Source of the DNA: a virus
Lineage: Duplodnaviria > Heunggongvirae > Uroviricota > Caudoviricetes
Length of the DNA stretch: 19,368 nucleotides
Virus record (IMG/VR): IMGVR_UViG_2737471862_000006
Reading direction: 5' to 3' (one strand)
Shown: one piece after another, positions 1 through 19,368 of the stretch
How the letters are laid out: each line of letters opens with the position of its first letter
Position numbering within the stretch: position 1 is the first letter of the stretch
Position numbers and translations under genes: made by a program
Notes under the pieces: generated by a model
Told to the model about the DNA's origin: nothing
The model's input: the letters and a program-made list of their open reading frames with translations, nothing else
The model's database searches: none

Positions 1-170
1 ATGAGTAACAACTCTTACATGAGATGTATTCATATCTAAATATTCTTTCAATTATAACCACCTTGCTGCAATATTATGATTATACTGTATAAAATTTAAC
101 TCCTCTTAGATCTTACTTCACTGTTCCTTATGAAACAATCATCAAAATGAATCATATTGTAGTTAAGATT

Positions 171-635
171 TTACTTTAAACACTGCTCGGTTATGTATTG
201 CTGAGCACCTTCAAGTTGGGCCTGCATCATTACCAGTCGTTCCCGGAGGGTGAAATAATCCCGTTCAGCGGTGTCTGCCAGTCGGGGGGAGGCTGCATTA
301 TCCACGCCGGAGGCGGTGGTGGCTTCACGCACTGACTGACAGACTGCTTTGATGTGCAACCGACGACGACCAGCGGCAACATCATCACGCAGAGCATCAT
401 TTTCAGCTTTCGCATCAGCTAACTCCTTCGTGTATTTTGCATCGAGCGCAGCAACATCACGCTGACGCATCTGCATGTCAGTAATTGCCGCGTTCGCCAG
501 CTTCAGTTCTCTGGCATTTTTGTCGCGCTGGGCTTTGTAGGTAATGGCGTTATCACGGTAATGATTAACAGCCCATGACAGGCAGACGATGATGCAGATA
601 ACCAGAGCGGAGATAATCGCGGTTACTCTGTTCAT
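171..635 (-). CDS. Rz-type i-spanin (inner-membrane spanin), 154 aa
   Basis: Near-identical by recollection to lambda Rz (N-terminal TM segment, coiled-coil body). ATG at 635..633 overlaps the endolysin TGA (ATGA). The track ORF extends to a GTG at 647; the ATG at 635 is preferred. Confidence 0.9.
230..415 (-). CDS. Rz1-type o-spanin lipoprotein, 61 aa, embedded in Rz in the +1 frame
   Basis: Signal peptide with lipobox VVGC, proline-rich PPPPP and PPP tracts; wholly nested inside the Rz gene in another frame, as in lambda Rz/Rz1. Confidence 0.85.
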
Positions 636-1129
636 TGCTGACCCCACAAACAGATTTCACGCTCAATCTCACGACGTGTCATGAGACCTTTCCATTGCTT
701 ACCGCCAGCATATGTCCAGCGACGTAGCTGATCACATGCGCCTTTGATATCGCCCTGGTTTATTTTGCGAAGAAGCGTCGATGTTCTGAAATTGCCAGCA
801 CCCACGTTGTAAACGAATGAGTAAAGAGCGCCGCGCGTTGTTTCCGGTATATCGACTTTGATGTACGGGTTAATTTGTCTGGCGACAGTGGCAAGGTCTT
901 TATTCAAGAGTGTTTTGCATTCTGCTTTGGTATACGTTTTACCGAGCATGATGTCTTTTCCTGTATGCCCGTGACATACAGTCCATACACCAACAATATC
1001 TTTGTATGGTATGTAGCTGACACCTTCCAGACCATCGTTACCACTTGGGCCAGTGATTAACACTGATGCTATAGCAATTGCTCCGCCACCAATAGCAGCA
1101 GCAACGACTTTTCGTAATGATGGAGGCAT
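632..1129 (-). CDS. SAR endolysin, T4-lysozyme family (phage 21 R-like), 165 aa
   Basis: N-terminal Gly/Ala-rich weakly hydrophobic signal-arrest-release segment ([18 protein letters not shown]) followed by an E...D...T catalytic triad region ([24 protein letters not shown]). Start ATG overlaps the holin stop. Confidence 0.9.
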
Positions 1130-1344
1130 TATTCACCTCTCGCAGCCTTGCGCTTATCTTCTTTAATCTTGAAATAAAGGTTTGTCAGGTACGTCAGCAG
1201 GCCAAATACCAGACTACCCAGCACACCGATTGCAGCCCACTGTGACGGAGTTACTCTATCGAGCAACTGTAAAAACCAGTAGCCAGCACTGCCTGCGGAG
1301 GTGCCGTAGGCAATGCCTGTTGAAATTTTGTCCATGGATTTCAT
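1129..1344 (-). CDS. Class II holin / pinholin (S21-like), dual-start MKSMDK
   Basis: Two TM segments, charged C-terminus ([13 protein letters not shown]); dual-start motif M-K-S-M typical of holin/antiholin pairs; SD GGAGGTG 5 nt upstream of the ATG at 1344. The track ORF extends to 1401, probably an artefactual upstream start. Confidence 0.85.
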
Positions 1345-1595
1345 AGCCTCACCTCCGCACGGAACGGATGGCATAGTTATTATGTGTAGGCTTTCAGACA
1401 CATCAATCAGAGCCTTAATTGATATATATGCTGGAGACGATGCAATATAAAAAGCTCGCCGTAGCGAGCTAATGAAATGTATTTCTCTGATATTATGTTT
1501 ATTTGTATTAGCTCAGACTTGACATCACAGGTTTCGTATATAGAACATCATCAAATCTGTCAGTTTGCTATGAATGAGATATAGTAATTGAAGAG

Positions 1596-1991
1596 CTAAC
1601 CTCGCATGTCAAAGCCAGATTTCTGAAAATCTCTGTAGACTTCCGGATTGTTGAAGGCCGGAAATTTGGCTTTATGAGCTGCGGACTTTATCGCTTCGCA
1701 ATAGGCTTTATCACCGTTACTGGTAGATATTTTTAACGCCGTGCCATCCTGAGAGAATTCCATATGCAACCTGCATTTTTTCCCTTTCCAGTTATGCGGC
1801 TCATCAAGTTTGGCATTAATTGCAGCTCTGATTCCCCGCGCTTGCGCCCCCCATTCATCCTGATCATCCCAGCGTCCTGAACTGCAACTACCTGTAGCAG
1901 TAGTTTTGTGGCAATCTGAAGGGTGTAAAGGTGTGCATCCCGCAACAAAACCGACCCAAAAAGTCAACATAACGATTTTCTTTAATCCCAC
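1596..1991 (-). CDS. Lipoprotein with TolA C-terminal-domain (domain III)-like tail, 131 aa
   Basis: GTG start with SD GGAG; signal peptide plus lipobox FVAGC; C-terminal GKKCRLHMEFSQDGTALKI...YCEAIKSAA...FPAFNNPEVYRDFQKSGFDM follows the TolA domain III pattern (GK.C.L....G.LL.I...LC.AA....P.PP...VY..F....DF). Confidence 0.7.
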   Translation of the reverse strand: MGLKKIVMLTFWVGFVAGCTPLHPSDCHKTTATGSCSSGRWDDQDEWGAQARGIRAAINAKLDEPHNWKGKKCRLHMEFSQDGTALKISTSNGDKAYCEAIKSAAHKAKFPAFNNPEVYRDFQKSGFDMRG

Positions 1992-2141
1992 TTCTTGCTC
2001 CTCAATCCATTAAAATCTCAGCAATAGTAGTTGTTACGTCCGCCACTGGCTCAGAGCTGACTATCCGCTAAATTTAGCTCAGTGCCGTAGCTGTGTCAGA
2101 ACAAACCTAAGCCGAAACCGTTTATTACAAAACAATAAATA

Positions 2142-2570
2142 TCAGGGTTTAAAATCCAGCACCCCATTTTGAAATACTTTATATACTTCCGGCGAAGGGG
2201 GGGCAGGTATATCAGCATTCTTTATCGCATTCATCGCTTCACGACATAAATCGAGGTCTCCACTTTCTCTTTTAACCTCCAGTAGAAGGCCATTCGGGGC
2301 CATATGCATTCTCAGTGTACACTCTTTTCCTGAATACTTACTCGCATCCCCGAACTGTTTTTCGATGGCGCTCTTGATTTGATGGGCATACAGACGGATA
2401 TCCTCACTAACATCAGAAGTACGTTCAGATGAACTCACATACTGTGTCTCTATTGCTTTATCGGAGTAATATGATGTACGGTCATGATAATTTGTCGATA
2501 CAGCATCAGTGCACCCGATAATAATCCCACTAATAATCAACGTAAGAATTGATGCGCTACGAAAACCCAT
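2142..2570 (-). CDS. Lipoprotein with TolA C-terminal-domain (domain III)-like tail, 142 aa; paralogue of 1596..1991
   Basis: ATG with SD GAGG; lipobox IIGC; C-terminal ~80 aa (HQIKSAIEKQFGDASKYSGKECTLRMHMAPNGLLLEVK...LCREAMNAIKNADIPAPPSPEVYKVFQNGVLDFKP) closely resembles the C-terminus of E. coli TolA as I recall it (...GQIKSAIESKFYDASSYAGKTCTLRIKLAPDGMLLDIK...PKPPSQAVYEVFKNAPLDFKP). Confidence 0.7.
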   Translation of the reverse strand: MGFRSASILTLIISGIIIGCTDAVSTNYHDRTSYYSDKAIETQYVSSSERTSDVSEDIRLYAHQIKSAIEKQFGDASKYSGKECTLRMHMAPNGLLLEVKRESGDLDLCREAMNAIKNADIPAPPSPEVYKVFQNGVLDFKP

Positions 2571-2733
2571 TTTTCCTCACATATGTCATATAGTAAAGGA
2601 TTATATATACCGTTGTTTTGGACGCTCAAACAGCGAATCAGATCAAATAAAACGCACATTTGTTAACATTTACACAAAGTCTGCGTGGGATATTCTGAAA
2701 GAATATCCATAATGTGGAGAGAATCTATTGAAG

Positions 2734-2838
2734 TGCATGGTGCCGGGTGCCTCCCGGTGAACAAAATGTTCGTGATACCTGTCGGCGACAGAAAAGGTTA
2801 ATGGTATCACCCCACCGCACAGGGGGATTCACCATGCA
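2734..2838. other. Compact ~105-nt cluster of nested inverted repeats (candidate structured RNA or DNA site)
   Basis: Outer 9-bp perfect stem TGCATGGTG (2734-2742) / CACCATGCA (2830-2838) enclosing hairpins CCGGG-tgcct-CCCGG (2743-2757), GAACA-aaa-TGTTC (2759-2771), GTGATACC...GGTATCAC (2772-2779 / 2803-2810) and CCCC...GGGG (2810-2813 / 2822-2825). Confidence 0.35.
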
Positions 2839-3158
2839 GGAGTTTTCTTAGCAAACTCACTGCGCGCCCGGCAACTCCCAACCACATAAAATGCGGAGTT
2901 TGTGGCATTTATGCATATAACTCGCAGGAATTATCTTAAAAAACTGATGTCGATCCGGATTAAAAAGAAGCAGGTCATCATCAGATGACTGGAAAAAAGG
3001 AAAACAAAAAATACTCATCATACAGTTTTGATTGCAGGGATGAGCCTGCTATGCACAATATGCAGAATATAAGCAAGATAAAAATATGCAGGCATATTAT
3101 TTCGGATTTTGTTATTAACACAACCTTTTTAATAATCATTTGGCATACAATAAACCAG

Positions 3159-3190
3159 CCCAAAAAGAACCGCCTAAACAGGCGGTTGGT
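3159..3190 (-). terminator. Candidate Rho-independent terminator (minus strand)
   Basis: Minus-strand reading AACCGCC-tgtttag-GGCGGTT followed by CTTTTTGG. Confidence 0.45.
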
Positions 3191-3431
3191 CAATACAAAG
3201 GATGCTTCGTCTTTATTATAGTAATCTGAGGCGTCGGGTGTCTTGTATCAGACAACATATTGTCCCGCTAAACAGCGAATTACAAACCACCCTGCAATGA
3301 TCTCTCATCTCATTTTATATGAGTTGACGACATCAGGATAACGCATCATCAGCCCCTGCCAAGAAATATCAAAACTCCCGCCAGCAATGTGTTATCACAA
3401 TATTGTAAAAAAAACACAGCACCGAAACTAT

Positions 3432-3469
3432 AACTGGTCTCTGTTATAATTTGGAGCAGAAAGACCAGT
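3432..3469 (+). promoter_or_regulatory. Extended -10 promoter element (TGtTATAAT at 3442-3450) inside a 9-bp inverted repeat AACTGGTCT / AGACCAGTT
   Basis: Perfect TATAAT with TG at -14/-15 on the plus strand; flanking perfect inverted repeat (3432-3440 / 3461-3469) suggests a protein-binding site or RNA hairpin; lies downstream of the Q-like gene where a late promoter / qut region is expected. Confidence 0.35.
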
Positions 3470-3504
3470 TGCCCAACTAGCAGCATTCTCCCCTGCTTTC
3501 CTGA

Positions 3505-3537
3505 CGTAAAAAAACCGCATTAAGCGGTTTTTTTACG
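3505..3537. terminator. Bidirectional intrinsic terminator-like perfect palindrome (14-bp arms, 5-nt loop)
   Basis: CGTAAAAAAACCGC-attaa-GCGGTTTTTTTACG; GC stem flanked by an A-tract and T-tract, functional in either orientation; ~80 nt downstream of the Q-like stop. Confidence 0.6.
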
Positions 3538-3614
3538 ATGTCCATGTCTGCAATCCGCCTCGCGATACAGCTTTGCGAAGCATAGCAAAATTGAAGCAGT
3601 TTATACGTAAGAAA

Positions 3615-4157
3615 TCAAGCCATTTTCTCAGCAAATGATTCACGCATGGGAATATATAGGGCATACTCAGCAACAGCTAACCAATTAGCAATCCGTTTTT
3701 CGCATGTGCTAAAACACCACTCTGGGTGTGCATCATTTAGCAATTCAGCCATTTTGCGCTTAGTCATCCCCCGCCCTTCATAGCGTTGCCGGAGAATGCA
3801 AATCAATCCTGGATGCTCTGCCAGCACCTCACTTATGACTCGATCAATACATAACGCCTCTGCATCAGTACAATGCGCCAGCCAGCTCTTTTGCTTGCCG
3901 TTGATCATCTCTCGCAAAAACGCTTCCAGCTCAGCTTTCTCTATTCCCGCTTTTTTCATTCTGCGCAGGGCTTCATTAATGGCTGTTTTCGTCAGTTTTT
4001 TGGATGCCAACAACTGATTGAACATATTCCCTGACCTGCCACCGCCAATATACGACCAGCGCCCCCACATACGTAGTTTTCCCTGAATCCAGACACTTTC
4101 CAGCGTGGTGAGGCGAAGGTGTTCTCCGCTTTTTCCTGTATTCGTTGGGTAAATCAT
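3615..4157 (-). CDS. Putative late-gene antiterminator (Q-like), 180 aa
   Basis: Call rests on position (last gene before a terminator/promoter-like leader and the lysis cassette, after ybcO-like nin genes) and basic, Cys-containing composition; ATGA overlap with the upstream gene. No sequence match recalled to lambda Q itself. Confidence 0.5.
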   Translation of the reverse strand: MIYPTNTGKSGEHLRLTTLESVWIQGKLRMWGRWSYIGGGRSGNMFNQLLASKKLTKTAINEALRRMKKAGIEKAELEAFLREMINGKQKSWLAHCTDAEALCIDRVISEVLAEHPGLICILRQRYEGRGMTKRKMAELLNDAHPEWCFSTCEKRIANWLAVAEYALYIPMRESFAEKMA

Positions 4158-4444
4158 AAATGACCTTTCTTTCTCCAGATTTCTTGTGTGCGAAAAACCC
4201 CTTCAGCATGCATCAGGCGCAATTCTTCTTTGGTGTAATCGCTGGTTTTTACCCGCCCGTCGATTAGATCGTGGCATGAGCTACAGGCTATCGCCGCCTG
4301 CATATCATGTGGTTTTGTCGCTGTTCCGCACGTCCCCGCCAGCCTGTAATGCGCCAGCACAGAGGTTTCGGGATTGTGATTGCAGTAGCCAGGGATTCTG
4401 ATCTGGCACATCTGGCCTTTAGCCGCTTTACGTAAATTCACCAT
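4154..4444 (-). CDS. YbcO-like (DUF1364) putative nuclease, 96 aa
   Basis: 96-aa Cys/His-rich protein (C..C...H...C..C.H) matching in size and pattern the DLP12 nin-region protein YbcO; start overlaps the upstream stop. Confidence 0.65.
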   Translation of the reverse strand: MVNLRKAAKGQMCQIRIPGYCNHNPETSVLAHYRLAGTCGTATKPHDMQAAIACSSCHDLIDGRVKTSDYTKEELRLMHAEGVFRTQEIWRKKGHL

Positions 4445-5043
4445 TACGCAAACTCCAGTAGTTGTGCGGCCACATTTTCAACTTCCTCCTGAGAGGAGAA
4501 TTTACGGAACAGAATCCAGTTCCACAGCACATTCAGTACAGATTTATAAACCTGCTGAAACTCGACTTCGTCCATATTCGCAAAAGCGATGGATTTTGCC
4601 CGACGCCCACGGCTACCGTCCGGATAAATATGCTCGGTGTAAAATCCGGCCTGAATGGTTACCCACTCGCGGAAAGCCTCAAACGACTTTAGCAACGCCG
4701 TATCCCGGGTTCTACGAGTCGCAACGGTGTTAAGGTATTGCTCTGCGGCATCACTCAGGGCTGGCGTGTGTTCCCGACCAACTGATTCGCACAGGTAATC
4801 AACGAAACCAGACAGCAGTTCTCGTTCGCGAGGCGTGATCGCCCCACCGACCGGAGTCCAGTAATCGAATCCCAGTTGCAGGAGTTTGAAAAAACGCTTG
4901 TGGAATGCGTAGTTACGCACACGCTTAAAGTCTGCGTGTATCCACTCACCTATTTTGATTTGATGCAGAAAATCGCAACTCTCCGGCGTCGCCGGGAGAA
5001 GTAAACCAGAAGAGGTTTGTTTGACCAGTTGTATATGCGCCAT
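4444..5043 (-). CDS. DUF1367-like lambdoid nin-region protein, 199 aa
   Basis: Resembles the conserved prophage protein family that commonly precedes DUF1364/YbcO in lambdoid nin regions; translationally coupled to the ybcO-like gene. Confidence 0.55.
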   Translation of the reverse strand: MAHIQLVKQTSSGLLLPATPESCDFLHQIKIGEWIHADFKRVRNYAFHKRFFKLLQLGFDYWTPVGGAITPRERELLSGFVDYLCESVGREHTPALSDAAEQYLNTVATRRTRDTALLKSFEAFREWVTIQAGFYTEHIYPDGSRGRRAKSIAFANMDEVEFQQVYKSVLNVLWNWILFRKFSSQEEVENVAAQLLEFA

Positions 5044-5323
5044 TTCTCAATCTCTCGATGGCGCAGCGCAGCAGATGCCAGTTGTTCAGGCTGACGAATA
5101 AAGTATAAATAAACTGGCTATGGTGTAAAGCCCCACATAGCATGAACAAACACTACATATCAAATAGCTGGTACAAGGATAGAAATACGACACTTATTAT
5201 TAAAAACGATTAGATAAATTACATTTTAATGTTATGCAAAAGTTCTTTTTTATCATAACATTTCAATAAAAGCATTACAGATGCAATCATCCCGTCATCA
5301 TCAATTATTTAAGGTGGTTAAAC

Positions 5324-5410
5324 ATGGAAAATAACAAGTTCGCACATCTCGCTCCTTTTTTATCCGTAATCCTTTTCGCTTGTTGTTTTATATGGGCATT
5401 ATTTTTATAA
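5324..5410 (+). CDS. Candidate small hydrophobic peptide, 28 aa (MENNKFAHLAPFLSVILFACCFIWALFL)
   Basis: Strong SD AAGGTGG 6 nt upstream of the ATG; single predicted TM helix; lies in the AT-rich island. Coding status unproven. Confidence 0.3.
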   Translation: MENNKFAHLAPFLSVILFACCFIWALFL

Positions 5411-5801
5411 AGTAGCCACATGATAAGTTGCTGGAATCATATTTCCCACTCAAGTCATTAACATTTGATAAGATATATCTAAAAGGACGCCTTTACATTA
5501 TTTATGCGTATATAATTTATTTATATACACAGTAAAGGTATCCTGGGAAAATATTTATCGTTAAAAAATACATCATAAATAATTAAGCTGAAATTTCAGA
5601 ACATAACTAATACACACAATAAGGTTCAGTAACAGTAATCTATGTGGACTACATCGAGATTTTTTGATTAAACTTTAATAACTTATTCCTAACACACAGA
5701 ATGCATAAACTAAAAGTAAAACAAATAGTTATACGAAAAACAACCATATTTATTCTATCTTCTCCTCTAATCAACATATCAATTATGTGTTTCATAACAG
5801 C

Positions 5802-5841
5802 TTGACATAACCCTCCAAAAGATGCATTTTTAATGCATGTT
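5802..5841 (+). promoter_or_regulatory. Candidate promoter (-35 TTGACA at 5802-5807) with NsrR-type operator (5819-5841)
   Basis: AAGATGCATTT-T-TAATGCATGTT matches the 11-1-11 NsrR inverted-repeat consensus (AAGATGCATTT-N-AAATGCATCTT) at 21 of 23 positions and overlaps the predicted -10 region, immediately upstream of the yeaR-like RBS. Confidence 0.55.
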
Positions 5842-5856
5842 TTGGAGGAGGTGGTT

Positions 5857-6195
5857 ATGACACACAAGAGAATTCCTAAAGATTGGGTAATCAAACGCTC
5901 AACTCCGTTCTTCACAAAAGAGAACGTACCTTCAGCGTTATTAACACATCATAATACAGCAGCAGGTGTTTTTGGGCAGTTGTGCGTAATGGAAGGCACT
6001 GTAACATATTATGGTTTTACTGATGAGAATGCTACTGAACCGGAGATAAAAGTAGTCATTAATGCTGGCGCTTTTGCAACAAGCCCACCACAATACTGGC
6101 ACCGTGTTGAACTAAGCGATGATGCTCAGTTTAATATTAACTTTTGGGTCGCTCCAGACTTTTCGGGCGAAAAAGTCTATAGCACCAAAAAATAG
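5857..6195 (+). CDS. YeaR-like DUF1971 protein, 112 aa
   Basis: ATG at 5857 preceded by SD GGAGGAGGTGG; resembles E. coli YeaR as recalled (RSTPFF, MEGTVTYYGF..E..AEPE, FNINFWVAP). The track ORF begins 24 nt upstream at a weaker start. Confidence 0.6.
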   Translation: MTHKRIPKDWVIKRSTPFFTKENVPSALLTHHNTAAGVFGQLCVMEGTVTYYGFTDENATEPEIKVVINAGAFATSPPQYWHRVELSDDAQFNINFWVAPDFSGEKVYSTKK

Positions 6196-6224
6196 ATGAT
6201 CATATTAAAAATGCTTTAACAGTC

Positions 6225-6261
6225 AGACCCGGCAGGGCTATCCCCGACGGGTCTCATTTTT
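6225..6261 (+). terminator. Rho-independent terminator downstream of the yeaR-like gene
   Basis: Stem AGACCCG (6225-6231) / CGGGTCT (6248-6254) with an inner GGG/CCC extension, followed by CATTTTTG. Confidence 0.6.
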
Positions 6262-6772
6262 GTAAATATATTGGTTCTACATTGACAGGAGACTTCAACC
6301 ATAAGAAGTAATCTGAATACTTGAGCAATAAATTTACTTAAGATTAATGAGCGCACCTTGCCGGACAAAGATAAACCAAGGTAACACCTTTTTTCTAGCC
6401 AGTATGTAATCAATCAGAAAGCCGCTCCATAAGAACAACAGCAAGACAATAAATTGCCATTACAGCCGCAATAGCCAGCGCACATTTGAGAACCAGCACG
6501 ACAACCCCCTGTATTAGACGCACACCAGTCCTGATAAATATGAGGCTGTCTCGTCAGTGATTCAATACAACTATTGGGTATAGTTTCTGTGATTTTATTC
6601 TGTAGAAATGGAACACAACAACCAGTCACCACCAGCACTTCCTTAAATGCTCTAAGTCAGAAACAAGCCAACATTTTAGTCCGCTTTGAGCGAAGAGCGG
6701 ACATTGCTAACAGCATCCTGTGTGAATCATTACGATCAAATCGATGACTAGATAAGTACAAACCGGAAAAGG

Positions 6773-6793
6773 GGCCTACTGACGAAGTAGGCC
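6773..6793 (-). terminator. Rho-independent terminator of the three-gene operon
   Basis: Minus-strand GGCCTAC-ttcgtca-GTAGGCC followed by CCTTTTCCGGTTT, 16 nt after the operon stop codon. Confidence 0.6.
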
Positions 6794-6810
6794 TGAGTTC
6801 CTTATATATT

Positions 6811-7467
6811 TCACAAAATTCTGAGAGTTTCTAAGATGGATAAAAGTGTTGGAAGCTGACTCTCTCTCACACGGAATCTACCCGTCCTAGATAATTCCGT
6901 TTCAATTCCGTTAACGAAGAAATGTACGGAATCAAAAACGGCCGAACTATTCATGTATTTATTCTGATAAATTTCTTGGAGATTCTTTGAGCTTACTATT
7001 TTTGTCTTTGCTAAAGTAAAAGGATCAACAGAGATATTAGATAGAGACATGGATTTTATCTTGATGTCAAAGCCCTCAGAAAGACCATTTACAATTTTTC
7101 TCAGATCAAATTCTACTGGTCTCAAGCCACTATCTTCACCAAATAGTTTTTGCACCATAGTATAAGGCACTTTCATACTTAATGGAGGATTAGTGGCATA
7201 TAGTATGATTTTTTTCCCTTGTCTGACGCCAAAGTCCACATTTAAGTAAGTTGCTATTTCAACCTCTGAACGCTCGCCATTAGCATATTCTAAGCTTTGC
7301 TTGCTAATGCTTCTCATGGTAAATCTTAGTTTAAGCACTTCAGAGTTATTAATGATTTGAAAACCATATCCTTTATCTTCATCATAGAGGTTGTCATTTA
7401 CTTTATGTAATAACTCACTTTTAGTTATATCCTTTTCTGCTTTATAAATTTTTACCTTTATCATCAT
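6811..7467 (-). CDS. Hypothetical protein, cassette gene C (218 aa from the ATG at 7467)
   Basis: ATG at 7467 overlaps the stop of gene B (ATGA) and is preceded by SD AGGAGG; AT-rich codon usage; no recognisable motifs. The track ORF start at 7494 is a TTG. Confidence 0.6.
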   Translation of the reverse strand: MMIKVKIYKAEKDITKSELLHKVNDNLYDEDKGYGFQIINNSEVLKLRFTMRSISKQSLEYANGERSEVEIATYLNVDFGVRQGKKIILYATNPPLSMKVPYTMVQKLFGEDSGLRPVEFDLRKIVNGLSEGFDIKIKSMSLSNISVDPFTLAKTKIVSSKNLQEIYQNKYMNSSAVFDSVHFFVNGIETELSRTGRFRVRESQLPTLLSILETLRIL

Positions 7468-8711
7468 CCAGCCTCCTGATTCAAAGTCTCGCAAGACATA
7501 GCTTTCGTTACTGGGTATCGCTTGGTATGCTCTTCGATAATAAAGTCATTAATCAAAAATATTTTATCTTCTAATTGTTTCATGACTTGATCAAAGTCTG
7601 CGTCACTGAGTTTTTCTCTCTCTGCGGATGCAGAGTTGCTTTCTTTGTATAACGCTCTGAATTTTATATTTTTCCCAAGATATTTATCATCGAAACTAAG
7701 TTCAAAAGTTATAGTATGATTCTTAACTACTGAGGAAAATGACTTCCATCGAATTAAGCTTCGATAAAACCCATCACTGCACAGTTCCTTAATTTGAGGT
7801 GCGTTCACTAATGATAGGCCATCATACGCGGCATTGTTAATGTTAAAAGTTAGGTTTTCATCATCGTCAGATGCCATTTCCTGATTATTAATGTCATCAT
7901 CATTTTCGTTATCTGTAGAAGGTGAAATCTTGTTTAATAACTCTTGTGTTTCTTCGTTATTATTTCCTTCGAGATTATCTCCATTAATATCCAGAGATGT
8001 TTTTATTCTGCTTACTCTAACCTTTTCAAGACCAGCATATTCAAGTCCTGTTTTTTTATAATTTCCATCAAAATCATAAAGATGAACAGCAAAAATATTC
8101 CTAAGATCTGTATCGACGATACTTGATAAATCTATTTCGTTGACAACTATGTTGTTACAAACTGTTGATGAATATGTATCAATTATTTGCTTGAGAATTT
8201 CTGAAATGCGTGGCGTATAGTTATATCTTACTGAAACATATCCTTTTTTTACTATAAAAACTATACTCCCACTGTACAATTTTTTCTGCTGAAACTTACC
8301 CCTTCTAAAATCAAACTCAGTATAATCAATAGATATATGATAGGTTTGCAAGCCTGAGTAATGATCAATTTTCTCATGCCCTAGCAACTTGGGTCTATTT
8401 TCTTTCACTTTGTTTACAACGTCATAGAGTTTCTCTATATCAAATTCTTCATATATACGTTTTACTGAGAAGACGTCTTGGCTGGGTTTGGTTGCCAGTT
8501 TATCTTGTACTTCTCTGATGTGATTATATGAAAATGGCAGGTCTGATAATTTTTCTATCAATACCTCTTTTGATAAGTTAGATGGGAAAATTATCCCTCT
8601 ATTGAAGGCGATTTTCCTTAATGTAACATCTGTGATTTTTGCACTGTTAGAGTGGAGGGCGGTATAAATGTCACTTTCGTTTGAAAACAACGTAGCTTGA
8701 TATTTATTCAT
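7464..8711 (-). CDS. Hypothetical protein, cassette gene B (415 aa) with acidic low-complexity central region
   Basis: ATG with SD AAGGAG, 10 nt after the stop of gene A; central Asp/Asn/Glu-rich stretch (NNNEETQ...DNENDDDINNQEMASDDDEN); no Walker or other motifs recognised. Confidence 0.6.
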   Translation of the reverse strand: MNKYQATLFSNESDIYTALHSNSAKITDVTLRKIAFNRGIIFPSNLSKEVLIEKLSDLPFSYNHIREVQDKLATKPSQDVFSVKRIYEEFDIEKLYDVVNKVKENRPKLLGHEKIDHYSGLQTYHISIDYTEFDFRRGKFQQKKLYSGSIVFIVKKGYVSVRYNYTPRISEILKQIIDTYSSTVCNNIVVNEIDLSSIVDTDLRNIFAVHLYDFDGNYKKTGLEYAGLEKVRVSRIKTSLDINGDNLEGNNNEETQELLNKISPSTDNENDDDINNQEMASDDDENLTFNINNAAYDGLSLVNAPQIKELCSDGFYRSLIRWKSFSSVVKNHTITFELSFDDKYLGKNIKFRALYKESNSASAEREKLSDADFDQVMKQLEDKIFLINDFIIEEHTKRYPVTKAMSCETLNQEAG

Positions 8712-8721
8712 GTCATACTCC

Positions 8722-9813
8722 TTATGAAAAGTGACATTTTCTATTCACCTGCTTGCTGGCAACCTGGTACTCAAATATAGATAGCTTTTGATTAACAAAA
8801 GGAATGGATACTATTTTTTCCTTTAACGTTTCTATATGAGATTGAGTGAAAGAATATATTCCTATGTAATCATTAATGGCGGATTGCAAATGAATGCTTG
8901 AGTGTGATGAGAACGGAGTTATAACAAATATTTTGTCAAATTGATTGAGTAATTGATAGTTAAATATATACTCTAAAAGAAATATAAAGTGGTTACTGGA
9001 ATCAACCTCTTCCTTCCAGAATATATTCAATATTTTATTTCTTATTCTATCGCCACCATCATTTCTAATATATTCGTGTTCATATGAGTAAAAAATCATC
9101 CCAGATGTTATCATTTCAATTGTGGCTGGAAGGATTTTCCCTTTCGTTGCTATTTTATTATGTTTGTCAGGGTAAAAATATGTACAGTTCTCTATCTCAG
9201 GAATTTTTTGCCATAACATATTTGTTTCTTGTGTTACTTTGTCAGTAATTCCTCTTCTAGTCTCGATGTGTTCTGTAACATCTAGTAAAAATCTGATCAT
9301 AGTTGGGTCAAAAACGGCAATCACAGAGTTCTCTGGAAAATCATAACTTGCTGTGGCTGCTCCATTTAATTTCTCAATTAAATCAGAGTCATATTTATTG
9401 TCATGATTATATATAAAAAGTAGGCCGTTAACTTGATATTTCTCATTTGTGCTGTCAACAAATAGACGCCGCCACTCAGGACTTCTTGGCGCGCAAGCTA
9501 CCTGTTGTGATAAACTTCGTACAGTGTTCAATATTGATTTTGTACCGTCAAGCGTGCTGGCACAATAAGATTTTAAATCTGTTTGTATATACTGAGTTAT
9601 ATCTGAATAAGGATCTTTATATTTGAAGACTACATCCGTAGGATGAGTTTTTTTTGGGTTTTCAGATAAAAGTTGTTTAGCGTTTAGATGAGATCTCAAA
9701 CAACAGTCCCAACTTATATCCGTTGTATTTTGGGTTTTCCAGCCTAACTCATCAAAAATTCTACTGGAAATGATACCTGCAATCTCATCAATATTCTTAG
9801 TTTCGCCGCCCAC
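8722..9813 (-). CDS. Hypothetical protein, cassette gene A (363 aa, GTG start)
   Basis: GTG start preceded by SD GGAGGA; possible but weak PD-(D/E)xK-like pattern near the N-terminus (HPTDVVF ... IQTDLKSY); no confident family assignment. Confidence 0.55.
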   Translation of the reverse strand: MGGETKNIDEIAGIISSRIFDELGWKTQNTTDISWDCCLRSHLNAKQLLSENPKKTHPTDVVFKYKDPYSDITQYIQTDLKSYCASTLDGTKSILNTVRSLSQQVACAPRSPEWRRLFVDSTNEKYQVNGLLFIYNHDNKYDSDLIEKLNGAATASYDFPENSVIAVFDPTMIRFLLDVTEHIETRRGITDKVTQETNMLWQKIPEIENCTYFYPDKHNKIATKGKILPATIEMITSGMIFYSYEHEYIRNDGGDRIRNKILNIFWKEEVDSSNHFIFLLEYIFNYQLLNQFDKIFVITPFSSHSSIHLQSAINDYIGIYSFTQSHIETLKEKIVSIPFVNQKLSIFEYQVASKQVNRKCHFS

Positions 9814-9885
9814 GCTTCCTCCATAGTTCGTTGTTTTATCTAGTGAAGATCTGATTCATGGTTTTCCAAGCCCATGCGCAAAACA

Positions 9886-9914
9886 ATTAATCAAGTAAGA
9901 ATAATCTTAATCAA
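9886..9914 (-). promoter_or_regulatory. Candidate sigma70 promoter for the three-gene operon
   Basis: Minus-strand TTGATT (9914-9909), 17-nt spacer, ATTAAT (9891-9886); about 70 nt upstream of the gene A start. Confidence 0.4.
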
Positions 9915-10110
9915 TTTAATCTTTTTTATTTGAATCATCAAGAGCCCCATTACTGATAGGCATCAGTTGGTGGTATCTCTGCTCAAGCTTCAGTAAAATC
10001 TGGTTTGCTACTTCCGCTCCTGGCACAAAGCGGACAACCACGCTAGCTCTCCCCTGTGCCAGAAAAATGTCAATTTACATATGAACTAATGCTCTTTGAT
10101 CTAGTAACGT

Positions 10111-10527
10111 CTATAAATACCGAAGATTTCCTTGATAAAATGCCAGTACACGTTTCATAACTTCACTCTTCCGGCACTCGCGACAGATTATGTTCTGACG
10201 CCTGTCATAGCGGCGTATTTCTCCGTCTGGTAATGACCAGATAAGGTCAGGATCAACCACAACCGTTTTTTTCACCTTTGCCCTGGATAGTTTTTTGCGG
10301 GCGTTTTTCCAATCCTTACGAGCCTGTTCAGACGGGAATAACCCATAGCCAGAGTTGTATACATCGCCACTGGCAACCAACTCTCTGGCAAGAATGCTCA
10401 TCAGATATCTTGTCGCACCTGTCTTGGCCTCCAGTTGCCTTAACGTCTCGCGCCCACTCTGGCGTACCAACTCAACAACCTGCTCCTTAATTTTTTCACG
10501 CTCTTCCTGTGTAAAAACTTTTGCCAT
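10111..10527 (-). CDS. Hypothetical prophage early-region protein, 138 aa
   Basis: ATG at 10527 with SD GGAGG (the track start at 10542 is a TTG); basic protein with a C-terminal CxxC pair; function unknown, possibly a remnant of the early or replication module. Confidence 0.45.
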   Translation of the reverse strand: MAKVFTQEEREKIKEQVVELVRQSGRETLRQLEAKTGATRYLMSILARELVASGDVYNSGYGLFPSEQARKDWKNARKKLSRAKVKKTVVVDPDLIWSLPDGEIRRYDRRQNIICRECRKSEVMKRVLAFYQGNLRYL

Positions 10528-10542
10528 AAGCGCCTCCGGCAA

Positions 10543-10872
10543 TCACTTTTCCGACACAATACGACTGGAGGAATCGACAATCTGTCGGACAATATCCCGG
10601 TGCTTGTTCAGCTCCCGCAGCGCGGCGCAGACTCGCTCCCACTTCTGGACATGATTTTTCGCCCGACGCAGTTCGCGGTTTGCCATATGCAGCGATGGTA
10701 AAACTAGGTCATCCGCTTGCGTTTCAGTAAACGATGGCAGCGACTGCACAATGTCCGCCACAGTTTCTGTTTTAATATCTTCCTGTGTTGCCGCTTCCTG
10801 TACCCATGCCTGCCCTTTTTCGGCTGCCAGGGCTAACAACACTGACTCGATGTGCTCATGCTTGATTTTCAT
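10543..10872 (-). CDS. YdaT-like (CII-analogue) prophage regulator, 109 aa
   Basis: Immediately downstream of, and ATGA-coupled to, the Cro-like gene, as in the Rac ydaS-ydaT pair; helical C-terminus. Assignment is by position and general resemblance. Confidence 0.45.
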   Translation of the reverse strand: MKIKHEHIESVLLALAAEKGQAWVQEAATQEDIKTETVADIVQSLPSFTETQADDLVLPSLHMANRELRRAKNHVQKWERVCAALRELNKHRDIVRQIVDSSSRIVSEK

Positions 10873-11123
10873 GAATCAACTCCCATCAGCTTTTTCGTAG
10901 TAGTTTTATTTCTGCCAATAGTTAAAATTACATCAGCAGAAAATAATCCGTTTGATGCATGAGCGATTTTTTCAGCGTAATTTGTTTCGCCGGTATATTC
11001 TGTGCGAGGCAATTTTCCGTTATCCATCCATTTGTAGATTGCTCTTTGGCTGACACCACAAACGTCGGCCACAACAGAAACGCGAACAGTTTTGATTACA
11101 TCTTCAAGTGTTTTCTGGTTCAT
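10869..11123 (-). CDS. YdaS-like Cro-type HTH regulator, 84 aa from the ATG at 11123
   Basis: Helix-turn-helix VADVCGVSQRAIYKWMDNGKLP; divergent from the repressor gene; SD GAGGGTG upstream of the ATG at 11123. The track ORF start at 11195 is probably not used. Confidence 0.65.
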   Translation of the reverse strand: MNQKTLEDVIKTVRVSVVADVCGVSQRAIYKWMDNGKLPRTEYTGETNYAEKIAHASNGLFSADVILTIGRNKTTTKKLMGVDS

Positions 11124-11139
11124 ATCACCCTCACAATGT

Positions 11140-11179
11140 GAACTTTGAGTACATGCTATAACAGAACTGACAGTACATT
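11140..11179. repeat. Operator-like direct repeats GAACT-N3-AGTACAT (two copies) in the divergent immunity intergenic region
   Basis: GAACTTTGAGTACATG (11140-11155) and GAACTGACAGTACATT (11164-11179), 24 bp apart, between the ydaS-like and racR-like starts. Confidence 0.4.
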
Positions 11180-11202
11180 CAAGAGCGAATATCATTGAAC
11201 TT

Positions 11203-11622
11203 ATGGTTCATGAAGATAAAGCGCGTAAAGAGTTCGCCAGTAGGCTTGCGCTAGCCTGTGAAAACGCTGGTTATGAACAACATGGAAGGCAGGCAGAAAT
11301 TGCCCGTCGAATGAAATTAACACCAAAAGCGGTTAGCAAATGGTTTAATGGCGAAACAATTCCTCGCCGAGAGAAATTAAGGGAATTAGCAACACTCATT
11401 GGAACAACACCAACCTATCTTTTGGGAGAGGATACAGAAGAAAGTGGACAGGTACGTTTCTATCAGGAGTTAAATCCAAGACAAAAAATCATCATTGACC
11501 TTCTGGACGAGCTCCCTGACAGTGAGACAGATGAACTTTTAAAAACTCTTGAGGAGAAAAAACAGAAGTACAATGCAATTTACGAAGAGCTAGCACGAAA
11601 GAAAAAACAAAAAGCCTCTTAA
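11203..11622 (+). CDS. racR: RacR-like XRE-family prophage repressor, 139 aa
   Basis: HTH QAEIARRMKLTPKAVSKWFNGETIP; divergent from the Cro-like gene; flanked by ydaG/ydaF/sieB/kilR as in Rac. Confidence 0.7.
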   Translation: MVHEDKARKEFASRLALACENAGYEQHGRQAEIARRMKLTPKAVSKWFNGETIPRREKLRELATLIGTTPTYLLGEDTEESGQVRFYQELNPRQKIIIDLLDELPDSETDELLKTLEEKKQKYNAIYEELARKKKQKAS

Positions 11623-11697
11623 ACCAGCATAAATCCGGTAGCGTCCCCCTCCGGGTTTGTGCTTCACTTTATCCCATCTCATTTTTTTACACACAAA

Positions 11698-11739
11698 ATG
11701 TACTTAAAGTACTTTACATCAATGAACACAAAGTACATT
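11698..11739. repeat. Second cluster of GTACAT-type operator-like motifs
   Basis: ATGTACTTAAAGTACTTTACAT (near-palindromic) plus GAACACAAAGTACATT, related to the repeats at 11140-11179. Confidence 0.35.
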
Positions 11740-11912
11740 ATATACCTACCAACCCACCCCGCCCCACAGAACGCAGGGCAATACTTCGAGTTACCAGGCA
11801 GTGGTCAGGGGTTAAGTAGCCAGCCCGAGGCGTATGAACATGACGGCAGGGTTCAGATTTTGCAGTGCAGCAGGTTTCAGTTCCGCCACCCGGCGTTAAG
11901 GGGAGAGATAAG

Positions 11913-12047
11913 ATGGTGCATTACGAAGTAGTTCAGTATTTGATGGATTGTTGCGGTATCACTTACAACCAGGCTGTGCAGGCTTTACGCAGCAACGACT
12001 GGGATCTCTGGCAGGCAGAAGTCGCTATACACAGCAACAAGATGTGA
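11913..12047 (+). CDS. ydaG: YdaG-like small protein, 44 aa
   Basis: MVHYEVVQYLMDCCGITYNQAVQALRSNDWDLWQAEVAIHSNKM; SD AAGGGGAG; size and position match Rac ydaG. Confidence 0.65.
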   Translation: MVHYEVVQYLMDCCGITYNQAVQALRSNDWDLWQAEVAIHSNKM

Positions 12048-12057
12048 GATTCGCAAA

Positions 12058-12213
12058 ATGCAAAAAATCGACCTCGGCAACAACGAATCCCTGGTGTGCG
12101 GCGTGTTCCCCAACCAGGATGGAACGTTCACTGCCATGACGTATACCAAAAGCAAAACATTTAAAACCGAAACTGGTGCGCGCCGATGGTTGGAGAAGCA
12201 CACAGTAAGCTAA
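12058..12213 (+). CDS. ydaF: YdaF-like small protein, 51 aa
   Basis: Hand-translated MQKIDLGNNESLVCGVFPNQDGTFTAMTYTKSKTFKTETGARRWLEKHTVS; not in the ORF track (below 60 aa); position matches Rac ydaF. Confidence 0.6.
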   Translation: MQKIDLGNNESLVCGVFPNQDGTFTAMTYTKSKTFKTETGARRWLEKHTVS

Positions 12214-12698
12214 CGATTAAAACGTCTACTCCTGCTGTTCCAGAATAACTTCATAAAATGGGAGTATTTTTCGGTGACGAGATAATAAGAACAGTTTGCG
12301 CTATCACTCTGATGTTGAATGATGCCCTTCCGTTCTAATTTTTTCATAACCGGGTTACGGCAAGGAGAAGTGATAATAAGATTTCCTGTTTTAAGGAAAT
12401 CTTTAAATACAGCGATTTCTTTCTCAGATAAACGAAGCAATACTCGTTGCTCTGGTAGTAATGAATAATGCTTTTGAATATGTGCTCGCAATCTTGAGAA
12501 GGAAATGGCGACCACGAAAGAAAAGGCAAAAACGATAATCTGAAAGAGCCAAGGTATTTCAGTATAAGCATTGAATGCGACAGTAAACTCTTTCGGTATC
12601 AGCCAGAGAGTGAGACCAAAAATGATAATCGTATACATAAGTATTTCGAGTGGCTCGTTAGCAAAAAGTTTCAACAATGGAGTAAATACATCCAACAT
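12210..12698 (-). CDS. sieB: Superinfection exclusion protein B (SieB), 162 aa
   Basis: Begins MLDVFTPLLKLFANEPLEILMY with hydrophobic TM segments; 162 aa from the ATG at 12698, matching Rac SieB; convergent with ydaF. The track ORF extends upstream to 12821. Confidence 0.8.
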   Translation of the reverse strand: MLDVFTPLLKLFANEPLEILMYTIIIFGLTLWLIPKEFTVAFNAYTEIPWLFQIIVFAFSFVVAISFSRLRAHIQKHYSLLPEQRVLLRLSEKEIAVFKDFLKTGNLIITSPCRNPVMKKLERKGIIQHQSDSANCSYYLVTEKYSHFMKLFWNSRSRRFNR

Positions 12699-13139
12699 AT
12701 CAATAACTCTCAACTGTAAGGGTATTGAAATGTTAACACAAGCTCTCGCTGTAGGGGTATAGCCGAGACCACCGAAGCCCGGAGGTGGTGAAATAAAACC
12801 GGGCACAACACGAAGGCGCATTTCCGATATCCATAAAGAGTCGGTCTTGTCTGTTAAATTTAAATGGTGGGAGTGCGCCTCCGGTTGTAAATAACGACAT
12901 TGCTGTGTGTAGTCCTGGCGGCATCAGTTTTTTTCTTGAAGTTCGGCTGATGTCCGCCCTTTTTAAAGTGAATTTTGTGATGCGGTGAATGCGGCTAAGC
13001 GCACGTGGCACAGTTAAAAGTCATGTTAGTCCTTATTGGTTTGGGTGGGAAAGCCGACTGTAATTGTTAACTGGTTGCAGTCACCTGGAGGCACCAGGCA
13101 CCGCATCAACAAAGTTCATTTGTAAAAATGGAGATAATT

Positions 13140-13361
13140 ATGATTGCACATCACTTCGGAACTGATGAAATACCACGTCAGTGTGTGACTCCTGGCGATT
13201 ATGTTCTTCATGAAGGCCGGACATATATTGCCTCGGCAAACAATATTAAAAAGCGAAAACTATATATTCGTAACCTGACCACAAAAACATGCATTACTGA
13301 CCGCATGATTAAAGTCTTCCTCGGTCGTGATGGTTTACCTGTAAAGGCGGAGTCATGGTGA
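13140..13361 (+). CDS. kilR: Killing protein KilR (FtsZ inhibitor), 73 aa
   Basis: [49 protein letters not shown]... matches Rac KilR; SD GGAG. Confidence 0.85.
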
Positions 13362-13531
13362 TGACTAAGAAAATAAAATGTGCTTACCACCTTTGCAAAA
13401 AAGACGTTGAAGAAAGCAAAGCTATTGAAAGAATGCTTCACTTCATGCACGGGATTTTATCAAAAGACGAACCGAGAAAATATTGCAGTGAAGCTTGTGC
13501 CGAAAAAGACCAGATGGCACATGAACTTTAA
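13361..13531 (+). CDS. ydaE: YdaE-like zinc-binding protein, 56 aa
   Basis: Hand-translated [56 protein letters not shown]; start overlaps the kilR stop; not in the ORF track. Confidence 0.7.
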   Translation: MTKKIKCAYHLCKKDVEESKAIERMLHFMHGILSKDEPRKYCSEACAEKDQMAHEL

Positions 13532-13605
13532 TTAATTGACTATTCGAAACTGAATTTATGCCAGAAATGGCAGGTATTCGCTCAACCTTAATTAAGGAGA
13601 AAAAC

Positions 13606-13881
13606 ATGATTACCAATTATGAAGCCACTGTTGTAACTACCGATGACATTGTTCACGAGGTGAATCTGGAAGGAAAGCGCATTGGCTACGTAATTAAAAC
13701 AGAAAATAAAGAAACCCCATTCACTGTGGTTGATATCGATGGTCCATCAGGCAACGTAAAAACACTTGATGAAGGTGTCAAAAAAATGTGCCTGGTGCAT
13801 ATCGGAAAGAATCTGCCCGCAGAAAAAAAAGCCGAATTTCTGGCAACTCTAATTGCAATGAAATTAAAAGGTGAAATCTGA
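13606..13881 (+). CDS. racC: RacC, 91 aa
   Basis: MITNYEATVVTTDDIVHEVNLEGKRIGYVIKTENKETPF...; SD AAGGAG; the track ORF begins upstream at 13558. Confidence 0.85.
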   Translation: MITNYEATVVTTDDIVHEVNLEGKRIGYVIKTENKETPFTVVDIDGPSGNVKTLDEGVKKMCLVHIGKNLPAEKKAEFLATLIAMKLKGEI

Positions 13882-13982
13882 AAGAAATAGCCTGCGTATG
13901 GCGCAGGCTATGAACAGTGTGTATCCGGCAAGATCATTCACTGAACAAAACGAATTTTAATCTGAGTTGAGGTTAAAAAACA

Positions 13983-16583
13983 ATGAGCACAAAACCACTC
14001 TTCCTGTTACGGAAAGCGAAAAAATCATCCGGTGAACCTGACGTCGTCCTGTGGGCAAGCAACGATTTTGAATCGACCTGTGCCACTCTGGACTACCTGA
14101 TCGTTAAGTCAGGTAAAAAACTGAGCAGCTATTTTAAAGCTGTTGCCACGAATTTTCCTGTCGTTAATGACCTGCCCGCTGAAGGTGAGATCGATTTTAC
14201 CTGGAGTGAACGCTATCAACTCAGCAAAGACTCCATGACATGGGAACTAAAACCGGGAGCAGCACCAAACAACGCTCACTATCAAGGCAATACCAACGTC
14301 AACGGCGAAGACATGACTGAGATTGAGGAGAATATGCTACTCCCAATTTCTGGCCAGGAACTGCCCATTCGTTGGCTTGCTCAACACGGCAGCGAAAAAC
14401 CGGTAACGCACGTTTCACGCGACGGACTCCAGGCATTACACATTGCTCGGGCTGAAGAACTACCGGCTGTTACTGCCCTGGCTGTTTCCCACAAAACCAG
14501 CCTGCTCGACCCGCTGGAAATTCGCGAACTCCACAAACTGGTTCGTGACACTGACAAAGTTTTCCCTAATCCTGGTAATTCAAACCTGGGACTGATAACT
14601 GCTTTTTTCGAAGCATACCTGAACGCTGACTACACCGATCGAGGACTGCTGACAAAAGAGTGGATGAAGGGTAATCGTGTTTCACACATCACTCGCACGG
14701 CTTCCGGTGCTAATGCTGGCGGCGGAAACCTCACCGATCGCGGCGAAGGTTTCGTACACGATCTGACGTCACTGGCGCGGGACGTAGCCACTGGCGTACT
14801 GGCCCGTTCAATGGATCTGGACATCTATAACCTTCATCCGGCACACGCTAAACGCATTGAGGAAATTATCGCTGAAAATAAACCGCCCTTTTCTGTTTTC
14901 CGCGACAAATTCATCACCATGCCTGGCGGGCTGGATTATTCCCGCGCCATCGTGGTTGCGTCCGTAAAAGAAGCACCAATTGGGATCGAGGTCATCCCCG
15001 CGCACGTCACTGAATATCTGAACAAAGTACTGACTGAAACCGATCATGCCAACCCTGATCCGGAAATCGTGGATATTGCCTGCGGTCGCTCCTCTGCCCC
15101 GATGCCGCAGCGAGTAACAGAAGAAGGAAAACAGGATGATGAAGAAAAACCGCAACCATCTGGAACAACGGCAGTTGAACAGGGAGAGGCTGAAACAATG
15201 GAACCGGACGCAACTGAACATCATCAGGACACGCAGCCGCTGGATGCTCAGTCACAGGTAAATTCTGTTGATGCGAAATATCAGGAACTGCGGGCAGAAC
15301 TCCATGAAGCCCGGAAAAACATTCCATCAAAAAATCCTGTCGATGCCGATAAATTGCTTGCTGCATCACGTGGTGAATTTGTTGACGGAATTAGCGACCC
15401 GAACGATCCGAAATGGGTAAAGGGGATCCAGACTCGCGATTGTGTGTACCAGAACCAGCCAGAAACGGAAAAAACCAGCCCGGATATGAATCAACCTGAG
15501 CCAGTAGTGCAACAGGAACCGGAAATAGCCTGCAATGCCTGCGGCCAGACTGGCGGGGATAACTGCCCTGACTGTGGTGCGGTGATGGGCGACGCAACAT
15601 ACCAGGAAACATTCGATGAAGAGAGTCAGGTTGAAGCTAAGGAAAATGATCCGGAGGAAATGGAAGGCGCTGAACATCCGCACAATGAGAATGCTGGCAG
15701 CGATCCGCATCGCGATTGCAGTGATGAAACTGGCGAAGTCGCAGATCCCGTAATCGTAGAAGACATAGAGCCAGGTATTTATTACGGAATTTCGAATGAG
15801 AATTACCACGCGGGTCCCGGTGTCAGTAAGTCTCAGCTCGATGACATTGCTGATACTCCGGCACTGTATTTGTGGCGTAAAAATGCCCCCGTGGACACCA
15901 CAAAGACAAAAACGCTCGATCTAGGAACCGCTTTCCACTGCCGGGTACTTGAGCCGGAAGAATTCAGTAACCGCTTTATCGTAGCACCTGAATTTAACCG
16001 CCGGACAAACTCCGGAAAAGAAGAAGAGAAAGCGTTTCTGAGGGAATGCGCAAGCACAGGAAAAACGGTTATCACTGCCGAAGAAGGCCGGAAAATTGAA
16101 CTCATGTATCAGAGCGTTATGGCTTTGCCGCTGGGGCAATGGCTTGTTGAAAGCGCCGGACACGCTGAATCATCAATTTACTGGGAAGATCCTGAAACAG
16201 CAATTTTGTGTCGGTGCCGTCCGGACAAAATTATCCCTGAATTTCACTGGATCATGGACGTGAAAACTACGGCGGATATTCAACGATTCAAAACCGCTTA
16301 TTACGACTACCGCTATCACGTTCAGGATGCATTCTACAGTGACGGTTATGAAGCACAGTTTGGAGTGCAGCCAACTTTCGTTTTTCTGGTTGCCAGCACA
16401 ACTATTGAATGCGGACGTTATCCGGTTGAAATTTTCATGATGGGCGAAGAAGCAAAACTGGCAGGTCAGCTGGAATATCACCGCAATCTGCGAACCCTGG
16501 CTGACTGCCTCAATACCGATGAATGGCCAGCTATTAAGACGTTATCACTGCCCCGCTGGGCTAAGGAATATGCAAATGACTAA
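13983..16583 (+). CDS. recE: Exodeoxyribonuclease VIII (RecE), 866 aa
   Basis: Full-length 866-aa ORF with the acidic central region and C-terminal nuclease domain characteristic of Rac RecE; followed by an overlapping recT. Confidence 0.95.
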
Positions 16584-17385
16584 GCAACCACCAATCGCAA
16601 AAGCCGATCTGCAAAAAACTCAGGGAAACCGTGCACCAGCAGCAATTAAAAATAACGACGTGATTAGTTTTATTAACCAGCCATCAATGAAAGAGCAACT
16701 GGCAGCAGCTCTTCCACGCCATATGACGGCTGAACGTATGATCCGTATCGCCACCACAGAAATTCGTAAAGTTCCGGCGTTAGGAAACTGTGACACTATG
16801 AGTTTTGTCAGTGCAATCGTACAGTGTTCACAGCTCGGACTTGAGCCCGGTAGCGCCCTCGGTCATGCATATTTACTGCCTTTTGGTAATAAAAACGAAA
16901 AGAGCGGTAAAAAAAACGTTCAGCTAATCATTGGCTATCGCGGCATGATTGATCTGGCTCGCCGTTCAGGTCAAATCGCCAGCCTGTCAGCCCGTGTTGT
17001 CCGTGAAGGTGACGAGTTTAATTTCGAATTTGGCCTTGATGAAAAGTTAATACACCGCCCAGGAGAAAACGAAGATGCCCCTGTTACCCACGTCTATGCT
17101 GTCGCAAGACTGAAAGACGGAGGTACTCAGTTTGAAGTTATGACGCGCAAACAGATTGAGCTGGTGCGCAGCCAGAGTAAAGCTGGTAATAACGGGCCGT
17201 GGGTAACTCACTGGGAAGAAATGGCAAAGAAAACGGCTATTCGTCGCCTGTTCAAATATCTGCCCGTATCAATTGAGATCCAGCGTGCAGTATCAATGGA
17301 TGAAAAGGAACCACTGACAATCGATCCTGCAGATTCCTCTGTATTAACCGGGGAATACAGTGTAATCGATAATTCAGAGGAATAA
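16576..17385 (+). CDS. recT: RecT single-strand annealing protein, 269 aa
   Basis: ATG at 16576 overlaps the recE stop (ATGACTAA); [35 protein letters not shown]... matches RecT. Confidence 0.95.
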
Positions 17386-17440
17386 TTCAGCCTGGCGGTG
17401 TAATGCACCGCCAACTTGAAATATTTTTATGAGAAAAATT

Positions 17441-17635
17441 ATGAGATATGACAATGTTAAACCATGTCCATTTTGTGGTTGTCCATCAGTAACGGTGAAA
17501 GCCATTTCAGGATATTACCGAGCGAAGTGTAACGGATGCGAATCCCGAACCGGTTATGGTGGAAGTGAAAAAGAAGCACTCGAACGATGAAATAAACGAA
17601 CCACTGGAAATAATAATGGAGGTGTTCATGTATAA
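17441..17635 (+). pseudogene. ralR: ralR toxin (restriction-alleviation / DNase) interrupted by an in-frame TGA at codon 50
   Basis: MRYDNVKPCPFCGCPSVTVKAISGYYRAKCNGCESRTGYGGSEKEALER then TGA (17588-17590), then in-frame NKRTTGNNNGGVHV and TAA (17633-17635); total 64 codons as in K-12 RalR, where this codon is TGG (Trp) by my recollection. Confidence 0.65.
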
Positions 17636-17816
17636 AATTACCGCCACTATTGAAAAGGAAGGTGGCACTCCTACTAACTGGACAAGATATTCAAAATCTA
17701 AACTAACGAAATCAGAATGCGAAAAAATGCTCTCAGGTAAAAAAGAAGCAGGCGTTTCCAGAGAGCAGAAAGTAAAACTGATAAATTTTAATTGCGAGAA
17801 ACTTCAGTCCTCGTGA
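17628..17816 (+). CDS. rcbA: RcbA/YdaC-like protein, 62 aa
   Basis: MYKITATIEKEGGTPTNWTRYSKSKLTKSECEKMLSGKK...; ATG overlaps the end of the ralR frame; SD GGAGGTG. Confidence 0.65.
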   Translation: MYKITATIEKEGGTPTNWTRYSKSKLTKSECEKMLSGKKEAGVSREQKVKLINFNCEKLQSS

Positions 17817-17915
17817 ATTGCATTGTATTCAAATTAAAACTTCATAGCTGATTATTAATAATCAACATCGGGCGTCAATTTAAGTCTAACATTGGCGCCT
17901 GCCAGAGGTGATGCG

Positions 17916-18131
17916 ATGGCACAAGTAATCTTTAATGAAGAGTGGATGGTTGAATACGGCCTGATGCTTCGCACTGGTCTGGGGGCCAGACAAATTGAAG
18001 CATACCGCCAGAACTGTTGGGTGGAAGGCTTCCACTTCAAACGAGTATCTCCTTTAGGGAAGCCAGACAGTAAGCGAGGGATTATCTGGTATAACTATCC
18101 AAAGATAAATCAGTTTATCAAAGACTCATGA
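17916..18131 (+). CDS. xisR: Excisionase XisR, 71 aa
   Basis: [51 protein letters not shown]...; immediately upstream of the integrase; SD AGAGGTG. Confidence 0.85.
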
Positions 18132-18132
18132 T

Positions 18133-19368
18133 ATGTCTAAATTACCAACAGGTGTCGAGATTCGAGGTAAATACATTCGCATCTGGTTCATGTTTCGAGG
18201 AAAACGATGTCGGGAAACATTGAAAGGCTGGGAGGTTACTAACAGTAACATTAAAAAAGCCGGGAATTTAAGAGCGTTGATAGTTCATGAAATCAATTCC
18301 GGTGAGTTTGAGTATTTAAGACGTTTTCCCCAGTCCAGCACTGGGGCAAAAATGGTGACAACGAGGGTCATAAAAACGTTCGGGGAGCTTTGTGATATCT
18401 GGACAAAAATTAAAGAAACAGAGTTAACAACAAACACAATGAAGAAAACGAAATCACAATTAAAAACACTCAGGATAATAATTTGTGAGAGTACTCCGAT
18501 ATCGCATATTCGTTATAGCGATATCTTAAACTACCGGAATGAACTGCTGCATGGAGAAACGCTTTACCTGGATAATCCAAGATCCAACAAAAAAGGAAGA
18601 ACCGTGCGCACAGTTGATAACTATATCGCCCTGCTCTGTTCGTTGTTACGTTTTGCGTATCAGTCGGGATTTATATCAACCAAACCATTTGAAGGAGTAA
18701 AGAAATTACAGAGAAACAGAATAAAGCCTGACCCGTTATGTAAAACAGAATTCAATGCATTAATGGAAAGTGAAAAAGGACAGAGCCAGAACTTGTGGAA
18801 ATTTGCCGTATACTCCGGGCTTCGTCACGGGGAACTGGCTGCTCTGGCGTGGGAGGATGTGGATTTCGAGAAGGGAGTTGTGAATGTCAGAAGAAACCTG
18901 ACGATACTGGATATGTTCGGTCCCCCAAAAACAAATGCGGGGATCCGGACGGTAACACTACTGCAGCCTGCTCTTGAAGCACTGAAGGAGCAATACAAAC
19001 TGACCGGGCATCATCGCAAAAGCGAAATCACTTTTTATCATCGGGAGTACGGCAGAACCGAAAAGCAAAAACTGCATTTTGTTTTCATGCCCAGAGTGTG
19101 TAACGGAAAACAGAAACCTTATTACTCGGTAAGCAGTTTGGGTGCGAGATGGAATGCAGCAGTAAAACGTGCTGGTATTCGCCGCCGTAATCCGTACCAT
19201 ACGCGGCATACTTTTGCCTGCTGGCTGTTGACGGCAGGAGCGAACCCGGCGTTTATAGCCAGCCAGATGGGGCATGAAACTGCGCAGATGGTGTATGAAA
19301 TTTACGGTATGTGGATTGATGACATGAACGACGAACAGGTAGCCATGTTGAATGCGCGGTTATCGTAG
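18133..19368 (+). CDS. intR: Tyrosine integrase IntR, 411 aa
   Basis: Lambda-integrase-family C-terminal catalytic motifs (R...HxxR...Y region: NPYHTRHTFACWLL...); 411 aa as Rac IntR; ends at the window edge with TAG. Confidence 0.95.
   Translation: MSKLPTGVEIRGKYIRIWFMFRGKRCRETLKGWEVTNSNIKKAGNLRALIVHEINSGEFEYLRRFPQSSTGAKMVTTRVIKTFGELCDIWTKIKETELTTNTMKKTKSQLKTLRIIICESTPISHIRYSDILNYRNELLHGETLYLDNPRSNKKGRTVRTVDNYIALLCSLLRFAYQSGFISTKPFEGVKKLQRNRIKPDPLCKTEFNALMESEKGQSQNLWKFAVYSGLRHGELAALAWEDVDFEKGVVNVRRNLTILDMFGPPKTNAGIRTVTLLQPALEALKEQYKLTGHHRKSEITFYHREYGRTEKQKLHFVFMPRVCNGKQKPYYSVSSLGARWNAAVKRAGIRRRNPYHTRHTFACWLLTAGANPAFIASQMGHETAQMVYEIYGMWIDDMNDEQVAMLNARLS

Follow-up and report, generated by a model that had tools for sequence, protein, structure and literature searches.

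Why would a prophage carry, next to its lysis genes, two small lipoproteins that end in the tip of a host envelope protein? The question is raised by a Rac-type lambdoid E. coli prophage, of which we analysed a stretch of 19,368 nucleotides (the window). Two genes, here called P1 and P2, lie in what the initial annotation had described as the Q-to-S moron position, and the gene order agrees with this, with a Q-like gene upstream and holin, lysozyme, Rz and Rz1 genes downstream (Table 1). Both products had been read as lipoproteins with a C-terminal likeness to TolA domain III (TolAIII), which spans residues ~329-421 of E. coli TolA and is the common gateway for group A colicins and filamentous phages.

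Table 1. Features at and around the P1/P2 locus; positions refer to the whole window.
Feature	Position	Strand	Details
P1 gene	2142..2570	(-)	142 aa, ATG start; intact ORF; lipoprotein precursor
P1 lipobox I-I-G-C, aa 17-20	2511..2522	(-)	read from translation; +2 = Thr
P1 TolA-III domain, aa 55-142 (= TolA 334-421)	2145..2408	(-)	ungapped alignment, AF2 and Foldseek
P2 gene	1596..1991	(-)	131 aa, GTG start after GAGGAG; intact ORF; lipoprotein precursor
P2 lipobox V-A-G-C, aa 16-19	1935..1946	(-)	read from translation; +2 = Thr
P2 mature N-terminal segment, aa 20-48, TPLHPSDCHKTTATGSCSSGRWDDQDEWG	1848..1934	(-)	Cys-x8-Cys loop
P2 TolA-III domain, aa 49-131	1599..1847	(-)	ends in β3 FDMRG
Q-like late regulator	3615..4157	(-)	Pfam DUF1133, marginal Phage_antitermQ match; upstream of P1/P2
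Late-promoter-like site	3215-3244	(-)	scan; downstream of Q-like gene
Terminator-like hairpin	3168-3187	(-)	scan; after late-promoter-like site
STnc100-family RNA element	2681..2867	(-)	Rfam RF02076, 86.6 bits vs gathering score 47
σ70-like promoter TTGAGC-18-TATAAT	2600..2629	(-)	consensus scan, 10/12 matches; 30 bp upstream of P1 ATG
Terminator-like hairpin AGCTCGC-TACG-GCGAGCT then TTTTTATATTG	1443..1470	(-)	consensus scan; between P2 stop and holin gene
Lysis cassette with phage 21-type holin	171..1401	(-)	Pfam; downstream of P2
Holin	1129-1401 (RefSeq, identical locus: 1129-1344)	(-)	
Lysozyme	632-1129	(-)	
Rz	171-647	(-)	
Rz1	230-415	(-)	

The signal peptides and lipoboxes noted initially are borne out by the translations, in which all of the peptides quoted at that time (KYSGKECTLRMHMAPNGLLLEVK, LCREAM, IPAPPSPEVYKVFQNGVLDFKP, IIGC and FVAGC) are present. 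P1 begins with a charged n-region (MGFR...) followed by ILTLIISGIIIGC, which fits an Lgt/LspA lipoprotein signal, and P2 with the charged MGLKK... followed by IVMLTFWVGFVAGC. Both conform to the lipobox pattern [LVI][ASTVI][GAS]C with a positive n-region and a hydrophobic h-region. The lipobox cysteine is invariant in either family, Cys20 among P1 variants with identities down to 65% and Cys19 in 12 homologues of P2. Because the residue at +2 is Thr and not Asp, outer-membrane sorting is predicted, and both lipoproteins should be delivered via Lol to the inner leaflet of the outer membrane. A Thr at +2 is also present in Rz1, which is encoded within this window.

Behind the signal peptide, P1 continues with a Ser/Thr-rich linker of roughly 34 aa and P2 with a conserved Cys-loop segment, and each then ends in TolA domain III. 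The proposed likeness to this domain holds at the level of profiles and single sequences. Against the Pfam family of the TolA C-terminus (PF06519, cutoff 25), P1 scores 82.6 bits (E 2.4e-23) and P2 54.6 bits (E 1.3e-14), and phmmer searches against the TolAIII chains of the PDB give E-values of 5e-28 and 5e-9, respectively. P1 aa 55-142 form an ungapped alignment with E. coli TolA 334-421 (52/88 identities, 59%), and the fusion point of P1 falls exactly where domain III begins; P2 aa 51-129 reach 27/79 identities (34%). Structure prediction, which had been suggested as a check, leads to the same picture. The AlphaFold2 (AF2) models of both domains (pLDDT about 90) contain the three helices and the three-stranded sheet of the TolAIII fold and superpose on TolAIII crystal structures, P1 with an rmsd of 0.6 Å over 88 residues to 2x9a_B and P2 with 1.1 Å over 86 residues to 3qdp. 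Foldseek returned TolAIII as best match throughout, at target-normalised TM-scores of 0.92-0.96. The Cys pairs C84/C109 of P1 and C73/C98 of P2, each invariant in its family, align with the disulfide pair C363/C388 of TolA. Alignments and models thus indicate that P1 and P2 each hold a genuine and complete TolA domain III.

The other parts of TolA are absent from both proteins. Lipoprotein signal peptides stand in place of domain I, the N-terminal transmembrane anchor, and the helical Ala/Lys/Glu-rich domain II is missing, the domain being preceded by a 29-34-aa linker without predicted helix. Coverage of the full-length TolA profiles is confined to positions 293-386 of 387 (NF007065) and 265-362 of 362 (TIGR02794). 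Neither protein passes NF007065, with scores of 107.8 for P1 and 53.7 for P2 at a cutoff of 213; the TIGR02794 score of P1 (75.6, from the C-terminal domain only) exceeds the cutoff of 59.45, and that of P2 (47.2) stays below it. Since domain I is lacking, P1 and P2 cannot couple to the TolQR motor. They are clearly homologous to domain III, with the same fold and a conserved disulfide Cys pair, but their genes reside on a prophage or plasmid, whereas TolA is encoded in the tol-pal operon, and the Cys-loop segment belongs to P2 only and is absent from TolA.

How far the two domains have kept the ligand sites of TolA was compared at the β3 edge (TolA L417-K420) and at the colicin A site (TolA L375-P380, K368, K379 and K396), the latter defined as a contact site in PMC3365938. 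Proline at D418 or K420 of TolA abolishes binding of colicin N, g3p and TolB (PMC4339652). In the alignment, the β3 strand of P1 (LDFKP) is identical to that of TolA, including both of these residues, and the corresponding FDMRG of P2 keeps the pattern hydrophobic-Asp-hydrophobic-basic (h-D-h-R). The two proteins differ more at the colicin A site. P1 reads LLEVKR against LLDIKP in TolA and retains K379 and K396, with His in place of K368, while P2 reads ALKIST and none of the three lysines is left.

Both families are under purifying selection, with dN/dS values of 0.09-0.24 for the P1 domain, 0.06-0.11 for the P2 gene and 0.02-0.11 for whole mature P2. The N-terminal segment of P2 is nearly invariant between genera (dN/dS 0.02-0.10), and its motif is found again in other 50%-identity clusters. 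Its AF2 pLDDT is below 50. The mature N-terminal 30 residues contain the Cys-x8-Cys loop together with a W/acidic motif. Judged by these substitution rates, the segment is under at least the same constraint as the TolA domain, and P2 is more than a tether plus a domain. One might speculate that SSGRWDDQDEWG within P2 resembles the TolB box of colicins (DG[ST]GWSSE...W); as a candidate mimic it was rejected, as the Trp-Trp spacing is 6 and not 7 and the core residues are mismatched.

The two genes had also been taken for diverged tandem paralogues, and this part of the initial annotation has to be given up. P1 shares 59% identity with TolA and only 29% with P2, host range and history are not the same for the two families, and a tandem duplication was therefore rejected. 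P1 and P2 are not recent duplicates; they are best explained as accessory moron genes that were acquired separately. Relatives of P1 are restricted to prophages of E. coli and Shigella, and the combined P1+P2 locus occurs in 774 of 5426 complete E. coli genomes (14%). For P2, chromosomal relatives across Enterobacterales are joined by plasmid-borne ones, on pO157 and on I-complex resistance plasmids, which makes these genes common. On the conjugative I-complex plasmids, the P2 relative lies directly after the nikB relaxase gene, with a gap of 68 bp. Pili of I-complex plasmids are the receptors for the TolA-dependent phage If1, and the structure behind the 2x9a_B match of P1 is the complex of If1 g3p with TolAIII (PDB 2x9a). 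P2 orthologues also occur in ordinary chromosomal surroundings in Enterobacter and other genera, around which we found no conserved synteny beyond a few Enterobacter/Klebsiella loci beside a glutathione peroxidase gene. Overall, short lipoproteins with a TolA C-terminal domain form at least 61 distinct clusters with very diverse linkers.

The surroundings of P1 and P2 in the prophage display features of a moron insertion. The late-promoter-like site and the hairpin that follows it are, by their position, probably a pR'/tR' pair. The STnc100 element is located between this late promoter and P1, and copies of it flank P1 variants in other prophages. The σ70-like site ahead of P1 is a candidate moron promoter by its match to the consensus; it is kept in the locus of the 91% P1 variant and absent in more distant variants. 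Together with the hairpin behind P2, the promoter-like site would bracket the pair in a way that fits moron anatomy. What lies between Q and holin varies among related prophages (P1+P2, only P1, or genes such as TerB or NanS-p), and the flanking Q and lysozyme/Rz modules differ as well, a patchiness like that of phage morons. P1, P2 and this holin stay together in 79 of 80 viral-contig loci, and certain related P1 variants lie 1.4-3 kb from the holin with other morons between. A transcriptomics paper lists EDL933_2012 of CP-933O as 'TolA-type' and 32-fold induced by ciprofloxacin; we discarded it as evidence of P1/P2 expression because the equivalent slot in the EDL933 prophage that we inspected holds a TerB-family gene.

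We tentatively favour the explanation, which we rate a little below even, that P1 and P2 are outer-membrane-tethered decoys that give tolerance to colicins and filamentous phages. Tethered below the outer membrane, the two proteins would present the edge that TolA offers for β-strand augmentation, at the site where the TolA-binding epitopes of group A colicins and of filamentous-phage g3p would emerge. Colicin or g3p would be captured on an unenergised, dead-end copy of the co-receptor, and import would stall. The prophage carrier might thereby gain colicin tolerance and filamentous-phage exclusion, and with the plasmid-borne relatives the benefit would fall to a pilus-bearing cell. Such a mechanism is plausible because D418 and K420, and with them the whole of β3, are retained in P1, as are most contacts for colicin A. 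P2 probably covers a different ligand, given its diverged colicin A surface and its extra constrained Cys-loop. Published affinities for TolA are about 1 µM for colicin N and about 40 µM for TolB, so moderate expression in the lysogen should intercept invaders with little harm to Tol-Pal. The settings of the nikB-adjacent P2 relatives, of pO157 and of a klebicin plasmid fit host protection better than lysis. Against the decoy explanation stand the absence of the colicin A lysines from P2, the cost that a TolB-binding decoy would bring, and the σ70-like promoter, a consensus match that is missing in distant P1 variants. The chromosomal P2 orthologues could also mean a housekeeping role in the envelope.

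The linkage to the holin and the Q-dependent late transcript fit a role in the lytic cycle equally well. Produced at high levels upon Q induction, P1 and P2 might sequester TolB by its N-terminus, and perhaps CpoB as well; TolB-Pal would then stay joined and Pal off the cell wall, and the loosened outer membrane would ease the spanin step and the release of virions or vesicles. Such inhibition of Tol-Pal agrees with the location of the genes directly upstream of the holin and with the β3 edge kept in P1, which is the one used by TolB. Periplasmic leakage upon TolAIII overexpression, as reported by Wan & Baneyx (1998), points in the same direction. On plasmids, envelope loosening could act during conjugation, in line with the I-complex gene 68 bp after the relaxase operon. 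We nevertheless regard this mechanism, the chief alternative to a decoy, as unlikely. With a terminator-like hairpin between P2 and the holin and a promoter-like site ahead of P1, the architecture is that of a moron and not of a lysis cassette, and other morons separate related P1 variants from the holin. The presence of P2 relatives on the non-conjugative pO157 and on chromosomes without nearby lysis genes weakens a lysis-specific reading further. Lambdoid phages lyse efficiently without such genes. The TolA-TolB interaction, at about 40 µM, is weak.

The P2 data can also be read without any colicin or phage ligand of TolA. The TolA/TonB-type fold may be reused as a generic β-augmentation module, with the Cys-loop of P2 marking a dedicated partner such as an outer-membrane protein, a tailed phage or a contact-dependent toxin, and the likeness to the colicin and phage sites of TolA would then reflect ancestry and not function. 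The strong constraint on the N-terminal segment and its retention in several 50%-identity clusters, the scattered, non-syntenic chromosomal sites of the P2 family in Enterobacterales, the diverse linkers of the at least 61 clusters and the lost contact lysines all agree with this. However, the ligand edges of TolA are almost unchanged in P1, the pairing of TolA and TonB domains on the klebicin plasmid points to bacteriocin import machinery, and no gene neighbourhood suggests another partner; taken together, we consider unrelated ligands distinctly improbable. That P1 and P2 are non-functional debris, tolA fragments left by illegitimate recombination, is scarcely credible. RefSeq/PGAP does label P1 at an identical locus as 'tolA, incomplete, missing N-terminus, pseudogene', and the NCBIfam models match the C-terminal ~98 positions only. 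Yet both ORFs are intact, with a Shine-Dalgarno sequence and with complete lipoprotein signal peptides that TolA does not have; the junction lies precisely at the start of domain III, the lipobox is invariant to 65% identity, and the locus is under purifying selection and present in 774/5426 genomes.

The decoy explanation has a functional precedent in recombinant TolAIII, which in the periplasm competes as a free domain with the resident TolA. Levengood-Freyermuth et al. are said to have obtained colicin tolerance with periplasmic TolAIII in 1993. That domain is laboratory-made, soluble and overexpressed, whereas P1 and P2 are natural, predicted to be lipid-anchored, diverged and under purifying selection. 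The same pair of g3p N1 and TolA domain III underlies the g3p-mediated immunity that Boeke, Model and Zinder reportedly described in 1982, in which infected cells resist Ff superinfection and tolerate colicins. The roles are reversed, however: in that case the receptor is saturated by its ligand, whereas P1 and P2 would, as receptor copies, saturate the ligand. Small outer-membrane lipoproteins of mobile elements, often morons near lysis genes, include Cor (φ80/N15/HK022), Llp (T5), TraT and Bor, and these shield the cell that carries them by obstructing a step of entry. They share neither sequence nor fold with P1 and P2 and target outer-membrane receptors such as FhuA instead of mimicking a periplasmic co-receptor. 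The same lipoprotein architecture was found on Klebsiella ColRNAI bacteriocin plasmids, likewise mobile elements, which encode a short TolA-domain lipoprotein (lipobox LTAC, C-terminus ...NAPLDFRP; about 27% identity to P2). There, this lipoprotein has as its neighbours a tRNase bacteriocin operon and a secreted protein with a TonB C-terminal domain. One survey paper notes this type of lipoprotein as present, without characterisation.

Extending the decoy explanation, we hypothesize, with considerable doubt, that Enterobacterales mobile elements carry an unrecognised and widespread class of import-machinery decoys built from an outer-membrane-tethered tip of TolA and, on certain bacteriocin plasmids, from a secreted tip of TonB. 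Such a class would make its carriers broadly tolerant of Tol-dependent (and Ton-dependent) bacteriocins, and of filamentous phages that are pilus-specific, without any need for immunity proteins. The Cys-loop of P2 would then add a further binding site, for TolB or Pal for instance, and make P2 a bivalent trap. The occurrence of these genes in about 14-25% of complete E. coli genomes, as well as on pO157 and I-complex plasmids, would in that case explain part of the colicin insensitivity of wild strains.

If P1 and P2 themselves are decoys, they would constitute a receptor-mimic defence of natural origin that current catalogues lack; in the PADLOC defence catalogue, we found no model matching either protein. 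They could then help to explain why many wild E. coli are colicin-insensitive although they lack the corresponding immunity genes, and would bear on colicin- and phage-based therapeutics and on the use of M13-based tools in natural isolates. Conjugative plasmids could in this way offset the phage liability of their pili. Should P1 and P2 instead inhibit Tol-Pal, they would lend themselves as natural genetic tools with which to adjust outer-membrane stability and the production of vesicles.

Our search of the full-text literature found no functional or expression study of P1 or P2, 'TolA protein' appearing only in gene lists. The likeness to TolA as such is not new, as PGAP already names such products 'cell envelope integrity TolA C-terminal domain-containing protein'. 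PHROGs family 5772, matched by both P1 and P2, covers them as well and is annotated as function unknown. The RefSeq 'tolA' and pseudogene labels are probably explained by the TIGR02794 score of P1 above the cutoff, and the tolA-pseudogene label of P1 merits correction. The RefSeq start of P2 is truncated and merits correction too.

The likeness of the C-terminal tails of P1 and P2, two lipoprotein precursors of 142 and 131 residues, to domain III of E. coli TolA (TolAIII), claimed in the initial annotation, is real by profile, sequence and predicted structure, and the coordinates and peptides quoted there agree exactly with the open reading frames and translations. The Pfam TolA C-terminal model PF06519 matches P1 with 82.6 bits (E 2.4e-23) and P2 with 54.6 bits (E 1.3e-14), and TolAIII chains are the only phmmer matches among PDB sequences (E 5e-28 and 5e-9, respectively). 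P1 55-142 aligns without gaps to TolA 334-421 with 52/88 identities, and P2 51-129 shares 27/79 identities with TolA. AlphaFold2 models of both proteins display confident C-terminal domains (pLDDT ~90) behind disordered N-terminal parts. In Foldseek, the P1 domain superimposes on TolAIII of 2x9a_B, from the If1 g3p-TolAIII complex, with an rmsd of 0.6 Å over 88 residues, and the P2 domain on TolAIII structure 3qdp with 1.1 Å over 86 residues; TonB C-terminal domains are distant matches only. This homology is not new: RefSeq names already reflect it, as does PHROG 5772 ('unknown function').

Neither protein is TolA. The membrane anchor and long helical domain II of TolA are missing from both, and the NCBIfam TolA equivalog models match them through the last ~98 model positions only. 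Instead, each starts with a lipoprotein signal peptide, in which a basic n-region and a hydrophobic core precede a lipobox (IIGC in P1, VAGC in P2) whose Cys does not vary among relatives as distant as 65% identity. Thr follows the lipid-modified Cys in P1, P2 and the Rz1 lipoprotein of the window, which by the +2 rule predicts sorting of P1 and P2 to the outer membrane. At the identical locus (L002 18197-19003), RefSeq lists P1 as 'tolA, incomplete, pseudogene' ('missing N-terminus'), although the lipoprotein gene is intact, and starts P2 at Met8, whereby the charged n-region is lost. Both look like annotation artefacts.

The ligand-binding surfaces of TolA are retained to different degrees. 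The C-terminal strand β3 of TolA receives colicin N, phage g3p-N1 and the TolB N-terminus by β-strand addition, and proline at D418 or K420 abolishes all three interactions (PMC4339652; PMC7391070). LDFKP at the C-terminus of P1 matches TolA 417-421 exactly, and P2 ends in FDMRG, keeping the hydrophobic-Asp-hydrophobic-basic pattern. Colicin A binds the edge opposite β3, at L375-P380 together with K368, K379 and K396 (PMC3365938). Here, P1 reads LLEVKR and keeps K379 and K396, with K368 replaced by His, whereas P2 reads ALKIST and lacks all three lysines. Judged from these residues, P1 appears to be a near-faithful copy of both docking surfaces, and P2 to keep the β3 edge only. P2 differs further from TolA in its first 29 mature residues, TPLHPSDCHKTTATGSCSSGRWDDQDEWG, which hold a Cys-x8-Cys loop and are missing from TolA. 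This segment is almost invariant across genera and recurs in other sequence clusters; AlphaFold gave no confident model of it.

The window is a Rac-type lambdoid prophage in reverse orientation, and over the region searched (1400-2800) it is 100% identical to a prophage adjoining ttcA in E. coli ES5. A type I toxin-antitoxin pair of Rac type, RalR/RalA, lies at 17634-17812(-) and 17556-17816(+); the RalA sRNA scores 225 bits (Rfam), and the identical record lists ralR. There, recE, recT, xisR and intR come after the pair, which confirms the Rac lineage. The prophage retains its lysis cassette, unlike K-12 Rac, which presumably does not.

Features around P1 and P2, in window coordinates unless a compared locus is named
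Feature	Position	Strand	Remark
DUF1367	4444-5043	(-)	
YbcO	4154-4444	(-)	
Q-like DUF1133 / Phage_antitermQ gene	3615-4157	(-)	
Promoter-like site	3215-3244	(-)	downstream of Q-like gene
Hairpin terminator	3168-3187	(-)	after promoter-like site
STnc100 match	2681-2867	(-)	just upstream of P1
σ70-like site TTGAGC-18-TATAAT	2600-2629	(-)	30 bp before P1 start
P1	2142-2570	(-)	
P2	1596-1991	(-)	
GC-rich hairpin with T-run	1443-1470	(-)	between P2 stop and holin gene
Phage 21-type holin	1129-1401	(-)	
Lysozyme	632-1129	(-)	
Rz	171-647	(-)	
Rz1	230-415	(-)	
STnc100 copies	L120/L121 4704-4877, 5599-5803, 5854-6061; L120 2589-2802; L001 5444-5634		

Promoters and terminators were called as consensus-level matches only, and the scan of the window found no terminator between P1 and P2. 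The signals following the Q-like gene have the layout expected of a late promoter with a Q-sensitive terminator. The predicted promoter-like site, the two genes and the terminator-like hairpin within the late operon adopt the classic layout of a moron, an accessory unit transcribed independently, which predicts expression in the lysogen and read-through after induction. The σ70-like site recurs only in the closest P1 variant and is thus an unproven candidate promoter. The ~200-nt structured element upstream of P1 matches STnc100 (Rfam 'sRNA' family RF02076), and related prophages carry several copies on both sides of the P1 variant. It resembles a repeat marking the borders of the Q-to-holin slot more than a lone sRNA gene, and may mediate moron exchange. 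In the prophage adjoining ydfJ of E. coli O157:H7 EDL933 (L125 9162-14851), the equivalent DUF1133 Q-like-to-holin slot contains no TolA-domain genes; it holds an HTH regulator gene, two tRNAs, a TerB-family gene, a DUF3927 gene and a NanS-type esterase. The Q-to-holin position is generally a hot spot of accessory genes.

P1 and P2 differ in history, and their earlier description as diverged tandem paralogues does not hold. Relatives of P1 form a small family (46 clusters) confined to E. coli and Shigella prophages, and all loci examined place them in lambdoid prophages between a Q-type gene and a holin, accompanied by P2 in some cases and without it in others; tRNAs, AraC-type regulator or NanS-p esterase genes share several of these slots. 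One mosaic P1 allele (L123 311-739), with a synonymous-site divergence from the window (pS) of 0.07 in the TolA domain and 0.55 in signal peptide and linker, points to intragenic recombination where linker and domain join. In contrast, P2 relatives (at least 370 clusters, 65-89% identity) span Citrobacter, Enterobacter, Klebsiella, Raoultella, Serratia, Pantoea, Rouxiella, Leclercia, Yokenella and Buttiauxella, mostly standing alone in ordinary chromosomal surroundings that lack synteny. An 88%-identical P2 copy occurs on ~600 plasmids; it immediately follows the nikB relaxase gene in I-complex conjugative plasmids (IncB/O/K/Z) and lies between the psiAB-hok leading region and toxB on pO157-type plasmids. 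Of 5426 complete E. coli genomes, 774 have the full locus and 1365 have part of it; mEp460_ev081 is one sequenced phage carrying it. P1, P2 and this holin stay together in 79/80 IMG/VR viral contigs, with varying Q and lysozyme/Rz modules.

A profile of both families retrieved 579 relatives (E <= 0.001) from 1.84 billion representative proteins. Among the best 149, 96 are of 170 residues or fewer, at least 61 of these with signal peptide and lipobox. Named source records are from Erwinia, Klebsiella, Enterobacter and Serratia, several other clusters being without names, and labels are automatic only (e.g. 'TolA C-terminal domain-containing', 'colicin import membrane protein'). Distant TolA-domain matches occur on ~690 plasmids, mainly of Klebsiella. 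On a 10-kb K. pneumoniae ColRNAI bacteriocin plasmid (NZ_CP031718.1; L005 1512-2245), a 123-residue TolA-domain lipoprotein (lipobox LTAC, C-terminus NAPLDFRP) is paired with a 121-residue TonB C-terminal-domain protein with signal peptide; the genes overlap by 4 bp and adjoin a tRNase bacteriocin, its immunity gene and a lysis gene. On the Klebsiella IncR plasmid NZ_CP141857.1 (L006 5217-6246), a thioredoxin-fold gene immediately precedes that of a 144-residue TolA-domain lipoprotein (lipobox ITAC), a pairing that suggests help with disulfide formation in the TolA domain.

We propose that P1 and P2 are entry-blocking lipoproteins of a mobile element acting by receptor mimicry, a function still to be shown. 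Full-text literature searches recovered no study of what these proteins do, and neither is covered by a PADLOC model; the closest known cases are TolA itself, laboratory TolAIII constructs, the exclusion lipoproteins Cor, Llp and TraT, and g3p-mediated immunity. A TolA tip anchored beneath the outer membrane, with no energy input, would be placed where colicin translocation domains and g3p-N1 first enter the periplasm, and would compete for them with the real TolA. That such decoys protect the carrier cell by capturing TolA-dependent invaders we hold tentatively, as a reading just short of probable. Free periplasmic TolAIII made in the laboratory reportedly disturbs Tol functions (in the work of Levengood-Freyermuth, 1993, and Wan & Baneyx, 1998) and is said to confer colicin tolerance (the 1993 work). 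Pili of I-complex conjugative plasmids attract TolA-dependent filamentous phages. The plasmid contexts of TolA-domain lipoproteins support a role in protecting the carrier cell: conjugative plasmids with such pili, and the bacteriocin plasmid, which would pair a Tol decoy with a Ton decoy. Published affinities of ~1 µM for colicin N-TolA versus ~40 µM for TolA-TolB (PMC4339652) suggest that, at modest expression, invaders would be captured with little harm to the host.

The main rival, in which P1 and P2 titrate TolB once the late operon is switched on, loosening the outer membrane for lysis or release, is supported by the close linkage of the pair to the holin; it is weakened by the terminator-like hairpin before the holin and by many relatives far from any lysis genes, and we consider it unlikely. 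A ligand unrelated to the known TolA partners, a reading prompted by the constraint on the P2 Cys-loop and by chromosomal orthologues of P2, seems distinctly unlikely. Both genes are under purifying selection, with dN/dS of 0.09-0.24 in the TolA domain and 0.4-0.8 in the Ser/Thr-rich linker of P1, and of 0.02-0.11 over the whole mature P2; the chance that they are non-functional debris is negligible.

Elsewhere in the prophage, three successive ORFs of 227, 415 and 363 residues (6811-9813(-)) match the PADLOC candidate defence-system models Hp3 (E 4e-11), Hp2 (E 1e-10) and Hp1 (E 5e-41), and together resemble a candidate anti-phage system located in the early region; RefSeq names the 363-residue product a PD-(D/E)XK nuclease and the others hypothetical. 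A very AT-rich island (5100-6200, GC 0.27-0.31) contains a DUF1971/TehB-family gene (5833-6195(+)), which is probably a further accessory insertion and runs on the other strand from the prophage genes around it.

Follow-up and report, generated by a model that had tools for sequence, protein, structure and literature searches.

The inverted repeats clustered at positions 2734-2838 of a Caudoviricetes sequence are best explained, with good confidence, as belonging to an STnc100 small RNA gene, of which they form the structured core; the gene is encoded on the minus strand of a lambdoid prophage at the Rac position, in the moron slot that follows the Q-like gene and precedes the lysis genes. The window, meaning the whole stretch of DNA that was analysed, is 19,368 nt long (IMG/VR record IMGVR_UViG_2737471862_000006). 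The repeats had been pointed out in a first-pass annotation, and that observation is correct; since the element belongs to an already catalogued family, the finding is ordinary, and a plain Infernal/Rfam pass would label it, which is in itself of small importance. Of some interest is the family, whose copies are found beside Shiga toxin genes, are abundant in lysogens, are bound by Hfq and are present in outer-membrane vesicles. For those who work on STnc100, the window copy provides a natural variant with a nested helix replacing a pseudoknot, and likewise an STnc100 gene that lacks a terminator and is fused to a TolA-like lipoprotein moron. The covariation-supported pseudoknot, the nested rewiring and the tandem arrays documented here are modest additions to what is known of STnc100 and PasD.

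Inverted repeats and predicted fold

An inverted-repeat search detected the outer arms TGCATGGTG (2734-2742) and CACCATGCA (2830-2838), which are 9 nt long, perfectly complementary and separated by 87 nt, and, inside them, GTGATACC/GGTATCAC at 2772-2779/2803-2810 and CTGTCG/CGACAG at 2779-2784/2786-2791. Three shorter stems, under the length limit of the tool, were read by eye: CCGGG/CCCGG (2743-2747/2753-2757), GAACA/TGTTC (2760-2764/2768-2772) and CCCC/GGGG (2810-2813/2823-2826). The 9-bp perfect outer stem and the further hairpins within ~105 nt were thus found exactly as first described. Given that the CTGTCG/CGACAG arms are separated by 1 nt, at most five pairs and a 3-nt loop are possible for this hairpin, which also has one base in common with the 8-bp stem.

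The first-pass annotation had suggested folding both strands, an Infernal/Rfam search and a comparison with relatives. The 187-nt minus-strand RNA folded to -63.8 kcal/mol (minimum free energy), corresponding to z = -4.08; 200 shuffles gave no equally stable fold, and the centroid structure included every helix of the 2734-2838 core. The plus-strand fold was nearly equal (z = -3.86), as expected of any set of inverted repeats. The window as a whole holds 30 perfect 9-mer inverted pairs with gaps of up to 100 nt, at ~19 loci, compared to 8.7 +/- 3.8 in shuffled sequence, and when 770 sliding windows were ranked by fold z-score, the 2734-2838 region was absent from the 12 most extreme. Fold z-score was dropped as a stand-alone criterion, given that the region does not stand out within the window. 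Taken alone, the inverted repeats are not exceptional; it is the comparative evidence, namely the Rfam match and the covariation in relatives, that lifts the element above chance.

We also noted three minus-strand 125-nt windows (5769-5893, 13819-13943 and 14244-14368) with fold z-scores of -5.0 to -5.7, based on 15 shuffles and therefore noisy, which are more extreme than any obtained for the STnc100 element (-4.08 for the 187-nt RNA, with the 125-nt windows of the element ranking below the top 12).

Match to STnc100

An Rfam scan of the whole window gave two matches above threshold, STnc100 and RalA (17634-17812). The match to STnc100 (RF02076) covers minus-strand positions 2867..2681 and model positions 1-206, with a score of 86.6 bits (gathering threshold 47 bits) and E = 1.1e-17. 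In permissive E-value scans of the region and of one canonical copy, other Rfam families gave only noise and no riboswitch or cis-regulator was matched. The parts of the element, with helix strands in RNA 5´ to 3´ order, are as follows:

2681..2867, minus strand: full RF02076 match, in which the structured core is preceded by a hairpin and followed by a single-stranded linker and a further hairpin on the 3´ side
2848..2877, minus strand: candidate weak promoter, with -35 TTGCCG (2877-2872), an 18-nt spacer and a TGc-TAAGAA extended -10 (hexamer 2853-2848)
2734..2838, minus strand: structured core, delimited from sequence, inverted repeats, fold and subfamily alignment
2838-2830 (5´ strand) and 2742-2734 (3´ strand), minus strand: P1, the closing stem
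2826-2823/2813-2810, minus strand: P2
2809-2803/2779-2773, minus strand: P3´, UGAUACC with GGUAUCA
2779..2791, minus strand: innermost hairpin CUGUC-GCC-GACAG, probably incidental
2771-2767/2763-2759, minus strand: P4´, the GAACA/UGUUC hairpin
2757-2753/2747-2743, minus strand: P5
2709..2733, minus strand: linker CUUCAAUAGAUUCUCUCCACAUUAU, the single-stranded stretch joining the P1 3´ strand to the 3´ hairpin
2688..2708, minus strand: 3´ hairpin GGAUAUUCU-UUC-AGAAUAUCC, at the position of the terminator in the family

As in the family, both the P2 block (GGUGAAUCCCCCU..GCGG.GGGG) and the P5 block (CACCGGGAGGCACCCGGCACC) are present in the window copy, and the GGUG/CACC-flanked forms of these blocks (AAUCCCCCU..GCGG.GGGG for P2 and CCGGGAGGCACCCGG for P5) are found there with zero mismatches. 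The two blocks are invariant or nearly so across 74 diverse representatives, and the P1 closing stem of the window copy consists of nine perfect pairs. Full-length Rfam STnc100 matches also were found in phages mEp460, Stx2a_WGPS6 and H-19B; these score 114-179 bits, compared to 86.6 bits for the window copy, the lowest of the copies examined. The matches in Stx2a_WGPS6 and H-19B start ~75-80 nt past stxB.

STnc100 (RF02076), which many lambda-like prophages of gut bacteria carry, corresponds to EcOnc27 of EHEC Sakai and to sRNA103 of EDL933, located downstream of stx2B, and PasD is a relative. In EDL933, 11 STnc100 copies have been reported to be expressed without induction, with one copy (STnc100_4) positive on northern blots and ribosome footprints on some copies (PMC5331693). 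The copy ~75-80 nt downstream of stxB overlaps the Hfq-crosslinked EcOnc27, which, together with the convergent anti-sRNA AsxR, occupies the moron slot past PR´ (PMC4104026, PMC7873438, PMC12711010). STnc100 has been found in outer-membrane vesicles (PMC12370729), and in a machine-learning study haemolytic uraemic syndrome was predicted by, among other features, sequence variants of the copy immediately past stx2B (PMC12711010). A 2026 Storz-laboratory preprint describes PasD of EPEC as STnc100-related (bioRxiv 10.64898/2026.05.13.724894).

The window copy shares with the family the invariant blocks, the closing stem, the orientation and the slot leading from the Q gene to the lysis genes. However, while the family is mostly pseudoknotted and has a consensus Rho-independent terminator, the window copy is nested, with P4 cut to 4-5 bp, and instead carries a hairpin that lacks a U tract and is fused to a TolA-like gene. 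In contrast to EcOnc27, no convergent anti-sRNA of the AsxR/AgvB type was detected beside the window copy in the Rfam scan.

Genomic context

Every gene near the element lies on the minus strand, the same strand as the STnc100 match:

3615..4157, minus strand: Q-like gene with DUF1133 and a marginal Phage_antitermQ match, upstream of the element
2629-2600, minus strand: promoter-like site TTGAGC-18-TATAAT of the first TolA-like gene
2142..2570, minus strand: first TolA C-terminal-domain lipoprotein gene, the one that STnc100 transcription would reach if not terminated
1596-1991, minus strand: second TolA C-terminal-domain lipoprotein gene
1453..1470, minus strand: first terminator-like site 3´ of the core, past the second TolA-like gene

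Genes for a P21-type holin, a lysozyme and Rz also are nearby on the minus strand, and homologues of the Q-like gene are annotated as antitermination protein Q in phage records. Gene calls and domains thus confirm the position first assigned to the element, between a Q-like gene and lipoprotein/lysis genes. The same slot arrangement is seen in mEp460, Stx2a_WGPS6, H-19B and E2348/69. In RefSeq, the 1,044 bp that separate the first lipoprotein gene from the Q-like gene carry no annotation.

The window represents, in a more complete form, the Rac prophage adjoining trkG, as in E. coli 13E0767. Of 5426 complete E. coli genomes, 1189 contain a match to the intergenic region, and in 783 the identity is ≥99%. 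From 2761 to 2571 the window is 100% identical to phage mEp460 (L002 40342-40532) and upstream of this block the two are unrelated, which places a mosaic joint at the P4/P5 border, inside the RNA gene. The identity of the 2761-2571 block suggests that P5 and the P1 3´ strand, which make up the 3´ end of the core, move together with the linker and the gene, and, given the breakpoint at the P4/P5 border, the invariant P5/P1 block seems, from sequence comparison, to serve as a recombination joint for moron swapping.

Two other features of the prophage were observed. The two paralogous TolA-type lipoprotein genes, situated between the sRNA and the holin gene and bounded by the promoter-like site at 2629-2600 and the terminator-like site at 1470-1453, apparently constitute a moron. 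The RalA match is to a full-length sRNA (RF02694, 225 bits, minus strand); RalA is the antitoxin RNA of the RalR/RalA type I system, and its presence fits a Rac-type prophage.

Family fold, covariation and pseudoknot

Approximately 190 unique cores were gathered by scanning IMG/VR, and genomes chosen one per species, with sequence patterns; among these genomes, genuine matches were restricted to the Enterobacterales. A genome-wide pattern, AATCCCCCNNNGCGGNGGGG, was too loose, as 79 of the 120 loci retrieved were chance matches in unrelated phyla and 41 had a downstream P5. One 388-bp contig labelled Prolixibacteraceae bacterium JC049 (L289) carries a Kosakonia-type STnc100 core, probably due to Enterobacterales contamination of that assembly.

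The family layout, 5´ to 3´, is P1, AAU, P2, 2-3 nt, a variable 6-mer, a variable linker, GCG, P4, CA, P5 and the P1 3´ strand. The inner GGUG/CACC of P1 is nearly fixed, whereas its outer pairs covary. P2 (CCCC-UNNGCGGN-GGGG) is invariant, P4 has ~8 bp, and P5 (CCGGG-AGGCA-CCCGG) is nearly invariant, with the compensatory variants CCUGG/CCAGG and UCGGG/CCCGA observed in Pantoea (L318 4679-4804, L322 5061-5177, L354 2147-2274). The 6-mer following P2 is complementary to a 6-mer in the P4 loop, usually ending 10 nt before P5, and the two form a pseudoknot. This pairing is absent from the Rfam consensus structure, as it is from the RNAalifold consensus in the part of the 2026 Storz-laboratory preprint available to us.

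When 32 cores were aligned with MAFFT without regard to structure, 84.7% of cells were paired, compared to 38-47% after sliding of the 3´ partners. Double changes were observed at 9/9 pairs of P1, 8/8 pairs of P4 and 5/6 pairs of the pseudoknot, levels that none of 500 shuffles reached. For the 74 representatives (<82% identical), a column-based pseudoknot count was dropped because the MAFFT alignment placed gaps in the P4 loop, and a register-free permutation test was used in its place. With a match defined as 6 bp including at most one G-U, the pseudoknot partners matched in 65% of the representatives versus a mean of 16% and a maximum of 28% for permuted partners (1000 permutations), and 47 distinct pairings were seen. 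The compensatory base changes thus found among relatives, together with the invariant segments, indicate that, as judged from sequence, an RNA fold is under selection, comprising a closing P1, invariant P2 and P5, and a central pairing between the segment after P2 and one in or next to P4.

G-U pairs were numerous (for example, 19 at one P4 position in the 32-core alignment). Their frequency, along with the orientation of promoters and terminators, identifies the minus strand as the transcribed strand. A structured RNA was among the options originally listed for the element, and the Rfam match, the covariation and the strand-specific G-U pairs all support it, though neither the transcribed strand nor the already known family had been named.

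STnc100 genes also occur in tandem arrays of 3-4 diverged paralogues spaced ~250-270 nt apart (L025 342-1038, L041 1702-2340, L085 4349-5513, L141 6981-7885 and L014 2320-3356). In several of these arrays each unit has its own terminator, and the neighbours are a tRNA gene (L025) or an isrI-like RNA (L085, L064). We found no mention of the arrays in the portions of the STnc100 literature accessible to us.

A nested subtype

The window copy departs from the family in its central pairing. Here, the strand after P2, UGAUACC (2809-2803), pairs with GGUAUCA (2779-2773), which is located before P4 rather than in its loop, and P4 is reduced to GAAC-AUUUU-GUUC. Because the 3´ partner precedes the shortened P4, all helices are nested and none is knotted, and it is this subtype that accounts for the regular nesting that first drew attention to the element. 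At least three diverged versions of the nested subtype were seen (the window with L165 and L168; L014; and L125, L141 and L232), all of which keep every helix, and the nested-subtype cores in other phages end in a canonical terminator.

In an alignment of the subfamily, P2, P3´, P4´ and P5 were 100% paired, with one C-G to U-A double change in P3´ and an A-U/G-U alternation in P4´; variation within the subtype is small, as the alignment comprises seven distinct sequences and a single double change. Only 71% of cells were paired in the innermost CUGUC/GACAG, which was broken in four of the seven members. This hairpin had been counted among the perfect hairpins of the element, but it is not conserved even in the nearest relatives.

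We tentatively consider, as an idea that could well be wrong, that the STnc100 core may be a pseudoknotted domain whose near-invariant P2, P5 and junctions recognise one conserved Enterobacterales partner (a host or phage protein, a ligand or another RNA), rather than a mere scaffold for a seed. The nested form in the window may then represent the same two stacked helices, naturally rewired through a different strand connectivity. The occurrence of 3-4 paralogues in arrays next to tRNA genes, in which stems covary and seeds differ while loops are fixed, would be consistent with such a role.

RNA ends and comparison with PasD

The element had been placed in the leader of the late operon. Its relatives instead are autonomous genes, with their own sigma-70 promoter, starting the RNA at the first base of the outer stem, and their own terminator. 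In several lineages, a good sigma-70 promoter is found directly upstream (e.g., TTGACA-18-TAAATT), with the predicted start at the P1 5´ end. For PasD1 of EPEC E2348/69, a 173-nt RNA whose size was estimated from RNA-seq coverage and confirmed on northern blots, placing the RNA-seq-estimated 5´ end on the sequence puts it at the first G of P1, 7 nt past TTGACT-18-TAAAAA. A TTGAC(A/T) hexamer ~50 nt upstream of P1 in the E. coli copies was considered as a -35 element and rejected, as no -10-like match is present at the right spacing; the PasD1 5´ end favours a TAAAAA-type -10 closer to P1. The candidate promoter of the window copy has the same spacing as in PasD1, but its -10 fits the consensus at only 3/6 positions and the site was not listed by a promoter scan. 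By analogy, it would start an RNA ~7 nt downstream, at the P1 5´ end (~2837-2838).

At the other end, the 3´ hairpin at 2708-2688 is followed by CACGCAG and no U tract, and it was not listed by terminator scans. Hfq-dependent sRNAs normally need a Rho-independent terminator with a 3´ U tail, which occupies the proximal-face site of Hfq. Given that its 3´ hairpin lacks such a tail, the window copy was not filed as an Hfq-dependent trans-acting sRNA, although its sister copies do belong to this class; the Hfq CRAC data for EcOnc27 and the RIL-seq data for PasD concern these relatives. The terminator-less 3´ module is not confined to the window: the ATG of a TolA-like gene follows at +117 in 43/43 loci, in combination with three different core types.

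PasD1 and PasD2 of EPEC E2348/69, which are homologues of EcOnc13, share P1, a P2-like hairpin, P4 and the pseudoknot pairing of the STnc100 5´ fold (in PasD1, at L359 1761-1933, the pseudoknot is kept as AAUGAUC/GAUCAUU), and they occupy the same position between the Q gene and the holin gene; their promoter geometry is similar to that of the weak candidate promoter of the window copy. In contrast to STnc100, which keeps both elements, PasD lacks the P5 3´ strand and has an altered P2; the loss of the P5 3´ strand may be the reason that BLAST did not link PasD to STnc100. PasD also has a true terminator and a RIL-seq-derived seed, UGUGAG, in the single-stranded stretch between P1 and the terminator (supplement to PMC8550237), neither of which is present in the window copy. 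The seed is absent from the linker, and a PasD-type 3´ part (UGUGAG followed by the GGCUGCGCAUGGCGCGGCC terminator) is absent from 2681-2733. By these sequence features, the window copy is of the STnc100 type and is not PasD. Based on the position of the seed in PasD, we infer that linker 2733-2709 would be the base-pairing region.

Extrapolating from the sister copies, an STnc100 RNA would be made in the lysogen from its own promoter, starting at the first base of P1; the folded 5´ core would act as a stable scaffold or binding domain, and the variable single-stranded stretch past P1 would bear a base-pairing seed that acts in trans with Hfq. In the window copy, where the hairpin without a U tract takes the place of the terminator in the fusion to the TolA-like moron, transcripts may either extend into the TolA-like gene, serving as its leader, or have their 3´ end formed by processing at this hairpin.

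Alternative explanations

The first of these outcomes corresponds to a reading, which we regard as possible but on the whole doubtful, in which the core acts in cis as a structured 5´ leader of the mRNA of the two TolA-like genes, protecting the 5´ end or controlling translation, rather than as a separate sRNA. This reading, which is compatible with the assignment to STnc100, draws on the fact that no intrinsic terminator separates the core from the TolA-like genes (the nearest, at 1470-1453, is past the second gene), on the fixed +117 distance to the ATG irrespective of core type and on the complete identity of the 2761-2571 block in mEp460. However, the TolA-like gene has a better promoter-like site of its own downstream of the core (2629-2600), nearly all other family members precede a terminator and not a gene, and the stable hairpin at 2708-2688 could set a processed 3´ end. 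It is less likely still, and in our judgement improbable, that the element is a decaying, non-functional relic that lost its pseudoknot and terminator through recombination. The lowest Rfam score among the copies examined, the lack of a U-tract terminator, the weak candidate promoter and the mosaic joint within the element all would fit decay, but the nested subtype, of which at least three diverged versions exist, has kept every helix and shows a compensatory change from C-G to U-A; the subtype also occurs elsewhere with a canonical terminator, and all of the invariant family blocks are intact. The presence of the region in 1189/5426 complete E. coli genomes, 783 at ≥99% identity, also speaks against a relic, though recent spread could explain it as well.

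Three further readings are each contradicted by the comparative data, as far as sequences can tell. A recombinase or regulator site in the DNA had been offered as the alternative to a structured RNA, and a conserved linker for lambdoid modular recombination is a variant of the same idea; the near invariance of P2 and P5 across ~190 unique cores and the breakpoint with mEp460 at the P4/P5 border could be taken in its favour. We nevertheless consider it very unlikely, since the compensatory substitutions and the G-U wobbles, which are A-C mismatches on the other strand, are strand-specific, promoters and terminators flank the units in one orientation, and sister copies have been detected as RNAs; recombination at the conserved blocks is likely a side effect and not a selected function. 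Similarly slight is the chance that the element is a cis-regulatory RNA on the late transcript, either a riboswitch-like attenuator or a put-like processive antitermination element, even though it is preceded by two terminators (3535-3510 and 3187-3168) on the path of the late transcript and its family has a complex pseudoknotted fold with invariant loops. The terminator hairpin of the Stx type (GCCCCUC..GAGGGGC) resembles P2, such that an antiterminator pairing can be drawn, but this likeness is not conserved, and riboswitch-type switching was dropped because the terminators of other lineages are unrelated. The tandem arrays, in which each of the 3-4 copies is equipped with a promoter and a terminator, and the estimated PasD1 5´ end at P1, which implies an RNA made on its own, argue against this reading too, as does the lack of an Rfam riboswitch or cis-regulator match in the permissive scans. 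Finally, the program's ORF list includes a 46-aa GTG-start ORF on the minus strand (2670-2810), and some EDL933 STnc100 copies carry ribosome footprints (PMC5331693), but it is hardly likely that the region encodes a small protein: the ORF starts inside the fold, and among relatives the paired positions covary, whereas the central region differs in length and contains indels and unrelated sequence.

Comparison with other prophage RNAs

The slot between the Q gene and the morons or lysis genes also accommodates phage tRNA genes (ileZ-argN-argO in Stx phages), which likewise occur in arrays and which adjoin some STnc100 arrays. With the closing stem stacked directly on a 3´-side 5-bp hairpin, the core layout is what we would take to be loosely cloverleaf-like. 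The element is without a T-loop/D-loop consensus, CCA or anticodon arm, and a tRNA or tmRNA was rejected, as ARAGORN detected none in the window and RF00005 gave no match at E up to 10.

Lambda 6S RNA and StxS, the PR´-tR´ RNAs, resemble STnc100 in being small RNAs produced from the prophage late region in lysogeny, and StxS binds Hfq (PMC7873438). However, they represent the prematurely terminated start of the late transcript, directly past the Q gene, whereas the STnc100 element lies ~700 nt further downstream. These RNAs are without sequence or structural likeness to the element; their counterpart in the window would be the stretch from ~3583 to the terminator at 3535-3510.

By consensus match, a candidate PR´-like promoter is located right past the stop codon of the Q-like gene on the minus strand, with TTGATT (3618-3613), a 17-nt spacer and TTCAAT (3595-3590), and downstream of it is a strong hairpin, AAAAAACCGC-TTAAT-GCGGTTTTTTT, at 3535-3510 (minus strand); a second terminator-like site is found at 3187-3168 (minus strand). 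The PR´-like site and the strong hairpin could possibly yield an RNA of ~60-75 nt resembling lambda 6S or StxS.

Follow-up and report, generated by a model that had tools for sequence, protein, structure and literature searches.

In this work we analyse the late-gene region of a 19,368-nt stretch of viral DNA (Caudoviricetes; IMG/VR record IMGVR_UViG_2737471862_000006), referred to as the window, which represents an E. coli prophage of the lambdoid, Rac-like kind. Its plus strand carries a gene for a repressor-like HTH protein (11203-11622) along with recE and recT (13983-17385); between 11195 and 171, from the cro-side operon through to Rz, all genes lie on the minus strand. The RalA antitoxin sRNA of the RalR/RalA type I toxin-antitoxin pair is encoded at 17634-17812 on the minus strand (225 bits), and its presence together with recE, recT and sieB identifies the prophage as Rac-like, with an intact late region. 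In descending order, the minus strand carries a DUF1367 gene (4444-5043), a YbcO gene (4154-4444), a Q-like antiterminator gene (3615-4157), two open reading frames (ORFs) with TolA C-terminal domains (2142-2570 and 1596-1991), and genes for an S21-type holin, a lysozyme and Rz (171-1401). The Q-like protein, of 180 aa, belongs to the Pfam family DUF1133 (E = 2.5e-107; Phage_antitermQ, E = 8.6e-6), the same family as AntQ of Gifsy-1, and phage proteins 94-97% identical to it are annotated as 'antitermination protein Q'. The two TolA-like ORFs sit between Q and the holin gene, the usual position of cargo genes in lambdoid phages, and may be involved in the exclusion of Tol-dependent colicins or phages; IS elements have inserted in this region in several E. 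coli genomes (L001).

The interval under study, 3432-3537, lies 78-185 nt past the Q stop codon and inside the leader of the late operon; an RNA transcribed here on the plus strand would be antisense to it. The initial annotation had described an extended -10 element, TGtTATAAT (TGTTATAAT, 3442-3450, plus strand), within the 21-nt loop of a 9-bp inverted repeat, and the element lies exactly there: the repeat arms, AACTGGTCT and AGACCAGTT at 3432-3440 and 3462-3470, are 100% complementary. The palindromic terminator described further downstream is equally real, beginning after a gap of 55 nt and consisting of CGTAAAAAAACCGC-attaa-GCGGTTTTTTTACG, with 14-bp arms (3505-3518 and 3524-3537) that are complementary at 14/14 positions and include the A and T tracts. 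Sequence 3390-3556, which includes the interval, is carried by 463 of 5426 complete E. coli genomes, with E. coli CP53, APEC 789 and NCTC9082 among the strains that have the prophage. The copies in 434 of the genomes show an identity of 99% or more, a near-identity that reflects a shared prophage rather than selection. PGAP annotates no feature under the interval in any of the genomes listed among the 463 carriers, a DNA search of the phage collection with 3200-3556 returned zero matches, and the exact sequences of the interval are absent from the papers of the literature library searched.

Key to interpreting the interval is the sequence that directly follows the Q gene. Here we predict a late promoter, PR' (3590-3618, minus strand), whose -35 hexamer TTGATT (3618-3613) overlaps the Q stop codon TGA (3617-3615) and is separated by a 17-nt spacer from a weak -10 hexamer, TTCAAT (3595-3590), after which comes TAYGCTTCGCAAAGCTGTATCGCGAGGCG. 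This block is invariant across all E. coli variants, whatever comes after it. The -10 hexamer does not have the highly conserved A at position 2, and the TTGATT-17-TTCAAT combination was not listed by a simple promoter scan; the homologous hexamers in other genera are near-consensus (TTGACA-16-TAGTAT in Edwardsiella, TTGACT-16-TAATAT in Xenorhabdus and TTGACT-16-TATAGT in Providencia), and in these loci a TAnGCT motif starts approximately 7 nt past the -10. The corresponding motif of the window, TATGCT (3579-3584, minus strand), resembles a -10 hexamer, is preceded by TG in the window variant, and would occupy positions of about +1 to +6 of the transcript. TAnGCT occurs at the same place in approximately 45 loci from many genera.

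From these sequence features we infer that PR' is positioned directly after the Q stop codon. Since the -10 TTCAAT is weak and TGcTATGCT offers an alternative, the predicted start site is uncertain by approximately 12 nt, and transcription could instead start via TGcTATGCT, approximately 11 nt further on. In lambda, PR' abuts the Q gene, a -10-like pause element lies at the start of the transcript, and a short leader leads to the terminator tR'. By analogy with the PR' promoters of lambda, 82 and 21, TATGCT is a candidate sigma70-dependent pause element of the qut type. The predicted late promoter and pause block lie at approximately 3579-3618, outside the reported interval. A second proposal of the initial annotation was that the region is a minus-strand late promoter or Q-utilisation site and that the palindrome is tR' or the terminator of the early transcript. 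It was half right: the palindrome is very probably of the tR' type, but the predicted promoter and pause block are not within 3432-3470.

The palindrome itself (3505-3537), with a CCGC/GCGG core between A7 and T7, could terminate transcription in both directions and is separated from the Q stop codon by approximately 80-110 nt. The 81-nt folds for the plus and minus strands had z-scores of -5.6 and -3.6, respectively, marking it as clearly non-random; a simple terminator scan had missed it because the stem runs through the A and T tracts. Comparison with relatives places it in a wider context. In 80 viral contigs encoding the window Q, a single post-Q block of approximately 60 bp is followed by five unrelated types of spacer plus terminator, with stems of CCGC, CCCGC (two types), CCACC and CCCCGC. 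The window Q is also encoded by the vB_EcoS-666R9 group of phages (94-97% protein identity). There, DNA homology to the window extends roughly 60 bp beyond the Q gene, to approximately 3556, and 20-25 nt after it ends comes a different intrinsic terminator on the Q strand. A cross-genus set of 59 Q-homologue loci, with one genome per species, extends this pattern: in approximately 45 of the 59, an intrinsic terminator oriented like Q is present at 40-95 nt from the Q stop codon, and the distance between TAnGCT and the last U of the terminator tract is there mostly 68-85 nt. The loci come from Escherichia, Salmonella, Citrobacter, Klebsiella, Enterobacter and Serratia, and further from Yersinia, Xenorhabdus, Providencia, Proteus and Edwardsiella.

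That the stem sequences differ while the position of the terminator after Q stays constant points to the palindrome as tR', and it is in all likelihood the tR'-type terminator of a PR' leader of approximately 75 nt behind a Q gene of the DUF1133/AntQ type. A-rich sequence ahead of the stem is common in this group of terminators: in many of these loci the preceding 8 nt contain 5 or more A, and a convergent promoter is absent; the symmetry of the window palindrome is thus a trait of the family and no sign of a convergent gene. More generally, the DUF1133/AntQ family of Q proteins can be seen to be accompanied by a recognisable, genus-spanning unit of promoter, TAnGCT, leader of approximately 70 nt and terminator. 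In the mechanism that we propose by analogy with lambda, RNA polymerase starting at PR' would, without Q, end at tR' and release the leader RNA of approximately 75 nt. Q would load onto polymerase paused at TATGCT (3579-3584), and the Q-loaded polymerase would pass tR' to transcribe the leader, STnc100, the two TolA-like ORFs and the holin-lysozyme-Rz genes.

The predicted PR'-tR' leader RNA (approximately 3506-3583, minus strand) would be about 75-79 nt long, as judged from its fold and from the lengths in relatives, and folds into a 5' hairpin (approximately 3554-3579), an A-rich linker and the terminator hairpin. RNAalifold applied to 25 leaders returned no consensus structure, a result explained by the automatic alignment, which misregisters the terminators. 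The leader is reminiscent in layout of IsrK (RF01394) of Gifsy-1, a 77-nt RNA shown experimentally to be made from a promoter just downstream of antQ (PMC4825925) and with some transcription continuing past its terminator into orf45-anrP (Hershko-Shalev et al. 2016, PMC4825925). The likeness extends to length, to the arrangement of 5' hairpin, linker and terminator hairpin, and to the position behind a DUF1133/AntQ gene. The isrK model gives a weak full-length alignment to the window (3508-3581, minus strand; E = 0.026), with a score of 21.6 bits that is below the gathering score of 50 bits. Two further loci do reach the gathering score, at the same post-Q position: L097 from E. coli (75.6 bits) and L101 from Salmonella (67.1 bits), whose Q proteins are 89% and 84% identical to the window Q, respectively. 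Taken with the antQ-proximal promoter, this position identifies IsrK as the PR'-tR' leader in one branch of the Q family, which recasts IsrK as an RNA of the lambda 6S and StxS type.

The window nevertheless differs from the IsrK loci in several respects. Its promoter and leader block cannot be aligned with that of L097 or L101, nor can the sequence after its terminator. Rfam and Pfam searches of the window found no anrP antirepressor, C4 or c4-a1b1, so that the trans-activation mechanism of IsrK is not to be assumed here. The window leader is therefore a positional analogue of Gifsy-1 IsrK and not a member of RF01394; it is likewise a positional counterpart of lambda 6S RNA and of StxS. The window is predicted to share with lambda (PR'-qut-tR'/6S) and the Stx phages a post-Q promoter, a -10-like element early in the transcript, a short terminated leader and Q-dependent read-through into the lysis genes. 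It differs from lambda in that its Q is a DUF1133 protein with marginal similarity to Pfam Phage_antitermQ, and in that the predicted leader measures approximately 75 nt, compared to 194 nt in lambda. As such, the E. coli leader of the window is an unannotated sequence type of PR'-tR' leader, which is an ordinary finding. We also observed that in L097 (2075-2276) and L101 (2088-2268) the c4-a1b1 element (RF03163, scored in L097) lies over the 5' half of isrK, with a C4 antisense RNA (RF01695, 61-78 bits) approximately 25 nt downstream, inside orf45. The isrK-orf45-anrP arrangement of Gifsy-1 thus looks like an immunity module of the P1/P7 c4-icd-ant type behind the PR' of the Q gene, and the orf45' RNA (STnc1160) may be a homologue of C4.

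Beyond the terminator, the second part of the interval belongs to a leader module that is found behind different Q genes. On the minus strand from approximately 3470 to 3000, the sequence shares about 69% identity with L003 and L004 across approximately 450-490 bp, and in these and the other module relatives (L009, L010 and L011) the Q genes are different and the segment follows a tRNA-Gly gene. In the window this Q-independent late-leader module (3160-3470, minus strand) comprises two hairpins, a U8 run, a tiny ORF, a degenerate STnc100-like element and a terminator at 3168-3187. The 9-bp inverted repeat, here named I4 (3432-3470), forms its 5' edge, and the repeat is real in that its pairing is kept in relatives: the 5' arms differ between sequence classes yet always pair, with U-G wobbles (GGUCUC/GAGGCC in L004; UGGUUUC/GAGACCA in L010 and L011) that are valid on minus-strand RNA only. 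Overlapping I4 is a second hairpin, I3 (3425-3452, minus strand; AAAUUAUAAC-N8-GUUAUAGUUU, arms at 3425-3434 and 3443-3452), which the initial annotation did not note, which is better conserved than I4 and with which I4 is mutually exclusive. Across six variants of the module, all 60 of the 60 I3 cells pair on the minus-strand RNA, one pair appearing as UA, UG or CG and another as UA or UG; read on the plus strand, 10 of the 60 become C-A or A-C mismatches. Since these wobbles turn into C-A on the plus strand, a structure of the minus-strand RNA is favoured over a plus-strand RNA or a protein-binding dyad. The strand-specific covariation, drawn from three independent sequence classes and not significant in a shuffle control (254/500), is suggestive.

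Together these observations lead us to regard 3432-3537 as very probably the junction of two late-operon leader parts, both of which act on the minus strand. The second of these, at 3425-3470, would be the start of a separate leader module that presents two mutually exclusive hairpins in the minus-strand RNA. A weak hairpin plus U8 run at approximately 3406-3440 was considered as a terminator and rejected, its pairs not being kept in relatives.

A rival reading of the extended -10 element and the palindrome is a genuine plus-strand antisense sRNA of approximately 78 nt, starting at approximately 3456-3458 and ending at the bidirectional palindrome (hypothetical transcript 3457-3535), which would pair perfectly with late transcripts reading through the region or act in trans. 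The initial annotation had favoured such an RNA, of approximately 80 nt, and several features do speak for it. The TGnTATAAT match is perfect and an A8 tract lies at approximately -52 to -45, the position of an UP element; the terminator is symmetric, giving a U7 tail on the plus strand too; the predicted RNA folds well (z = -5.6), with the usual 3' end of hairpin plus U-tail; and a precedent exists in PasA of E2348/69, which is transcribed against a lambdoid late operon. Against these stands the frequency of the motif, with one TGnTATAAT match in the window where 1.05 are expected and 136 of 200 shuffled sequences containing at least one. The element also has no usable -35 (ccgaaa) and was absent from the list of a two-hexamer scan. 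Its TATAAT is further explained by the minus-strand structure: the module core AAYTATAACRGAGRCCAGTTAT is conserved, the plus-strand TATAAT is its complement and that of the 5' arm of I3, and TGtTATAAT is, from the sequence, most likely the complement of a conserved AU-rich RNA stem plus the first base of the loop. In the module relatives the TG has become CG in L003 and L009 (CGTTATAAT), the hexamer reads TATAGT in L010 and L011 (TGTTATAGT), and no plus-strand terminator follows the motif, so that a transcript would run antisense into the tRNA genes. Among 80 distinct post-Q regions, a convergent extended -10 at approximately 170 nt past the Q stop codon was found only in copies of the window sequence and in L116; the latter, which carries TGTTATAGT at the same distance from Q, is unrelated in sequence and was set aside as a coincidence. 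The pairing of promoter and terminator is thus confined to copies of the window sequence and is the product of one module junction. An Rfam search of 2900-3700, both at the gathering score and at E <= 10, gave noise-level matches only, driven by terminators; the plus-strand terminator is already accounted for by tR'; and, as above, no annotation accompanies the interval in the listed carriers. Comparison with the Pas sRNAs of EPEC prophages (PasA/PasC; Pearl Mizrahi 2021, PMC8550237; Zhu et al. 2026, bioRxiv 10.64898/2026.05.13.724894) is also instructive. PasA and PasC, like the candidate, are encoded between Q and the holin gene, and PasA shares its orientation against the late operon. PasA differs in adjoining the holin gene rather than Q and in being experimentally supported; in E2348/69, PasC likewise adjoins the holin gene, PasB lies among tail genes, and PasD is just upstream of the holin gene. 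Alignment of the PasA, PasB, PasC and PasD loci (L005-L008) to 2601-3700 of the window by blastn detected no similarity, in agreement with a visual comparison of PasA and PasC. The -10 element, at chance frequency and in an arrangement that is not conserved, is probably incidental, and we consider a plus-strand sRNA gene unlikely. A perfect TGnTATAAT with an upstream A-tract may well fire to some extent in vivo, and it is conceivable, if doubtful, that the fusion of the module to a symmetric tR' accidentally created a convergent unit that now yields a lineage-specific antisense RNA of approximately 78 nt. If so, this RNA would pair with read-through late transcripts and damp leaky expression of late and lysis genes in the lysogen, or act in trans, and would be an sRNA that arose de novo where two mosaic modules meet.

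Two further readings concern the same elements. An early transcript containing Q might merely end at the palindrome, with the late promoter located elsewhere, for example at AAGACA-18-TATAAT (3244-3215, minus strand). A promoter scan does list this site (10/12) together with the terminator at 3187-3168, and the -10 of the proposed PR' is weak. However, the 3244-3160 segment belongs to the Q-independent module, which occurs behind unrelated Q genes and downstream of tRNAs and so cannot carry a Q-specific site. The post-Q block accompanies this Q family from genus to genus, invariably with a terminator behind it; the IsrK promoter, moreover, has been located experimentally at the post-Q position (PMC4825925). 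We therefore hold a late promoter elsewhere to be quite improbable. Least credible of all is that the dyad ATAAC-N8-GTTAT (3425-3452) or the 9-bp repeat serves as a DNA operator for a phage regulator. The dyad is AT-rich, has an 8-bp spacer and is conserved in three module classes, which speaks for an operator, but every departure from symmetry, among the few independent changes available, is of the T/G type, giving U-G on minus-strand RNA and C-A on the other strand, and no candidate binding protein was identified. The main value of the analysis with respect to the preferred reading, a PR'-tR' leader joined to a Q-independent module, is one of correction: a perfect promoter motif combined with a palindromic terminator mimics an sRNA gene, and relatives reveal the standard Q/PR'/tR' unit.

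The late leader contains several further elements. A bona fide STnc100 sRNA (2681-2867, minus strand; Rfam, 86.6 bits) lies between the Q region and the TolA-like ORFs and has a 3' hairpin without a U-tract. Upstream of it, a degenerate STnc100-like unit (approximately 3165-3340, minus strand) ends at the 3168-3187 terminator; the module bearing I3 and I4 thus ends in a degenerate relative of the STnc100/PasD family (RF02076), and the reported interval lies upstream of this element, not inside it. The counterpart in L003 (2236-2431) is better preserved, giving a full-length sub-threshold match to STnc100 (27.6 bits, E = 5e-4) in which a long-range helix is altered on both sides (GAGGUG/CACCUC versus AUGGUG/CACCAU); matches at the STnc100 gathering score are absent from the related modules. 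Hairpins I3 and I4, conserved as alternatives ahead of STnc100-like elements, may be of interest to those who study STnc100 and PasD. A conserved promoter-like site, TTGATA-16-GATGAT/GATTAT (3372-3345), would start the STnc100-like unit at approximately 3338. Within the same segment (3168-3244, minus strand), AAGACA-18-TATAAT is followed approximately 30 nt on by a good terminator, AACCGCCTGTTTAGGCGGTT-CTTTTT, and could give an RNA of approximately 45-50 nt; its TATAAT and terminator are conserved in class B relatives.

Small ORFs were also noted in this region. One of 45 aa, hydrophobic (MLLVGQLVFLLQII...; 3349-3486, minus strand), starts 19 nt past tR' and has a stop codon that overlaps the next ATG (TGATG). 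Its resemblance to the orf45 of Gifsy-1 is superficial, a coincidence of length, and as a counterpart of the orf45 of IsrK loci it was rejected: the homology to relatives includes a 1-nt indel, and among copies of the same sequence a T run is either T7 or T8, which would shift the frame. Similarly, a plus-strand ORF at 2985-3221, annotated as 'hypothetical protein' in relatives, has translations that are unrelated between them and is thus not a gene. A tiny ORF (3305-3349, minus strand; MMRYPDVVNSYKMR) has a Shine-Dalgarno-like sequence, GGCAGGGG. The corresponding peptides in relatives are MHYPDVVNITK and MMRHPYVV, and codons differ at their third positions (CCT/CCC and GTC/GTT/GTA). The tiny ORF could encode a leader peptide or simply have arisen by chance within the promoter region of the STnc100-like unit.

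Follow-up and report, generated by a model that had tools for sequence, protein, structure and literature searches.

The Rac prophage of Escherichia coli ES5: deletion of the replication module and cassette exchange in a cargo slot as two probably independent events

The 19,368-nucleotide stretch of DNA analysed here (the window) belongs to Escherichia coli strain ES5, where it forms the cryptic prophage Rac. Its layout is most likely the outcome of two independent events at two sites: deletion of the replication module, and the swap of one cassette for another, here of the 3HP family, in a cargo slot. The window represents ordinary prophage decay together with a known kind of cargo. An earlier note, made from the sequence, had instead proposed that cargo replaced the early region; that single-replacement reading is already contradicted by breakpoint mapping. 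The note was right that lysis and recombination functions are retained, that AT-rich cargo is present and that the replication module is absent.

The trkG–ttcA interval of NZ_CM184343.1 equals the window at 100% identity. The suggested cryptic lambdoid prophage can be named as Rac by its marker genes: intR, xisR, recET, ralR/RalA, kilR and sieB are grouped on one side, with trkG, adjoining ttcA, on the other. The prophage occupies the same chromosomal site as Rac of the K-12 type and of strain NCTC10444, with ttcA at one edge and the trkG side at the other, and the intR-xisR-ralR/RalA-recT-recE-racC-kilR-sieB-racR-ydaS backbone is 99.8–99.97% identical to that of relatives. Unlike these, the window lacks ydaT beyond codon 24, ydaU, ydaV and the 5′ part of the DUF1627 gene, and its cassette has three genes, against two in most relatives. 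In K-12 Rac, ydaU and ydaV are retained and the nin/Q region, which is present in the window, has been lost. The nin, Q and lysis genes are as the earlier note described them (DUF1367, YbcO, DUF1133/Q-like, essD, rrrD, rzpD). The backbone features are as follows.

3615–5043, minus strand: nin/Q block with genes for DUF1367, YbcO (DUF1364) and a DUF1133/Q-like antiterminator (Pfam E = 6e-98, 5e-45 and 2.5e-107)
5044–5832: AT-rich non-coding spacer of the Rac backbone, GC 0.30, from the DUF1367 gene to the DUF1971 gene
5857–6195, plus strand: DUF1971 (TehB N-terminal-like) gene (Pfam PF09313, E = 2.6e-26; PGAP)
10111–10527, minus strand: intact DUF977/Ren-like gene, 138 aa (Pfam PF06163, E = 3.3e-31)
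10543–10872, minus strand: chimeric ORF, 109 aa, a deletion scar with YdaT residues 1–24 in frame with DUF1627 residues ~169–253
10801–10803: deletion junction with 3-bp microhomology (TAC), from junction sequences compared with NCTC10444 Rac
10869–11123, minus strand: intact ydaS/Cro-like HTH gene (annotation; phrog_35; same protein accession in NCTC10444 Rac)
11203–11622, plus strand: intact racR-like repressor gene (WP_000233320.1 in the window record and in NCTC10444 Rac)

Whole-window alignment, a check proposed in the earlier note, places the breakpoints relative to the Rac prophage of NCTC10444, which is 99.8% identical and keeps ydaT-ydaU-ydaV-DUF1627, and reveals two separate events. 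Window positions 1–6727 align to 1–6728 of that prophage, 10013–10803 to 8897–9687, and 10801–19368 to 12185–20752. At 10801–10803, 2,497 bp of NCTC10444 Rac (9688–12184) are missing, and this deletion is the reason why the replication module is absent. The lost segment comprises ydaT from codon 25 onwards, ydaU for an O-like initiator, ydaV for a DnaC-like helicase loader, and the 5′ two-thirds of the DUF1627 gene. Its YdaV matches DnaC (E = 1e-91) as well as IstB/DnaA ATPase domains, and its YdaU matches DUF1376 and primosomal/O-like PHROGs. In relatives, four TTSAACATCWG repeats lie within ydaU, where GC falls to 0.38; an iteron-like, AT-rich replication origin probably lies inside this gene, a placement that derives from the lambda paradigm and the short repeats only.

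The deletion is private to this lineage and left the in-frame ydaT′::′DUF1627 ORF; it is proposed to have arisen by illegitimate recombination at the TAC microhomology. What had been taken for a ydaT-like gene at 10543–10872 is this chimera, in which YdaT codons 1–24 are followed by the last ~85 codons of DUF1627; PGAP annotates 10543–10803 as a DUF1627 pseudogene without its N-terminus. Strain NCTC9066 carries the same cassette in Rac and has lost the module by different deletions, which spare DUF1627 sequence missing from the window; the module was thus lost independently in the two, and after the cassette had been acquired.

All searches for the missing O/P-type genes bear out their absence. 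With YdaU, YdaV and three lambdoid replisome-organiser proteins as tblastn queries against the window, the best match reaches only E = 0.04. The PGAP annotation from trkG to intR includes no replication gene, a six-frame search of the window gives no AAA+ or O-like similarity, and the iteron-like TTSAACATCWG cluster is not found in the window.

The second event concerns the ~5-kb AT-rich island at 5044–10110, whose composition is as the earlier note had it: GC is 0.348, against 0.449 in 1–5043 and 0.451 in 11196–19368, and sliding-window values fall to 0.28–0.34. Rac prophages of this lineage regularly have such an island between the DUF977 and nin genes. Relative to NCTC10444 Rac, the swapped stretch is 6728–10012, in the cargo slot after the DUF977 gene, and homology resumes at 10013; the NCTC10444 slot encodes a weakly HEPN/RES-N-terminal-like protein and a weakly GNAT-like protein. 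The DUF977/Ren-like gene is the final backbone gene ahead of the slot. Rather than a possible remnant early gene, as had been supposed, it is intact: it matches phrog_142, 'Ren-like exclusion protein' (E = 1.3e-46), and its product is identical at 138 of 138 residues to that of the replication-proficient NCTC10444 Rac. The cassette itself has the following parts.

6678–10035, minus strand: mobile cassette unit, 3,358 bp, GC 0.34, its ends shared with the copies in a P2-like prophage and an ICE-like island
6679–6702: left inverted repeat core, GTCCGCTTTGAGCGAAGAGCGGAC, with the inner arm ATTGCTAACAGC next to it
6765–6795, minus strand: probable intrinsic terminator of the three-gene operon, stem GGCCTACT...AGTAGGCC, then CCTTTTCC
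6811–7467, minus strand: Hp3-like gene, 218 aa, third cassette gene (PADLOC Hp3 PDLC03006, E = 4.2e-11)
7464–8711, minus strand: Hp2-like gene, 415 aa, predicted fold nearest RdgC
8722–9813, minus strand: Hp1-like gene, 363 aa, predicted GAPS4a-type PD-(D/E)XK nuclease, motif H57-P58-x-D60 ... D79-x-K81
10012–10035: right inverted repeat core, TTCCGCTCCTGGCACAAAGCGGAC, the left core in inverted orientation (repeat search)

Two comparison loci set the boundaries, at 6678–10035 (L005) and 6679–10035 (L007); the cassette is 99.9% identical in the P2-like prophage, at least 99.8% in Qin-like lambdoid prophages and 96.8% in the ICE-like island. Its core occurs in 11 of 5,426 genomes, with 10 copies at least 99.8% identical, and its hosts are Rac, Qin-like prophages, the P2-like prophage and the ICE-like island. 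In the P2-like prophage it sits between the tail-fibre-assembly and sheath genes. The same slot in sister prophages also holds hokD and the Rosmer system, and in one prophage the cassette adjoins Rosmer (RmrT/RmrA). Like the lambda ren/nin moron slot, the slot directly follows replication and Ren-like genes and precedes the nin genes and Q; its gene content is unrelated to lambda ren/ninA–I and, unlike the lambda cargo, is bounded by specific inverted repeats. The 3.36-kb cassette would have been exchanged for a different one within this standing slot, and recombination at the repeats or close to them is the presumed route; the analysis found no recombinase, target-site duplication or excised intermediate for the cassette.

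A search of the flanks for repeats, another check the earlier note had proposed, finds inverted repeats of the form GTCCGCT-N10-AGCGGAC at the cassette ends. The core has two matches in the window, against 0.00 expected from 200 shuffles, and is common to both exchanged Rac cassettes. Folded as single strands, the bounding hairpins have modest stability (z ~ −1.8 and −1.0). In viral contigs, other AT-rich cassettes, 1.0–3.3 kb long, have the same repeats at their ends, and repeat-bounded cassettes are already known from P2 Z-region records. Left and right inverted repeats are annotated in the 2002-era GenBank records AJ512680 and AJ512683, and the depositor-annotated repeats of the P2-EC46 Z-region end in the same element. 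The Z-region cassettes (AJ512680, AJ512681, AJ512683) share with the window AT-rich ORFs and inverted repeats with inner ends GTCCGCT-N10-AGCGGAC, and strain MDK9L1 carries the window's identical cassette at exactly that P2 position. They differ in that the window's repeats and cassette lie in a lambdoid (Rac) prophage after a Ren-like gene, and in that the outer repeat arms AATCTGACA of P2 contexts are not conserved in Rac. 'Lysogenic conversion' cassettes of this kind, with inverted repeats at both ends, were reportedly described for the P2 Z-region by Nilsson, Karlsson and Haggard-Ljungquist (Mol Biol Evol 2004; 21:1).

The cassette appears to be a three-gene operon of the 3HP anti-phage family, as judged from sequence matches. 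Its proteins match PADLOC Hp1, Hp2 and Hp3 (PDLC03004–6), and the order of the genes agrees; for Hp2 and Hp3 the matches are weak (about 1e-10), and that of Hp2 is limited to the N-terminal half. Hp1 has a PD-(D/E)XK nuclease fold and motif; a Pfam profile search with Hp1 itself gives no match, and its homologues carry the PF26115 GAPS4 nuclease domain (precomputed annotation only) and conserve HPxD...DxK. Hp2 has two globular halves joined by an acidic disordered linker at residues 241–283; the top structural match of its model is RdgC, a DNA-ring protein. Hp3 matches phrog_5850 (E = 2.6e-31), and its homologues are found on the same contigs as those of Hp1 and Hp2. The terminator, 16 nt 3′ of the Hp3 stop codon, folds at −9.2 kcal/mol (z = −3.2; 1 of 200 shuffles as good).

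The PADLOC output gives no system name; by PADLOC/DefenseFinder naming, we take PADLOC Hp1–3 to be the 3HP system of Rousset et al. Rousset et al. (2022, PMC9122126) describe a three-gene system without predicted domains, taken from a P2 hotspot, that confers protection against P1. Like 3HP (Rst_3HP), the window cassette consists of three colinear genes that lack classical domains and match their respective PADLOC models, and 3HP too is encoded on prophages in variable hotspots. Unlike 3HP, it is a divergent subfamily, known here from sequence, and it occupies the lambdoid ren/nin slot and the P2 Z-region rather than the cos-proximal P2 hotspot (PMC9122126). The other relative is GAPS4, whose DNase activity is set off by breaks in DNA and whose b subunit is predicted to form rings (Mahata et al., bioRxiv 10.1101/2025.09.07.674715). 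PF26115 and an N-terminal H-x-x-D ... x-K catalytic motif are shared, and the modelled Hp2 fold of a ring-forming DNA binder may parallel the GAPS4b ring. The two differ in gene number (three here, two in GAPS4) and in motif, which is HPxD...DxK, with a canonical DxK, in Hp1 and HGxD...SxK in GAPS4a; for the window cassette the DNA-break trigger is only inferred. Hp1 would thus be a GAPS4a-type DNase, Hp2 an RdgC-like DNA-binding subunit, probably ring-forming, and Hp3 an accessory subunit. If it works as GAPS4 does, the complex probably detects DNA that is linear or broken in infection and degrades DNA, which would protect the population from superinfecting phage.

A role other than defence, such as prophage recombination or repair (nuclease plus RdgC-like protein) or addiction, is unlikely. 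It would suit the similarity of Hp2 to a recombination-associated protein, the recET genes of the same prophage, and the further repeat-bounded cassettes searched, which have no significant PADLOC match (best marginal E = 0.0075). Against it, three proteins match, in order, three models of one defence system, the domain family of Hp1 is named for an experimentally validated anti-phage DNase, and the cassette is AT-rich, patchily distributed and found in known defence hotspots, once beside Rosmer. Far less credible still is that some of the cassette or remnant ORFs code for divergent, unrecognised replication proteins, which the earlier note had named as what would refute it. Three proteins do lack matches in the Pfam and NCBIfam libraries used, but Hp1 and Hp2 have the folds given above, Hp3 matches only its PADLOC model and function-unknown PHROG families, the 138-aa and 109-aa ORFs are a Ren-like gene and a fusion scar, respectively, and neither the six-frame nor the iteron search yields a candidate.

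It is also very improbable that incoming AT-rich cargo displaced O/P-type genes, so that the island sits in the replication slot, although cargo and missing genes lie no more than ~1 kb apart in the window and none of 4 genomes with a cassette-bearing Rac has an intact replication module. The deletion junction lies ~690 bp outside the island, and 791 bp of intact backbone (10013–10803), with the Ren-like gene and 3′ DUF1627, separate it from the cargo boundary at 10012/10013. Moreover, the same island, including the DUF1971 gene and a filled slot, is present in Rac prophages that keep ydaT-ydaU-ydaV-DUF1627, and in Qin-like prophages intact replication genes precede the identical cassette; the slot is therefore a ren/nin-proximal cargo position, not that of O/P. 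The two cassette-bearing Rac lineages, finally, have different, non-nested deletions. An assembly or sequencing artefact, with the real prophage still carrying the module, is improbable as well. Among 5,426 complete E. coli genomes, a 301-bp junction-spanning query finds an uninterrupted match in just one, ES5 itself, and the junction rests on one assembly, a chromosome-level 'whole genome shotgun' record. The join, however, is clean and in frame at a 3-bp microhomology, free of ambiguous bases; its flanks are 99.7–99.97% identical to relatives, sister genomes show the same module independently deleted, and the deleted segment lacks flanking repeats that would collapse an assembly. Two separate events remain the preferred account.

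The rest of the island is backbone. An Rfam search of the spacer at 5044–5832 gives no family match; the spacer is 99.4% identical to that of the replication-proficient Rac of NCTC10444. Small ORFs in 5649–6638 are unannotated and lack support. The gene at 5857–6195, labelled yeaR-like in the earlier note, encodes a DUF1971 protein; it is also present in NCTC10444 Rac and is backbone cargo common to Rac relatives.

The window is a Rac cryptic prophage. It matches Escherichia coli ES5 (NZ_CM184343.1, 830291-849658) at 100%, and in the annotated context of that genome it runs from the end of trkG to intR, beside ttcA. The arrangement is that of the Rac site, with intR and xisR at one end of the window, trkG at the other and ttcA adjoining. 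The Rac gene set is present as well, namely recE-recT, ralR with the RalA sRNA, kilR, sieB, racC and a racR/ydaS-type immunity region. Head or tail genes are absent from the window. Other Rac prophages match it at 99.9% identity, and roughly 120 complete E. coli genomes contain 80% of it or more.

Gene order and small RNAs of the window.
One side (annotation): rzpD-rrrD-essD, Q-like DUF1133, DUF1364/YbcO, DUF1367, then the region of the AT-rich island
Other side (annotation): Cro-like HTH, racR-like repressor, sieB, kilR, racC, recE, recT, ralR, xisR, intR
17634-17812, minus strand: RalA antitoxin sRNA, antisense to ralR (Rfam, 225 bits)
2681-2867, minus strand: STnc100 sRNA match (Rfam, 86.6 bits; gathering score 47), intergenic between Q and the lysis genes

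Since RalA lies antisense to ralR, the type I toxin-antitoxin pair is intact.

As the earlier note had stated, the replication module is missing. The RefSeq annotation contains none, and the best six-frame tblastn match in the window has E=0.04. For an initiator gene (O-like, DUF1376 or replisome organizer), YdaU and three replisome-organizer proteins were used as tblastn queries against the window, all with E of at least 0.04; for a helicase loader (P or DnaC-like AAA+), the YdaV query gave E of at least 0.48. The replication-proficient reference is the Rac prophage of NCTC10444 (L004). Its YdaV matches DnaC (E=1e-91) and IstB/DnaA ATPase domains, and its YdaU matches DUF1376 and the PHROG 'primosomal' and 'replication initiation O-like' families. 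Within ydaU, four TTSAACATCWG repeats coincide with a GC dip to 0.38 (L004 11378-11678). This segment is a candidate for the Rac origin (oriJ), and would then be a lambda-type origin lying within the initiator gene. The repeat cluster is missing from the window, where a single isolated match occurs at chance level.

NCTC10444 Rac is collinear with the window at 99.8-99.97% identity except for two differences, and one of these accounts for the missing genes. A stretch of 2,497 bp (L004 9688-12184) has no counterpart in the window; its flanks are joined at 10801-10803, with a 3-bp microhomology (TAC) in the junction sequences. The missing DNA comprises ydaT past codon 24, ydaU, ydaV and the first ~168 codons of the DUF1627 gene. 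The ORF at 10543-10872, previously described as ydaT-like, is in fact an in-frame fusion of YdaT residues 1-24 to DUF1627 residues ~169-253. Among 5,426 genomes, a 301-bp query over the junction finds an unbroken match in one alone, ES5 itself. The replication module is missing through a deletion private to this strain, and the scar lies outside the island.

The island itself is real, with a GC content of 0.348 (5044-10110) against 0.449 to its left and 0.451 to its right, and the adjoining nin/Q genes are as first described (Pfam DUF1367, YbcO and DUF1133/Phage_antitermQ). It does not, however, occupy the replication slot, as had been proposed: 791 bp of intact backbone part the cargo boundary (10012/10013) from the deletion junction. 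The 138-aa ORF, once taken for a possible early-gene remnant, is an intact DUF977 gene, identical to the NCTC10444 copy at 138/138 residues; the DUF977 family corresponds to the PHROG 'Ren-like exclusion protein' (E=1.3e-46). The NCTC10444 genes run ydaS-ydaT-ydaU-ydaV-DUF1627-DUF977-[cargo]-DUF1971-DUF1367-YbcO-Q; an intact replication module is thus found there together with the AT-rich spacer, the DUF1971 gene and an occupied cargo slot. The cargo slot, between the DUF977 and nin genes, is the counterpart of the lambda ren/nin boundary and not of O/P. It is also the place of the other difference between the two prophages, where 6728-10012 of the window (3,285 bp, three genes) stand against 2,168 bp with two unrelated genes in NCTC10444. 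What the earlier note observed holds, and its interpretation finds support in part; the reading of the island as a replacement of the replication module does not hold. The island is a standing slot for cargo, and it contains a 3HP-type cassette that has repeats at its borders and is shuttled horizontally.

Contents of the cargo slot in the window and in NCTC10444 Rac.
6678-10035, minus strand: cassette, three-gene unit
8722-9813, minus strand: Hp1
7464-8711, minus strand: Hp2
6811-7467, minus strand: Hp3
L004 6729-8896: alternative cassette of NCTC10444 Rac, two genes (320 aa and 333 aa)

The Rfam gathering scan of the window returned RalA and STnc100, both outside the island, as its sole small RNAs; a permissive scan of 4950-6850 gave a chance miRNA match only. 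A promoter and terminator scan of 4900-11300 was uninformative: promoter-like sites showed no enrichment (16 found, 22 expected), and the operon terminator was missed. To the left of the cassette, ~280 bp of non-coding sequence (6395-6677) are kept with it at ~97% in Qin-like prophages. Unannotated Cys-rich ORFs at 6414-6638 look spurious.

The cassette (window 6728-10012) is present in 11 of the 5,426 complete genomes, and ten of the copies are at least 99.8% identical. Four genomes carry it in Rac. Five others carry it in Qin-like lambdoid prophages, of which three were inspected; there it lies between DUF977 and hokD, downstream of intact replication genes. One copy, 99.9% identical, is found in a P2-like prophage (MDK9L1), flanked by the tail-fibre-assembly gene (G) and the sheath gene (FI), and one, at 96.9%, in an ICE-like island, with IS3 and a fragment of an integrase alongside. 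In the P2-like and ICE-like copies, the shared segment ends alike, at window positions 6678/6679-10035. In the Qin-like prophage of KFu019, hokD and a Rosmer system (RmrT 1.4e-24, RmrA 1.5e-105) follow directly downstream of the cassette (L006 5746-7801); with all three side by side, the ren/nin slot of that prophage acts as a small defence island.

The Rac carriers besides ES5 are NCTC9066, LD39-1 and 30COLEC; NCTC9066 is the one inspected among these three, and LD39-1 and 30COLEC have the same 93% window coverage. NCTC9066 Rac (L003 11013-11725) bears two other deletions, corresponding to L004 9397-9661 (with an 11-bp overlap) and 9885-13270. It has lost racR, ydaS, ydaT, ydaU, ydaV and parts of DUF1627 and DUF977, and it keeps DUF1627 sequence that is missing from the window. 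These two different deletions show that the early region has been eroded repeatedly. The module losses are independent of each other and later than cassette acquisition. In 30COLEC (NZ_CP070930.1 2524248-2530386), an IS30-like ISApl1 is inserted in the island, within the cassette-bearing stretch.

The three cassette genes overlap or abut and are followed by a good intrinsic terminator (z=-3.2). Their products match the PADLOC models Hp1, Hp2 and Hp3 (PDLC03004, PDLC03005 and PDLC03006; E=5e-41, 9.6e-11 and 4.2e-11), adjacent, co-oriented and in order, the Hp2 match covering residues 8-213 of 415 only. We take these models to be those of the 3HP system of Rousset et al. (PADLOC/DefenseFinder naming). 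Rst_3HP is mostly prophage-encoded, its prototype protects against P1 (PMC9122126), and later surveys still list 3HP as unclassifiable. The present cassette sits in variable hotspots of prophages, as 3HP does, namely the ren/nin slot of Rac and Qin-like prophages and the P2 Z-region. Homologues of Hp1, Hp2 and Hp3 share contigs in Yersinia, Morganella, Vibrio and others, and the trio is conserved across gammaproteobacteria.

NCBIfam and Pfam profile searches with Hp1-3 gave no hits, and comparison with PDB sequences gave no usable ones. PF26115, a GAPS4a-type PD-(D/E)XK domain, is assigned to an identical Hp1 protein and 70 homologues by precomputed annotation, without a hit in our own Pfam search. 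Hp1 has a restriction-endonuclease fold; H57, P58, D60 and K81 are invariant, and D79 occurs in at least 90% of homologues. Hp2 has a predicted RdgC-like fold. Membership of the RdgC family found no backing in Pfam (no hit at E<=0.01) or in PDB sequence searches. Between its folded halves, Hp2 has a highly acidic, Asn/Asp/Glu-rich disordered linker (residues 241-283, pLDDT ~28), whose length varies among homologues.

GAPS4 consists of two genes (a and b, or fused), with nuclease subunits on a ring of b subunits (bioRxiv 10.1101/2025.09.07.674715). The predicted RdgC-like ring fold of Hp2 is an indirect parallel to the ring predicted for GAPS4b. For GAPS4, hypersensitivity to DNA-break inducers such as nalidixic acid has been reported. 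The GAPS4a nuclease domain of Hp1, with its HPxD...DxK motif intact, and the predicted RdgC-like fold of Hp2 together suggest a DNA-end-sensing DNase complex. The cassette would then encode a GAPS4-related defence complex with a third subunit. It falls outside GAPS4 in the strict sense, which is a two-gene system forming a 2:2 heterotetramer: the cassette operon has three genes, the Hp1 motif reads HPxD...DxK where GAPS4a has HGxD...SxK, and kinship with the b subunit is putative. No link between 3HP and GAPS4 is drawn in the GAPS4 preprint or in the papers on hotspots that were searched.

The two proteins of the alternative NCTC10444 cassette are of other kinds. The 320-aa protein has a weak match to a HEPN/RES N-terminal domain and an RNHLVH motif, and the 333-aa protein has a weak GNAT match; both Pfam matches are below the curated cut-offs. 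A kinship of this cassette with that of the window, or a GAPS4-like nature, was considered and discarded, BLASTP giving no similarity. PADLOC returned one marginal match only (PglX, E=0.009).

Both cargoes are bounded by the same repeats. In the window, the cassette ends form an inverted repeat pair of 46 nt, 72% complementary, with a 24-nt palindrome-bearing core, GTCCGCT-N10-AGCGGAC, at 6679-6702 and 10012-10035. This core motif has two matches in the window against 0.00 expected (200 shuffles). The left repeat element occurs in 1,052 of the 5,426 genomes; it lies at the edges of an e14-like prophage and is present in other prophages and in a DarT/type I R-M island. Viral contigs of IMG/VR have inverted pairs around AT-rich segments of 1,031, 1,260, 1,574 and 3,309 nt, whose varied cargo includes a GNAT-like protein and a membrane protein. 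The 333-aa gene of NCTC10444 stands alone in one of these contigs (L027) as a 1,260-nt repeat-bounded unit, which indicates that cassettes can be compounded. PADLOC gave no significant match for four cargo proteins of other repeat-bounded cassettes (best PDC-S14, E=0.0075), and these cargoes are therefore not called defence systems.

A precedent is found in phage P2. The database records AJ512680 and AJ512683 (Bacteriophage P2-EC46/EC58 proviral Z-region) annotate left and right inverted repeats around 'putative lysogenic conversion' ORFs, and the inner ends of these repeats are GTCCGCT-N10-AGCGGAC. The P2 Z-region cassettes thus resemble that of the window in being AT-rich ORFs bounded by inverted copies of this motif; they lie between G and FI, whereas the window copy sits in Rac. 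The records are presumably those of Nilsson, Karlsson and Haggard-Ljungquist (Mol Biol Evol 2004; 21:1). As single strands, the repeat hairpins are modestly stable and fold modestly better than shuffles; the element may work in double-stranded form, as a palindrome bound by protein, and not as a hairpin. Two other identities were considered, and the first was rejected. Integron cassettes carry a single attC at the 3' end, with RYYYAAC/GTTRRRY cores, and lie in direct orientation; here the elements are inverted around the cassette, and by inspection their arms depart from that core consensus. Transposon ends are unsupported, no target-site duplication being visible at the ends in the P2 context.

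A wider reading would combine 3HP as a three-component GAPS4 relative with a dedicated cassette-exchange mechanism at the GTCCGCT-N10-AGCGGAC repeats; that both should hold jointly seems to us rather unlikely. In such a scheme, the RdgC-like Hp2 ring would thread onto DNA ends and license the Hp1 DNase, with Hp3 as a regulator. The repeats would be substrates of a dedicated exchange, shuttling AT-rich accessory or defence cassettes among unrelated temperate elements (P2-like, Rac and Qin lambdoid, e14-like and ICE-like) by a route other than ordinary homologous recombination in conserved flanks. All observations fit known kinds, namely Rac decay, prophage defence hotspots and P2 Z-region repeats, and the finding is one of ordinary prophage decay and a known cargo type, not a new kind of mosaic. 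The new points are modest: independent, recurrent loss of the replication module, P2 Z-region-type cassettes in lambdoid ren/nin slots, and the reading of 3HP through Hp1/GAPS4a and an RdgC-like Hp2. That both cassette-bearing Rac lineages independently lack the module fits a stepwise domestication of cryptic prophages, which keep host-useful genes such as recET, lysis and defence. The Hp1/Hp2 reading offers a testable mechanistic hypothesis for 3HP. The same repeats and cassette in lambdoid prophages and genomic islands extend a 20-year-old observation on the P2 Z-region, and the shared repeats bear on the fast swapping of defence cassettes between unrelated mobile elements.

Further copies of the motif accompany other genes. 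In TUM1880, beside intE of an e14-like prophage, four copies delimit two adjacent units (L010 5002-7915). The product of one unit, 314 aa long, shows a GIY-YIG-like motif at its N-terminus, and that of the other, 375 aa long, has an RNSVAH (HEPN-like) motif, both motifs being read by eye; PADLOC gave nothing significant for either protein (best E=0.0075). The units resemble a short cassette array. In the window, a TolA C-terminal domain-containing protein and a tolA-like pseudogene fragment (1596-1970 and 2142-2402, minus strand) lie between the Q and lysis genes; these TolA-like genes may act as decoys or serve to exclude phages or colicins that depend on TolA. Between the two fragments is a third, more degenerate copy of the motif (2038-2061, GTCCGCCACTGGCTCAGAGCTGAC), and the TolA-like gene may be a further cassette with repeats at its borders.

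Follow-up and report, generated by a model that had tools for sequence, protein, structure and literature searches.

Known small membrane proteins and phage accessory genes

Small transmembrane regulators such as MgtR, PmrR, MgtS, AcrZ and KdpF are proteins of about 30 residues, in which a few polar N-terminal residues precede a helix that runs to or near the C-terminus. They bind larger membrane proteins through one face of this helix. The 28-codon open reading frame (ORF) described here, from a prophage of Escherichia coli, encodes a peptide that shares this architecture, and conservation on one face of its helix is suggestive, though only suggestive, of further likeness. However, the peptide shows no sequence similarity to these regulators, and the ORF is prophage-borne, with no co-oriented neighbour or operon that hints at a target.

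Type I toxins (IbsA-E/Sib, ShoB/OhsC, TisB/IstR-1, DinQ/AgrB, ZorO/OrzO, Ldr/Rdl and Hok/Sok) resemble the encoded peptide in being 18-50 residues long with one hydrophobic helix. The ORF is also like their genes in lying in a gap or island, overlooked by gene callers, and in its company: hok adjoins it in most loci, and RalR/RalA is found in the prophage. Unlike these toxins, the peptide belongs to no family by sequence, no cognate RNA or complementarity repeat was detected, and the ORF lacks a long structured leader, is single-copy, and encodes a conserved polar N-terminus and no charged C-terminal tail.

Phage morons and lysogenic-conversion genes include bor and lom of lambda, cor of phi80 and N15, and gp15 of HK97. 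As with morons, the unit carrying the ORF is small and independent, lies between conserved phage modules and against the flanking operon, has a G+C content below that of the phage backbone, and occurs also at the tail-fibre end of another prophage. It differs in that the ORF is much smaller, that the unit forms the fixed edge of a variable region and not the variable cargo itself, and that its promoter and terminator are putative. Overall, the ORF family is of a familiar kind, the prophage-borne single-helix membrane peptide, and is not a categorically new system. The ORF itself is probably a real and translated gene for a membrane peptide that annotation has passed over.

The prophage locus

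The window (the whole stretch of 19,368 nucleotides that was analysed) is a Rac-like lambdoid prophage of E. coli, 100% identical to NZ_CM184343. The features surrounding the ORF are as follows.

Minus strand: lysis genes, Q-like antiterminator (DUF1133), YbcO and DUF1367 (3615-5043)
About 5050-10100: AT-rich stretch, G+C 29-42% vs 46-52% in the flanks
5044-5856: ORF-bearing gap from the DUF1367 gene to the YeaR-like gene, 30.9% G+C
5102-5129, - strand: promoter-like TTTACA-16-TATACT, 10 of 12 matches, aimed at the DUF1367-YbcO-Q genes
5812-5848, + strand: palindrome with 17-nt arms (CCTCCAAAAGATGCATT/AATGCATGTTTTGGAGG, 94% complementary), directly before the DUF1971/YeaR-like gene
5857-6195: DUF1971/YeaR-like gene (Pfam, E=2e-26; RefSeq name 'TehB family protein')
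6811-9813, - strand: three co-oriented genes of 227, 415 and 363 aa, with no Pfam domain in any
2681-2867, - strand: sRNA STnc100 (Rfam gathering-level match, 87 bits)
17634-17812, - strand: RalA, the antitoxin RNA of the RalR type I system (Rfam gathering-level match, 225 bits)

The AT-rich stretch contains the small ORF, the YeaR-like gene and the three genes on the - strand, and beyond it lie replication and immunity genes, followed by recE. The ORF, on the + strand, points away from the DUF1367-Q genes and against the phage early-right operon. Its position in the AT-rich gap before the YeaR-like gene is as the first-pass annotation, made from the letters of the window, had described it. 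The promoter-like site at 5102-5129, both hexamers of which are conserved in the allele groups with a DUF1367 or YdfU-type neighbour, could drive the antiterminator operon without the early promoter. The match to RalA indicates that the prophage carries a bona fide type I system at another position. As for the three genes at 6811-9813, their products match the candidate defence proteins Hp3, Hp2 and Hp1 of PADLOC (PDLC03006/5/4; E=4e-11, 1e-10 and 5e-41, for the 227-, 415- and 363-aa products, respectively), and the 363-aa product bears the RefSeq label of a PD-(D/E)XK nuclease domain protein. The set is a candidate defence system in the cargo region of the prophage.

In the arrangement of the window, the YeaR-like gene is co-oriented with the ORF, lies 446 nt downstream, and is separated from it by no predicted terminator. 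This arrangement, together with a terminator hairpin 20-30 nt past the stop codon in some alleles, would fit a leader peptide or upstream ORF exerting attenuation or polarity on the downstream gene, here the YeaR-like one. Such a role is highly improbable, given that in about three-quarters of the sampled loci the next gene (hok or an S8 peptidase) is on the opposite strand, that the peptide has no run of regulatory codons, and that the YeaR-like gene has signals of its own directly upstream, namely a TTGACA element at about 5803 and the palindrome at 5812-5848. The core of this palindrome, AAGATGCATTTTTAATGCATGTT, resembles the NsrR operator of K-12 yeaR; its arms also pair CCTCC with the GGAGG ribosome-binding site of the YeaR-like gene.

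The gap also contains a second short hydrophobic frame of 34 aa (MHKLKVKQIVIRKTTIFILSSPLINISIMCFITA, 5701-5805, + strand), which lacks an obvious ribosome-binding site and is kept, with one substitution, in the close relative L002.

The small frame and its ribosome-binding site

The ORF and its ribosome-binding site are placed as follows.

5311-5317, + strand: Shine-Dalgarno AAGGTGG, followed by the 6-nt spacer TTAAAC
5324-5410, + strand: ORF of 28 codons and a stop codon (ATG 5324-5326, TAA 5408-5410), product MENNKFAHLAPFLSVILFACCFIWALFL

These coordinates bear out the earlier description of AAGGTGG lying 6 nt 5' of an ATG that opens a 28-codon frame, of which there is no longer in-frame form. 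No annotation is present at this position in RefSeq or in the phage records. Genes of fewer than about 30 codons escape standard gene callers, and the ORF, at 87 nt including the stop codon, is below the minimum gene length of Prodigal, which is 90 nt. The predicted duplex of the ribosome-binding site with the 3' end of 16S rRNA has an energy of -8.4 kcal/mol in the window allele, -5.2 kcal/mol in the AAGGTGA alleles and -4.4 kcal/mol in the AAAGTGA allele, one of the commonest, with the weaker site AAAGTGAG. The Shine-Dalgarno sequence is thus kept across alleles at variable strength.

When the gap was shuffled 2000 times with dinucleotide composition preserved, an ATG frame of at least 28 codons was present in 97% of the shuffles, such a frame with a 5-mer Shine-Dalgarno core in 7.5%, and a frame with both the core and an equally hydrophobic 19-mer in 0.4%. 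Hydrophobicity by itself is weak evidence, because T-rich DNA gives hydrophobic frames easily. The frame alone is unremarkable, and a case made from the single sequence rises only mildly above chance; it is the comparative evidence that decides.

Conservation of the frame

Copies of the ORF were compared across loci with reference to two flanking features.

5193-5239, no strand assigned: conserved AT-rich block CTTATTATTAAAAACGATTAGATAAATTACATTTTAATGTTATGCAA with dyad-symmetric arms, its end about 85 nt 5' of the ATG
5411-5430, no strand assigned: homology breakpoint, where similarity between allele groups is lost a few bases past the stop codon as the downstream cassettes begin to differ

Conservation was assessed in a sample of about 210 copies, compared with roughly 1175 copies in E. 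coli as a whole. A frame-blind sample was anchored on the conserved non-coding block about 85-125 nt upstream of the ORF, and in all 134 usable copies so obtained, representing 16 nucleotide alleles, the frame was found to have exactly 28 codons followed by TAA, with no indel or internal stop. A second sample was anchored on codons 11-28, leaving the N-terminus free, and here the ATG and the sequence M[E/G]NN[K/N]x[A/V]H were kept in 74 of 74 copies. Of all point changes that could occur, about 11% would abolish the start, stop or frame; with at least 31 variable sites, neutrality would predict about three disruptions.

The alleles fall into four groups: the window type, the hok-linked "maj" or phi80-like type, the L003 type and the L097 type. 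Between groups, the ORF is 79-83% identical without gaps and the upstream block is 84-94% identical, whereas the spacer between the block and the ribosome-binding site is only 48-59% identical and gapped, and the 3' flank is about 25-47% identical. Variable sites at codon positions 1, 2 and 3 number 5, 9 and 17, respectively. Nei-Gojobori dN/dS values for deep allele pairs are 0.06-0.25 (dS 0.7-1.3), each value resting on 15-18 differences per pair between alleles that are not independent samples, because the family is narrow and its four groups lie essentially within prophages of Escherichia and Shigella. Of the alternative frames, five in number, four gave dN/dS values of 0.46-2.6. The last, the antisense frame that shares the wobble positions, also gave low values (0.08-0.35), so that the assignment of the strand rests on the conserved start, ribosome-binding site and length; this antisense frame keeps no constant start or stop across alleles. 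An antisense ORF of 38 aa (5305-5421, - strand) was considered and rejected, its start and stop not being constant in other alleles.

On these comparisons, the frame is under purifying selection and has a conserved start. Conservation of the peptide, which the first-pass annotation had named as a way to check its proposal, was therefore confirmed by the intact frame in both samples and by the low dN/dS values.

The encoded peptide

Residues 1-8 of the peptide are polar and nearly invariant, and residues 9-28 are hydrophobic without a break up to the last residue. The best 19-residue Kyte-Doolittle mean is 2.46, in agreement with the hydrophobic single-helix character noticed at first reading. 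Among 19 peptide variants, replacements in residues 9-28 almost always exchange one hydrophobic residue for another; they involve A, C, F, I, L, V and Y, and only rarely G, S or T. A hydrophobic helix of bilayer-spanning length is retained in every variant. The invariant positions are P11, L13, S14, I16, L17, F18, C21, W24, A25, F27 and L28, and the variable ones are 15, 19, 20, 22, 23 and 26. The variability moment is largest at 100 degrees per residue (0.56), which is not significant by permutation (p=0.076), and the placement of S14, L17/F18, C21, W24/A25 and L28 on one conserved face of a helix is suggestive only.

Pfam, NCBIfam and PHROGs were searched with two variants of the peptide. 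No Pfam family was matched at E<=10, none of the NCBIfam toxin families was matched by the window peptide even at E<=10, and the weak NCBIfam and PHROG matches (E 0.03-0.24) involve hydrophobic leaders. Seven peptide variants were looked up exactly in a collection of 15 billion proteins, and none was present. A lipoprotein reading was rejected, as the lipobox [LVI][ASTVI][GAS]C is not conserved across alleles: LFAC is limited to the window type, with FVLC or FVFC in other alleles. Cleavage at the lipobox would leave just 7-8 residues.

A mobile module and its neighbours

The block and the ORF together form a module of about 220 bp that is found also outside this position in the phage. Its G+C content is 29-31%, vs 46-52% for the phage genes on its flanks. 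Of 124 loci, 70 have DUF1367 as the neighbour upstream, and at least 40 have a 92-aa ORF there, with YdfU/DUF968, RusA and an antiterminator beyond it. In the third context, that of loci L097 and L217, the module lies beside tail-fibre genes or the chromosomal gene yebY; L217 8380-9300 (- strand) and L097 300-1200 (+ strand) place it in a shared context of about 1.2 kb adjoining yebY. Core genes of the L217 host (ptrB, copD, exoX and yobA/B) are only about 85% identical to those of E. coli, indicating that this host is another enterobacterium.

The DNA immediately downstream was found to form eight clusters in the sampled loci, which reduce to four types.

Downstream type 1: hok cassette, convergent with the ORF, about 65% of sampled loci
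Downstream type 2: YeaR-like cassette as in the window, 23%
Downstream type 3: bidirectional terminator, then S8-peptidase/AAA genes, 9%
Downstream type 4: L097 type

The cargo past these immediate types is very varied, with more than 35 neighbours when ORFs of at least 80 aa are counted and hok is not. With three different upstream contexts and four downstream types, the block and ORF are a mobile independent module. In the hok-linked loci (L004 4110-4400, L221 3230-3490 and L222 8300-8650, the last being CFT073), the stop codon of the ORF is about 25 nt from the hok terminator hairpin, and this hairpin has its T-run on the hok strand only, so that a transcript of the ORF may read antisense into hok. 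Separately, in phage vB_EcoS-683R6 (L003 3642-7035, - strand), an S8-family peptidase gene and then an FtsH-like/AAA gene lie beside the small ORF. They are probably another defence-type pair at the same position.

The sharp borders of the module bear on whether the peptide matters at all. The element could work in cis, as a recombination anchor where the cargo hotspot ends, as a promoter or an insulator of convergent transcription that would prevent read-through from cargo or hok into the Q operon, or as a non-coding RNA. This reading would account for the end of homology within a few bases of the stop codon, with different cassettes thereafter, and for the upstream non-coding block being even better conserved than the ORF. 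It would suit a unit that opposes the transcription of hok and cargo towards DUF1367-Q, with a conserved leftward promoter-like site (5129-5102) 200 bp away, and it could make use of the possible transcription of the ORF antisense into hok. However, it leaves unexplained the excess of changes at wobble positions, the dN/dS values, the conservative nature of the hydrophobic replacements, the invariant length of 28 codons, and the retention of the ATG and ribosome-binding site; moreover, the frame is kept in L097 and L217, in settings without hok, the Q operon or the hotspot. A purely cis-acting element is for these reasons decidedly unlikely, and a dual role, as RNA and as peptide, is possible.

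The upstream block and transcription signals

The block at 5193-5239 is 84-94% identical between groups in which the adjacent spacer is about 50% identical, and it accompanies the ORF into the unrelated contexts of L097 and L217. It may act as an upstream element of a promoter or as the site of a regulator; its dyad arms, between which the centre is more variable, would suit a dimeric regulator. The block contains TAGATAAATT, which is close to the nucleation motif of H-NS. A second conserved element lies between the block and the ORF.

5254-5262, no strand assigned: conserved CATAACATT element, with CATAAYAT at 5254-5261 and TAACAT at 5256-5261

TAACAT could be the -10 hexamer of the ORF, in which case transcription would begin close to 5268, with a leader of some 56 nt. 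CATAACATT could instead pair, as the right arm, with AATGTTATG (5228-5236) in a dyad, or supply the -10 hexamer of a leftward promoter. As a putative RNA hairpin, AATGTTATG/CATAACATT shows G-U-compatible changes, which come from too few independent substitutions to carry weight.

A simple scan of the window gave neither a + strand promoter nor a terminator for the ORF, and a position-weight-matrix scan of 65 distinct module sequences gave no strong conserved sigma-70 promoter on the + strand. The best conserved promoter candidate in the latter scan is on the - strand, at the 5254-5262 element. Promoter-like sites in the region are not enriched, with three found vs 5.2 expected from shuffles. 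A terminator follows the ORF in some allele groups only. The predicted leaders of about 55-61 nt, whose start site is itself predicted, fold differently in different allele groups and leave the ribosome-binding site largely unpaired; their folding z-scores range from +0.5 to -3.9, the negative values being due to downstream terminators.

Relation to type I toxins

The first-pass annotation had proposed a membrane peptide or a type I toxin. Of these, the membrane peptide is well supported, in that the frame, start and ribosome-binding site are kept and changes gather at wobble positions; the toxin lacks support, each sequence-level hallmark examined being absent or without a clear outcome. A type I toxin of this sort would depolarise the membrane as Ibs, ShoB, TisB and DinQ do, and its translation would be blocked by an antisense or divergent RNA. 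In keeping with this are the size, the lone hydrophobic helix, the good ribosome-binding site and the position in an AT-rich island of a prophage, tail-to-tail with a hok cassette in about 65% of the sampled loci and, in the window, with RalR/RalA at 17.6 kb. From a promoter-like TTATCA-17-AATAAT on the - strand (5426-5398), a transcript antisense to the ORF would be made, and hok-linked alleles offer a similar TTATCT-17-AATAAT. The dyad-symmetric sequence about the candidate -10 would allow tight repression.

Nevertheless, a toxin is an unlikely identity for the peptide. No type I toxin family of Pfam or NCBIfam was matched at E<=10, and no Rfam antitoxin RNA was found in 4900-6000 at E<=5, although RalA scored 225 bits elsewhere in the window. 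A search for an overlapping antisense promoter, suggested at first reading as a check, found none conserved across the allele groups: the 5426-5398 site is lost in the AVFL alleles, where the -10 becomes AATACC, and in L097-type alleles, and promoter-like sites in the region are, as noted above, no commoner than in shuffled sequence. The mRNA shares with the DNA upstream no conserved direct repeat of the kind seen with IstR, OhsC, Orz and AgrB, and the predicted leaders are short, differ between groups and show no consistent pairing with the ribosome-binding site. In addition to the single copy and the lack of a charged C-terminal tail, the polar N-terminus is the most conserved part of the peptide. 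The toxin idea, resting on size and hydrophobicity together with the company of hok and RalR/RalA, is not supported.

Proposed role in the lysogen

The preferred reading is that of a translated membrane peptide encoded by an independent prophage "moron". The unit, of about 220 bp, comprises the AT-rich upstream block, a predicted leader of about 55-90 nt, the ribosome-binding site and the 28-codon frame. Lambdoid (Rac/Qin/phi80-like) prophages in Escherichia and Shigella carry it at that edge of the cargo region which is nearest to Q, the region being bounded by the replication genes on one side and the DUF1367/YdfU-Q module on the other. The unit is oriented against the early-right operon. 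The predicted product is a single-pass inner-membrane peptide, with a polar N-terminus (MENNK.AH) that is probably cytoplasmic and a helix of 20 residues that ends the chain. Its likeliest action, given expression in the lysogen, would be that of a small transmembrane effector whose conserved helix face binds either a partner in the membrane or the peptide itself. The mode of action would then be that of MgtR/PmrR-type small membrane regulators and phage exclusion peptides, and not that of an RNA-controlled pore-forming toxin; this specific mode of regulation or exclusion is put forward tentatively, at clearly less than even chances.

A more far-reaching proposal is that the peptide is a new prophage membrane effector tied to the hotspot of defence and hok cargo, which is a long shot. 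In one version, it may be a toxin or abortive-infection trigger that is silenced by a regulator bound to the conserved dyad block; in another, it may be a peptide, or an antisense unit, that modulates the neighbouring hok or insulates the late-gene switch of Q. Were this proposal true, a fifth of E. coli genomes would carry an unrecognised membrane-active module with no known antitoxin RNA. With regard to the membrane-peptide reading, if the peptide does act on the host membrane, it would be a common and unrecorded lysogenic-conversion factor. Even otherwise, the ORF marks a fixed border of the prophage region, with hok and, further out, varied cargo, and the 220-bp module offers a convenient means of locating cargo islands of lambdoid prophages.

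Distribution in genomes

The 126-nt ORF region was found to match 1175 of 5426 complete E. coli genomes, roughly one in five, nearly always with one copy each, and the matches fall into identity bands that correspond to distinct alleles. It was found also in four phage records, more than 120 IMG/VR contigs and 75 metagenome contigs. Among 185,579 species-representative genomes, only those of Shigella flexneri and Escherichia ruysiae were observed to carry the ORF, in a scan that demanded GAR at codon 2 and thus had the MGNN alleles outside its reach.

E. coli K-12 is without the ORF. The gap between rem and hokD of the Qin prophage was considered as its home in K-12 and rejected, since it contains the hok terminator only. 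The classic K-12 ribosome-profiling sets are accordingly silent on the ORF, because K-12 does not have the gene. The peptide strings were not found in the literature, and the ORF locus is not named in the main text of a preprint on small proteins of CFT073. Carriers include the uropathogen CFT073, E. coli W, ATCC 8739 and clone D i14. The copy of CFT073 lies at NC_004431.1 complement(1338563..1338649), and Ribo-seq data exist for this carrier strain.

Follow-up and report, generated by a model that had tools for sequence, protein, structure and literature searches.

DUF1971 is a widespread protein family with solved structures, and a link to nitric oxide (NO) would be useful for the study of its activity. 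Among the closest described systems to the locus analysed here are two members of the family that are cited as NsrR targets. Salmonella STM1808 is assigned to the NsrR regulon in passages of PMC7527575 and PMC7082413 that cite Karlinsey et al. 2012, and yeaR-yoaG is repressed by NsrR and activated by NarL according to a passage of PMC5320621 that cites Lin et al. 2007 and Bodenmiller & Spiro 2006. A tehB homologue was also predicted in enterobacterial NsrR regulons (Rodionov 2005, PMC1274295). Other DUF1971 genes, in Vibrionaceae and related marine gammaproteobacteria, are linked to norVW. The regulator of norVW in E. coli is NorR. Lambdoid prophages, for their part, are known to carry morons, such as bor and lom of lambda and sodCI of Gifsy-2. 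Our search of the literature found no paper that describes a moron with NsrR control and a nitrosative-stress cargo, no paper that combines NsrR with DUF1971, and, among the matches listed for NsrR and prophage, none on the DUF1971 cassette.

We studied a stretch of 19,368 nucleotides from a Caudoviricetes virus record (IMGVR_UViG_2737471862_000006), hereafter the window. We consider it probable, from the arrangement of the sequence elements, that it carries a moron of a Rac-type lambdoid prophage, in which a sigma-70 promoter, an NsrR operator, a strong ribosome-binding site, an STM1808-type gene and a hairpin form a self-contained, NO-inducible unit of non-phage character.

The operator, the promoter and the gene

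The elements of the cassette are the following:

5802..5807, plus strand: -35 hexamer TTGACA of the putative sigma-70 promoter, read directly, a perfect match
5819..5841, no strand assigned: NsrR-type 11-1-11 operator AAGATGCATTT-T-TAATGCATGTT, identified by matrix score and conservation
5825..5830, plus strand: predicted -10 hexamer CATTTT, placed by geometry (17-bp spacer from the -35) in the left half of the operator
5844..5851, plus strand: Shine-Dalgarno sequence GGAGGAGG, read directly, 5 nt ahead of the ATG at 5857
5857..6195, plus strand: gene of a 112-aa DUF1971 protein of STM1808 type (Pfam PF09313; same start in RefSeq)
6225..6261, plus strand: terminator-like GC-rich hairpin, stem 6225-6231/6248-6254, followed by TTTTT at 6257-6261

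The first-pass annotation had described a 23-nt palindrome that fits the NsrR inverted repeat at 21 positions and lies between a TTGACA hexamer and the ribosome-binding site of an open reading frame, and it had proposed a scan with a position weight matrix as a check. The 23-mer AAGATGCATTTTTAATGCATGTT, as read from the window sequence, occupies exactly 5819-5841, and the coordinates of its neighbours are exact as well. We scored it with a matrix symmetrised from 26 published 11-1-11 sites of E. coli CFT073 (Mehta et al. 2015, PMC5320621 Table 4), from whose consensus, AAGATGCATTTNAAATGCATCTT, it differs at 2 positions (21/23 match). The score of 27.8 bits is higher than that of 25 of the 26 listed CFT073 sites, and only ytfE (31.3 bits) stands above it; hcp has 25.8 bits, yeaR 23.9, ygbA 22.3, and hmp 20.3. 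The palindrome is among the best NsrR-type sites scored. The runner-up in the window reaches 12.5 bits, and the sequence of the operator is absent from the published CFT073 list of palindromic sites. These results bear out the description of the operator.

The -35 hexamer is placed 17 nt ahead of the operator start; Kluyvera and Klebsiella have the same spacing, and in E. coli the hexamer is unchanged across every allele inspected. Of 52 Enterobacterales orthologues, 46 have a match to TTGACA at 4 or more of the 6 positions 16-18 nt ahead of the operator. Because this spacing is conserved, the -10 is expected within operator positions 7-12, where the orthologues have TATTTT, TATATT or CATATT and where a 17-bp spacer puts CATTTT in the window. 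This -10 is weak and the start site is only a predicted one; a generic consensus promoter scan did not call the cassette promoter, because CATTTT shares only 3 of 6 positions with TATAAT. By its position, the operator is placed so as to occlude the putative promoter. At the other end of the cassette, the hairpin at 6225-6254 folds with -19.4 kcal/mol (z = -2.5, moderately better than shuffles), and its T-run begins 2-3 nt past the stem. Its sequence is identical at 10 independent E. coli loci and occurs in a diverged form in phage vB_EcoS-666R9. It has no homology to the DNA downstream of chromosomal orthologues and is thus specific to the prophage. Hence, of the earlier statement that the gene has its own terminator, the hairpin and the T-run stand, but a strict terminator scan made no call, for which reason we regard the terminator as plausible and not as strong, and the chromosomal loci do not have it.

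The product of the open reading frame matches DUF1971 (PF09313, TehB-like N-terminal domain) with E = 2.3e-26 (92 bits vs a cut-off of 23.1) and covers model positions 1-80 of 80, while the NCBIfam TehB model is matched only in part (49 bits vs a cut-off of 303). It also matches the solved structures 3DL3 of V. fischeri (E = 3.5e-59, near full length), 3BB6 of YeaR (E = 1.6e-24) and 3M70. The protein is 77-82% identical to those of the Salmonella, Kluyvera, Citrobacter and Klebsiella genes and 41% identical to E. coli YeaR. The alignment to YeaR and DUF1971, which had also been proposed as a check, thus supports one half of the label "DUF1971/YeaR-like": the family is right and a YeaR origin is not. 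Judged by similarity, the gene belongs to the STM1808-type subfamily of DUF1971 and is not a yeaR derivative. STM1808 and 3DL3 share His31, His32 and His82 with the protein, and YeaR has histidines that align with the latter two. STM1808 reportedly binds zinc, with a requirement for His32 and His82. The ratio dN/dS of the gene is 0.07-0.26, which indicates clear purifying selection on the coding sequence and maintenance of the protein. An alternative start, the in-frame ATG at 5833 inside the operator, was rejected because neither the conserved N-terminus nor a ribosome-binding site supports it.

Prophage setting and origin of the cassette

The annotation of a 100%-identical genome shows a prophage of the Rac type, with intR/xisR beside ttcA, recET, kilR, sieB, and the lysis genes essD/rrrD/rzpD. 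This gene set agrees with the first-pass annotation, which had called the gene prophage-borne. The prophage of that genome is defective, since the annotation passes from a partial ynaK straight to chromosomal genes. The cassette runs antisense to the phage genes around it, between the replication/defence region (a variable defence-gene hotspot) and the DUF1367-YbcO-DUF1133 (Q-like) block; three deposited phage genomes and 10 diverse E. coli loci have it at this position too. Carriers amount to 467 of 5426 E. coli genomes (~9% of complete genomes), and Shigella has the cassette too. Its GC content is 38-41%, vs 45-55% in the phage genes to its left; its surroundings are AT-rich (25-31% GC), and H-NS could act there as a silencer independently of NsrR. 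With a putative promoter of its own and a terminator-like hairpin, between phage modules, the cassette has the organisation of a prophage moron. There was no Rfam match in 5000-6900 (elsewhere in the window only RalA and STnc100), and the small open reading frames at 6216-6638 had no Pfam or NCBIfam match.

The chromosomal orthologues provide information on the origin of this unit. An operator with at least 18 bits (median 29) is present in 52 of 53 Enterobacterales orthologues, and it ends 15-27 nt ahead of the ATG in 52 of the 53. The flanking sequence cannot be aligned. Blastn homology of the prophage to the chromosomal loci extends only from 5816-5819 to 6191-6203, i.e., from the operator to the stop codon, and neither the 750-bp AT-rich upstream spacer nor the downstream region has a blastn counterpart at the chromosomal loci. 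Both the shared operator and these limits of homology fit the earlier proposal that gene and control region moved as one. A recent donor was not found among the chromosomal orthologues, all of which have 72-77% DNA identity and saturated synonymous sites. This saturation indicates that the prophage gene is an old xenologue, as opposed to a recent copy. It does not occupy the conserved chromosomal position, which in Salmonella is after dsbB, as a positional orthologue would.

The closest chromosomal orthologues carry a conserved Fur-box-like 19-mer. A search of the window for a Fur box with at most 3 mismatches found none; the best match was 11/19, and Fur co-regulation of the prophage cassette was rejected.

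Regulation, operator alleles and alternative readings

The elements described above suggest a simple mode of regulation, in which we infer NsrR occupancy, induction by NO, the start site and a benefit to the lysogen. In an unstressed lysogen, a dimer of the host's [4Fe-4S]-NsrR would sit on the 11-1-11 palindrome. With the predicted -10 hexamer and the likely start of transcription both under the palindrome, RNA polymerase would be excluded and the gene would be silent. Upon exposure to NO, the cluster of NsrR would be nitrosylated, NsrR would leave the operator, and a short monocistronic mRNA would allow the DUF1971 protein to build up. By analogy with STM1808 and with the norVW linkage in marine genera, the protein may then aid in coping with nitrosative stress. 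Given a near-perfect NsrR site over the putative promoter, the phage probably gives its host an extra NO-inducible stress gene.

The copies of the cassette in E. coli differ in the strength of this operator. There are at least four operator alleles (27.8, 26.6, 23.4, and 20.7 bits), combined with several variants of the Shine-Dalgarno sequence (TGATGAGG, TGAGGAGG, ATGGGAGG). The near-consensus operator of the window is a rare minority allele. Most copies (~290/~410) carry the allele AACACGCATTTATAATGCATGTT, in which two conserved positions of the left half-site are mutated (AAGATG to AACACG), degrading this half-site and leaving 20.7 bits. This suggests that tight NsrR control is not universally kept in the prophage lineage. 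The right half-site is constant except for one consensus-permitted G-to-A change in a single copy. Nucleotide diversity is maximal at 5800-5859 (pi ~0.08 vs ~0.01 in the coding sequence), and the substitutions are concentrated in 35 nt with the left NsrR half-site and the ribosome-binding site, in otherwise near-identical prophage copies; the allele sample comprises 18 sequences, in which recurrent change and a single recombined patch at 5816-5851 look alike. In one genome, an IS1 insertion just past the operator has removed the gene.

One could read this variation as the decay of a passenger, whose NsrR operator arrived with the cassette and whose regulation, perhaps even expression, is no longer selected, the window simply holding a copy that has not yet drifted. 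The frequency of the mutated allele (20.7 vs 27.8 bits), the weakening of the ribosome-binding site in many copies (e.g., TGATGAGG), the diversity maximum, the IS1 insertion and the defective state of the prophage in the 100%-identical genome are all in line with this. Yet the coding sequence is under purifying selection, the -35 is invariant, the right half-site is nearly constant, and the weakest operator allele, with 19.8-20.7 bits, is about level with the functional sites of hmp and ygbA. Moreover, the operator was kept although synonymous sites are saturated vs all chromosomal orthologues, and changes limited to the operator and the ribosome-binding site resemble tuning more than random decay. 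Decay is thus an unlikely explanation of the locus. Such tuning might also be the essence of the cassette, which would then be an evolving regulatory dial whose NsrR hold is reset by lineage-specific selection, possibly with an effect of NO on prophage development; we see this as quite improbable. The part that concerns prophage development would act via head-on transcription toward the Q-like gene. A related view puts the phage at the centre: the promoter released by NO would act mainly through interference or antisense RNA that modulates lytic development, with the protein as a secondary matter. On this view the promoter would run head-on to early transcription crossing the cassette toward the Q-like antiterminator gene (3615-4157, minus strand). 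In its favour, the cassette is always antisense at this place between the phage blocks. But this support is positional only, morons are commonly antisense, the hairpin would end the transcript no more than ~70 nt past the stop codon, conservation of the protein is strong, and the unit of operator and gene is also present in chromosomal, non-phage settings, all of which makes such a role very unlikely.

The palindrome itself might have another binder, such as another Rrf2-family regulator (e.g., IscR) or a phage repressor, its resemblance to NsrR sites being incidental. Rrf2 regulators do bind AT-rich palindromes of like length, but the operator outscores nearly all published CFT073 NsrR sites, and the Salmonella orthologue is given as NsrR-regulated in the passages cited above. 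The same palindrome stands ahead of chromosomal orthologues in surroundings that are not phage-related. This excludes a binder specific to the phage, and we regard any other binder as extremely unlikely. As for a chance match in AT-rich intergenic DNA, both the NsrR motif and the local DNA are AT-rich, but the analytic expectation for such sites is 3e-6 per window (~1e-3 to 7e-3 per 5 Mb) and, even under local composition, 2.6e-5 per window and 0.007 per 5 Mb. The top score across 200 random windows of a Markov-1 model was 20.9 bits, no match to the consensus with at most 3 mismatches arose when the window was dinucleotide-shuffled 200 times, and the operator is conserved across genera. A chance match is effectively refuted, and we give it practically no weight. 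We therefore retain the NO-inducible moron as the preferred reading. If this regulation is true, the E. coli regulon of a host redox sensor reaches onto a mobile prophage, and some lysogens hold a second NO-inducible DUF1971 protein beside the chromosomal YeaR, which would be relevant for survival at NO-rich sites such as the inflamed gut and urinary tract. The operator alleles that occur in nature are a ready set for relating the strength of an NsrR site to repression.

Comparison with known systems

STM1808 is a close described counterpart of the gene of the cassette. The Salmonella orthologue lies after nhaB-dsbB and, because dsbB is STM1807 (PMC4143323), it is STM1808 by position. The two belong to the same subfamily, and the prophage protein is 77% identical to the product of the S. 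arizonae gene after nhaB-dsbB, just upstream of which an 11-1-11 palindrome (AAGGTGTATATTAAATACATATT, 23.6 bits) overlaps the promoter. They differ in location, STM1808 being fixed in the chromosome at the dsbB locus and the prophage copy being present in a minority of E. coli, and in the distance from the operator to the ATG (27 nt in Salmonella vs 15 nt in the prophage).

The likeness to yeaR-yoaG is less close. Both loci combine a DUF1971 protein with an upstream 11-1-11 NsrR-type site, but the operator of yeaR (AAATGGTATTTAAAATGCAAATT) is weaker (23.9 bits) and lies ~57 nt ahead of the ATG, with a long leader. The sole downstream plus-strand open reading frame of the cassette has no similarity to YoaG, and there is no NarL 7-2-7 site near 5700-5860. 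A yeaR origin was rejected on the 41% identity, the lack of yoaG and of a NarL site, and the different operator. The first-pass annotation had derived the cassette from chromosomal yeaR, which is contradicted by the identity of 41% vs 77-82% to the STM1808/Kluyvera type; its argument from the regulation of yeaR arrived at the right conclusion by the wrong route, the source being of STM1808 type.

The norVW-linked DUF1971 genes of Vibrionaceae and related marine gammaproteobacteria encode proteins that are 75-80% identical to that of the prophage and are also tied to NO defence; 3DL3 (V. fischeri, "tellurite resistance protein B") is the solved member of this group. These genes differ in that they follow norV-norW, i.e., the flavorubredoxin NO reductase and its reductase, directly in 20 of the 27 non-Enterobacterales orthologues (Vibrio, Aliivibrio, Photobacterium, Shewanella, and others). 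Most loci of Vibrionaceae have no NsrR site within 3 kb of the orthologue, so that, in the marine genera, control by NO would depend on how norVW is regulated, with no NsrR operator involved. The gene neighbourhoods and operators thus consistently suggest a tie of DUF1971 to NO, by NsrR in Enterobacterales and by norVW in Vibrionaceae and related marine genera.

Like the morons of lambdoid prophages, the cassette appears as an autonomous unit of promoter, gene and terminator between phage modules, with a composition unlike that of the adjoining genes; it runs counter to phage transcription and is presumably expressed while the prophage is repressed. It differs from them in its regulator, which is predicted to be the NO sensor NsrR, and in its cargo, a nitrosative-stress gene. 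An NO-inducible prophage gene of this kind is probably an unsurprising extension of the known NsrR regulon. The cassette adds incrementally to the moron concept and to a regulon that is already well described, and introduces no new principle.

Operator and gene of the cassette

The cassette occupies 5802-6261 of the window on the plus strand, and its promoter-to-start region reads gcTTGACAtaaccctccaaAAGATGCATTTTTAATGCATGTTttGGAGGAGGtggttATG. Its elements are:

5802-5807, plus strand: -35 hexamer TTGACA (direct read)
5819-5841: NsrR-type 23-mer (direct read and matrix)
5844-5851, plus strand: Shine-Dalgarno sequence (direct read)
5857, plus strand: ATG start codon of the DUF1971 gene (direct read)
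6225-6254, then TTTTT at 6257-6261, plus strand: GC-rich hairpin (fold -19.4 kcal/mol, z = -2.5)

The first-pass annotation had placed a 23-mer fitting the consensus of NsrR, the host nitric-oxide (NO) sensor, at 21 of 23 positions between the -35 hexamer and the ribosome binding site (RBS) of a yeaR-like gene, and the coordinates bear this placement out exactly. We scored the window with a symmetrised weight matrix built from the 26 distinct sequences among the 27 11-1-11 sites for NsrR in Table 4 of Mehta et al. 2015 (E. coli CFT073; PMC5320621). The matrix consensus is AAGATGCATTTAAAATGCATCTT, and the window operator has two mismatches to AAGATGCATTTNAAATGCATCTT, which confirms the fit. The matrix scan, proposed earlier as a check, gave the operator 27.8 bits, second to ytfE alone (31.3 bits, 30.6 leave-one-out) and above hcp (25.8), tehA (25.3), yeaR (23.9), ygbA (22.3) and hmp (20.3). 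The runner-up 23-mer across the whole window reached 12.5 bits, and the ceiling over 200 Markov-1 random windows was 20.9 bits.

The ORF at 5857-6195 encodes 112 aa and matches Pfam DUF1971 across the entire model (E = 2.3e-26), as had been proposed. Several database entries start at an in-frame ATG inside the operator (5833-5835), giving 120-121 aa; the RefSeq start is 5857. The start at 5833, unsupported by the RBS and by the conserved N-terminus, is probably miscalled. The proposed origin from yeaR did not hold, and a copy of yeaR is ruled out: the protein is 41% identical to E. coli K-12 YeaR, the only plus-strand ORF downstream has no similarity to YoaG, and no NarL 7-2-7 site was found near the cassette promoter. 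The K-12 yeaR operator (AAATGGTATTTAAAATGCAAATT) has another sequence and is placed ~57 nt 5' of the ATG, whereas that of the cassette lies 15 nt 5' of it.

The protein shares 75-82% identity with a subfamily in Kluyvera, Leclercia, Enterobacter, Citrobacter, Klebsiella, Raoultella, Salmonella, Vibrio, Aliivibrio, Photobacterium and Shewanella. The Salmonella ortholog directly follows nhaB and dsbB and, because dsbB is STM1807 (PMC4143323), is by position STM1808. PMC7527575 and PMC7082413 cite STM1808, after Karlinsey et al. 2012, as an NsrR-regulon gene with a virulence role. The fold is known, since structures of close relatives have been solved (3DL3 from V. fischeri, E = 3.5e-59; 3BB6, which is YeaR). 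STM1808 was reportedly found by Karlinsey and colleagues in 2012 to bind zinc and to depend on His32 and His82. Both residues are present in the cassette protein and in YeaR.

Conservation and inheritance of the operator

We read the upstream regions of orthologues at 80 loci, one genome per species (53 Enterobacterales, 27 non-Enterobacterales). In 52 of the 53 Enterobacterales loci, a site scoring 18 bits or more (median 29) ends 15-27 nt 5' of the start codon; examples are AAGATGTATTTTAAATGCATGTT (Kluyvera, Leclercia) and AAGATGTATATTAAATACATCTT (Citrobacter). The sole exception carries a 1-nt deletion in the operator spacer. The sequence flanking the palindrome is unconserved between genera and synonymous sites of the gene are saturated relative to the chromosomal orthologues, which indicates that the palindrome has been kept by selection. 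A TTGACA-like hexamer (at least 4/6) lies 16-18 nt 5' of the operator start in 46/52 loci, and operator positions 7-12 read TATTTT, TATATT or CATATT in 47/52. In the window, TTGACA is followed by a 17-bp spacer and then by CATTTT inside the operator. Given this spacing and these positions, in the window and in the orthologues, the -10 element would sit within the operator. An operator over this putative -10 is how repressors classically occlude a promoter.

Just 5' of the -35, 64-66 nt before the ATG, the chromosomal orthologues closest to the prophage copy (those of Kluyvera, Leclercia, Enterobacter, Pseudescherichia, Buttiauxella and relatives; L004-L025) carry a conserved 19-mer resembling a Fur box, e.g., GATAATGAGATTCATTATC. 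It matches the Fur consensus at 13-17 of 19 positions and suggests dual control by Fur and NsrR at these orthologues. The prophage copy has no Fur box (best match 11/19).

Outside Enterobacterales, the ortholog lies directly 3' of norV-norW on the same strand in 20 of the 27 loci (Vibrionaceae, Shewanella, Oceanospirillales):

norVW-linked loci: L031, L036, L040, L044, L048, L050, L054, L058, L059, L062
norVW-linked loci, rest: L064-L066, L069, L070, L073, L077, L079, L080, L082

Here norV encodes flavorubredoxin (ODP/metallo-beta-lactamase, flavodoxin and rubredoxin domains) and norW its reductase; in Aliivibrio, an additional NAD-binding oxidoreductase gene lies between norVW and the ortholog. 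No NsrR-type site lies within 3 kb of the norVW-linked loci, and one Photobacterium locus has a site of 28.5 bits. Rodionov et al. 2005 (PMC1274295) predicted a tehB homologue in the NsrR regulons of enterobacteria and Photobacterium profundum. The norVW linkage and the Enterobacterales operators tie the subfamily to NO defence in two ways, by an NO reductase cluster or by an NsrR operator.

By blastn, the window is homologous to the chromosomal loci only from 5816-5819 to 6191-6203, so the inherited unit is the operator, the RBS and the coding sequence. This supports the idea that the gene arrived with its control region, the source being of the STM1808 type and not yeaR. All chromosomal relatives show 72-77% DNA identity, and no recent donor is visible among them.

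Prophage setting and neighbouring features

A 901-nt query spanning the gene is 100% identical to E. coli ES5, and 467 of 5426 complete E. coli genomes match it. The ES5 annotation is that of a Rac-type prophage, with intR and xisR beside ttcA, then ralR, recT, recE, racC, kilR, sieB and cI/cro-like HTH genes. Onward come a three-gene block including a PD-(D/E)XK nuclease, the oppositely oriented DUF1971 gene, and then DUF1367, DUF1364 (YbcO), DUF1133 (Q-like), the lysis genes essD/rrrD/rzpD and trkG. The cassette also moves on complete phage genomes, since the gene has the corresponding position in three deposited phages (vB_EcoS-666R9, -673R7 and -613R10). The identical protein with an operator of allele A3 (one of four in E. 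coli copies) occurs in Shigella flexneri SFBU0723 (L003), and protein-cluster members come from Shigella sonnei; these copies extend the cassette-bearing prophage past E. coli sensu stricto.

On ten more E. coli contigs with a gene for the identical protein, the 5' neighbours are DUF1367-YbcO-DUF1133 (10/10), and the 3' side is highly variable:

SIR2, Ham1-like and adenosine-deaminase genes
GmrSD and TPR genes
PDDEXK_GAPS4-type trio, as in the window
further unnamed genes
prophage truncation leading into chromosomal genes

Because the 5' side is constant and the 3' content variable, the DUF1971 gene forms one edge of a defence-gene hotspot, which is bounded by the cassette and DUF977. Variable cargo is seen at comparison loci L085-L088 and L092; the window's trio lies at 6811-9813 on the minus strand. 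Its proteins (227/415/363 aa) match the PADLOC candidate-defence models Hp3/Hp2/Hp1 (PDLC03006, 03005, 03004; Hp1 E = 5e-41), and the 363-aa protein has a precomputed PDDEXK_GAPS4 match.

The claim that the gene has its own terminator fared less evenly: the plus-strand hairpin has a T-run and z = -2.5, but a strict terminator scan did not call it. Ten E. coli loci share its exact sequence, phage 666R9 has a diverged version, and the DNA 3' of chromosomal orthologues is unrelated to it; a prophage-specific terminator is plausible. On the 5' side, a spacer of ~750 bp without a convincing ORF (5044-5801) separates the cassette from the DUF1367 gene. It has 25-31% GC (cassette 38-41%), is ~92% conserved in phage vB_EcoS-666R9, and has no Rfam match and no equivalent at chromosomal orthologues. 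A convergent 37-aa hydrophobic ORF without a family match (MRLIQGVVVLVLKCALAIAAVMAIYCLAVVLMERLSD; 6410-6523, minus strand) lies 3' of the cassette; prophage copies with operator allele A2 have a Hok/Gef-type toxin gene in its place (L094 1085-1216; L002 ~8740-8870). Two sRNAs match Rfam at gathering level:

2681-2867, minus strand: sRNA STnc100, 5' of the lysis genes (87 bits)
17634-17812, minus strand: RalA antitoxin sRNA of the RalR/RalA type I pair (225 bits)

Two minus-strand ORFs separate the Q-like gene from the holin; in the 100%-identical genome, 1596-1991 is annotated as a TolA C-terminal-domain protein and 2142-2570 falls at a partial tolA pseudogene. Such ORFs are unusual late-region cargo.

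Operator alleles and interpretation

Among loci encoding the identical protein (window compared with L002, L003 and L084-L097), variation is concentrated in 35 nt, the left half-site and the RBS (5816-5851):

A1 (window): AAGATGCATTTTTAATGCATGTT, 27.8 bits
A2 (also phage 666R9): AAGGTGCATTTATAATGCATGTT, 26.6 bits
A4: AAGATGGATTTATAATGCATGTT, 23.4 bits
A3 (left half AACACG): AACACGCATTTATAATGCATGTT, 20.7 bits
RBS variants: GGAGGAGG, TGAGGAGG, TGATGAGG, TGAGGGGG, ATGGGAGG, ATAGGAGG

No variation was seen in the -35 and none in the right half-site, save for an extra G-to-A in one sampled A3 copy (strain BR1220, 19.8 bits). In one comparison, the 60 nt directly 5' of the ATG held 7 differences, the 339-nt coding sequence 1 and the next 240 nt upstream 3; in a small, non-random sample of 18 sequences, nucleotide diversity peaks at 5800-5859 (pi ~0.08). 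Counted with 81-nt megablast queries, which cannot bridge the A1/A3 differences, the A1 type matched 21 genomes (5 exact) and the A3 type 391 (~288 at 95% identity or more, ~103 at 90-95%); one genome sampled from the latter band (CE0021a) was A2. The window's near-consensus operator is therefore a minority form (21 genomes vs ~290 for A3). The variation could be tuning, relaxed constraint or a single recombined patch. In E. coli B-JRPT-4119 (L098), IS1A lies directly after the operator, at the RBS; the DUF1971 gene is missing, and promoter and operator are retained.

The cassette is probably an NsrR-repressed, NO-inducible moron; NsrR binding, induction by NO, the transcription start and the phenotype are inferred. 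That it is instead a decaying passenger with functional regulation lost has an outside chance. In its favour, the commonest form, A3, has two conserved left-half positions altered; against it, even A3 is on par with the functional hmp and ygbA sites, and purifying selection acts on the coding sequence (dN/dS 0.08-0.26 between E. coli alleles, 0.07 vs Kluyvera). That the cassette serves chiefly to interfere with early phage transcription heading for Q, whose putative gene lies on the constant 5' side, is improbable, as the operator is shared with chromosomal orthologues, and binding of the palindrome by a different protein, given its NsrR score, is slightly more so. Least credible is a palindrome arisen by chance: analytically, 3e-6 such sites are expected per window (2.6e-5 with local AT-rich composition), 0 of 200 dinucleotide shuffles held a match with at most 3 mismatches, and a chance origin is excluded.

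The loose end of most interest is the series of operator alleles. We found no published account of a prophage with a DUF1971 gene under NsrR control; the components, namely NsrR operators, STM1808 and morons, are already known.

What the first reader, a model, noticed from the sequence alone, without database searches (positions are those of the whole stretch)
6773..9914. AT-rich three-gene operon of unknown function inserted in the prophage early region: candidate novel accessory or defence module
Three minus-strand genes (A 363 aa, B 415 aa, C 218 aa) are tightly packed: A stop to B start is 10 nt with SD AAGGAG, and B/C overlap as ATGA with SD AGGAGG, indicating translational coupling. The unit has its own candidate promoter (TTGATT-17-ATTAAT at 9914-9886) and an intrinsic terminator (6773-6793). 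Hand counts on sample lines give about 28-32% GC, against 55-57% in recE, so the cassette looks horizontally acquired. It sits where lambdoid phages normally carry replication genes, a slot in which prophages often carry defence cargo. I could find no Walker A/B, HNH, HEPN, TIR/SIR2 or other diagnostic motif; gene A has only a weak PD-(D/E)xK-like pattern and gene B an unusual acidic low-complexity core. A co-transcribed triad with no assignable domains is the profile expected of an undescribed system.
Basis: partly seen in the sequence, partly recalled or inferred. Interest (0 to 1): 0.85.

Follow-up and report, generated by a model that had tools for sequence, protein, structure and literature searches.

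The report
Divergent 3HP anti-phage operon in Rac
The three AT-rich genes are a divergent copy of a known but poorly understood anti-phage system (Rst_3HP), carried in a cargo slot of the E. coli Rac prophage; it most likely pairs a DNA-cutting enzyme with two DNA-ring proteins that sense broken or linear DNA.

Summary
Three tightly coupled minus-strand genes (363, 415 and 218 aa; 33.7% GC against 44% in the flanks) fill a 3.3-kb variable slot of a Rac-type prophage. The reading "undescribed system" does not hold. All three proteins hit the consecutive PADLOC profiles Hp1, Hp2 and Hp3 of Rst_3HP, a P2-hotspot system shown in 2022 to protect against phage P1. The triad is intact in 77 of 77 evaluable loci across many phyla.

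New here:
- Hp1 is a homologue over about two-thirds of its length of GAPS4a, a PD-(D/E)xK DNase. Its H-P-x-D…D-L-K-S motif is invariant in 81 sequences.
- Hp2 is a remote homologue of GAPS4b, the ring-forming partner (hhalign 92.5%).

I infer a three-component relative of GAPS4. An RdgC-like Hp2/Hp3 ring senses DNA ends or breaks and unleashes a non-specific nuclease, giving abortive infection.

In other E. coli prophages the same slot carries AIPR, AbiH, SMEK and NACHT genes, so it is a defence hotspot.

Verdict: new, divergent member of a known kind, of moderate interest, mainly for the GAPS4/RdgC link.

The parts
6695..10012 (.). Variable cargo slot of the Rac-type prophage. It lies between the conserved hokD-side segment (6395-6694) and the DUF977 gene region (10013 onward). 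The whole 3HP cassette sits inside it.
   Evidence: blastn against three other prophage loci that carry different cargo places the breakpoints at about 6694 and about 10013. Alternative cargo at this slot is shown. The slot is 34.0% GC against 44.2% for the rest of the window.
9886..9914 (-). Candidate sigma-70 promoter, TTGATT-17-ATTAAT. It is unverified. Read-through from the upstream cro/ydaT/DUF977 operon is equally possible.
   Evidence: The sequence is present. It matches 8 of 12 consensus positions, was not called by the scan, and promoter-like sites are not enriched over shuffles.
8722..9813 (-). Gene A = Hp1. It is a GAPS4a-like PD-(D/E)xK nuclease of 363 aa and the predicted effector DNase.
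   Evidence: - PADLOC Hp1, E 5e-41.
- phrog_7059.
- Precomputed Pfam PF26115 on all 71 homologues.
- RefSeq product name 'PD-(D/E)XK nuclease domain-containing protein'.
- hhalign against a GAPS4a alignment: probability 98.3%, E 2.3e-14, over residues 1-247 of 363.
9571..9645 (-). Codons for the catalytic signature of Hp1: H57-P58-x-D60 ... D79-L80-K81 (followed by S82).
   Evidence: These residues are invariant in 81 of 81 Hp1 sequences from many phyla. D60 aligns with the GAPS4a aspartate whose D-to-A mutation abolishes defence.
7464..8711 (-). Gene B = Hp2, 415 aa. It has an N-terminal four-helix domain, then two TBP-like/RdgC-like domains split by an acidic disordered linker. It is a remote homologue of GAPS4b.
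   Evidence: - PADLOC Hp2, E 9.6e-11, N-terminal half only.
- AF2 model with pLDDT 76.
- hhalign of a diverse Hp2 profile against GAPS4b: probability 92.5%, E 4.8e-7. Shuffled controls score at most 19, against 38 for the real RiKo sequence in the matching single-sequence run.
7839..7991 (-). Acidic low-complexity linker of Hp2, residues 241-291. It has 16 D/E and 1 K/R, with pI 4.05.
   Evidence: pLDDT is below 50 over residues 243-289. Acidic richness of 40-47% in a 40-aa window is seen in all the close Enterobacterales/Vibrionales-clade Hp2 and in several distant ones, and falls to 23-28% in the least acidic family members.
6811..7467 (-). Gene C = Hp3, 218 aa, basic (pI 9.2). It has an RdgC/IML3-like two-domain fold. 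It is the component that sets 3HP apart from two-gene GAPS4.
   Evidence: - PADLOC Hp3, E 3.8e-11.
- AF2 model with pLDDT 92.5 and pTM 0.85.
- Best Foldseek match is RdgC, E 2.8e-7, TM 0.53, followed by Iml3.
- Present in 77 of 77 evaluable loci.
6773..6793 (-). Hairpin downstream of gene C, a probable intrinsic terminator with a weak U tract.
   Evidence: RNA fold gives dG -17.1 kcal/mol and z -2.84. The terminator scan did not call it because the tail has only 4 U.

Best explanation
The cassette is a divergent member of the Rst_3HP anti-phage family. It is carried as swappable cargo in a defence hotspot of a Rac-type lambdoid prophage of E. coli.

**Proposed mechanism**
- Hp1 (gene A) is a GAPS4a-type PD-(D/E)xK DNase and acts as the effector.
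- Hp2 (gene B) is the counterpart of GAPS4b. Its N-terminal helical domain holds the nuclease. Its two RdgC-like domains form part of a DNA-encircling ring or horseshoe.
- Hp3 (gene C) is a second, smaller RdgC/IML3-like protein. It completes or caps that ring as a hetero-partner, much as IML3 pairs with CHL4.
- The ring binds DNA non-specifically and reports free double-strand ends or breaks. These could be injected or replicating linear phage DNA, or phage-induced damage.
- That signal releases the nuclease, which degrades phage and host DNA alike. The outcome is abortive infection that protects the lysogen population.

**Shown here:** family membership by profile hits, Hp1-GAPS4a homology, Hp2-GAPS4b homology, the RdgC-like folds of the Hp2 and Hp3 models, strict conservation of the triad, purifying selection, and the hotspot context.

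**Taken from the literature on homologues:** anti-phage activity (the P2-type 3HP protects against P1), and DNA-break-triggered non-selective DNase activity with an a2b2 ring complex (GAPS4).

**Inferred, not shown:** that this copy is active, that Hp2 and Hp3 heterodimerise, that the trigger is DNA ends, and that the acidic Hp2 linker autoinhibits the DNA-binding pore.

**Confidence by part:** about 0.9 that it is a 3HP-family defence cassette, and about 0.5 that it works by the specific ring-sensor/DNase mechanism.
For: **Family membership**
- A, B and C hit PADLOC PDLC03004, 03005 and 03006 (Hp1, Hp2, Hp3) in gene order.
- The same profiles score 1e-158 to 1e-248 on the triad in the P2-like Klebsiella phage hotspot.
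- The P2-hotspot three-gene system with no predicted domains protects against P1 (PMC9122126).
- A Vibrio phage homologue is annotated Rst_3HP__Hp1-3.
- The PHROG families are the same ones, 7059, 6531 and 5850.

**Nuclease**
- PF26115 is recorded on all 71 homologues.
- hhalign of Hp1 against GAPS4a gives 98.3%, E 2.3e-14.
- GAPS4a itself hits the PADLOC Hp1 profile at E 2.9e-5.
- H57, P58, D60, D79, L80, K81 and S82 are invariant in 81 of 81 sequences.
- The GAPS4a D-to-A mutant loses defence.

**Sensor**
- Hp2 against GAPS4b gives hhalign 92.5%, E 4.8e-7. Against MAVP-R alone it gives 81% over 306 columns. Shuffle controls support the match.
- The GAPS4b dimer is predicted to form a ring with GAPS4a docked on its helical domains. 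The a2b2 stoichiometry is supported by SEC-MALS. GAPS4 is triggered by DNA breaks and degrades host and phage DNA.
- RdgC is the best structural match for both the Hp2 and the Hp3 model.
- RdgC, RexA and IML3-CHL4 are ring or horseshoe homo- or heterodimers that bind DNA non-specifically (PMC11077077).
- Hp3, the Hp2 N-terminal domain and Hp2 domain 1 are basic.

**Conservation and context**
- The triad is present in 77 of 77 evaluable loci, with ATGA coupling of B and C in 34 of 76.
- dN/dS is 0.06-0.15.
- The slot carries AIPR, AbiH, SMEK, NACHT, FRG or an AAA ATPase in other prophages.
- Neighbours elsewhere are integrases, type I R-M genes, AAA_15/21, NERD and ABC-3C genes.
Against: - No experiment exists on this copy or its clade. 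It shares only 22-33% identity with the validated P2-type system.
- The PADLOC Hp2 hit covers only the N-terminal half.
- Hp3 has no counterpart in GAPS4 and no sequence similarity to Hp2, GAPS4b or RdgC. Its role is inferred from fold alone.
- Only monomer models were possible, so the Hp2-Hp3 ring is untested.
- The validated 3HP protected only against P1 out of eight phages. That is narrower than expected for a generic DNA-end sensor.
- The GAPS4b sequences were transcribed by hand from the residue lists of supplementary CIF files. Small typing errors are possible.
- The GAPS4 data come from a preprint.
Confidence: 0.6

Rival explanations
1. It is a 3HP defence system, but its trigger is not DNA ends or breaks. 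The RdgC-like proteins would instead recognise a specific phage protein or a replication/recombination intermediate (as proposed for RexA), or would interfere with RecA. The nuclease would then act selectively on phage DNA rather than killing the cell.
For: - The validated P2-type 3HP protected against only one of eight phages, P1.
- RdgC itself modulates RecA, and RexA-mediated exclusion does not strictly need DNA binding.
- Hp3 has no equivalent in GAPS4, so the sensing logic may differ.
Against: - Hp1 and Hp2 are homologous to the GAPS4 pair, for which no escape phages could be isolated and DNA breaks are the trigger.
- No extra sensor domain is present in any of the three proteins.
Confidence: 0.2
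2. It is a phage recombination or replication accessory module, not an immune system. A nuclease plus RdgC-like DNA-binding proteins would serve the prophage's own DNA metabolism, for example by modulating RecA or processing replication intermediates. Its position beside the replication genes would fit that role.
For: - It lies directly downstream of the ydaT/DUF1627/DUF977 early genes on the same strand.
- RdgC is a recombination-associated protein.
- The depositors of a Pseudomonas phage record named the Hp3 homologue 'RdgC-like exonuclease'.
Against: - The same cassette, at 97% identity, sits in a non-phage, ICE-like context next to an integrase, IS3 and TrbL.
- It also occurs in chromosomal islands of many phyla beside R-M and Abi-type genes.
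- It occurs in P2-like, Pf-like and other phages at accessory positions.
- In Rac-like prophages the slot is interchangeable with AbiH, AIPR and NACHT genes.
- A homologous triad gave phage resistance when cloned alone.
- The host Rac element has lost its replication genes.
Confidence: 0.07
3. It is an inactive relic: cargo of a defective prophage that is no longer expressed or functional.
For: - Rac here is degenerate, with a DUF1627 pseudogene, a tolA fragment and no ydaU/ydaV.
- No convincing promoter of its own was found.
- The cassette is rare, in 11 of 5426 complete E. coli genomes.
- One copy is interrupted or flanked by ISApl1.
Against: - All three ORFs are intact in 10 of 11 genomes at 97% identity or more.
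- dN/dS is 0.06-0.15.
- The catalytic residues are intact.
- The Shine-Dalgarno sequences and translational coupling are preserved.
Confidence: 0.08

Closest known systems
Rst_3HP (Hp1-Hp2-Hp3), the P2-like prophage hotspot system of Rousset et al. 2022 (PMC9122126); DefenseFinder 'Rst_3HP', PADLOC PDLC03004-03006
   Same: - Same three genes in the same order, with translational coupling.
- All three proteins hit the family profiles.
- Same PHROG families.
- Carried by prophages at an accessory hotspot.
   Different: - Only 22-33% identity to the P2-type proteins.
- Profile scores of 139, 39 and 41 bits, against 520-820 bits for the canonical triad.
- The Hp2 hit covers only the N-terminal half, and this Hp2 has a long acidic insert.
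- The carrier is a lambdoid (Rac) prophage, and in one strain an ICE-like element, not P2.
- Activity is untested.
GAPS4 (GAPS4a + GAPS4b), a GMT-island system described as a DNA-break-triggered non-selective DNase (bioRxiv 10.1101/2025.09.07.674715)
   Same: - Hp1 is homologous to GAPS4a over about 240 residues and shares PF26115.
- Hp2 is a remote homologue of GAPS4b, including the N-terminal helical domain on which GAPS4a is predicted to dock.
- The gene order is nuclease first, then partner.
- The predicted ring-forming partner fits the RdgC-like fold found here.
   Different: - GAPS4 has two genes, or one fused gene. 3HP always has a third gene, Hp3, in 77 of 77 loci.
- The active-site motif is HPxD...DLK, a canonical acidic residue, instead of HGxD...SxK.
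- GAPS4b does not hit the PADLOC Hp2 profile.
- The held literature does not connect the two systems.
RdgC (E. coli recombination-associated protein, PDB 2OWL) and the RdgC/RexA/IML3-CHL4 fold group
   Same: - Best structural match for both the Hp2 and the Hp3 model.
- Two-domain architecture.
- Members form ring or horseshoe dimers, homo- or hetero-, that bind DNA non-specifically through a basic pore.
   Different: - No sequence similarity: no Pfam RdgC hit in the window proteins or in 10 diverse Hp3, and no PDB sequence hit.
- Hp2 adds an N-terminal helical domain and an acidic linker.
- The proteins are coupled to a nuclease rather than standing alone.
- There is no RexB-like membrane partner.
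Shedu and Hachiman (defence systems with nuclease effectors activated by DNA ends or aberrant DNA states)
   Same: The proposed logic is the same: sensing of free DNA ends or damage licenses a PD-(D/E)xK-type nuclease. The GAPS4 authors name them as analogues.
   Different: The sensor architecture is unrelated. There are no PADLOC or Pfam hits to these systems. This is a resemblance of logic only.

Membership tests
Rst_3HP | Three co-directional adjacent genes in the order Hp1-Hp2-Hp3 | tested here: met
   The order is A, B, C on the minus strand, with a 10-nt gap between A and B and an ATGA overlap between B and C. The same order is found in 77 of 77 evaluable homologous loci.
Rst_3HP | Each protein matches the family's profile HMM (PADLOC PDLC03004, 03005, 03006) | tested here: met
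   E-values are 5e-41, 9.6e-11 and 3.8e-11. The Hp2 match covers profile positions 6-209 of 359 only. Whether PADLOC's or DefenseFinder's own score and coverage cut-offs are passed could not be tested.
Rst_3HP | Confers resistance to phage (P1 for the type system) | not testable with these tools
   The only evidence is from the literature on the P2-type homologue.
Rst_3HP | Carried in a variable accessory or defence hotspot of a mobile element | tested here: met
   The slot between the DUF977 gene and the hokD side holds other defence genes in related prophages. A second copy lies in an ICE-like element.
GAPS4 | GAPS4a-type PD-(D/E)xK nuclease (Pfam PF26115) | tested here: met
   PF26115 appears in the precomputed annotation, although it is not in the local Pfam copy, which gave no hit. 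hhalign against GAPS4a gives 98.3%, E 2.3e-14.
GAPS4 | Active-site motif HGxD...SxK | tested here: not met
   The motif here is H57-P58-T-D60 ... D79-L80-K81, invariant in 81 Hp1 sequences. It is a variant with the canonical acidic residue in place of Ser.
GAPS4 | GAPS4b partner encoded immediately downstream | tested here: met
   Hp2 against the two-sequence GAPS4b alignment gives hhalign 92.5%, E 4.8e-7. Against MAVP-R alone it gives 81% over 306 columns. Shuffle controls support the match. The homology is remote, and a narrow Hp2 profile missed it.
GAPS4 | Two-component system (two genes or one fused gene) | tested here: not met
   A third gene, Hp3, is conserved in 77 of 77 loci and under purifying selection. 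It has no similarity to GAPS4b.
GAPS4 | a2b2 heterotetramer with a GAPS4b ring; DNase triggered by DNA breaks | not testable with these tools
   No multimer prediction or biochemistry was available here.
RdgC family (Pfam RdgC; PDB 2OWL) | Sequence match to the RdgC family | tested here: not met
   There were no Pfam hits for B or C or for 10 diverse Hp3. Profiles of A and B found nothing in PDB sequences at E up to 10.
RdgC family (Pfam RdgC; PDB 2OWL) | RdgC two-domain fold | tested here: met
RdgC family (Pfam RdgC; PDB 2OWL) | Ring-shaped dimer that binds DNA in a basic central pore | not testable with these tools
   Only monomer models could be made. The basic character of Hp3 (pI 9.2) and of the Hp2 N-terminal domain and domain 1 (pI about 9) is consistent with DNA binding.
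Lambda RexAB exclusion system | RexA-like protein paired with the RexB membrane protein | tested here: not met

The most novel reading that the evidence does not exclude
Rst_3HP and GAPS4 would be two branches of one superfamily of defence systems. In this superfamily an RdgC-fold toroid acts as a sequence-independent sensor of DNA ends or breaks and gates a docked PD-(D/E)xK DNase. The toroid would be a homodimer of GAPS4b in GAPS4, and an Hp2-Hp3 heterodimer in 3HP, the bacterial analogue of IML3-CHL4. Together with lambda RexA, this would make the RdgC fold a recurrent 'DNA-state sensor' of phage exclusion. It would also give 3HP, until now three 'hypothetical proteins', a testable mechanism.
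Probability: 0.4. Interest if true: 0.65.

Novelty: new member of a known kind. Interest (0 to 1): 0.4.

Why it matters
Rst_3HP is counted in defence censuses but had no assigned domains or mechanism. A 2024 survey still listed it as unclassifiable.

Three results turn it into a system with a concrete, falsifiable mechanism:
- its nuclease and its second protein are tied to GAPS4, a system described as a DNA-break sensor;
- both non-nuclease components have the RdgC ring fold;
- the third gene is strictly conserved.

The work predicts which residues to mutate (D60, D79, K81) and which partner to delete (Hp3). It also predicts side effects, namely sensitisation to quinolones and to DNase toxins.

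Finally, it documents a defence hotspot between the DUF977 gene and the hokD side of E. coli Rac/Qin-like prophages.

Tried and rejected
**Searches that gave nothing useful**
- Pfam-A and NCBIfam scans of A, B and C found nothing significant. The local Pfam copy lacks PF26115.
- PDB sequence searches with profiles of A and B found no hit at E up to 10.
- A narrow Hp2 profile (Neff 2.6) against GAPS4b RiKo gave no signal. The link appeared only with a diverse profile built from the genome loci.
- Hp2 against Hp3, and Hp3 against GAPS4b, showed no sequence similarity with narrow or diverse profiles. Hp3 is therefore not a detectable duplicate of Hp2 or a split-off piece of GAPS4b.
- No Pfam RdgC signal appeared in 10 diverse Hp3.
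- tblastn of GAPS4b against plasmids found only two near-identical copies, useless for a profile.
- The accession look-up in the GAPS4 supplement found nothing.
- Rfam found no known RNA inside the cassette.
- Literature searches linking 3HP with GAPS4 or RdgC found nothing.

**Hypotheses rejected**
- Toxin-antitoxin reading: the gene sizes, the conserved triad and the homology to GAPS4 argue against it.
- Pseudogene or relic reading: the ORFs are intact and dN/dS is low.

Full report
**1. Observation**

The window carries three minus-strand ORFs at the stated place: A 8722-9813 (363 aa), B 7464-8711 (415 aa) and C 6811-7467 (218 aa). The sequence shows TAAGGAG across the A stop, with 10 nt to the B ATG. 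B and C overlap as ATGA, preceded by AGGAGG, and GGAGGA lies before the GTG of A.

The cassette is 33.7% GC. recE is 49.8% and the rest of the window 44.2%.

The hairpin at 6773-6793 is stable (dG -17.1 kcal/mol, z -2.8), but its U tract is weak and the scan did not call it. The proposed promoter exists as sequence. It matches only 8 of 12 consensus positions, and promoter-like sites are not enriched in this AT-rich stretch.

**2. Setting**

The window is a Rac-type prophage of E. coli. Its gene order is ttcA-intR-xisR-ralR-recT-recE-racC-kilR-sieB, then a cI-like/cro-like pair, a DUF1627 pseudogene, DUF977, the cassette, DUF1367/DUF1364/DUF1133, the lysis genes and trkG.

The cassette is present in 11 of 5426 complete E. 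coli genomes, always on the chromosome.

Comparison with other lambdoid prophages places the homology breakpoints at about 6694 and about 10013. Between the same flanks, other strains carry:
- an AIPR protein;
- AbiH plus a hypothetical protein;
- a SMEK protein plus a methyltransferase;
- a NACHT protein, an FRG protein or an AAA ATPase.

The slot is therefore a cargo hotspot rich in defence genes. The cassette lies just after the degenerate replication module rather than replacing it.

A 97%-identical copy in strain TD225-C4 lies beside an integrase, IS3 and trbL. The unit therefore moves between kinds of mobile element. Against that copy, dN/dS is 0.15, 0.06 and 0.12 for A, B and C.

**3. 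Identity**

A, B and C hit three consecutive PADLOC models named Hp1, Hp2 and Hp3, at 5e-41, 9.6e-11 and 3.8e-11. These models score 1e-158 to 1e-248 on a triad in the hotspot of a P2-like Klebsiella phage.

This corresponds to the system of Rousset et al. [quoted passage not shown] A Vibrio phage homologue is annotated Rst_3HP__Hp1/2/3 by its depositors. PHROGs 7059, 6531 and 5850 are the same three families.

Identity to the P2-type proteins is only 22-33%, so this is a divergent clade. Close relatives (45-87% identity) occur in Serratia, Yersinia, Morganella, Pantoea, Vibrio and Aeromonas.

A scan of one genome per species returned 80 loci from Proteobacteria, Verrucomicrobia, Acidobacteria, Myxococcota, Desulfobacterota and others. 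Hp2 follows Hp1 in all of them. Hp3 follows in 77, and the other three contigs end before it.

The Hp3 family has 275 clusters among 1.84 billion representatives.

**4. What the proteins are**

*Hp1.* All 71 homologues carry precomputed Pfam PF26115, 'GAPS4 PD-(D/E)XK nuclease domain', and one RefSeq record names it so. I built a GAPS4a alignment from the supplement of the GAPS4 preprint. Profile-profile comparison with it gives 98.3% probability and E 2.3e-14 over residues 1-247. H57-P58-x-D60 and D79-L80-K81-S82 are invariant in 81 sequences. D60 aligns with the aspartate whose mutation abolishes GAPS4 defence.

- A diverse Hp2 profile matches GAPS4b collinearly. Against the single RiKo sequence it gives 51% probability, E 1.5e-4 and score 38.
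- Against the two GAPS4b sequences it gives 92.5% and E 4.8e-7. Against MAVP-R alone it gives 81% over 306 columns.
- Thirty shuffles of the RiKo sequence score at most 19.

**5. Mechanism**

According to a 2025 preprint, GAPS4 is a two-gene system with these properties:
- it forms an a2b2 complex;
- the GAPS4b dimer is predicted to form a ring, and GAPS4a docks on its helical domains;
- it is triggered by DNA breaks, including those from nalidixic acid and T6SS DNase;
- it degrades host and phage DNA.

RdgC, RexA and IML3-CHL4 are ring or horseshoe dimers, homo- or hetero-, that bind DNA non-specifically.

Putting these together, the most likely mechanism for 3HP has three steps. An RdgC-like Hp2/Hp3 ring detects DNA ends or breaks. 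It then activates the Hp1 DNase docked on the Hp2 N-terminal domain. The result is abortive infection.

Three points are inference only: the Hp2-Hp3 heterodimer, the nature of the trigger, and an autoinhibitory role for the acidic linker.

**6. Novelty**

What I could not find in the held literature is any link between 3HP and GAPS4, or between 3HP and RdgC. One phage record does label its Hp3 'RdgC-like exonuclease'.

I rate the locus a new, divergent member of a known kind, and the mechanistic link as the part worth following.

**7. Limits**

- Only monomer models were made, with no multimer prediction.
- The GAPS4b sequences were typed from CIF residue lists.
- The neighbourhood survey had no background control.
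- The GAPS4 mechanism rests on a preprint.

Noticed in passing
window 6395-6694 and 10013-10537 (flanks); loci L083, L084, L085: The interval between the DUF977 gene and the hokD-side segment is a cargo hotspot in E. coli Rac/Qin-like prophages. Different strains carry AIPR, AbiH plus a hypothetical protein, SMEK plus a methyltransferase, NACHT, FRG or an AAA ATPase there.
   Followed up: partly
L088 (E. coli TD225-C4, NZ_CP035860.1) 3121-6114: The same cassette, at 97% nucleotide identity, lies beside a site-specific integrase, IS3 and trbL. That is an ICE-like context, not Rac. All three genes are intact, with dN/dS of 0.06-0.15.
   Followed up: partly
window 17634-17812 (-): RalA antitoxin sRNA (Rfam RF02694, 225 bits), next to the ralR type I toxin of Rac.
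   Followed up: no
window 2681-2867 (-): Match to the sRNA family STnc100 (Rfam RF02076, 86.6 bits), near the tolA-like fragment in the late region of the prophage.
   Followed up: no
window 5001-6000, ORF 5833-6195 (+): A second AT-rich stretch (GC 0.33) holds a small plus-strand ORF annotated TehB family/DUF1971. It looks like separate foreign cargo next to the 3HP slot.
   Followed up: no
window 10543-10872 region; L001 13844-14104: The replication module of this Rac copy is degenerate. DUF1627 is an N-terminally truncated pseudogene, and no ydaU/ydaV or replisome-organiser gene is present, so the prophage is probably replication-defective.
   Followed up: no
hit H4, E. coli 30COLEC (NZ_CP070930.1) 2525904-2530276: In one of the 11 carrier genomes the cassette match is split in two pieces by an IS30-like ISApl1 transposase. 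The insertion point was not determined.
   Followed up: no
L086 (Pseudomonas phage 54-4, Tubulavirales) 485-3252; L087 (Vibrio phage 1F53_PE003) 3995-6790: The 3HP triad also occurs at the end of a 13-kb filamentous Pf-like phage, where the depositors call the third gene 'RdgC-like exonuclease'. It also sits next to the integrase of a Vibrio temperate phage, where it is labelled Rst_3HP.
   Followed up: partly
window 7839-7991 (-), Hp2 residues 241-291: The acidic disordered insert has 16 D/E and 1 K/R. Acidic richness in this region is highest in, but not confined to, the Enterobacterales/Vibrionales clade of Hp2. It might mimic DNA and autoinhibit the basic pore, but this is untested.
   Followed up: partly
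window 1596-2570 (-): TolA C-terminal-domain genes, one intact and one truncated, sit between the Q-like region and the lysis genes of the prophage (annotation of L001).
   Followed up: no

Follow-up and report, generated by a model that had tools for sequence, protein, structure and literature searches.

The closest described system to the locus studied here is the RalR/RalA pair of Escherichia coli K-12, a type I toxin-antitoxin system that is already known from the prophage Rac. In K-12 MG1655, ralR (b1348; 195 nt, 64 codons) lies in this cryptic prophage between recT and rcbA/ydaC, and ralA (b4714), which specifies the antitoxin sRNA, is located on the strand opposite ralR. The toxicity of RalR was shown under conditions of IPTG-induced overproduction (PMC4041452). 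Error-prone PCR of RalR yielded changes at residues 14, 37, 39, 49, 51, and 52 that lowered toxicity; replacement of residues 43 to 46 abolished it; and the purified RalR K52Q variant did not cleave DNA (Guo et al. 2014, PMC4041452). The allele described below is itself already present in RefSeq, as WP_001443846.1. A literature search for a truncated ralR allele found no paper discussing it, and the main text of a 2025 review on restriction-modification (PMC12707154) contains neither "Lar" nor "RalR" as a whole word.

A premature stop at codon 50 of ralR

We analyzed a stretch of DNA of 19,368 bp (here called the window), which is 100% identical over its entire length to the chromosome of E. 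coli ES5 (NZ_CM184343.1, positions 830291 to 849658). A 451-bp segment around the site of interest matched 1,922 of 5,426 complete E. coli genomes, and the genes annotated under these matches were recT, ralR, and the gene for a DUF1187 protein. The gene under study is ralR (formerly lar) of a Rac-type prophage integrated beside ttcA in E. coli; according to both the source-record annotation and that of K-12, it follows recET and precedes ydaC-xisR-intR.

The ralR frame opens with an ATG at 17441 and runs through 49 sense codons (MRYDNVKPCPFCGCPSVTVKAISGYYRAKCNGCESRTGYGGSEKEALER) to a TGA at 17588 to 17590. Beyond this TGA, 14 further sense codons follow in frame up to a TAA at 17633 to 17635. 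An alternative in-frame ATG is present at 17429, four codons upstream of 17441, and we adopted the start at 17441, which is the one annotated in K-12. Direct reading of the window reproduced exactly the frame coordinates and the stop after 49 codons that had been reported in a first-pass annotation of this DNA. The full RalR length that it had proposed for the interrupted frame was likewise correct, since the frame comprises 64 codon positions plus a stop and equals K-12 ralR in this respect. The region is organized as follows.

16576 to 17385, plus strand: recT, upstream in the recE-recT-ralR block (source-record annotation)
17441 to 17590, plus strand: truncated ralR ORF, consisting of 49 codons and the premature TGA and carrying the CPFCG...CxxC zinc-ribbon part of RalR/Lar (Pfam, NCBIfam, PGAP)
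17563 to 17578, plus strand: 16-nt RalA-pairing site in the ralR mRNA (AAGTGAAAAAGAAGCA, codons 41 to 46) (sequence, repeat finder, PMC4041452)
17585 to 17587, plus strand: CGA codon for Arg49 (AGA in K-12), a synonymous difference linked to the TGA; CGA TGG occurs in other strains as well
17588 to 17590, plus strand: premature stop TGA at codon 50; K-12 and every other sampled allele have TGG (Trp50) there (MG1655 alignment, 12-locus table)
17591 to 17635, plus strand: former C-terminal 14 codons of ralR (NKRTTGNNNGGVHV) and the original TAA, now untranslated, with N51, K52, and R53 of the family motif
17618 to 17622, plus strand: Shine-Dalgarno sequence GGAGG of the downstream gene, within the former 3' end of ralR, as is the start of that gene
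17628 to 17816, plus strand: ydaC/rcbA homologue (DUF1187, 62 aa; Pfam PF06688, 132 bits; annotated in ES5)
17634 to 17812, minus strand: RalA antitoxin sRNA gene (Rfam RF02694, 225.1 bits against a gathering threshold of 170, model positions 1 to 179 of 179)
17735 to 17750, minus strand: 16-nt repeat in ralA (plus-strand AGGTAAAAAAGAAGCA), also inside ydaC; the RalA complement of this repeat base-pairs with ralR mRNA

Two mechanically called ORFs over the site (17556 to 17816 on the plus strand and 17507 to 17668 on the minus strand) were set aside as frame artefacts of ydaC and of its antisense strand.

In a pairwise alignment, the ralR region of the window showed 99% identity to MG1655, and only two differences were found within ralR. 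Position 17585 is C in the window and A in K-12 (CGA versus AGA, both Arg49), and position 17590 is A in the window and G in K-12 (TGA versus TGG, Trp50). The lesion is thus one G-to-A transition, TGG to TGA (W50*), together with an adjacent synonymous change. The presence of Trp at this codon in K-12, which the first-pass annotation had given, was confirmed by the AGA TGG (Arg49-Trp50) of MG1655, and its proposal that a single TGG-to-TGA change truncates ralR is supported in concert by this alignment, by the allele table, and by the family scores described below. The chance that 14 codons stay open in random sequence is about one-half, and the length of the tail alone is therefore insignificant; the tail is meaningful because it is base-for-base the same as that of K-12.

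Residues removed by the truncation

RalR is a 64-aa product that includes residues 51 and 52, whereas the frame in the window stops at codon 50. The residues of the Lar zinc ribbon (C9, P10, F11, C12, G13, C30, and C33) are all present in the truncated product. In the C-terminal W-N-x-R motif of the Lar family, by contrast, a stop replaces the W, and N-K-R lies untranslated downstream. Against the Pfam family PF14354 (Lar_restr_allev), the truncated sequence scored 39 bits, down from 53.5 bits; positions 2 to 52 of the 58 profile positions were covered, and positions 53 to 58 were lost. Against the NCBIfam RalR equivalog model NF007260, the 49-aa product scored 126.9 bits (cut-off, 113) over model positions 1 to 49 of 64, and the restored 64-aa sequence scored 166 bits. 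Annotation pipelines raise no flag at this locus, since the 49-aa fragment still passes the NF007260 cut-off.

A profile of database homologues was searched against 1.84 billion representative proteins, and 3,968 relatives were recovered. C9, P10, F11, C12, G13, C30, C33, W50, N51, and R53 were invariant among short single-domain relatives (75 of 75 and 78 of 78), in a sample drawn from the best-scoring of the 3,968, which is biased to motif-keeping proteins and makes the estimate somewhat optimistic. Because W50, N51, and R53 are among the invariant positions, the stop costs the protein three invariant residues, the first through its own insertion and the other two through the loss of what follows.

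We used an AlphaFold2 model of a full-length homologue with 92% identity (mean pLDDT of 77, and 85 to 88 over residues 11 to 50) to place the stop. The model consists of a zinc-ribbon hairpin (strands 17 to 22 and 25 to 30) followed by a single helix at residues 43 to 52, with a low-confidence tail at residues 54 to 64. The stop cuts this only predicted helix at its last turn. For placing W50, a sequence search for a solved Lar-family structure returned none, with only spurious CbpD matches, and a Foldseek search against the PDB returned only weak zinc-ribbon matches (E above 0.07).

Judged from the published point mutants and from conservation, the 49-aa RalR is most likely nontoxic and devoid of DNase activity. 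Toxin inactivation, one of the options that the first-pass annotation had put forward, is strongly favored, given the loss of W-N-x-R and of residues 51 and 52 (PMC4041452).

We also considered that the 49-residue fragment might keep a function other than that of a DNase, such as Lar restriction alleviation or dominant-negative interference with another, intact RalR copy, and might be kept by selection. The fragment does hold all four cysteines and the beta-hairpin (modeled with a pLDDT of 85 to 88), it scores above the family cut-offs, and the allele is frequent and occurs in several pathogenic lineages; moreover, two ralR-like places are present in several carriers. However, outside the cysteines no part of the Lar family is better conserved than the missing W-N-x-R, and because of that conservation, an activity typical of the family would be expected to need it. 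In addition, a change at residue 49 and changes at residues 43 to 46 already reduce or abolish toxicity, which suggests that the helix is critical. We consider a retained function of this kind unlikely.

Other C-terminal lesions were seen among database variants of E. coli RalR (P0012, P0015, P0005, P0003, and P0002). Two of them are RalR-YdaC fusions with junctions at short direct repeats, two have frameshifted tails, and one carries a W50S substitution. In P0012, the fusion junction coincides exactly with the 16-nt ralR/ralA repeat, and this fusion would also delete part of ralA. These independent lesions, as read from the database sequences, suggest recurrent loss of RalR function.

RalA, ydaC, and the possibility of readthrough

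As expected for a type I pair, the RalA gene is located on the strand opposite ralR and has 16-nt complementarity to the ralR coding region. No difference from MG1655 was found over the RalA span (17634 to 17812). The two 16-nt repeats share 11 contiguous identical bases, matching the description in PMC4041452, and the pairing site in ralR is undamaged, its end lying 10 nt ahead of the TGA.

Position 17738, the fourth position of the 16-nt repeat in ralA, is T here and in K-12 and is G in five compared loci; the G would alter one RalA-ralR base pair in those strains. A sigma-70-like promoter match pointing to ralA (TTGACG, 16-nt spacer, AATAAT; 10 of 12) was found at 17851 to 17878 on the minus strand. 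The annotated 5' end of RalA (17812) lies about 40 nt downstream of it, and this spacing is not an exact fit to the mapped 5' end.

The ydaC ATG falls within the old 3' end of ralR, 38 nt past the new stop. Since ydaC has its own GGAGG and the new stop is placed at that distance upstream of its ATG, no strong polar effect on ydaC would be expected. The TGA that ends the ydaC/rcbA homologue at 17814 to 17816 is also present in all 11 non-K-12 loci compared; the resulting 62-aa length fits the 61-position DUF1187 profile. K-12 ydaC has AGA at that codon and continues for 7 more codons, to 69 aa, and on this comparison the C-terminal extension of K-12 RcbA looks like a derived, strain-specific state.

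A different reading of the intact surroundings is that the allele is leaky, with near-cognate decoding of UGA by tRNA-Trp restoring exactly the wild-type RalR in a small share of translation events that varies with conditions and thereby leaving a dampened but working pair. Among the stop codons of E. coli, UGA is the leakiest; it is decoded mostly as Trp, at rates that depend on context and increase when the temperature is low or nutrients are scarce (PMC11126739), which favors this reading. Moreover, the original residue is Trp, so that the readthrough product would be exactly wild type, and the 14 downstream codons and RalA are fully intact. Against it, no stimulatory structure is found downstream of the TGA: RNA from 17580 to 17650 folds with a minimum free energy of -6.4 kcal/mol (z-score, +0.62; 148 of 200 shuffles fold as well), and its only pairing begins more than 25 nt downstream of the TGA. 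The intact tail is explained by a recent mutation and by the overlap with the Shine-Dalgarno sequence and start of ydaC. In addition, RF2 is more active in most natural E. coli than in K-12, and the recET-ralR operon is silent unless derepressed. Because published toxicity needed IPTG overproduction, a percent-level product would be unlikely to have consequences when the operon is normally silent. Rare readthrough, which the first-pass annotation had also left open, is formally possible and would restore the exact wild-type toxin, nothing suggests that it is programmed, and a leaky but working pair seems quite improbable to us. Very improbable is the further idea of a translationally throttled toxin, in which the dosage of RalR would be set by termination efficiency (temperature, starvation, RF2) on top of RalA; if true, it could explain the persistence of the allele and of its intact tail in major STEC lineages. 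Selenocysteine insertion and structure-stimulated readthrough were rejected on the basis of the missing downstream structure and of the invariant Trp of the family.

Frequency and origin of the TGA allele

Alleles were counted among the 5,426 complete E. coli genomes by exact match of a 71-mer centered on the site.

CGA TGA (form in the window): exact 71-mer in 310 genomes
AGA TGG (K-12 form): exact 71-mer in 1,119 genomes
CGA TGG (intermediate form): exact 71-mer in 122 genomes

The TGA allele accounts for about 16% (about one in six) of the ralR-carrying complete genomes, in a set so heavily skewed to laboratory K-12 and outbreak STEC that such proportions are descriptive and not population estimates. 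Carriers include O157:H7 F6294, strain E2865, and O26, O111, and O103 STEC from many laboratories, and several of them have two ralR-like places per genome. The exact 49-aa protein was found on at least 1,000 contigs in a collection of 15 billion proteins. In ES5, PGAP annotates a 150-nt ralR encoding this protein (WP_001443846.1), without a pseudogene flag. A reference RalR ending at the same position, which the first-pass annotation had named as evidence against its own reading, thus exists, but only nominally: WP_001443846.1 is the product of the same allele, and Trp is found at this position in all other alleles and in all distant relatives.

The remaining option of the first-pass annotation, a sequencing or assembly error in this record with TGG as the true codon, has nothing in its favor beyond the prior possibility attached to any single-base difference and can be discarded in view of the identical 71-mer shared by 310 complete genomes that many laboratories produced on many platforms, the exact protein on at least 1,000 contigs, and the constant linkage of TGA to the synonymous CGA variant.

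One record, NZ_CP124740.1, is labeled "O157:H7 str. EDL933" and measures only 5.14 Mb, presumably less than expected for EDL933, and its strain label may be wrong. Carriage by O157:H7 was confirmed in a separate genome, that of F6294.

In an allele table of 12 loci, TGG was present in all eight non-TGA loci (K-12, three O145:H28-type loci, three RM13322-type loci, and strain 442/2), and the homologues of Salmonella and Citrobacter have Trp at the same position. By this comparison of sequences, TGA is the derived state. The four TGA loci are mutually identical across ralR-ydaC and differ from K-12 there only at 17585, 17590, and 17814, and a RecT protein accession is common to three of the four carriers. 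This pattern agrees with a single mutation that arose on a K-12-like haplotype and then spread, either along with the prophage or through recombination; repeated mutation is formally conceivable as well. For a lesion that is purely neutral, the frequency of about 16% in this set is high, and selection or hitch-hiking could have contributed to it.

Other features of the prophage

The prophage has a mosaic structure unlike that of K-12 Rac, with the lysis genes rzpD, rrrD, and essD directly beside trkG. TolA-domain ORFs and a TehB-family gene are also present in the window, at least 80% of which is covered in only 120 of the 5,426 genomes. The sRNA family STnc100 (Rfam RF02076) was matched over its full length at 2681 to 2867 on the minus strand, with 86.6 bits (gathering threshold, 47); the match lies in the lysis-gene region of the prophage and adjoins essD. 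Three co-directional minus-strand ORFs were also seen at 6811 to 9813, inside the Rac-like prophage.

8722 to 9813, minus strand: 363-aa PD-(D/E)XK nuclease (PADLOC-DB PDLC03004 Hp1, 3e-40)
7464 to 8711, minus strand: 415-aa ORF (PADLOC-DB PDLC03005 Hp2, 1e-10)
6811 to 7494, minus strand: 227-aa ORF (PADLOC-DB PDLC03006 Hp3, 4e-11)

These ORFs match three consecutive PADLOC-DB models in order, which suggests a candidate anti-phage defence cassette. Two of the three are labeled "hypothetical protein" in RefSeq.

Discussion

We interpret ralR W50* as a natural nonsense allele that leaves a toxin-null type I pair, resulting from gene decay in a cryptic prophage, and we assign this reading a probability of roughly 80%. 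A single G-to-A transition made W50*, so that translation from the annotated start ends after 49 residues. The product keeps its four-cysteine zinc ribbon and loses the end of the predicted helix together with Trp50-Asn51-x-Arg53, and it is probably neither a DNase nor toxic. Because we infer the truncated protein to be nontoxic, the locus would be a RalR/RalA pair whose toxin is null and whose antitoxin gene is an "orphan." The persistence of ralA probably results from its position antisense to the ydaC/rcbA coding sequence, and probably also from the mutation being recent or being neutral in a normally silent operon; independently of this, the ydaC reading frame that overlaps ralA constrains the ralA sequence.

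As such, ralR W50* is most likely a case of routine gene decay in a cryptic prophage and opens no new biology. It matters nonetheless for the reading of genomes. About one-sixth of the ralR-carrying complete E. coli genomes in this skewed set, including O157:H7, O26, O111, and O103 STEC, encode a RalR without residues that were shown to be required for DNase activity, and pipelines still name the fragment RalR toxin, which calls for caution in annotation. In toxin-antitoxin counts, and wherever the RalR/RalA phenotypes of K-12 (fosfomycin response, restriction alleviation) are considered in pathogens, the allele should be treated as probably null.

The locus shares with RalR/RalA of K-12 Rac (PMC4041452) the synteny recE-recT-ralR-ydaC-xisR-intR at ttcA and DNA that is 99% identical, and the RalA gene, both 16-nt pairing repeats, and RalR residues 1 to 49 are all identical. 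It differs in having TGA rather than TGG at codon 50, with a product of 49 aa versus 64 aa that lacks W50, N51, K52, and R53; in encoding Arg49 by CGA rather than AGA; and in having a ydaC homologue of 62 aa, compared to 69 aa in K-12. With the Lar family (PF14354; TIGR03655 anti_R_Lar), the product has the CPFCG...CxxC zinc ribbon in common, and despite the truncation its scores exceed both family thresholds, whereas the invariant C-terminal A-x-x-x-W-N-R-R signature of that family is lost here to the stop. Finally, the locus resembles the decayed chromosomal type I toxins, such as the mostly inactive hok/sok loci of E. coli K-12 (cited in PMC4041452), in that a simple lesion disables the toxin ORF and the RNA partner stays. 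In contrast to hok/sok, however, the toxin in question is a soluble zinc-ribbon DNase and not a membrane peptide, and the antitoxin gene overlaps ydaC, which alone may explain its preservation.
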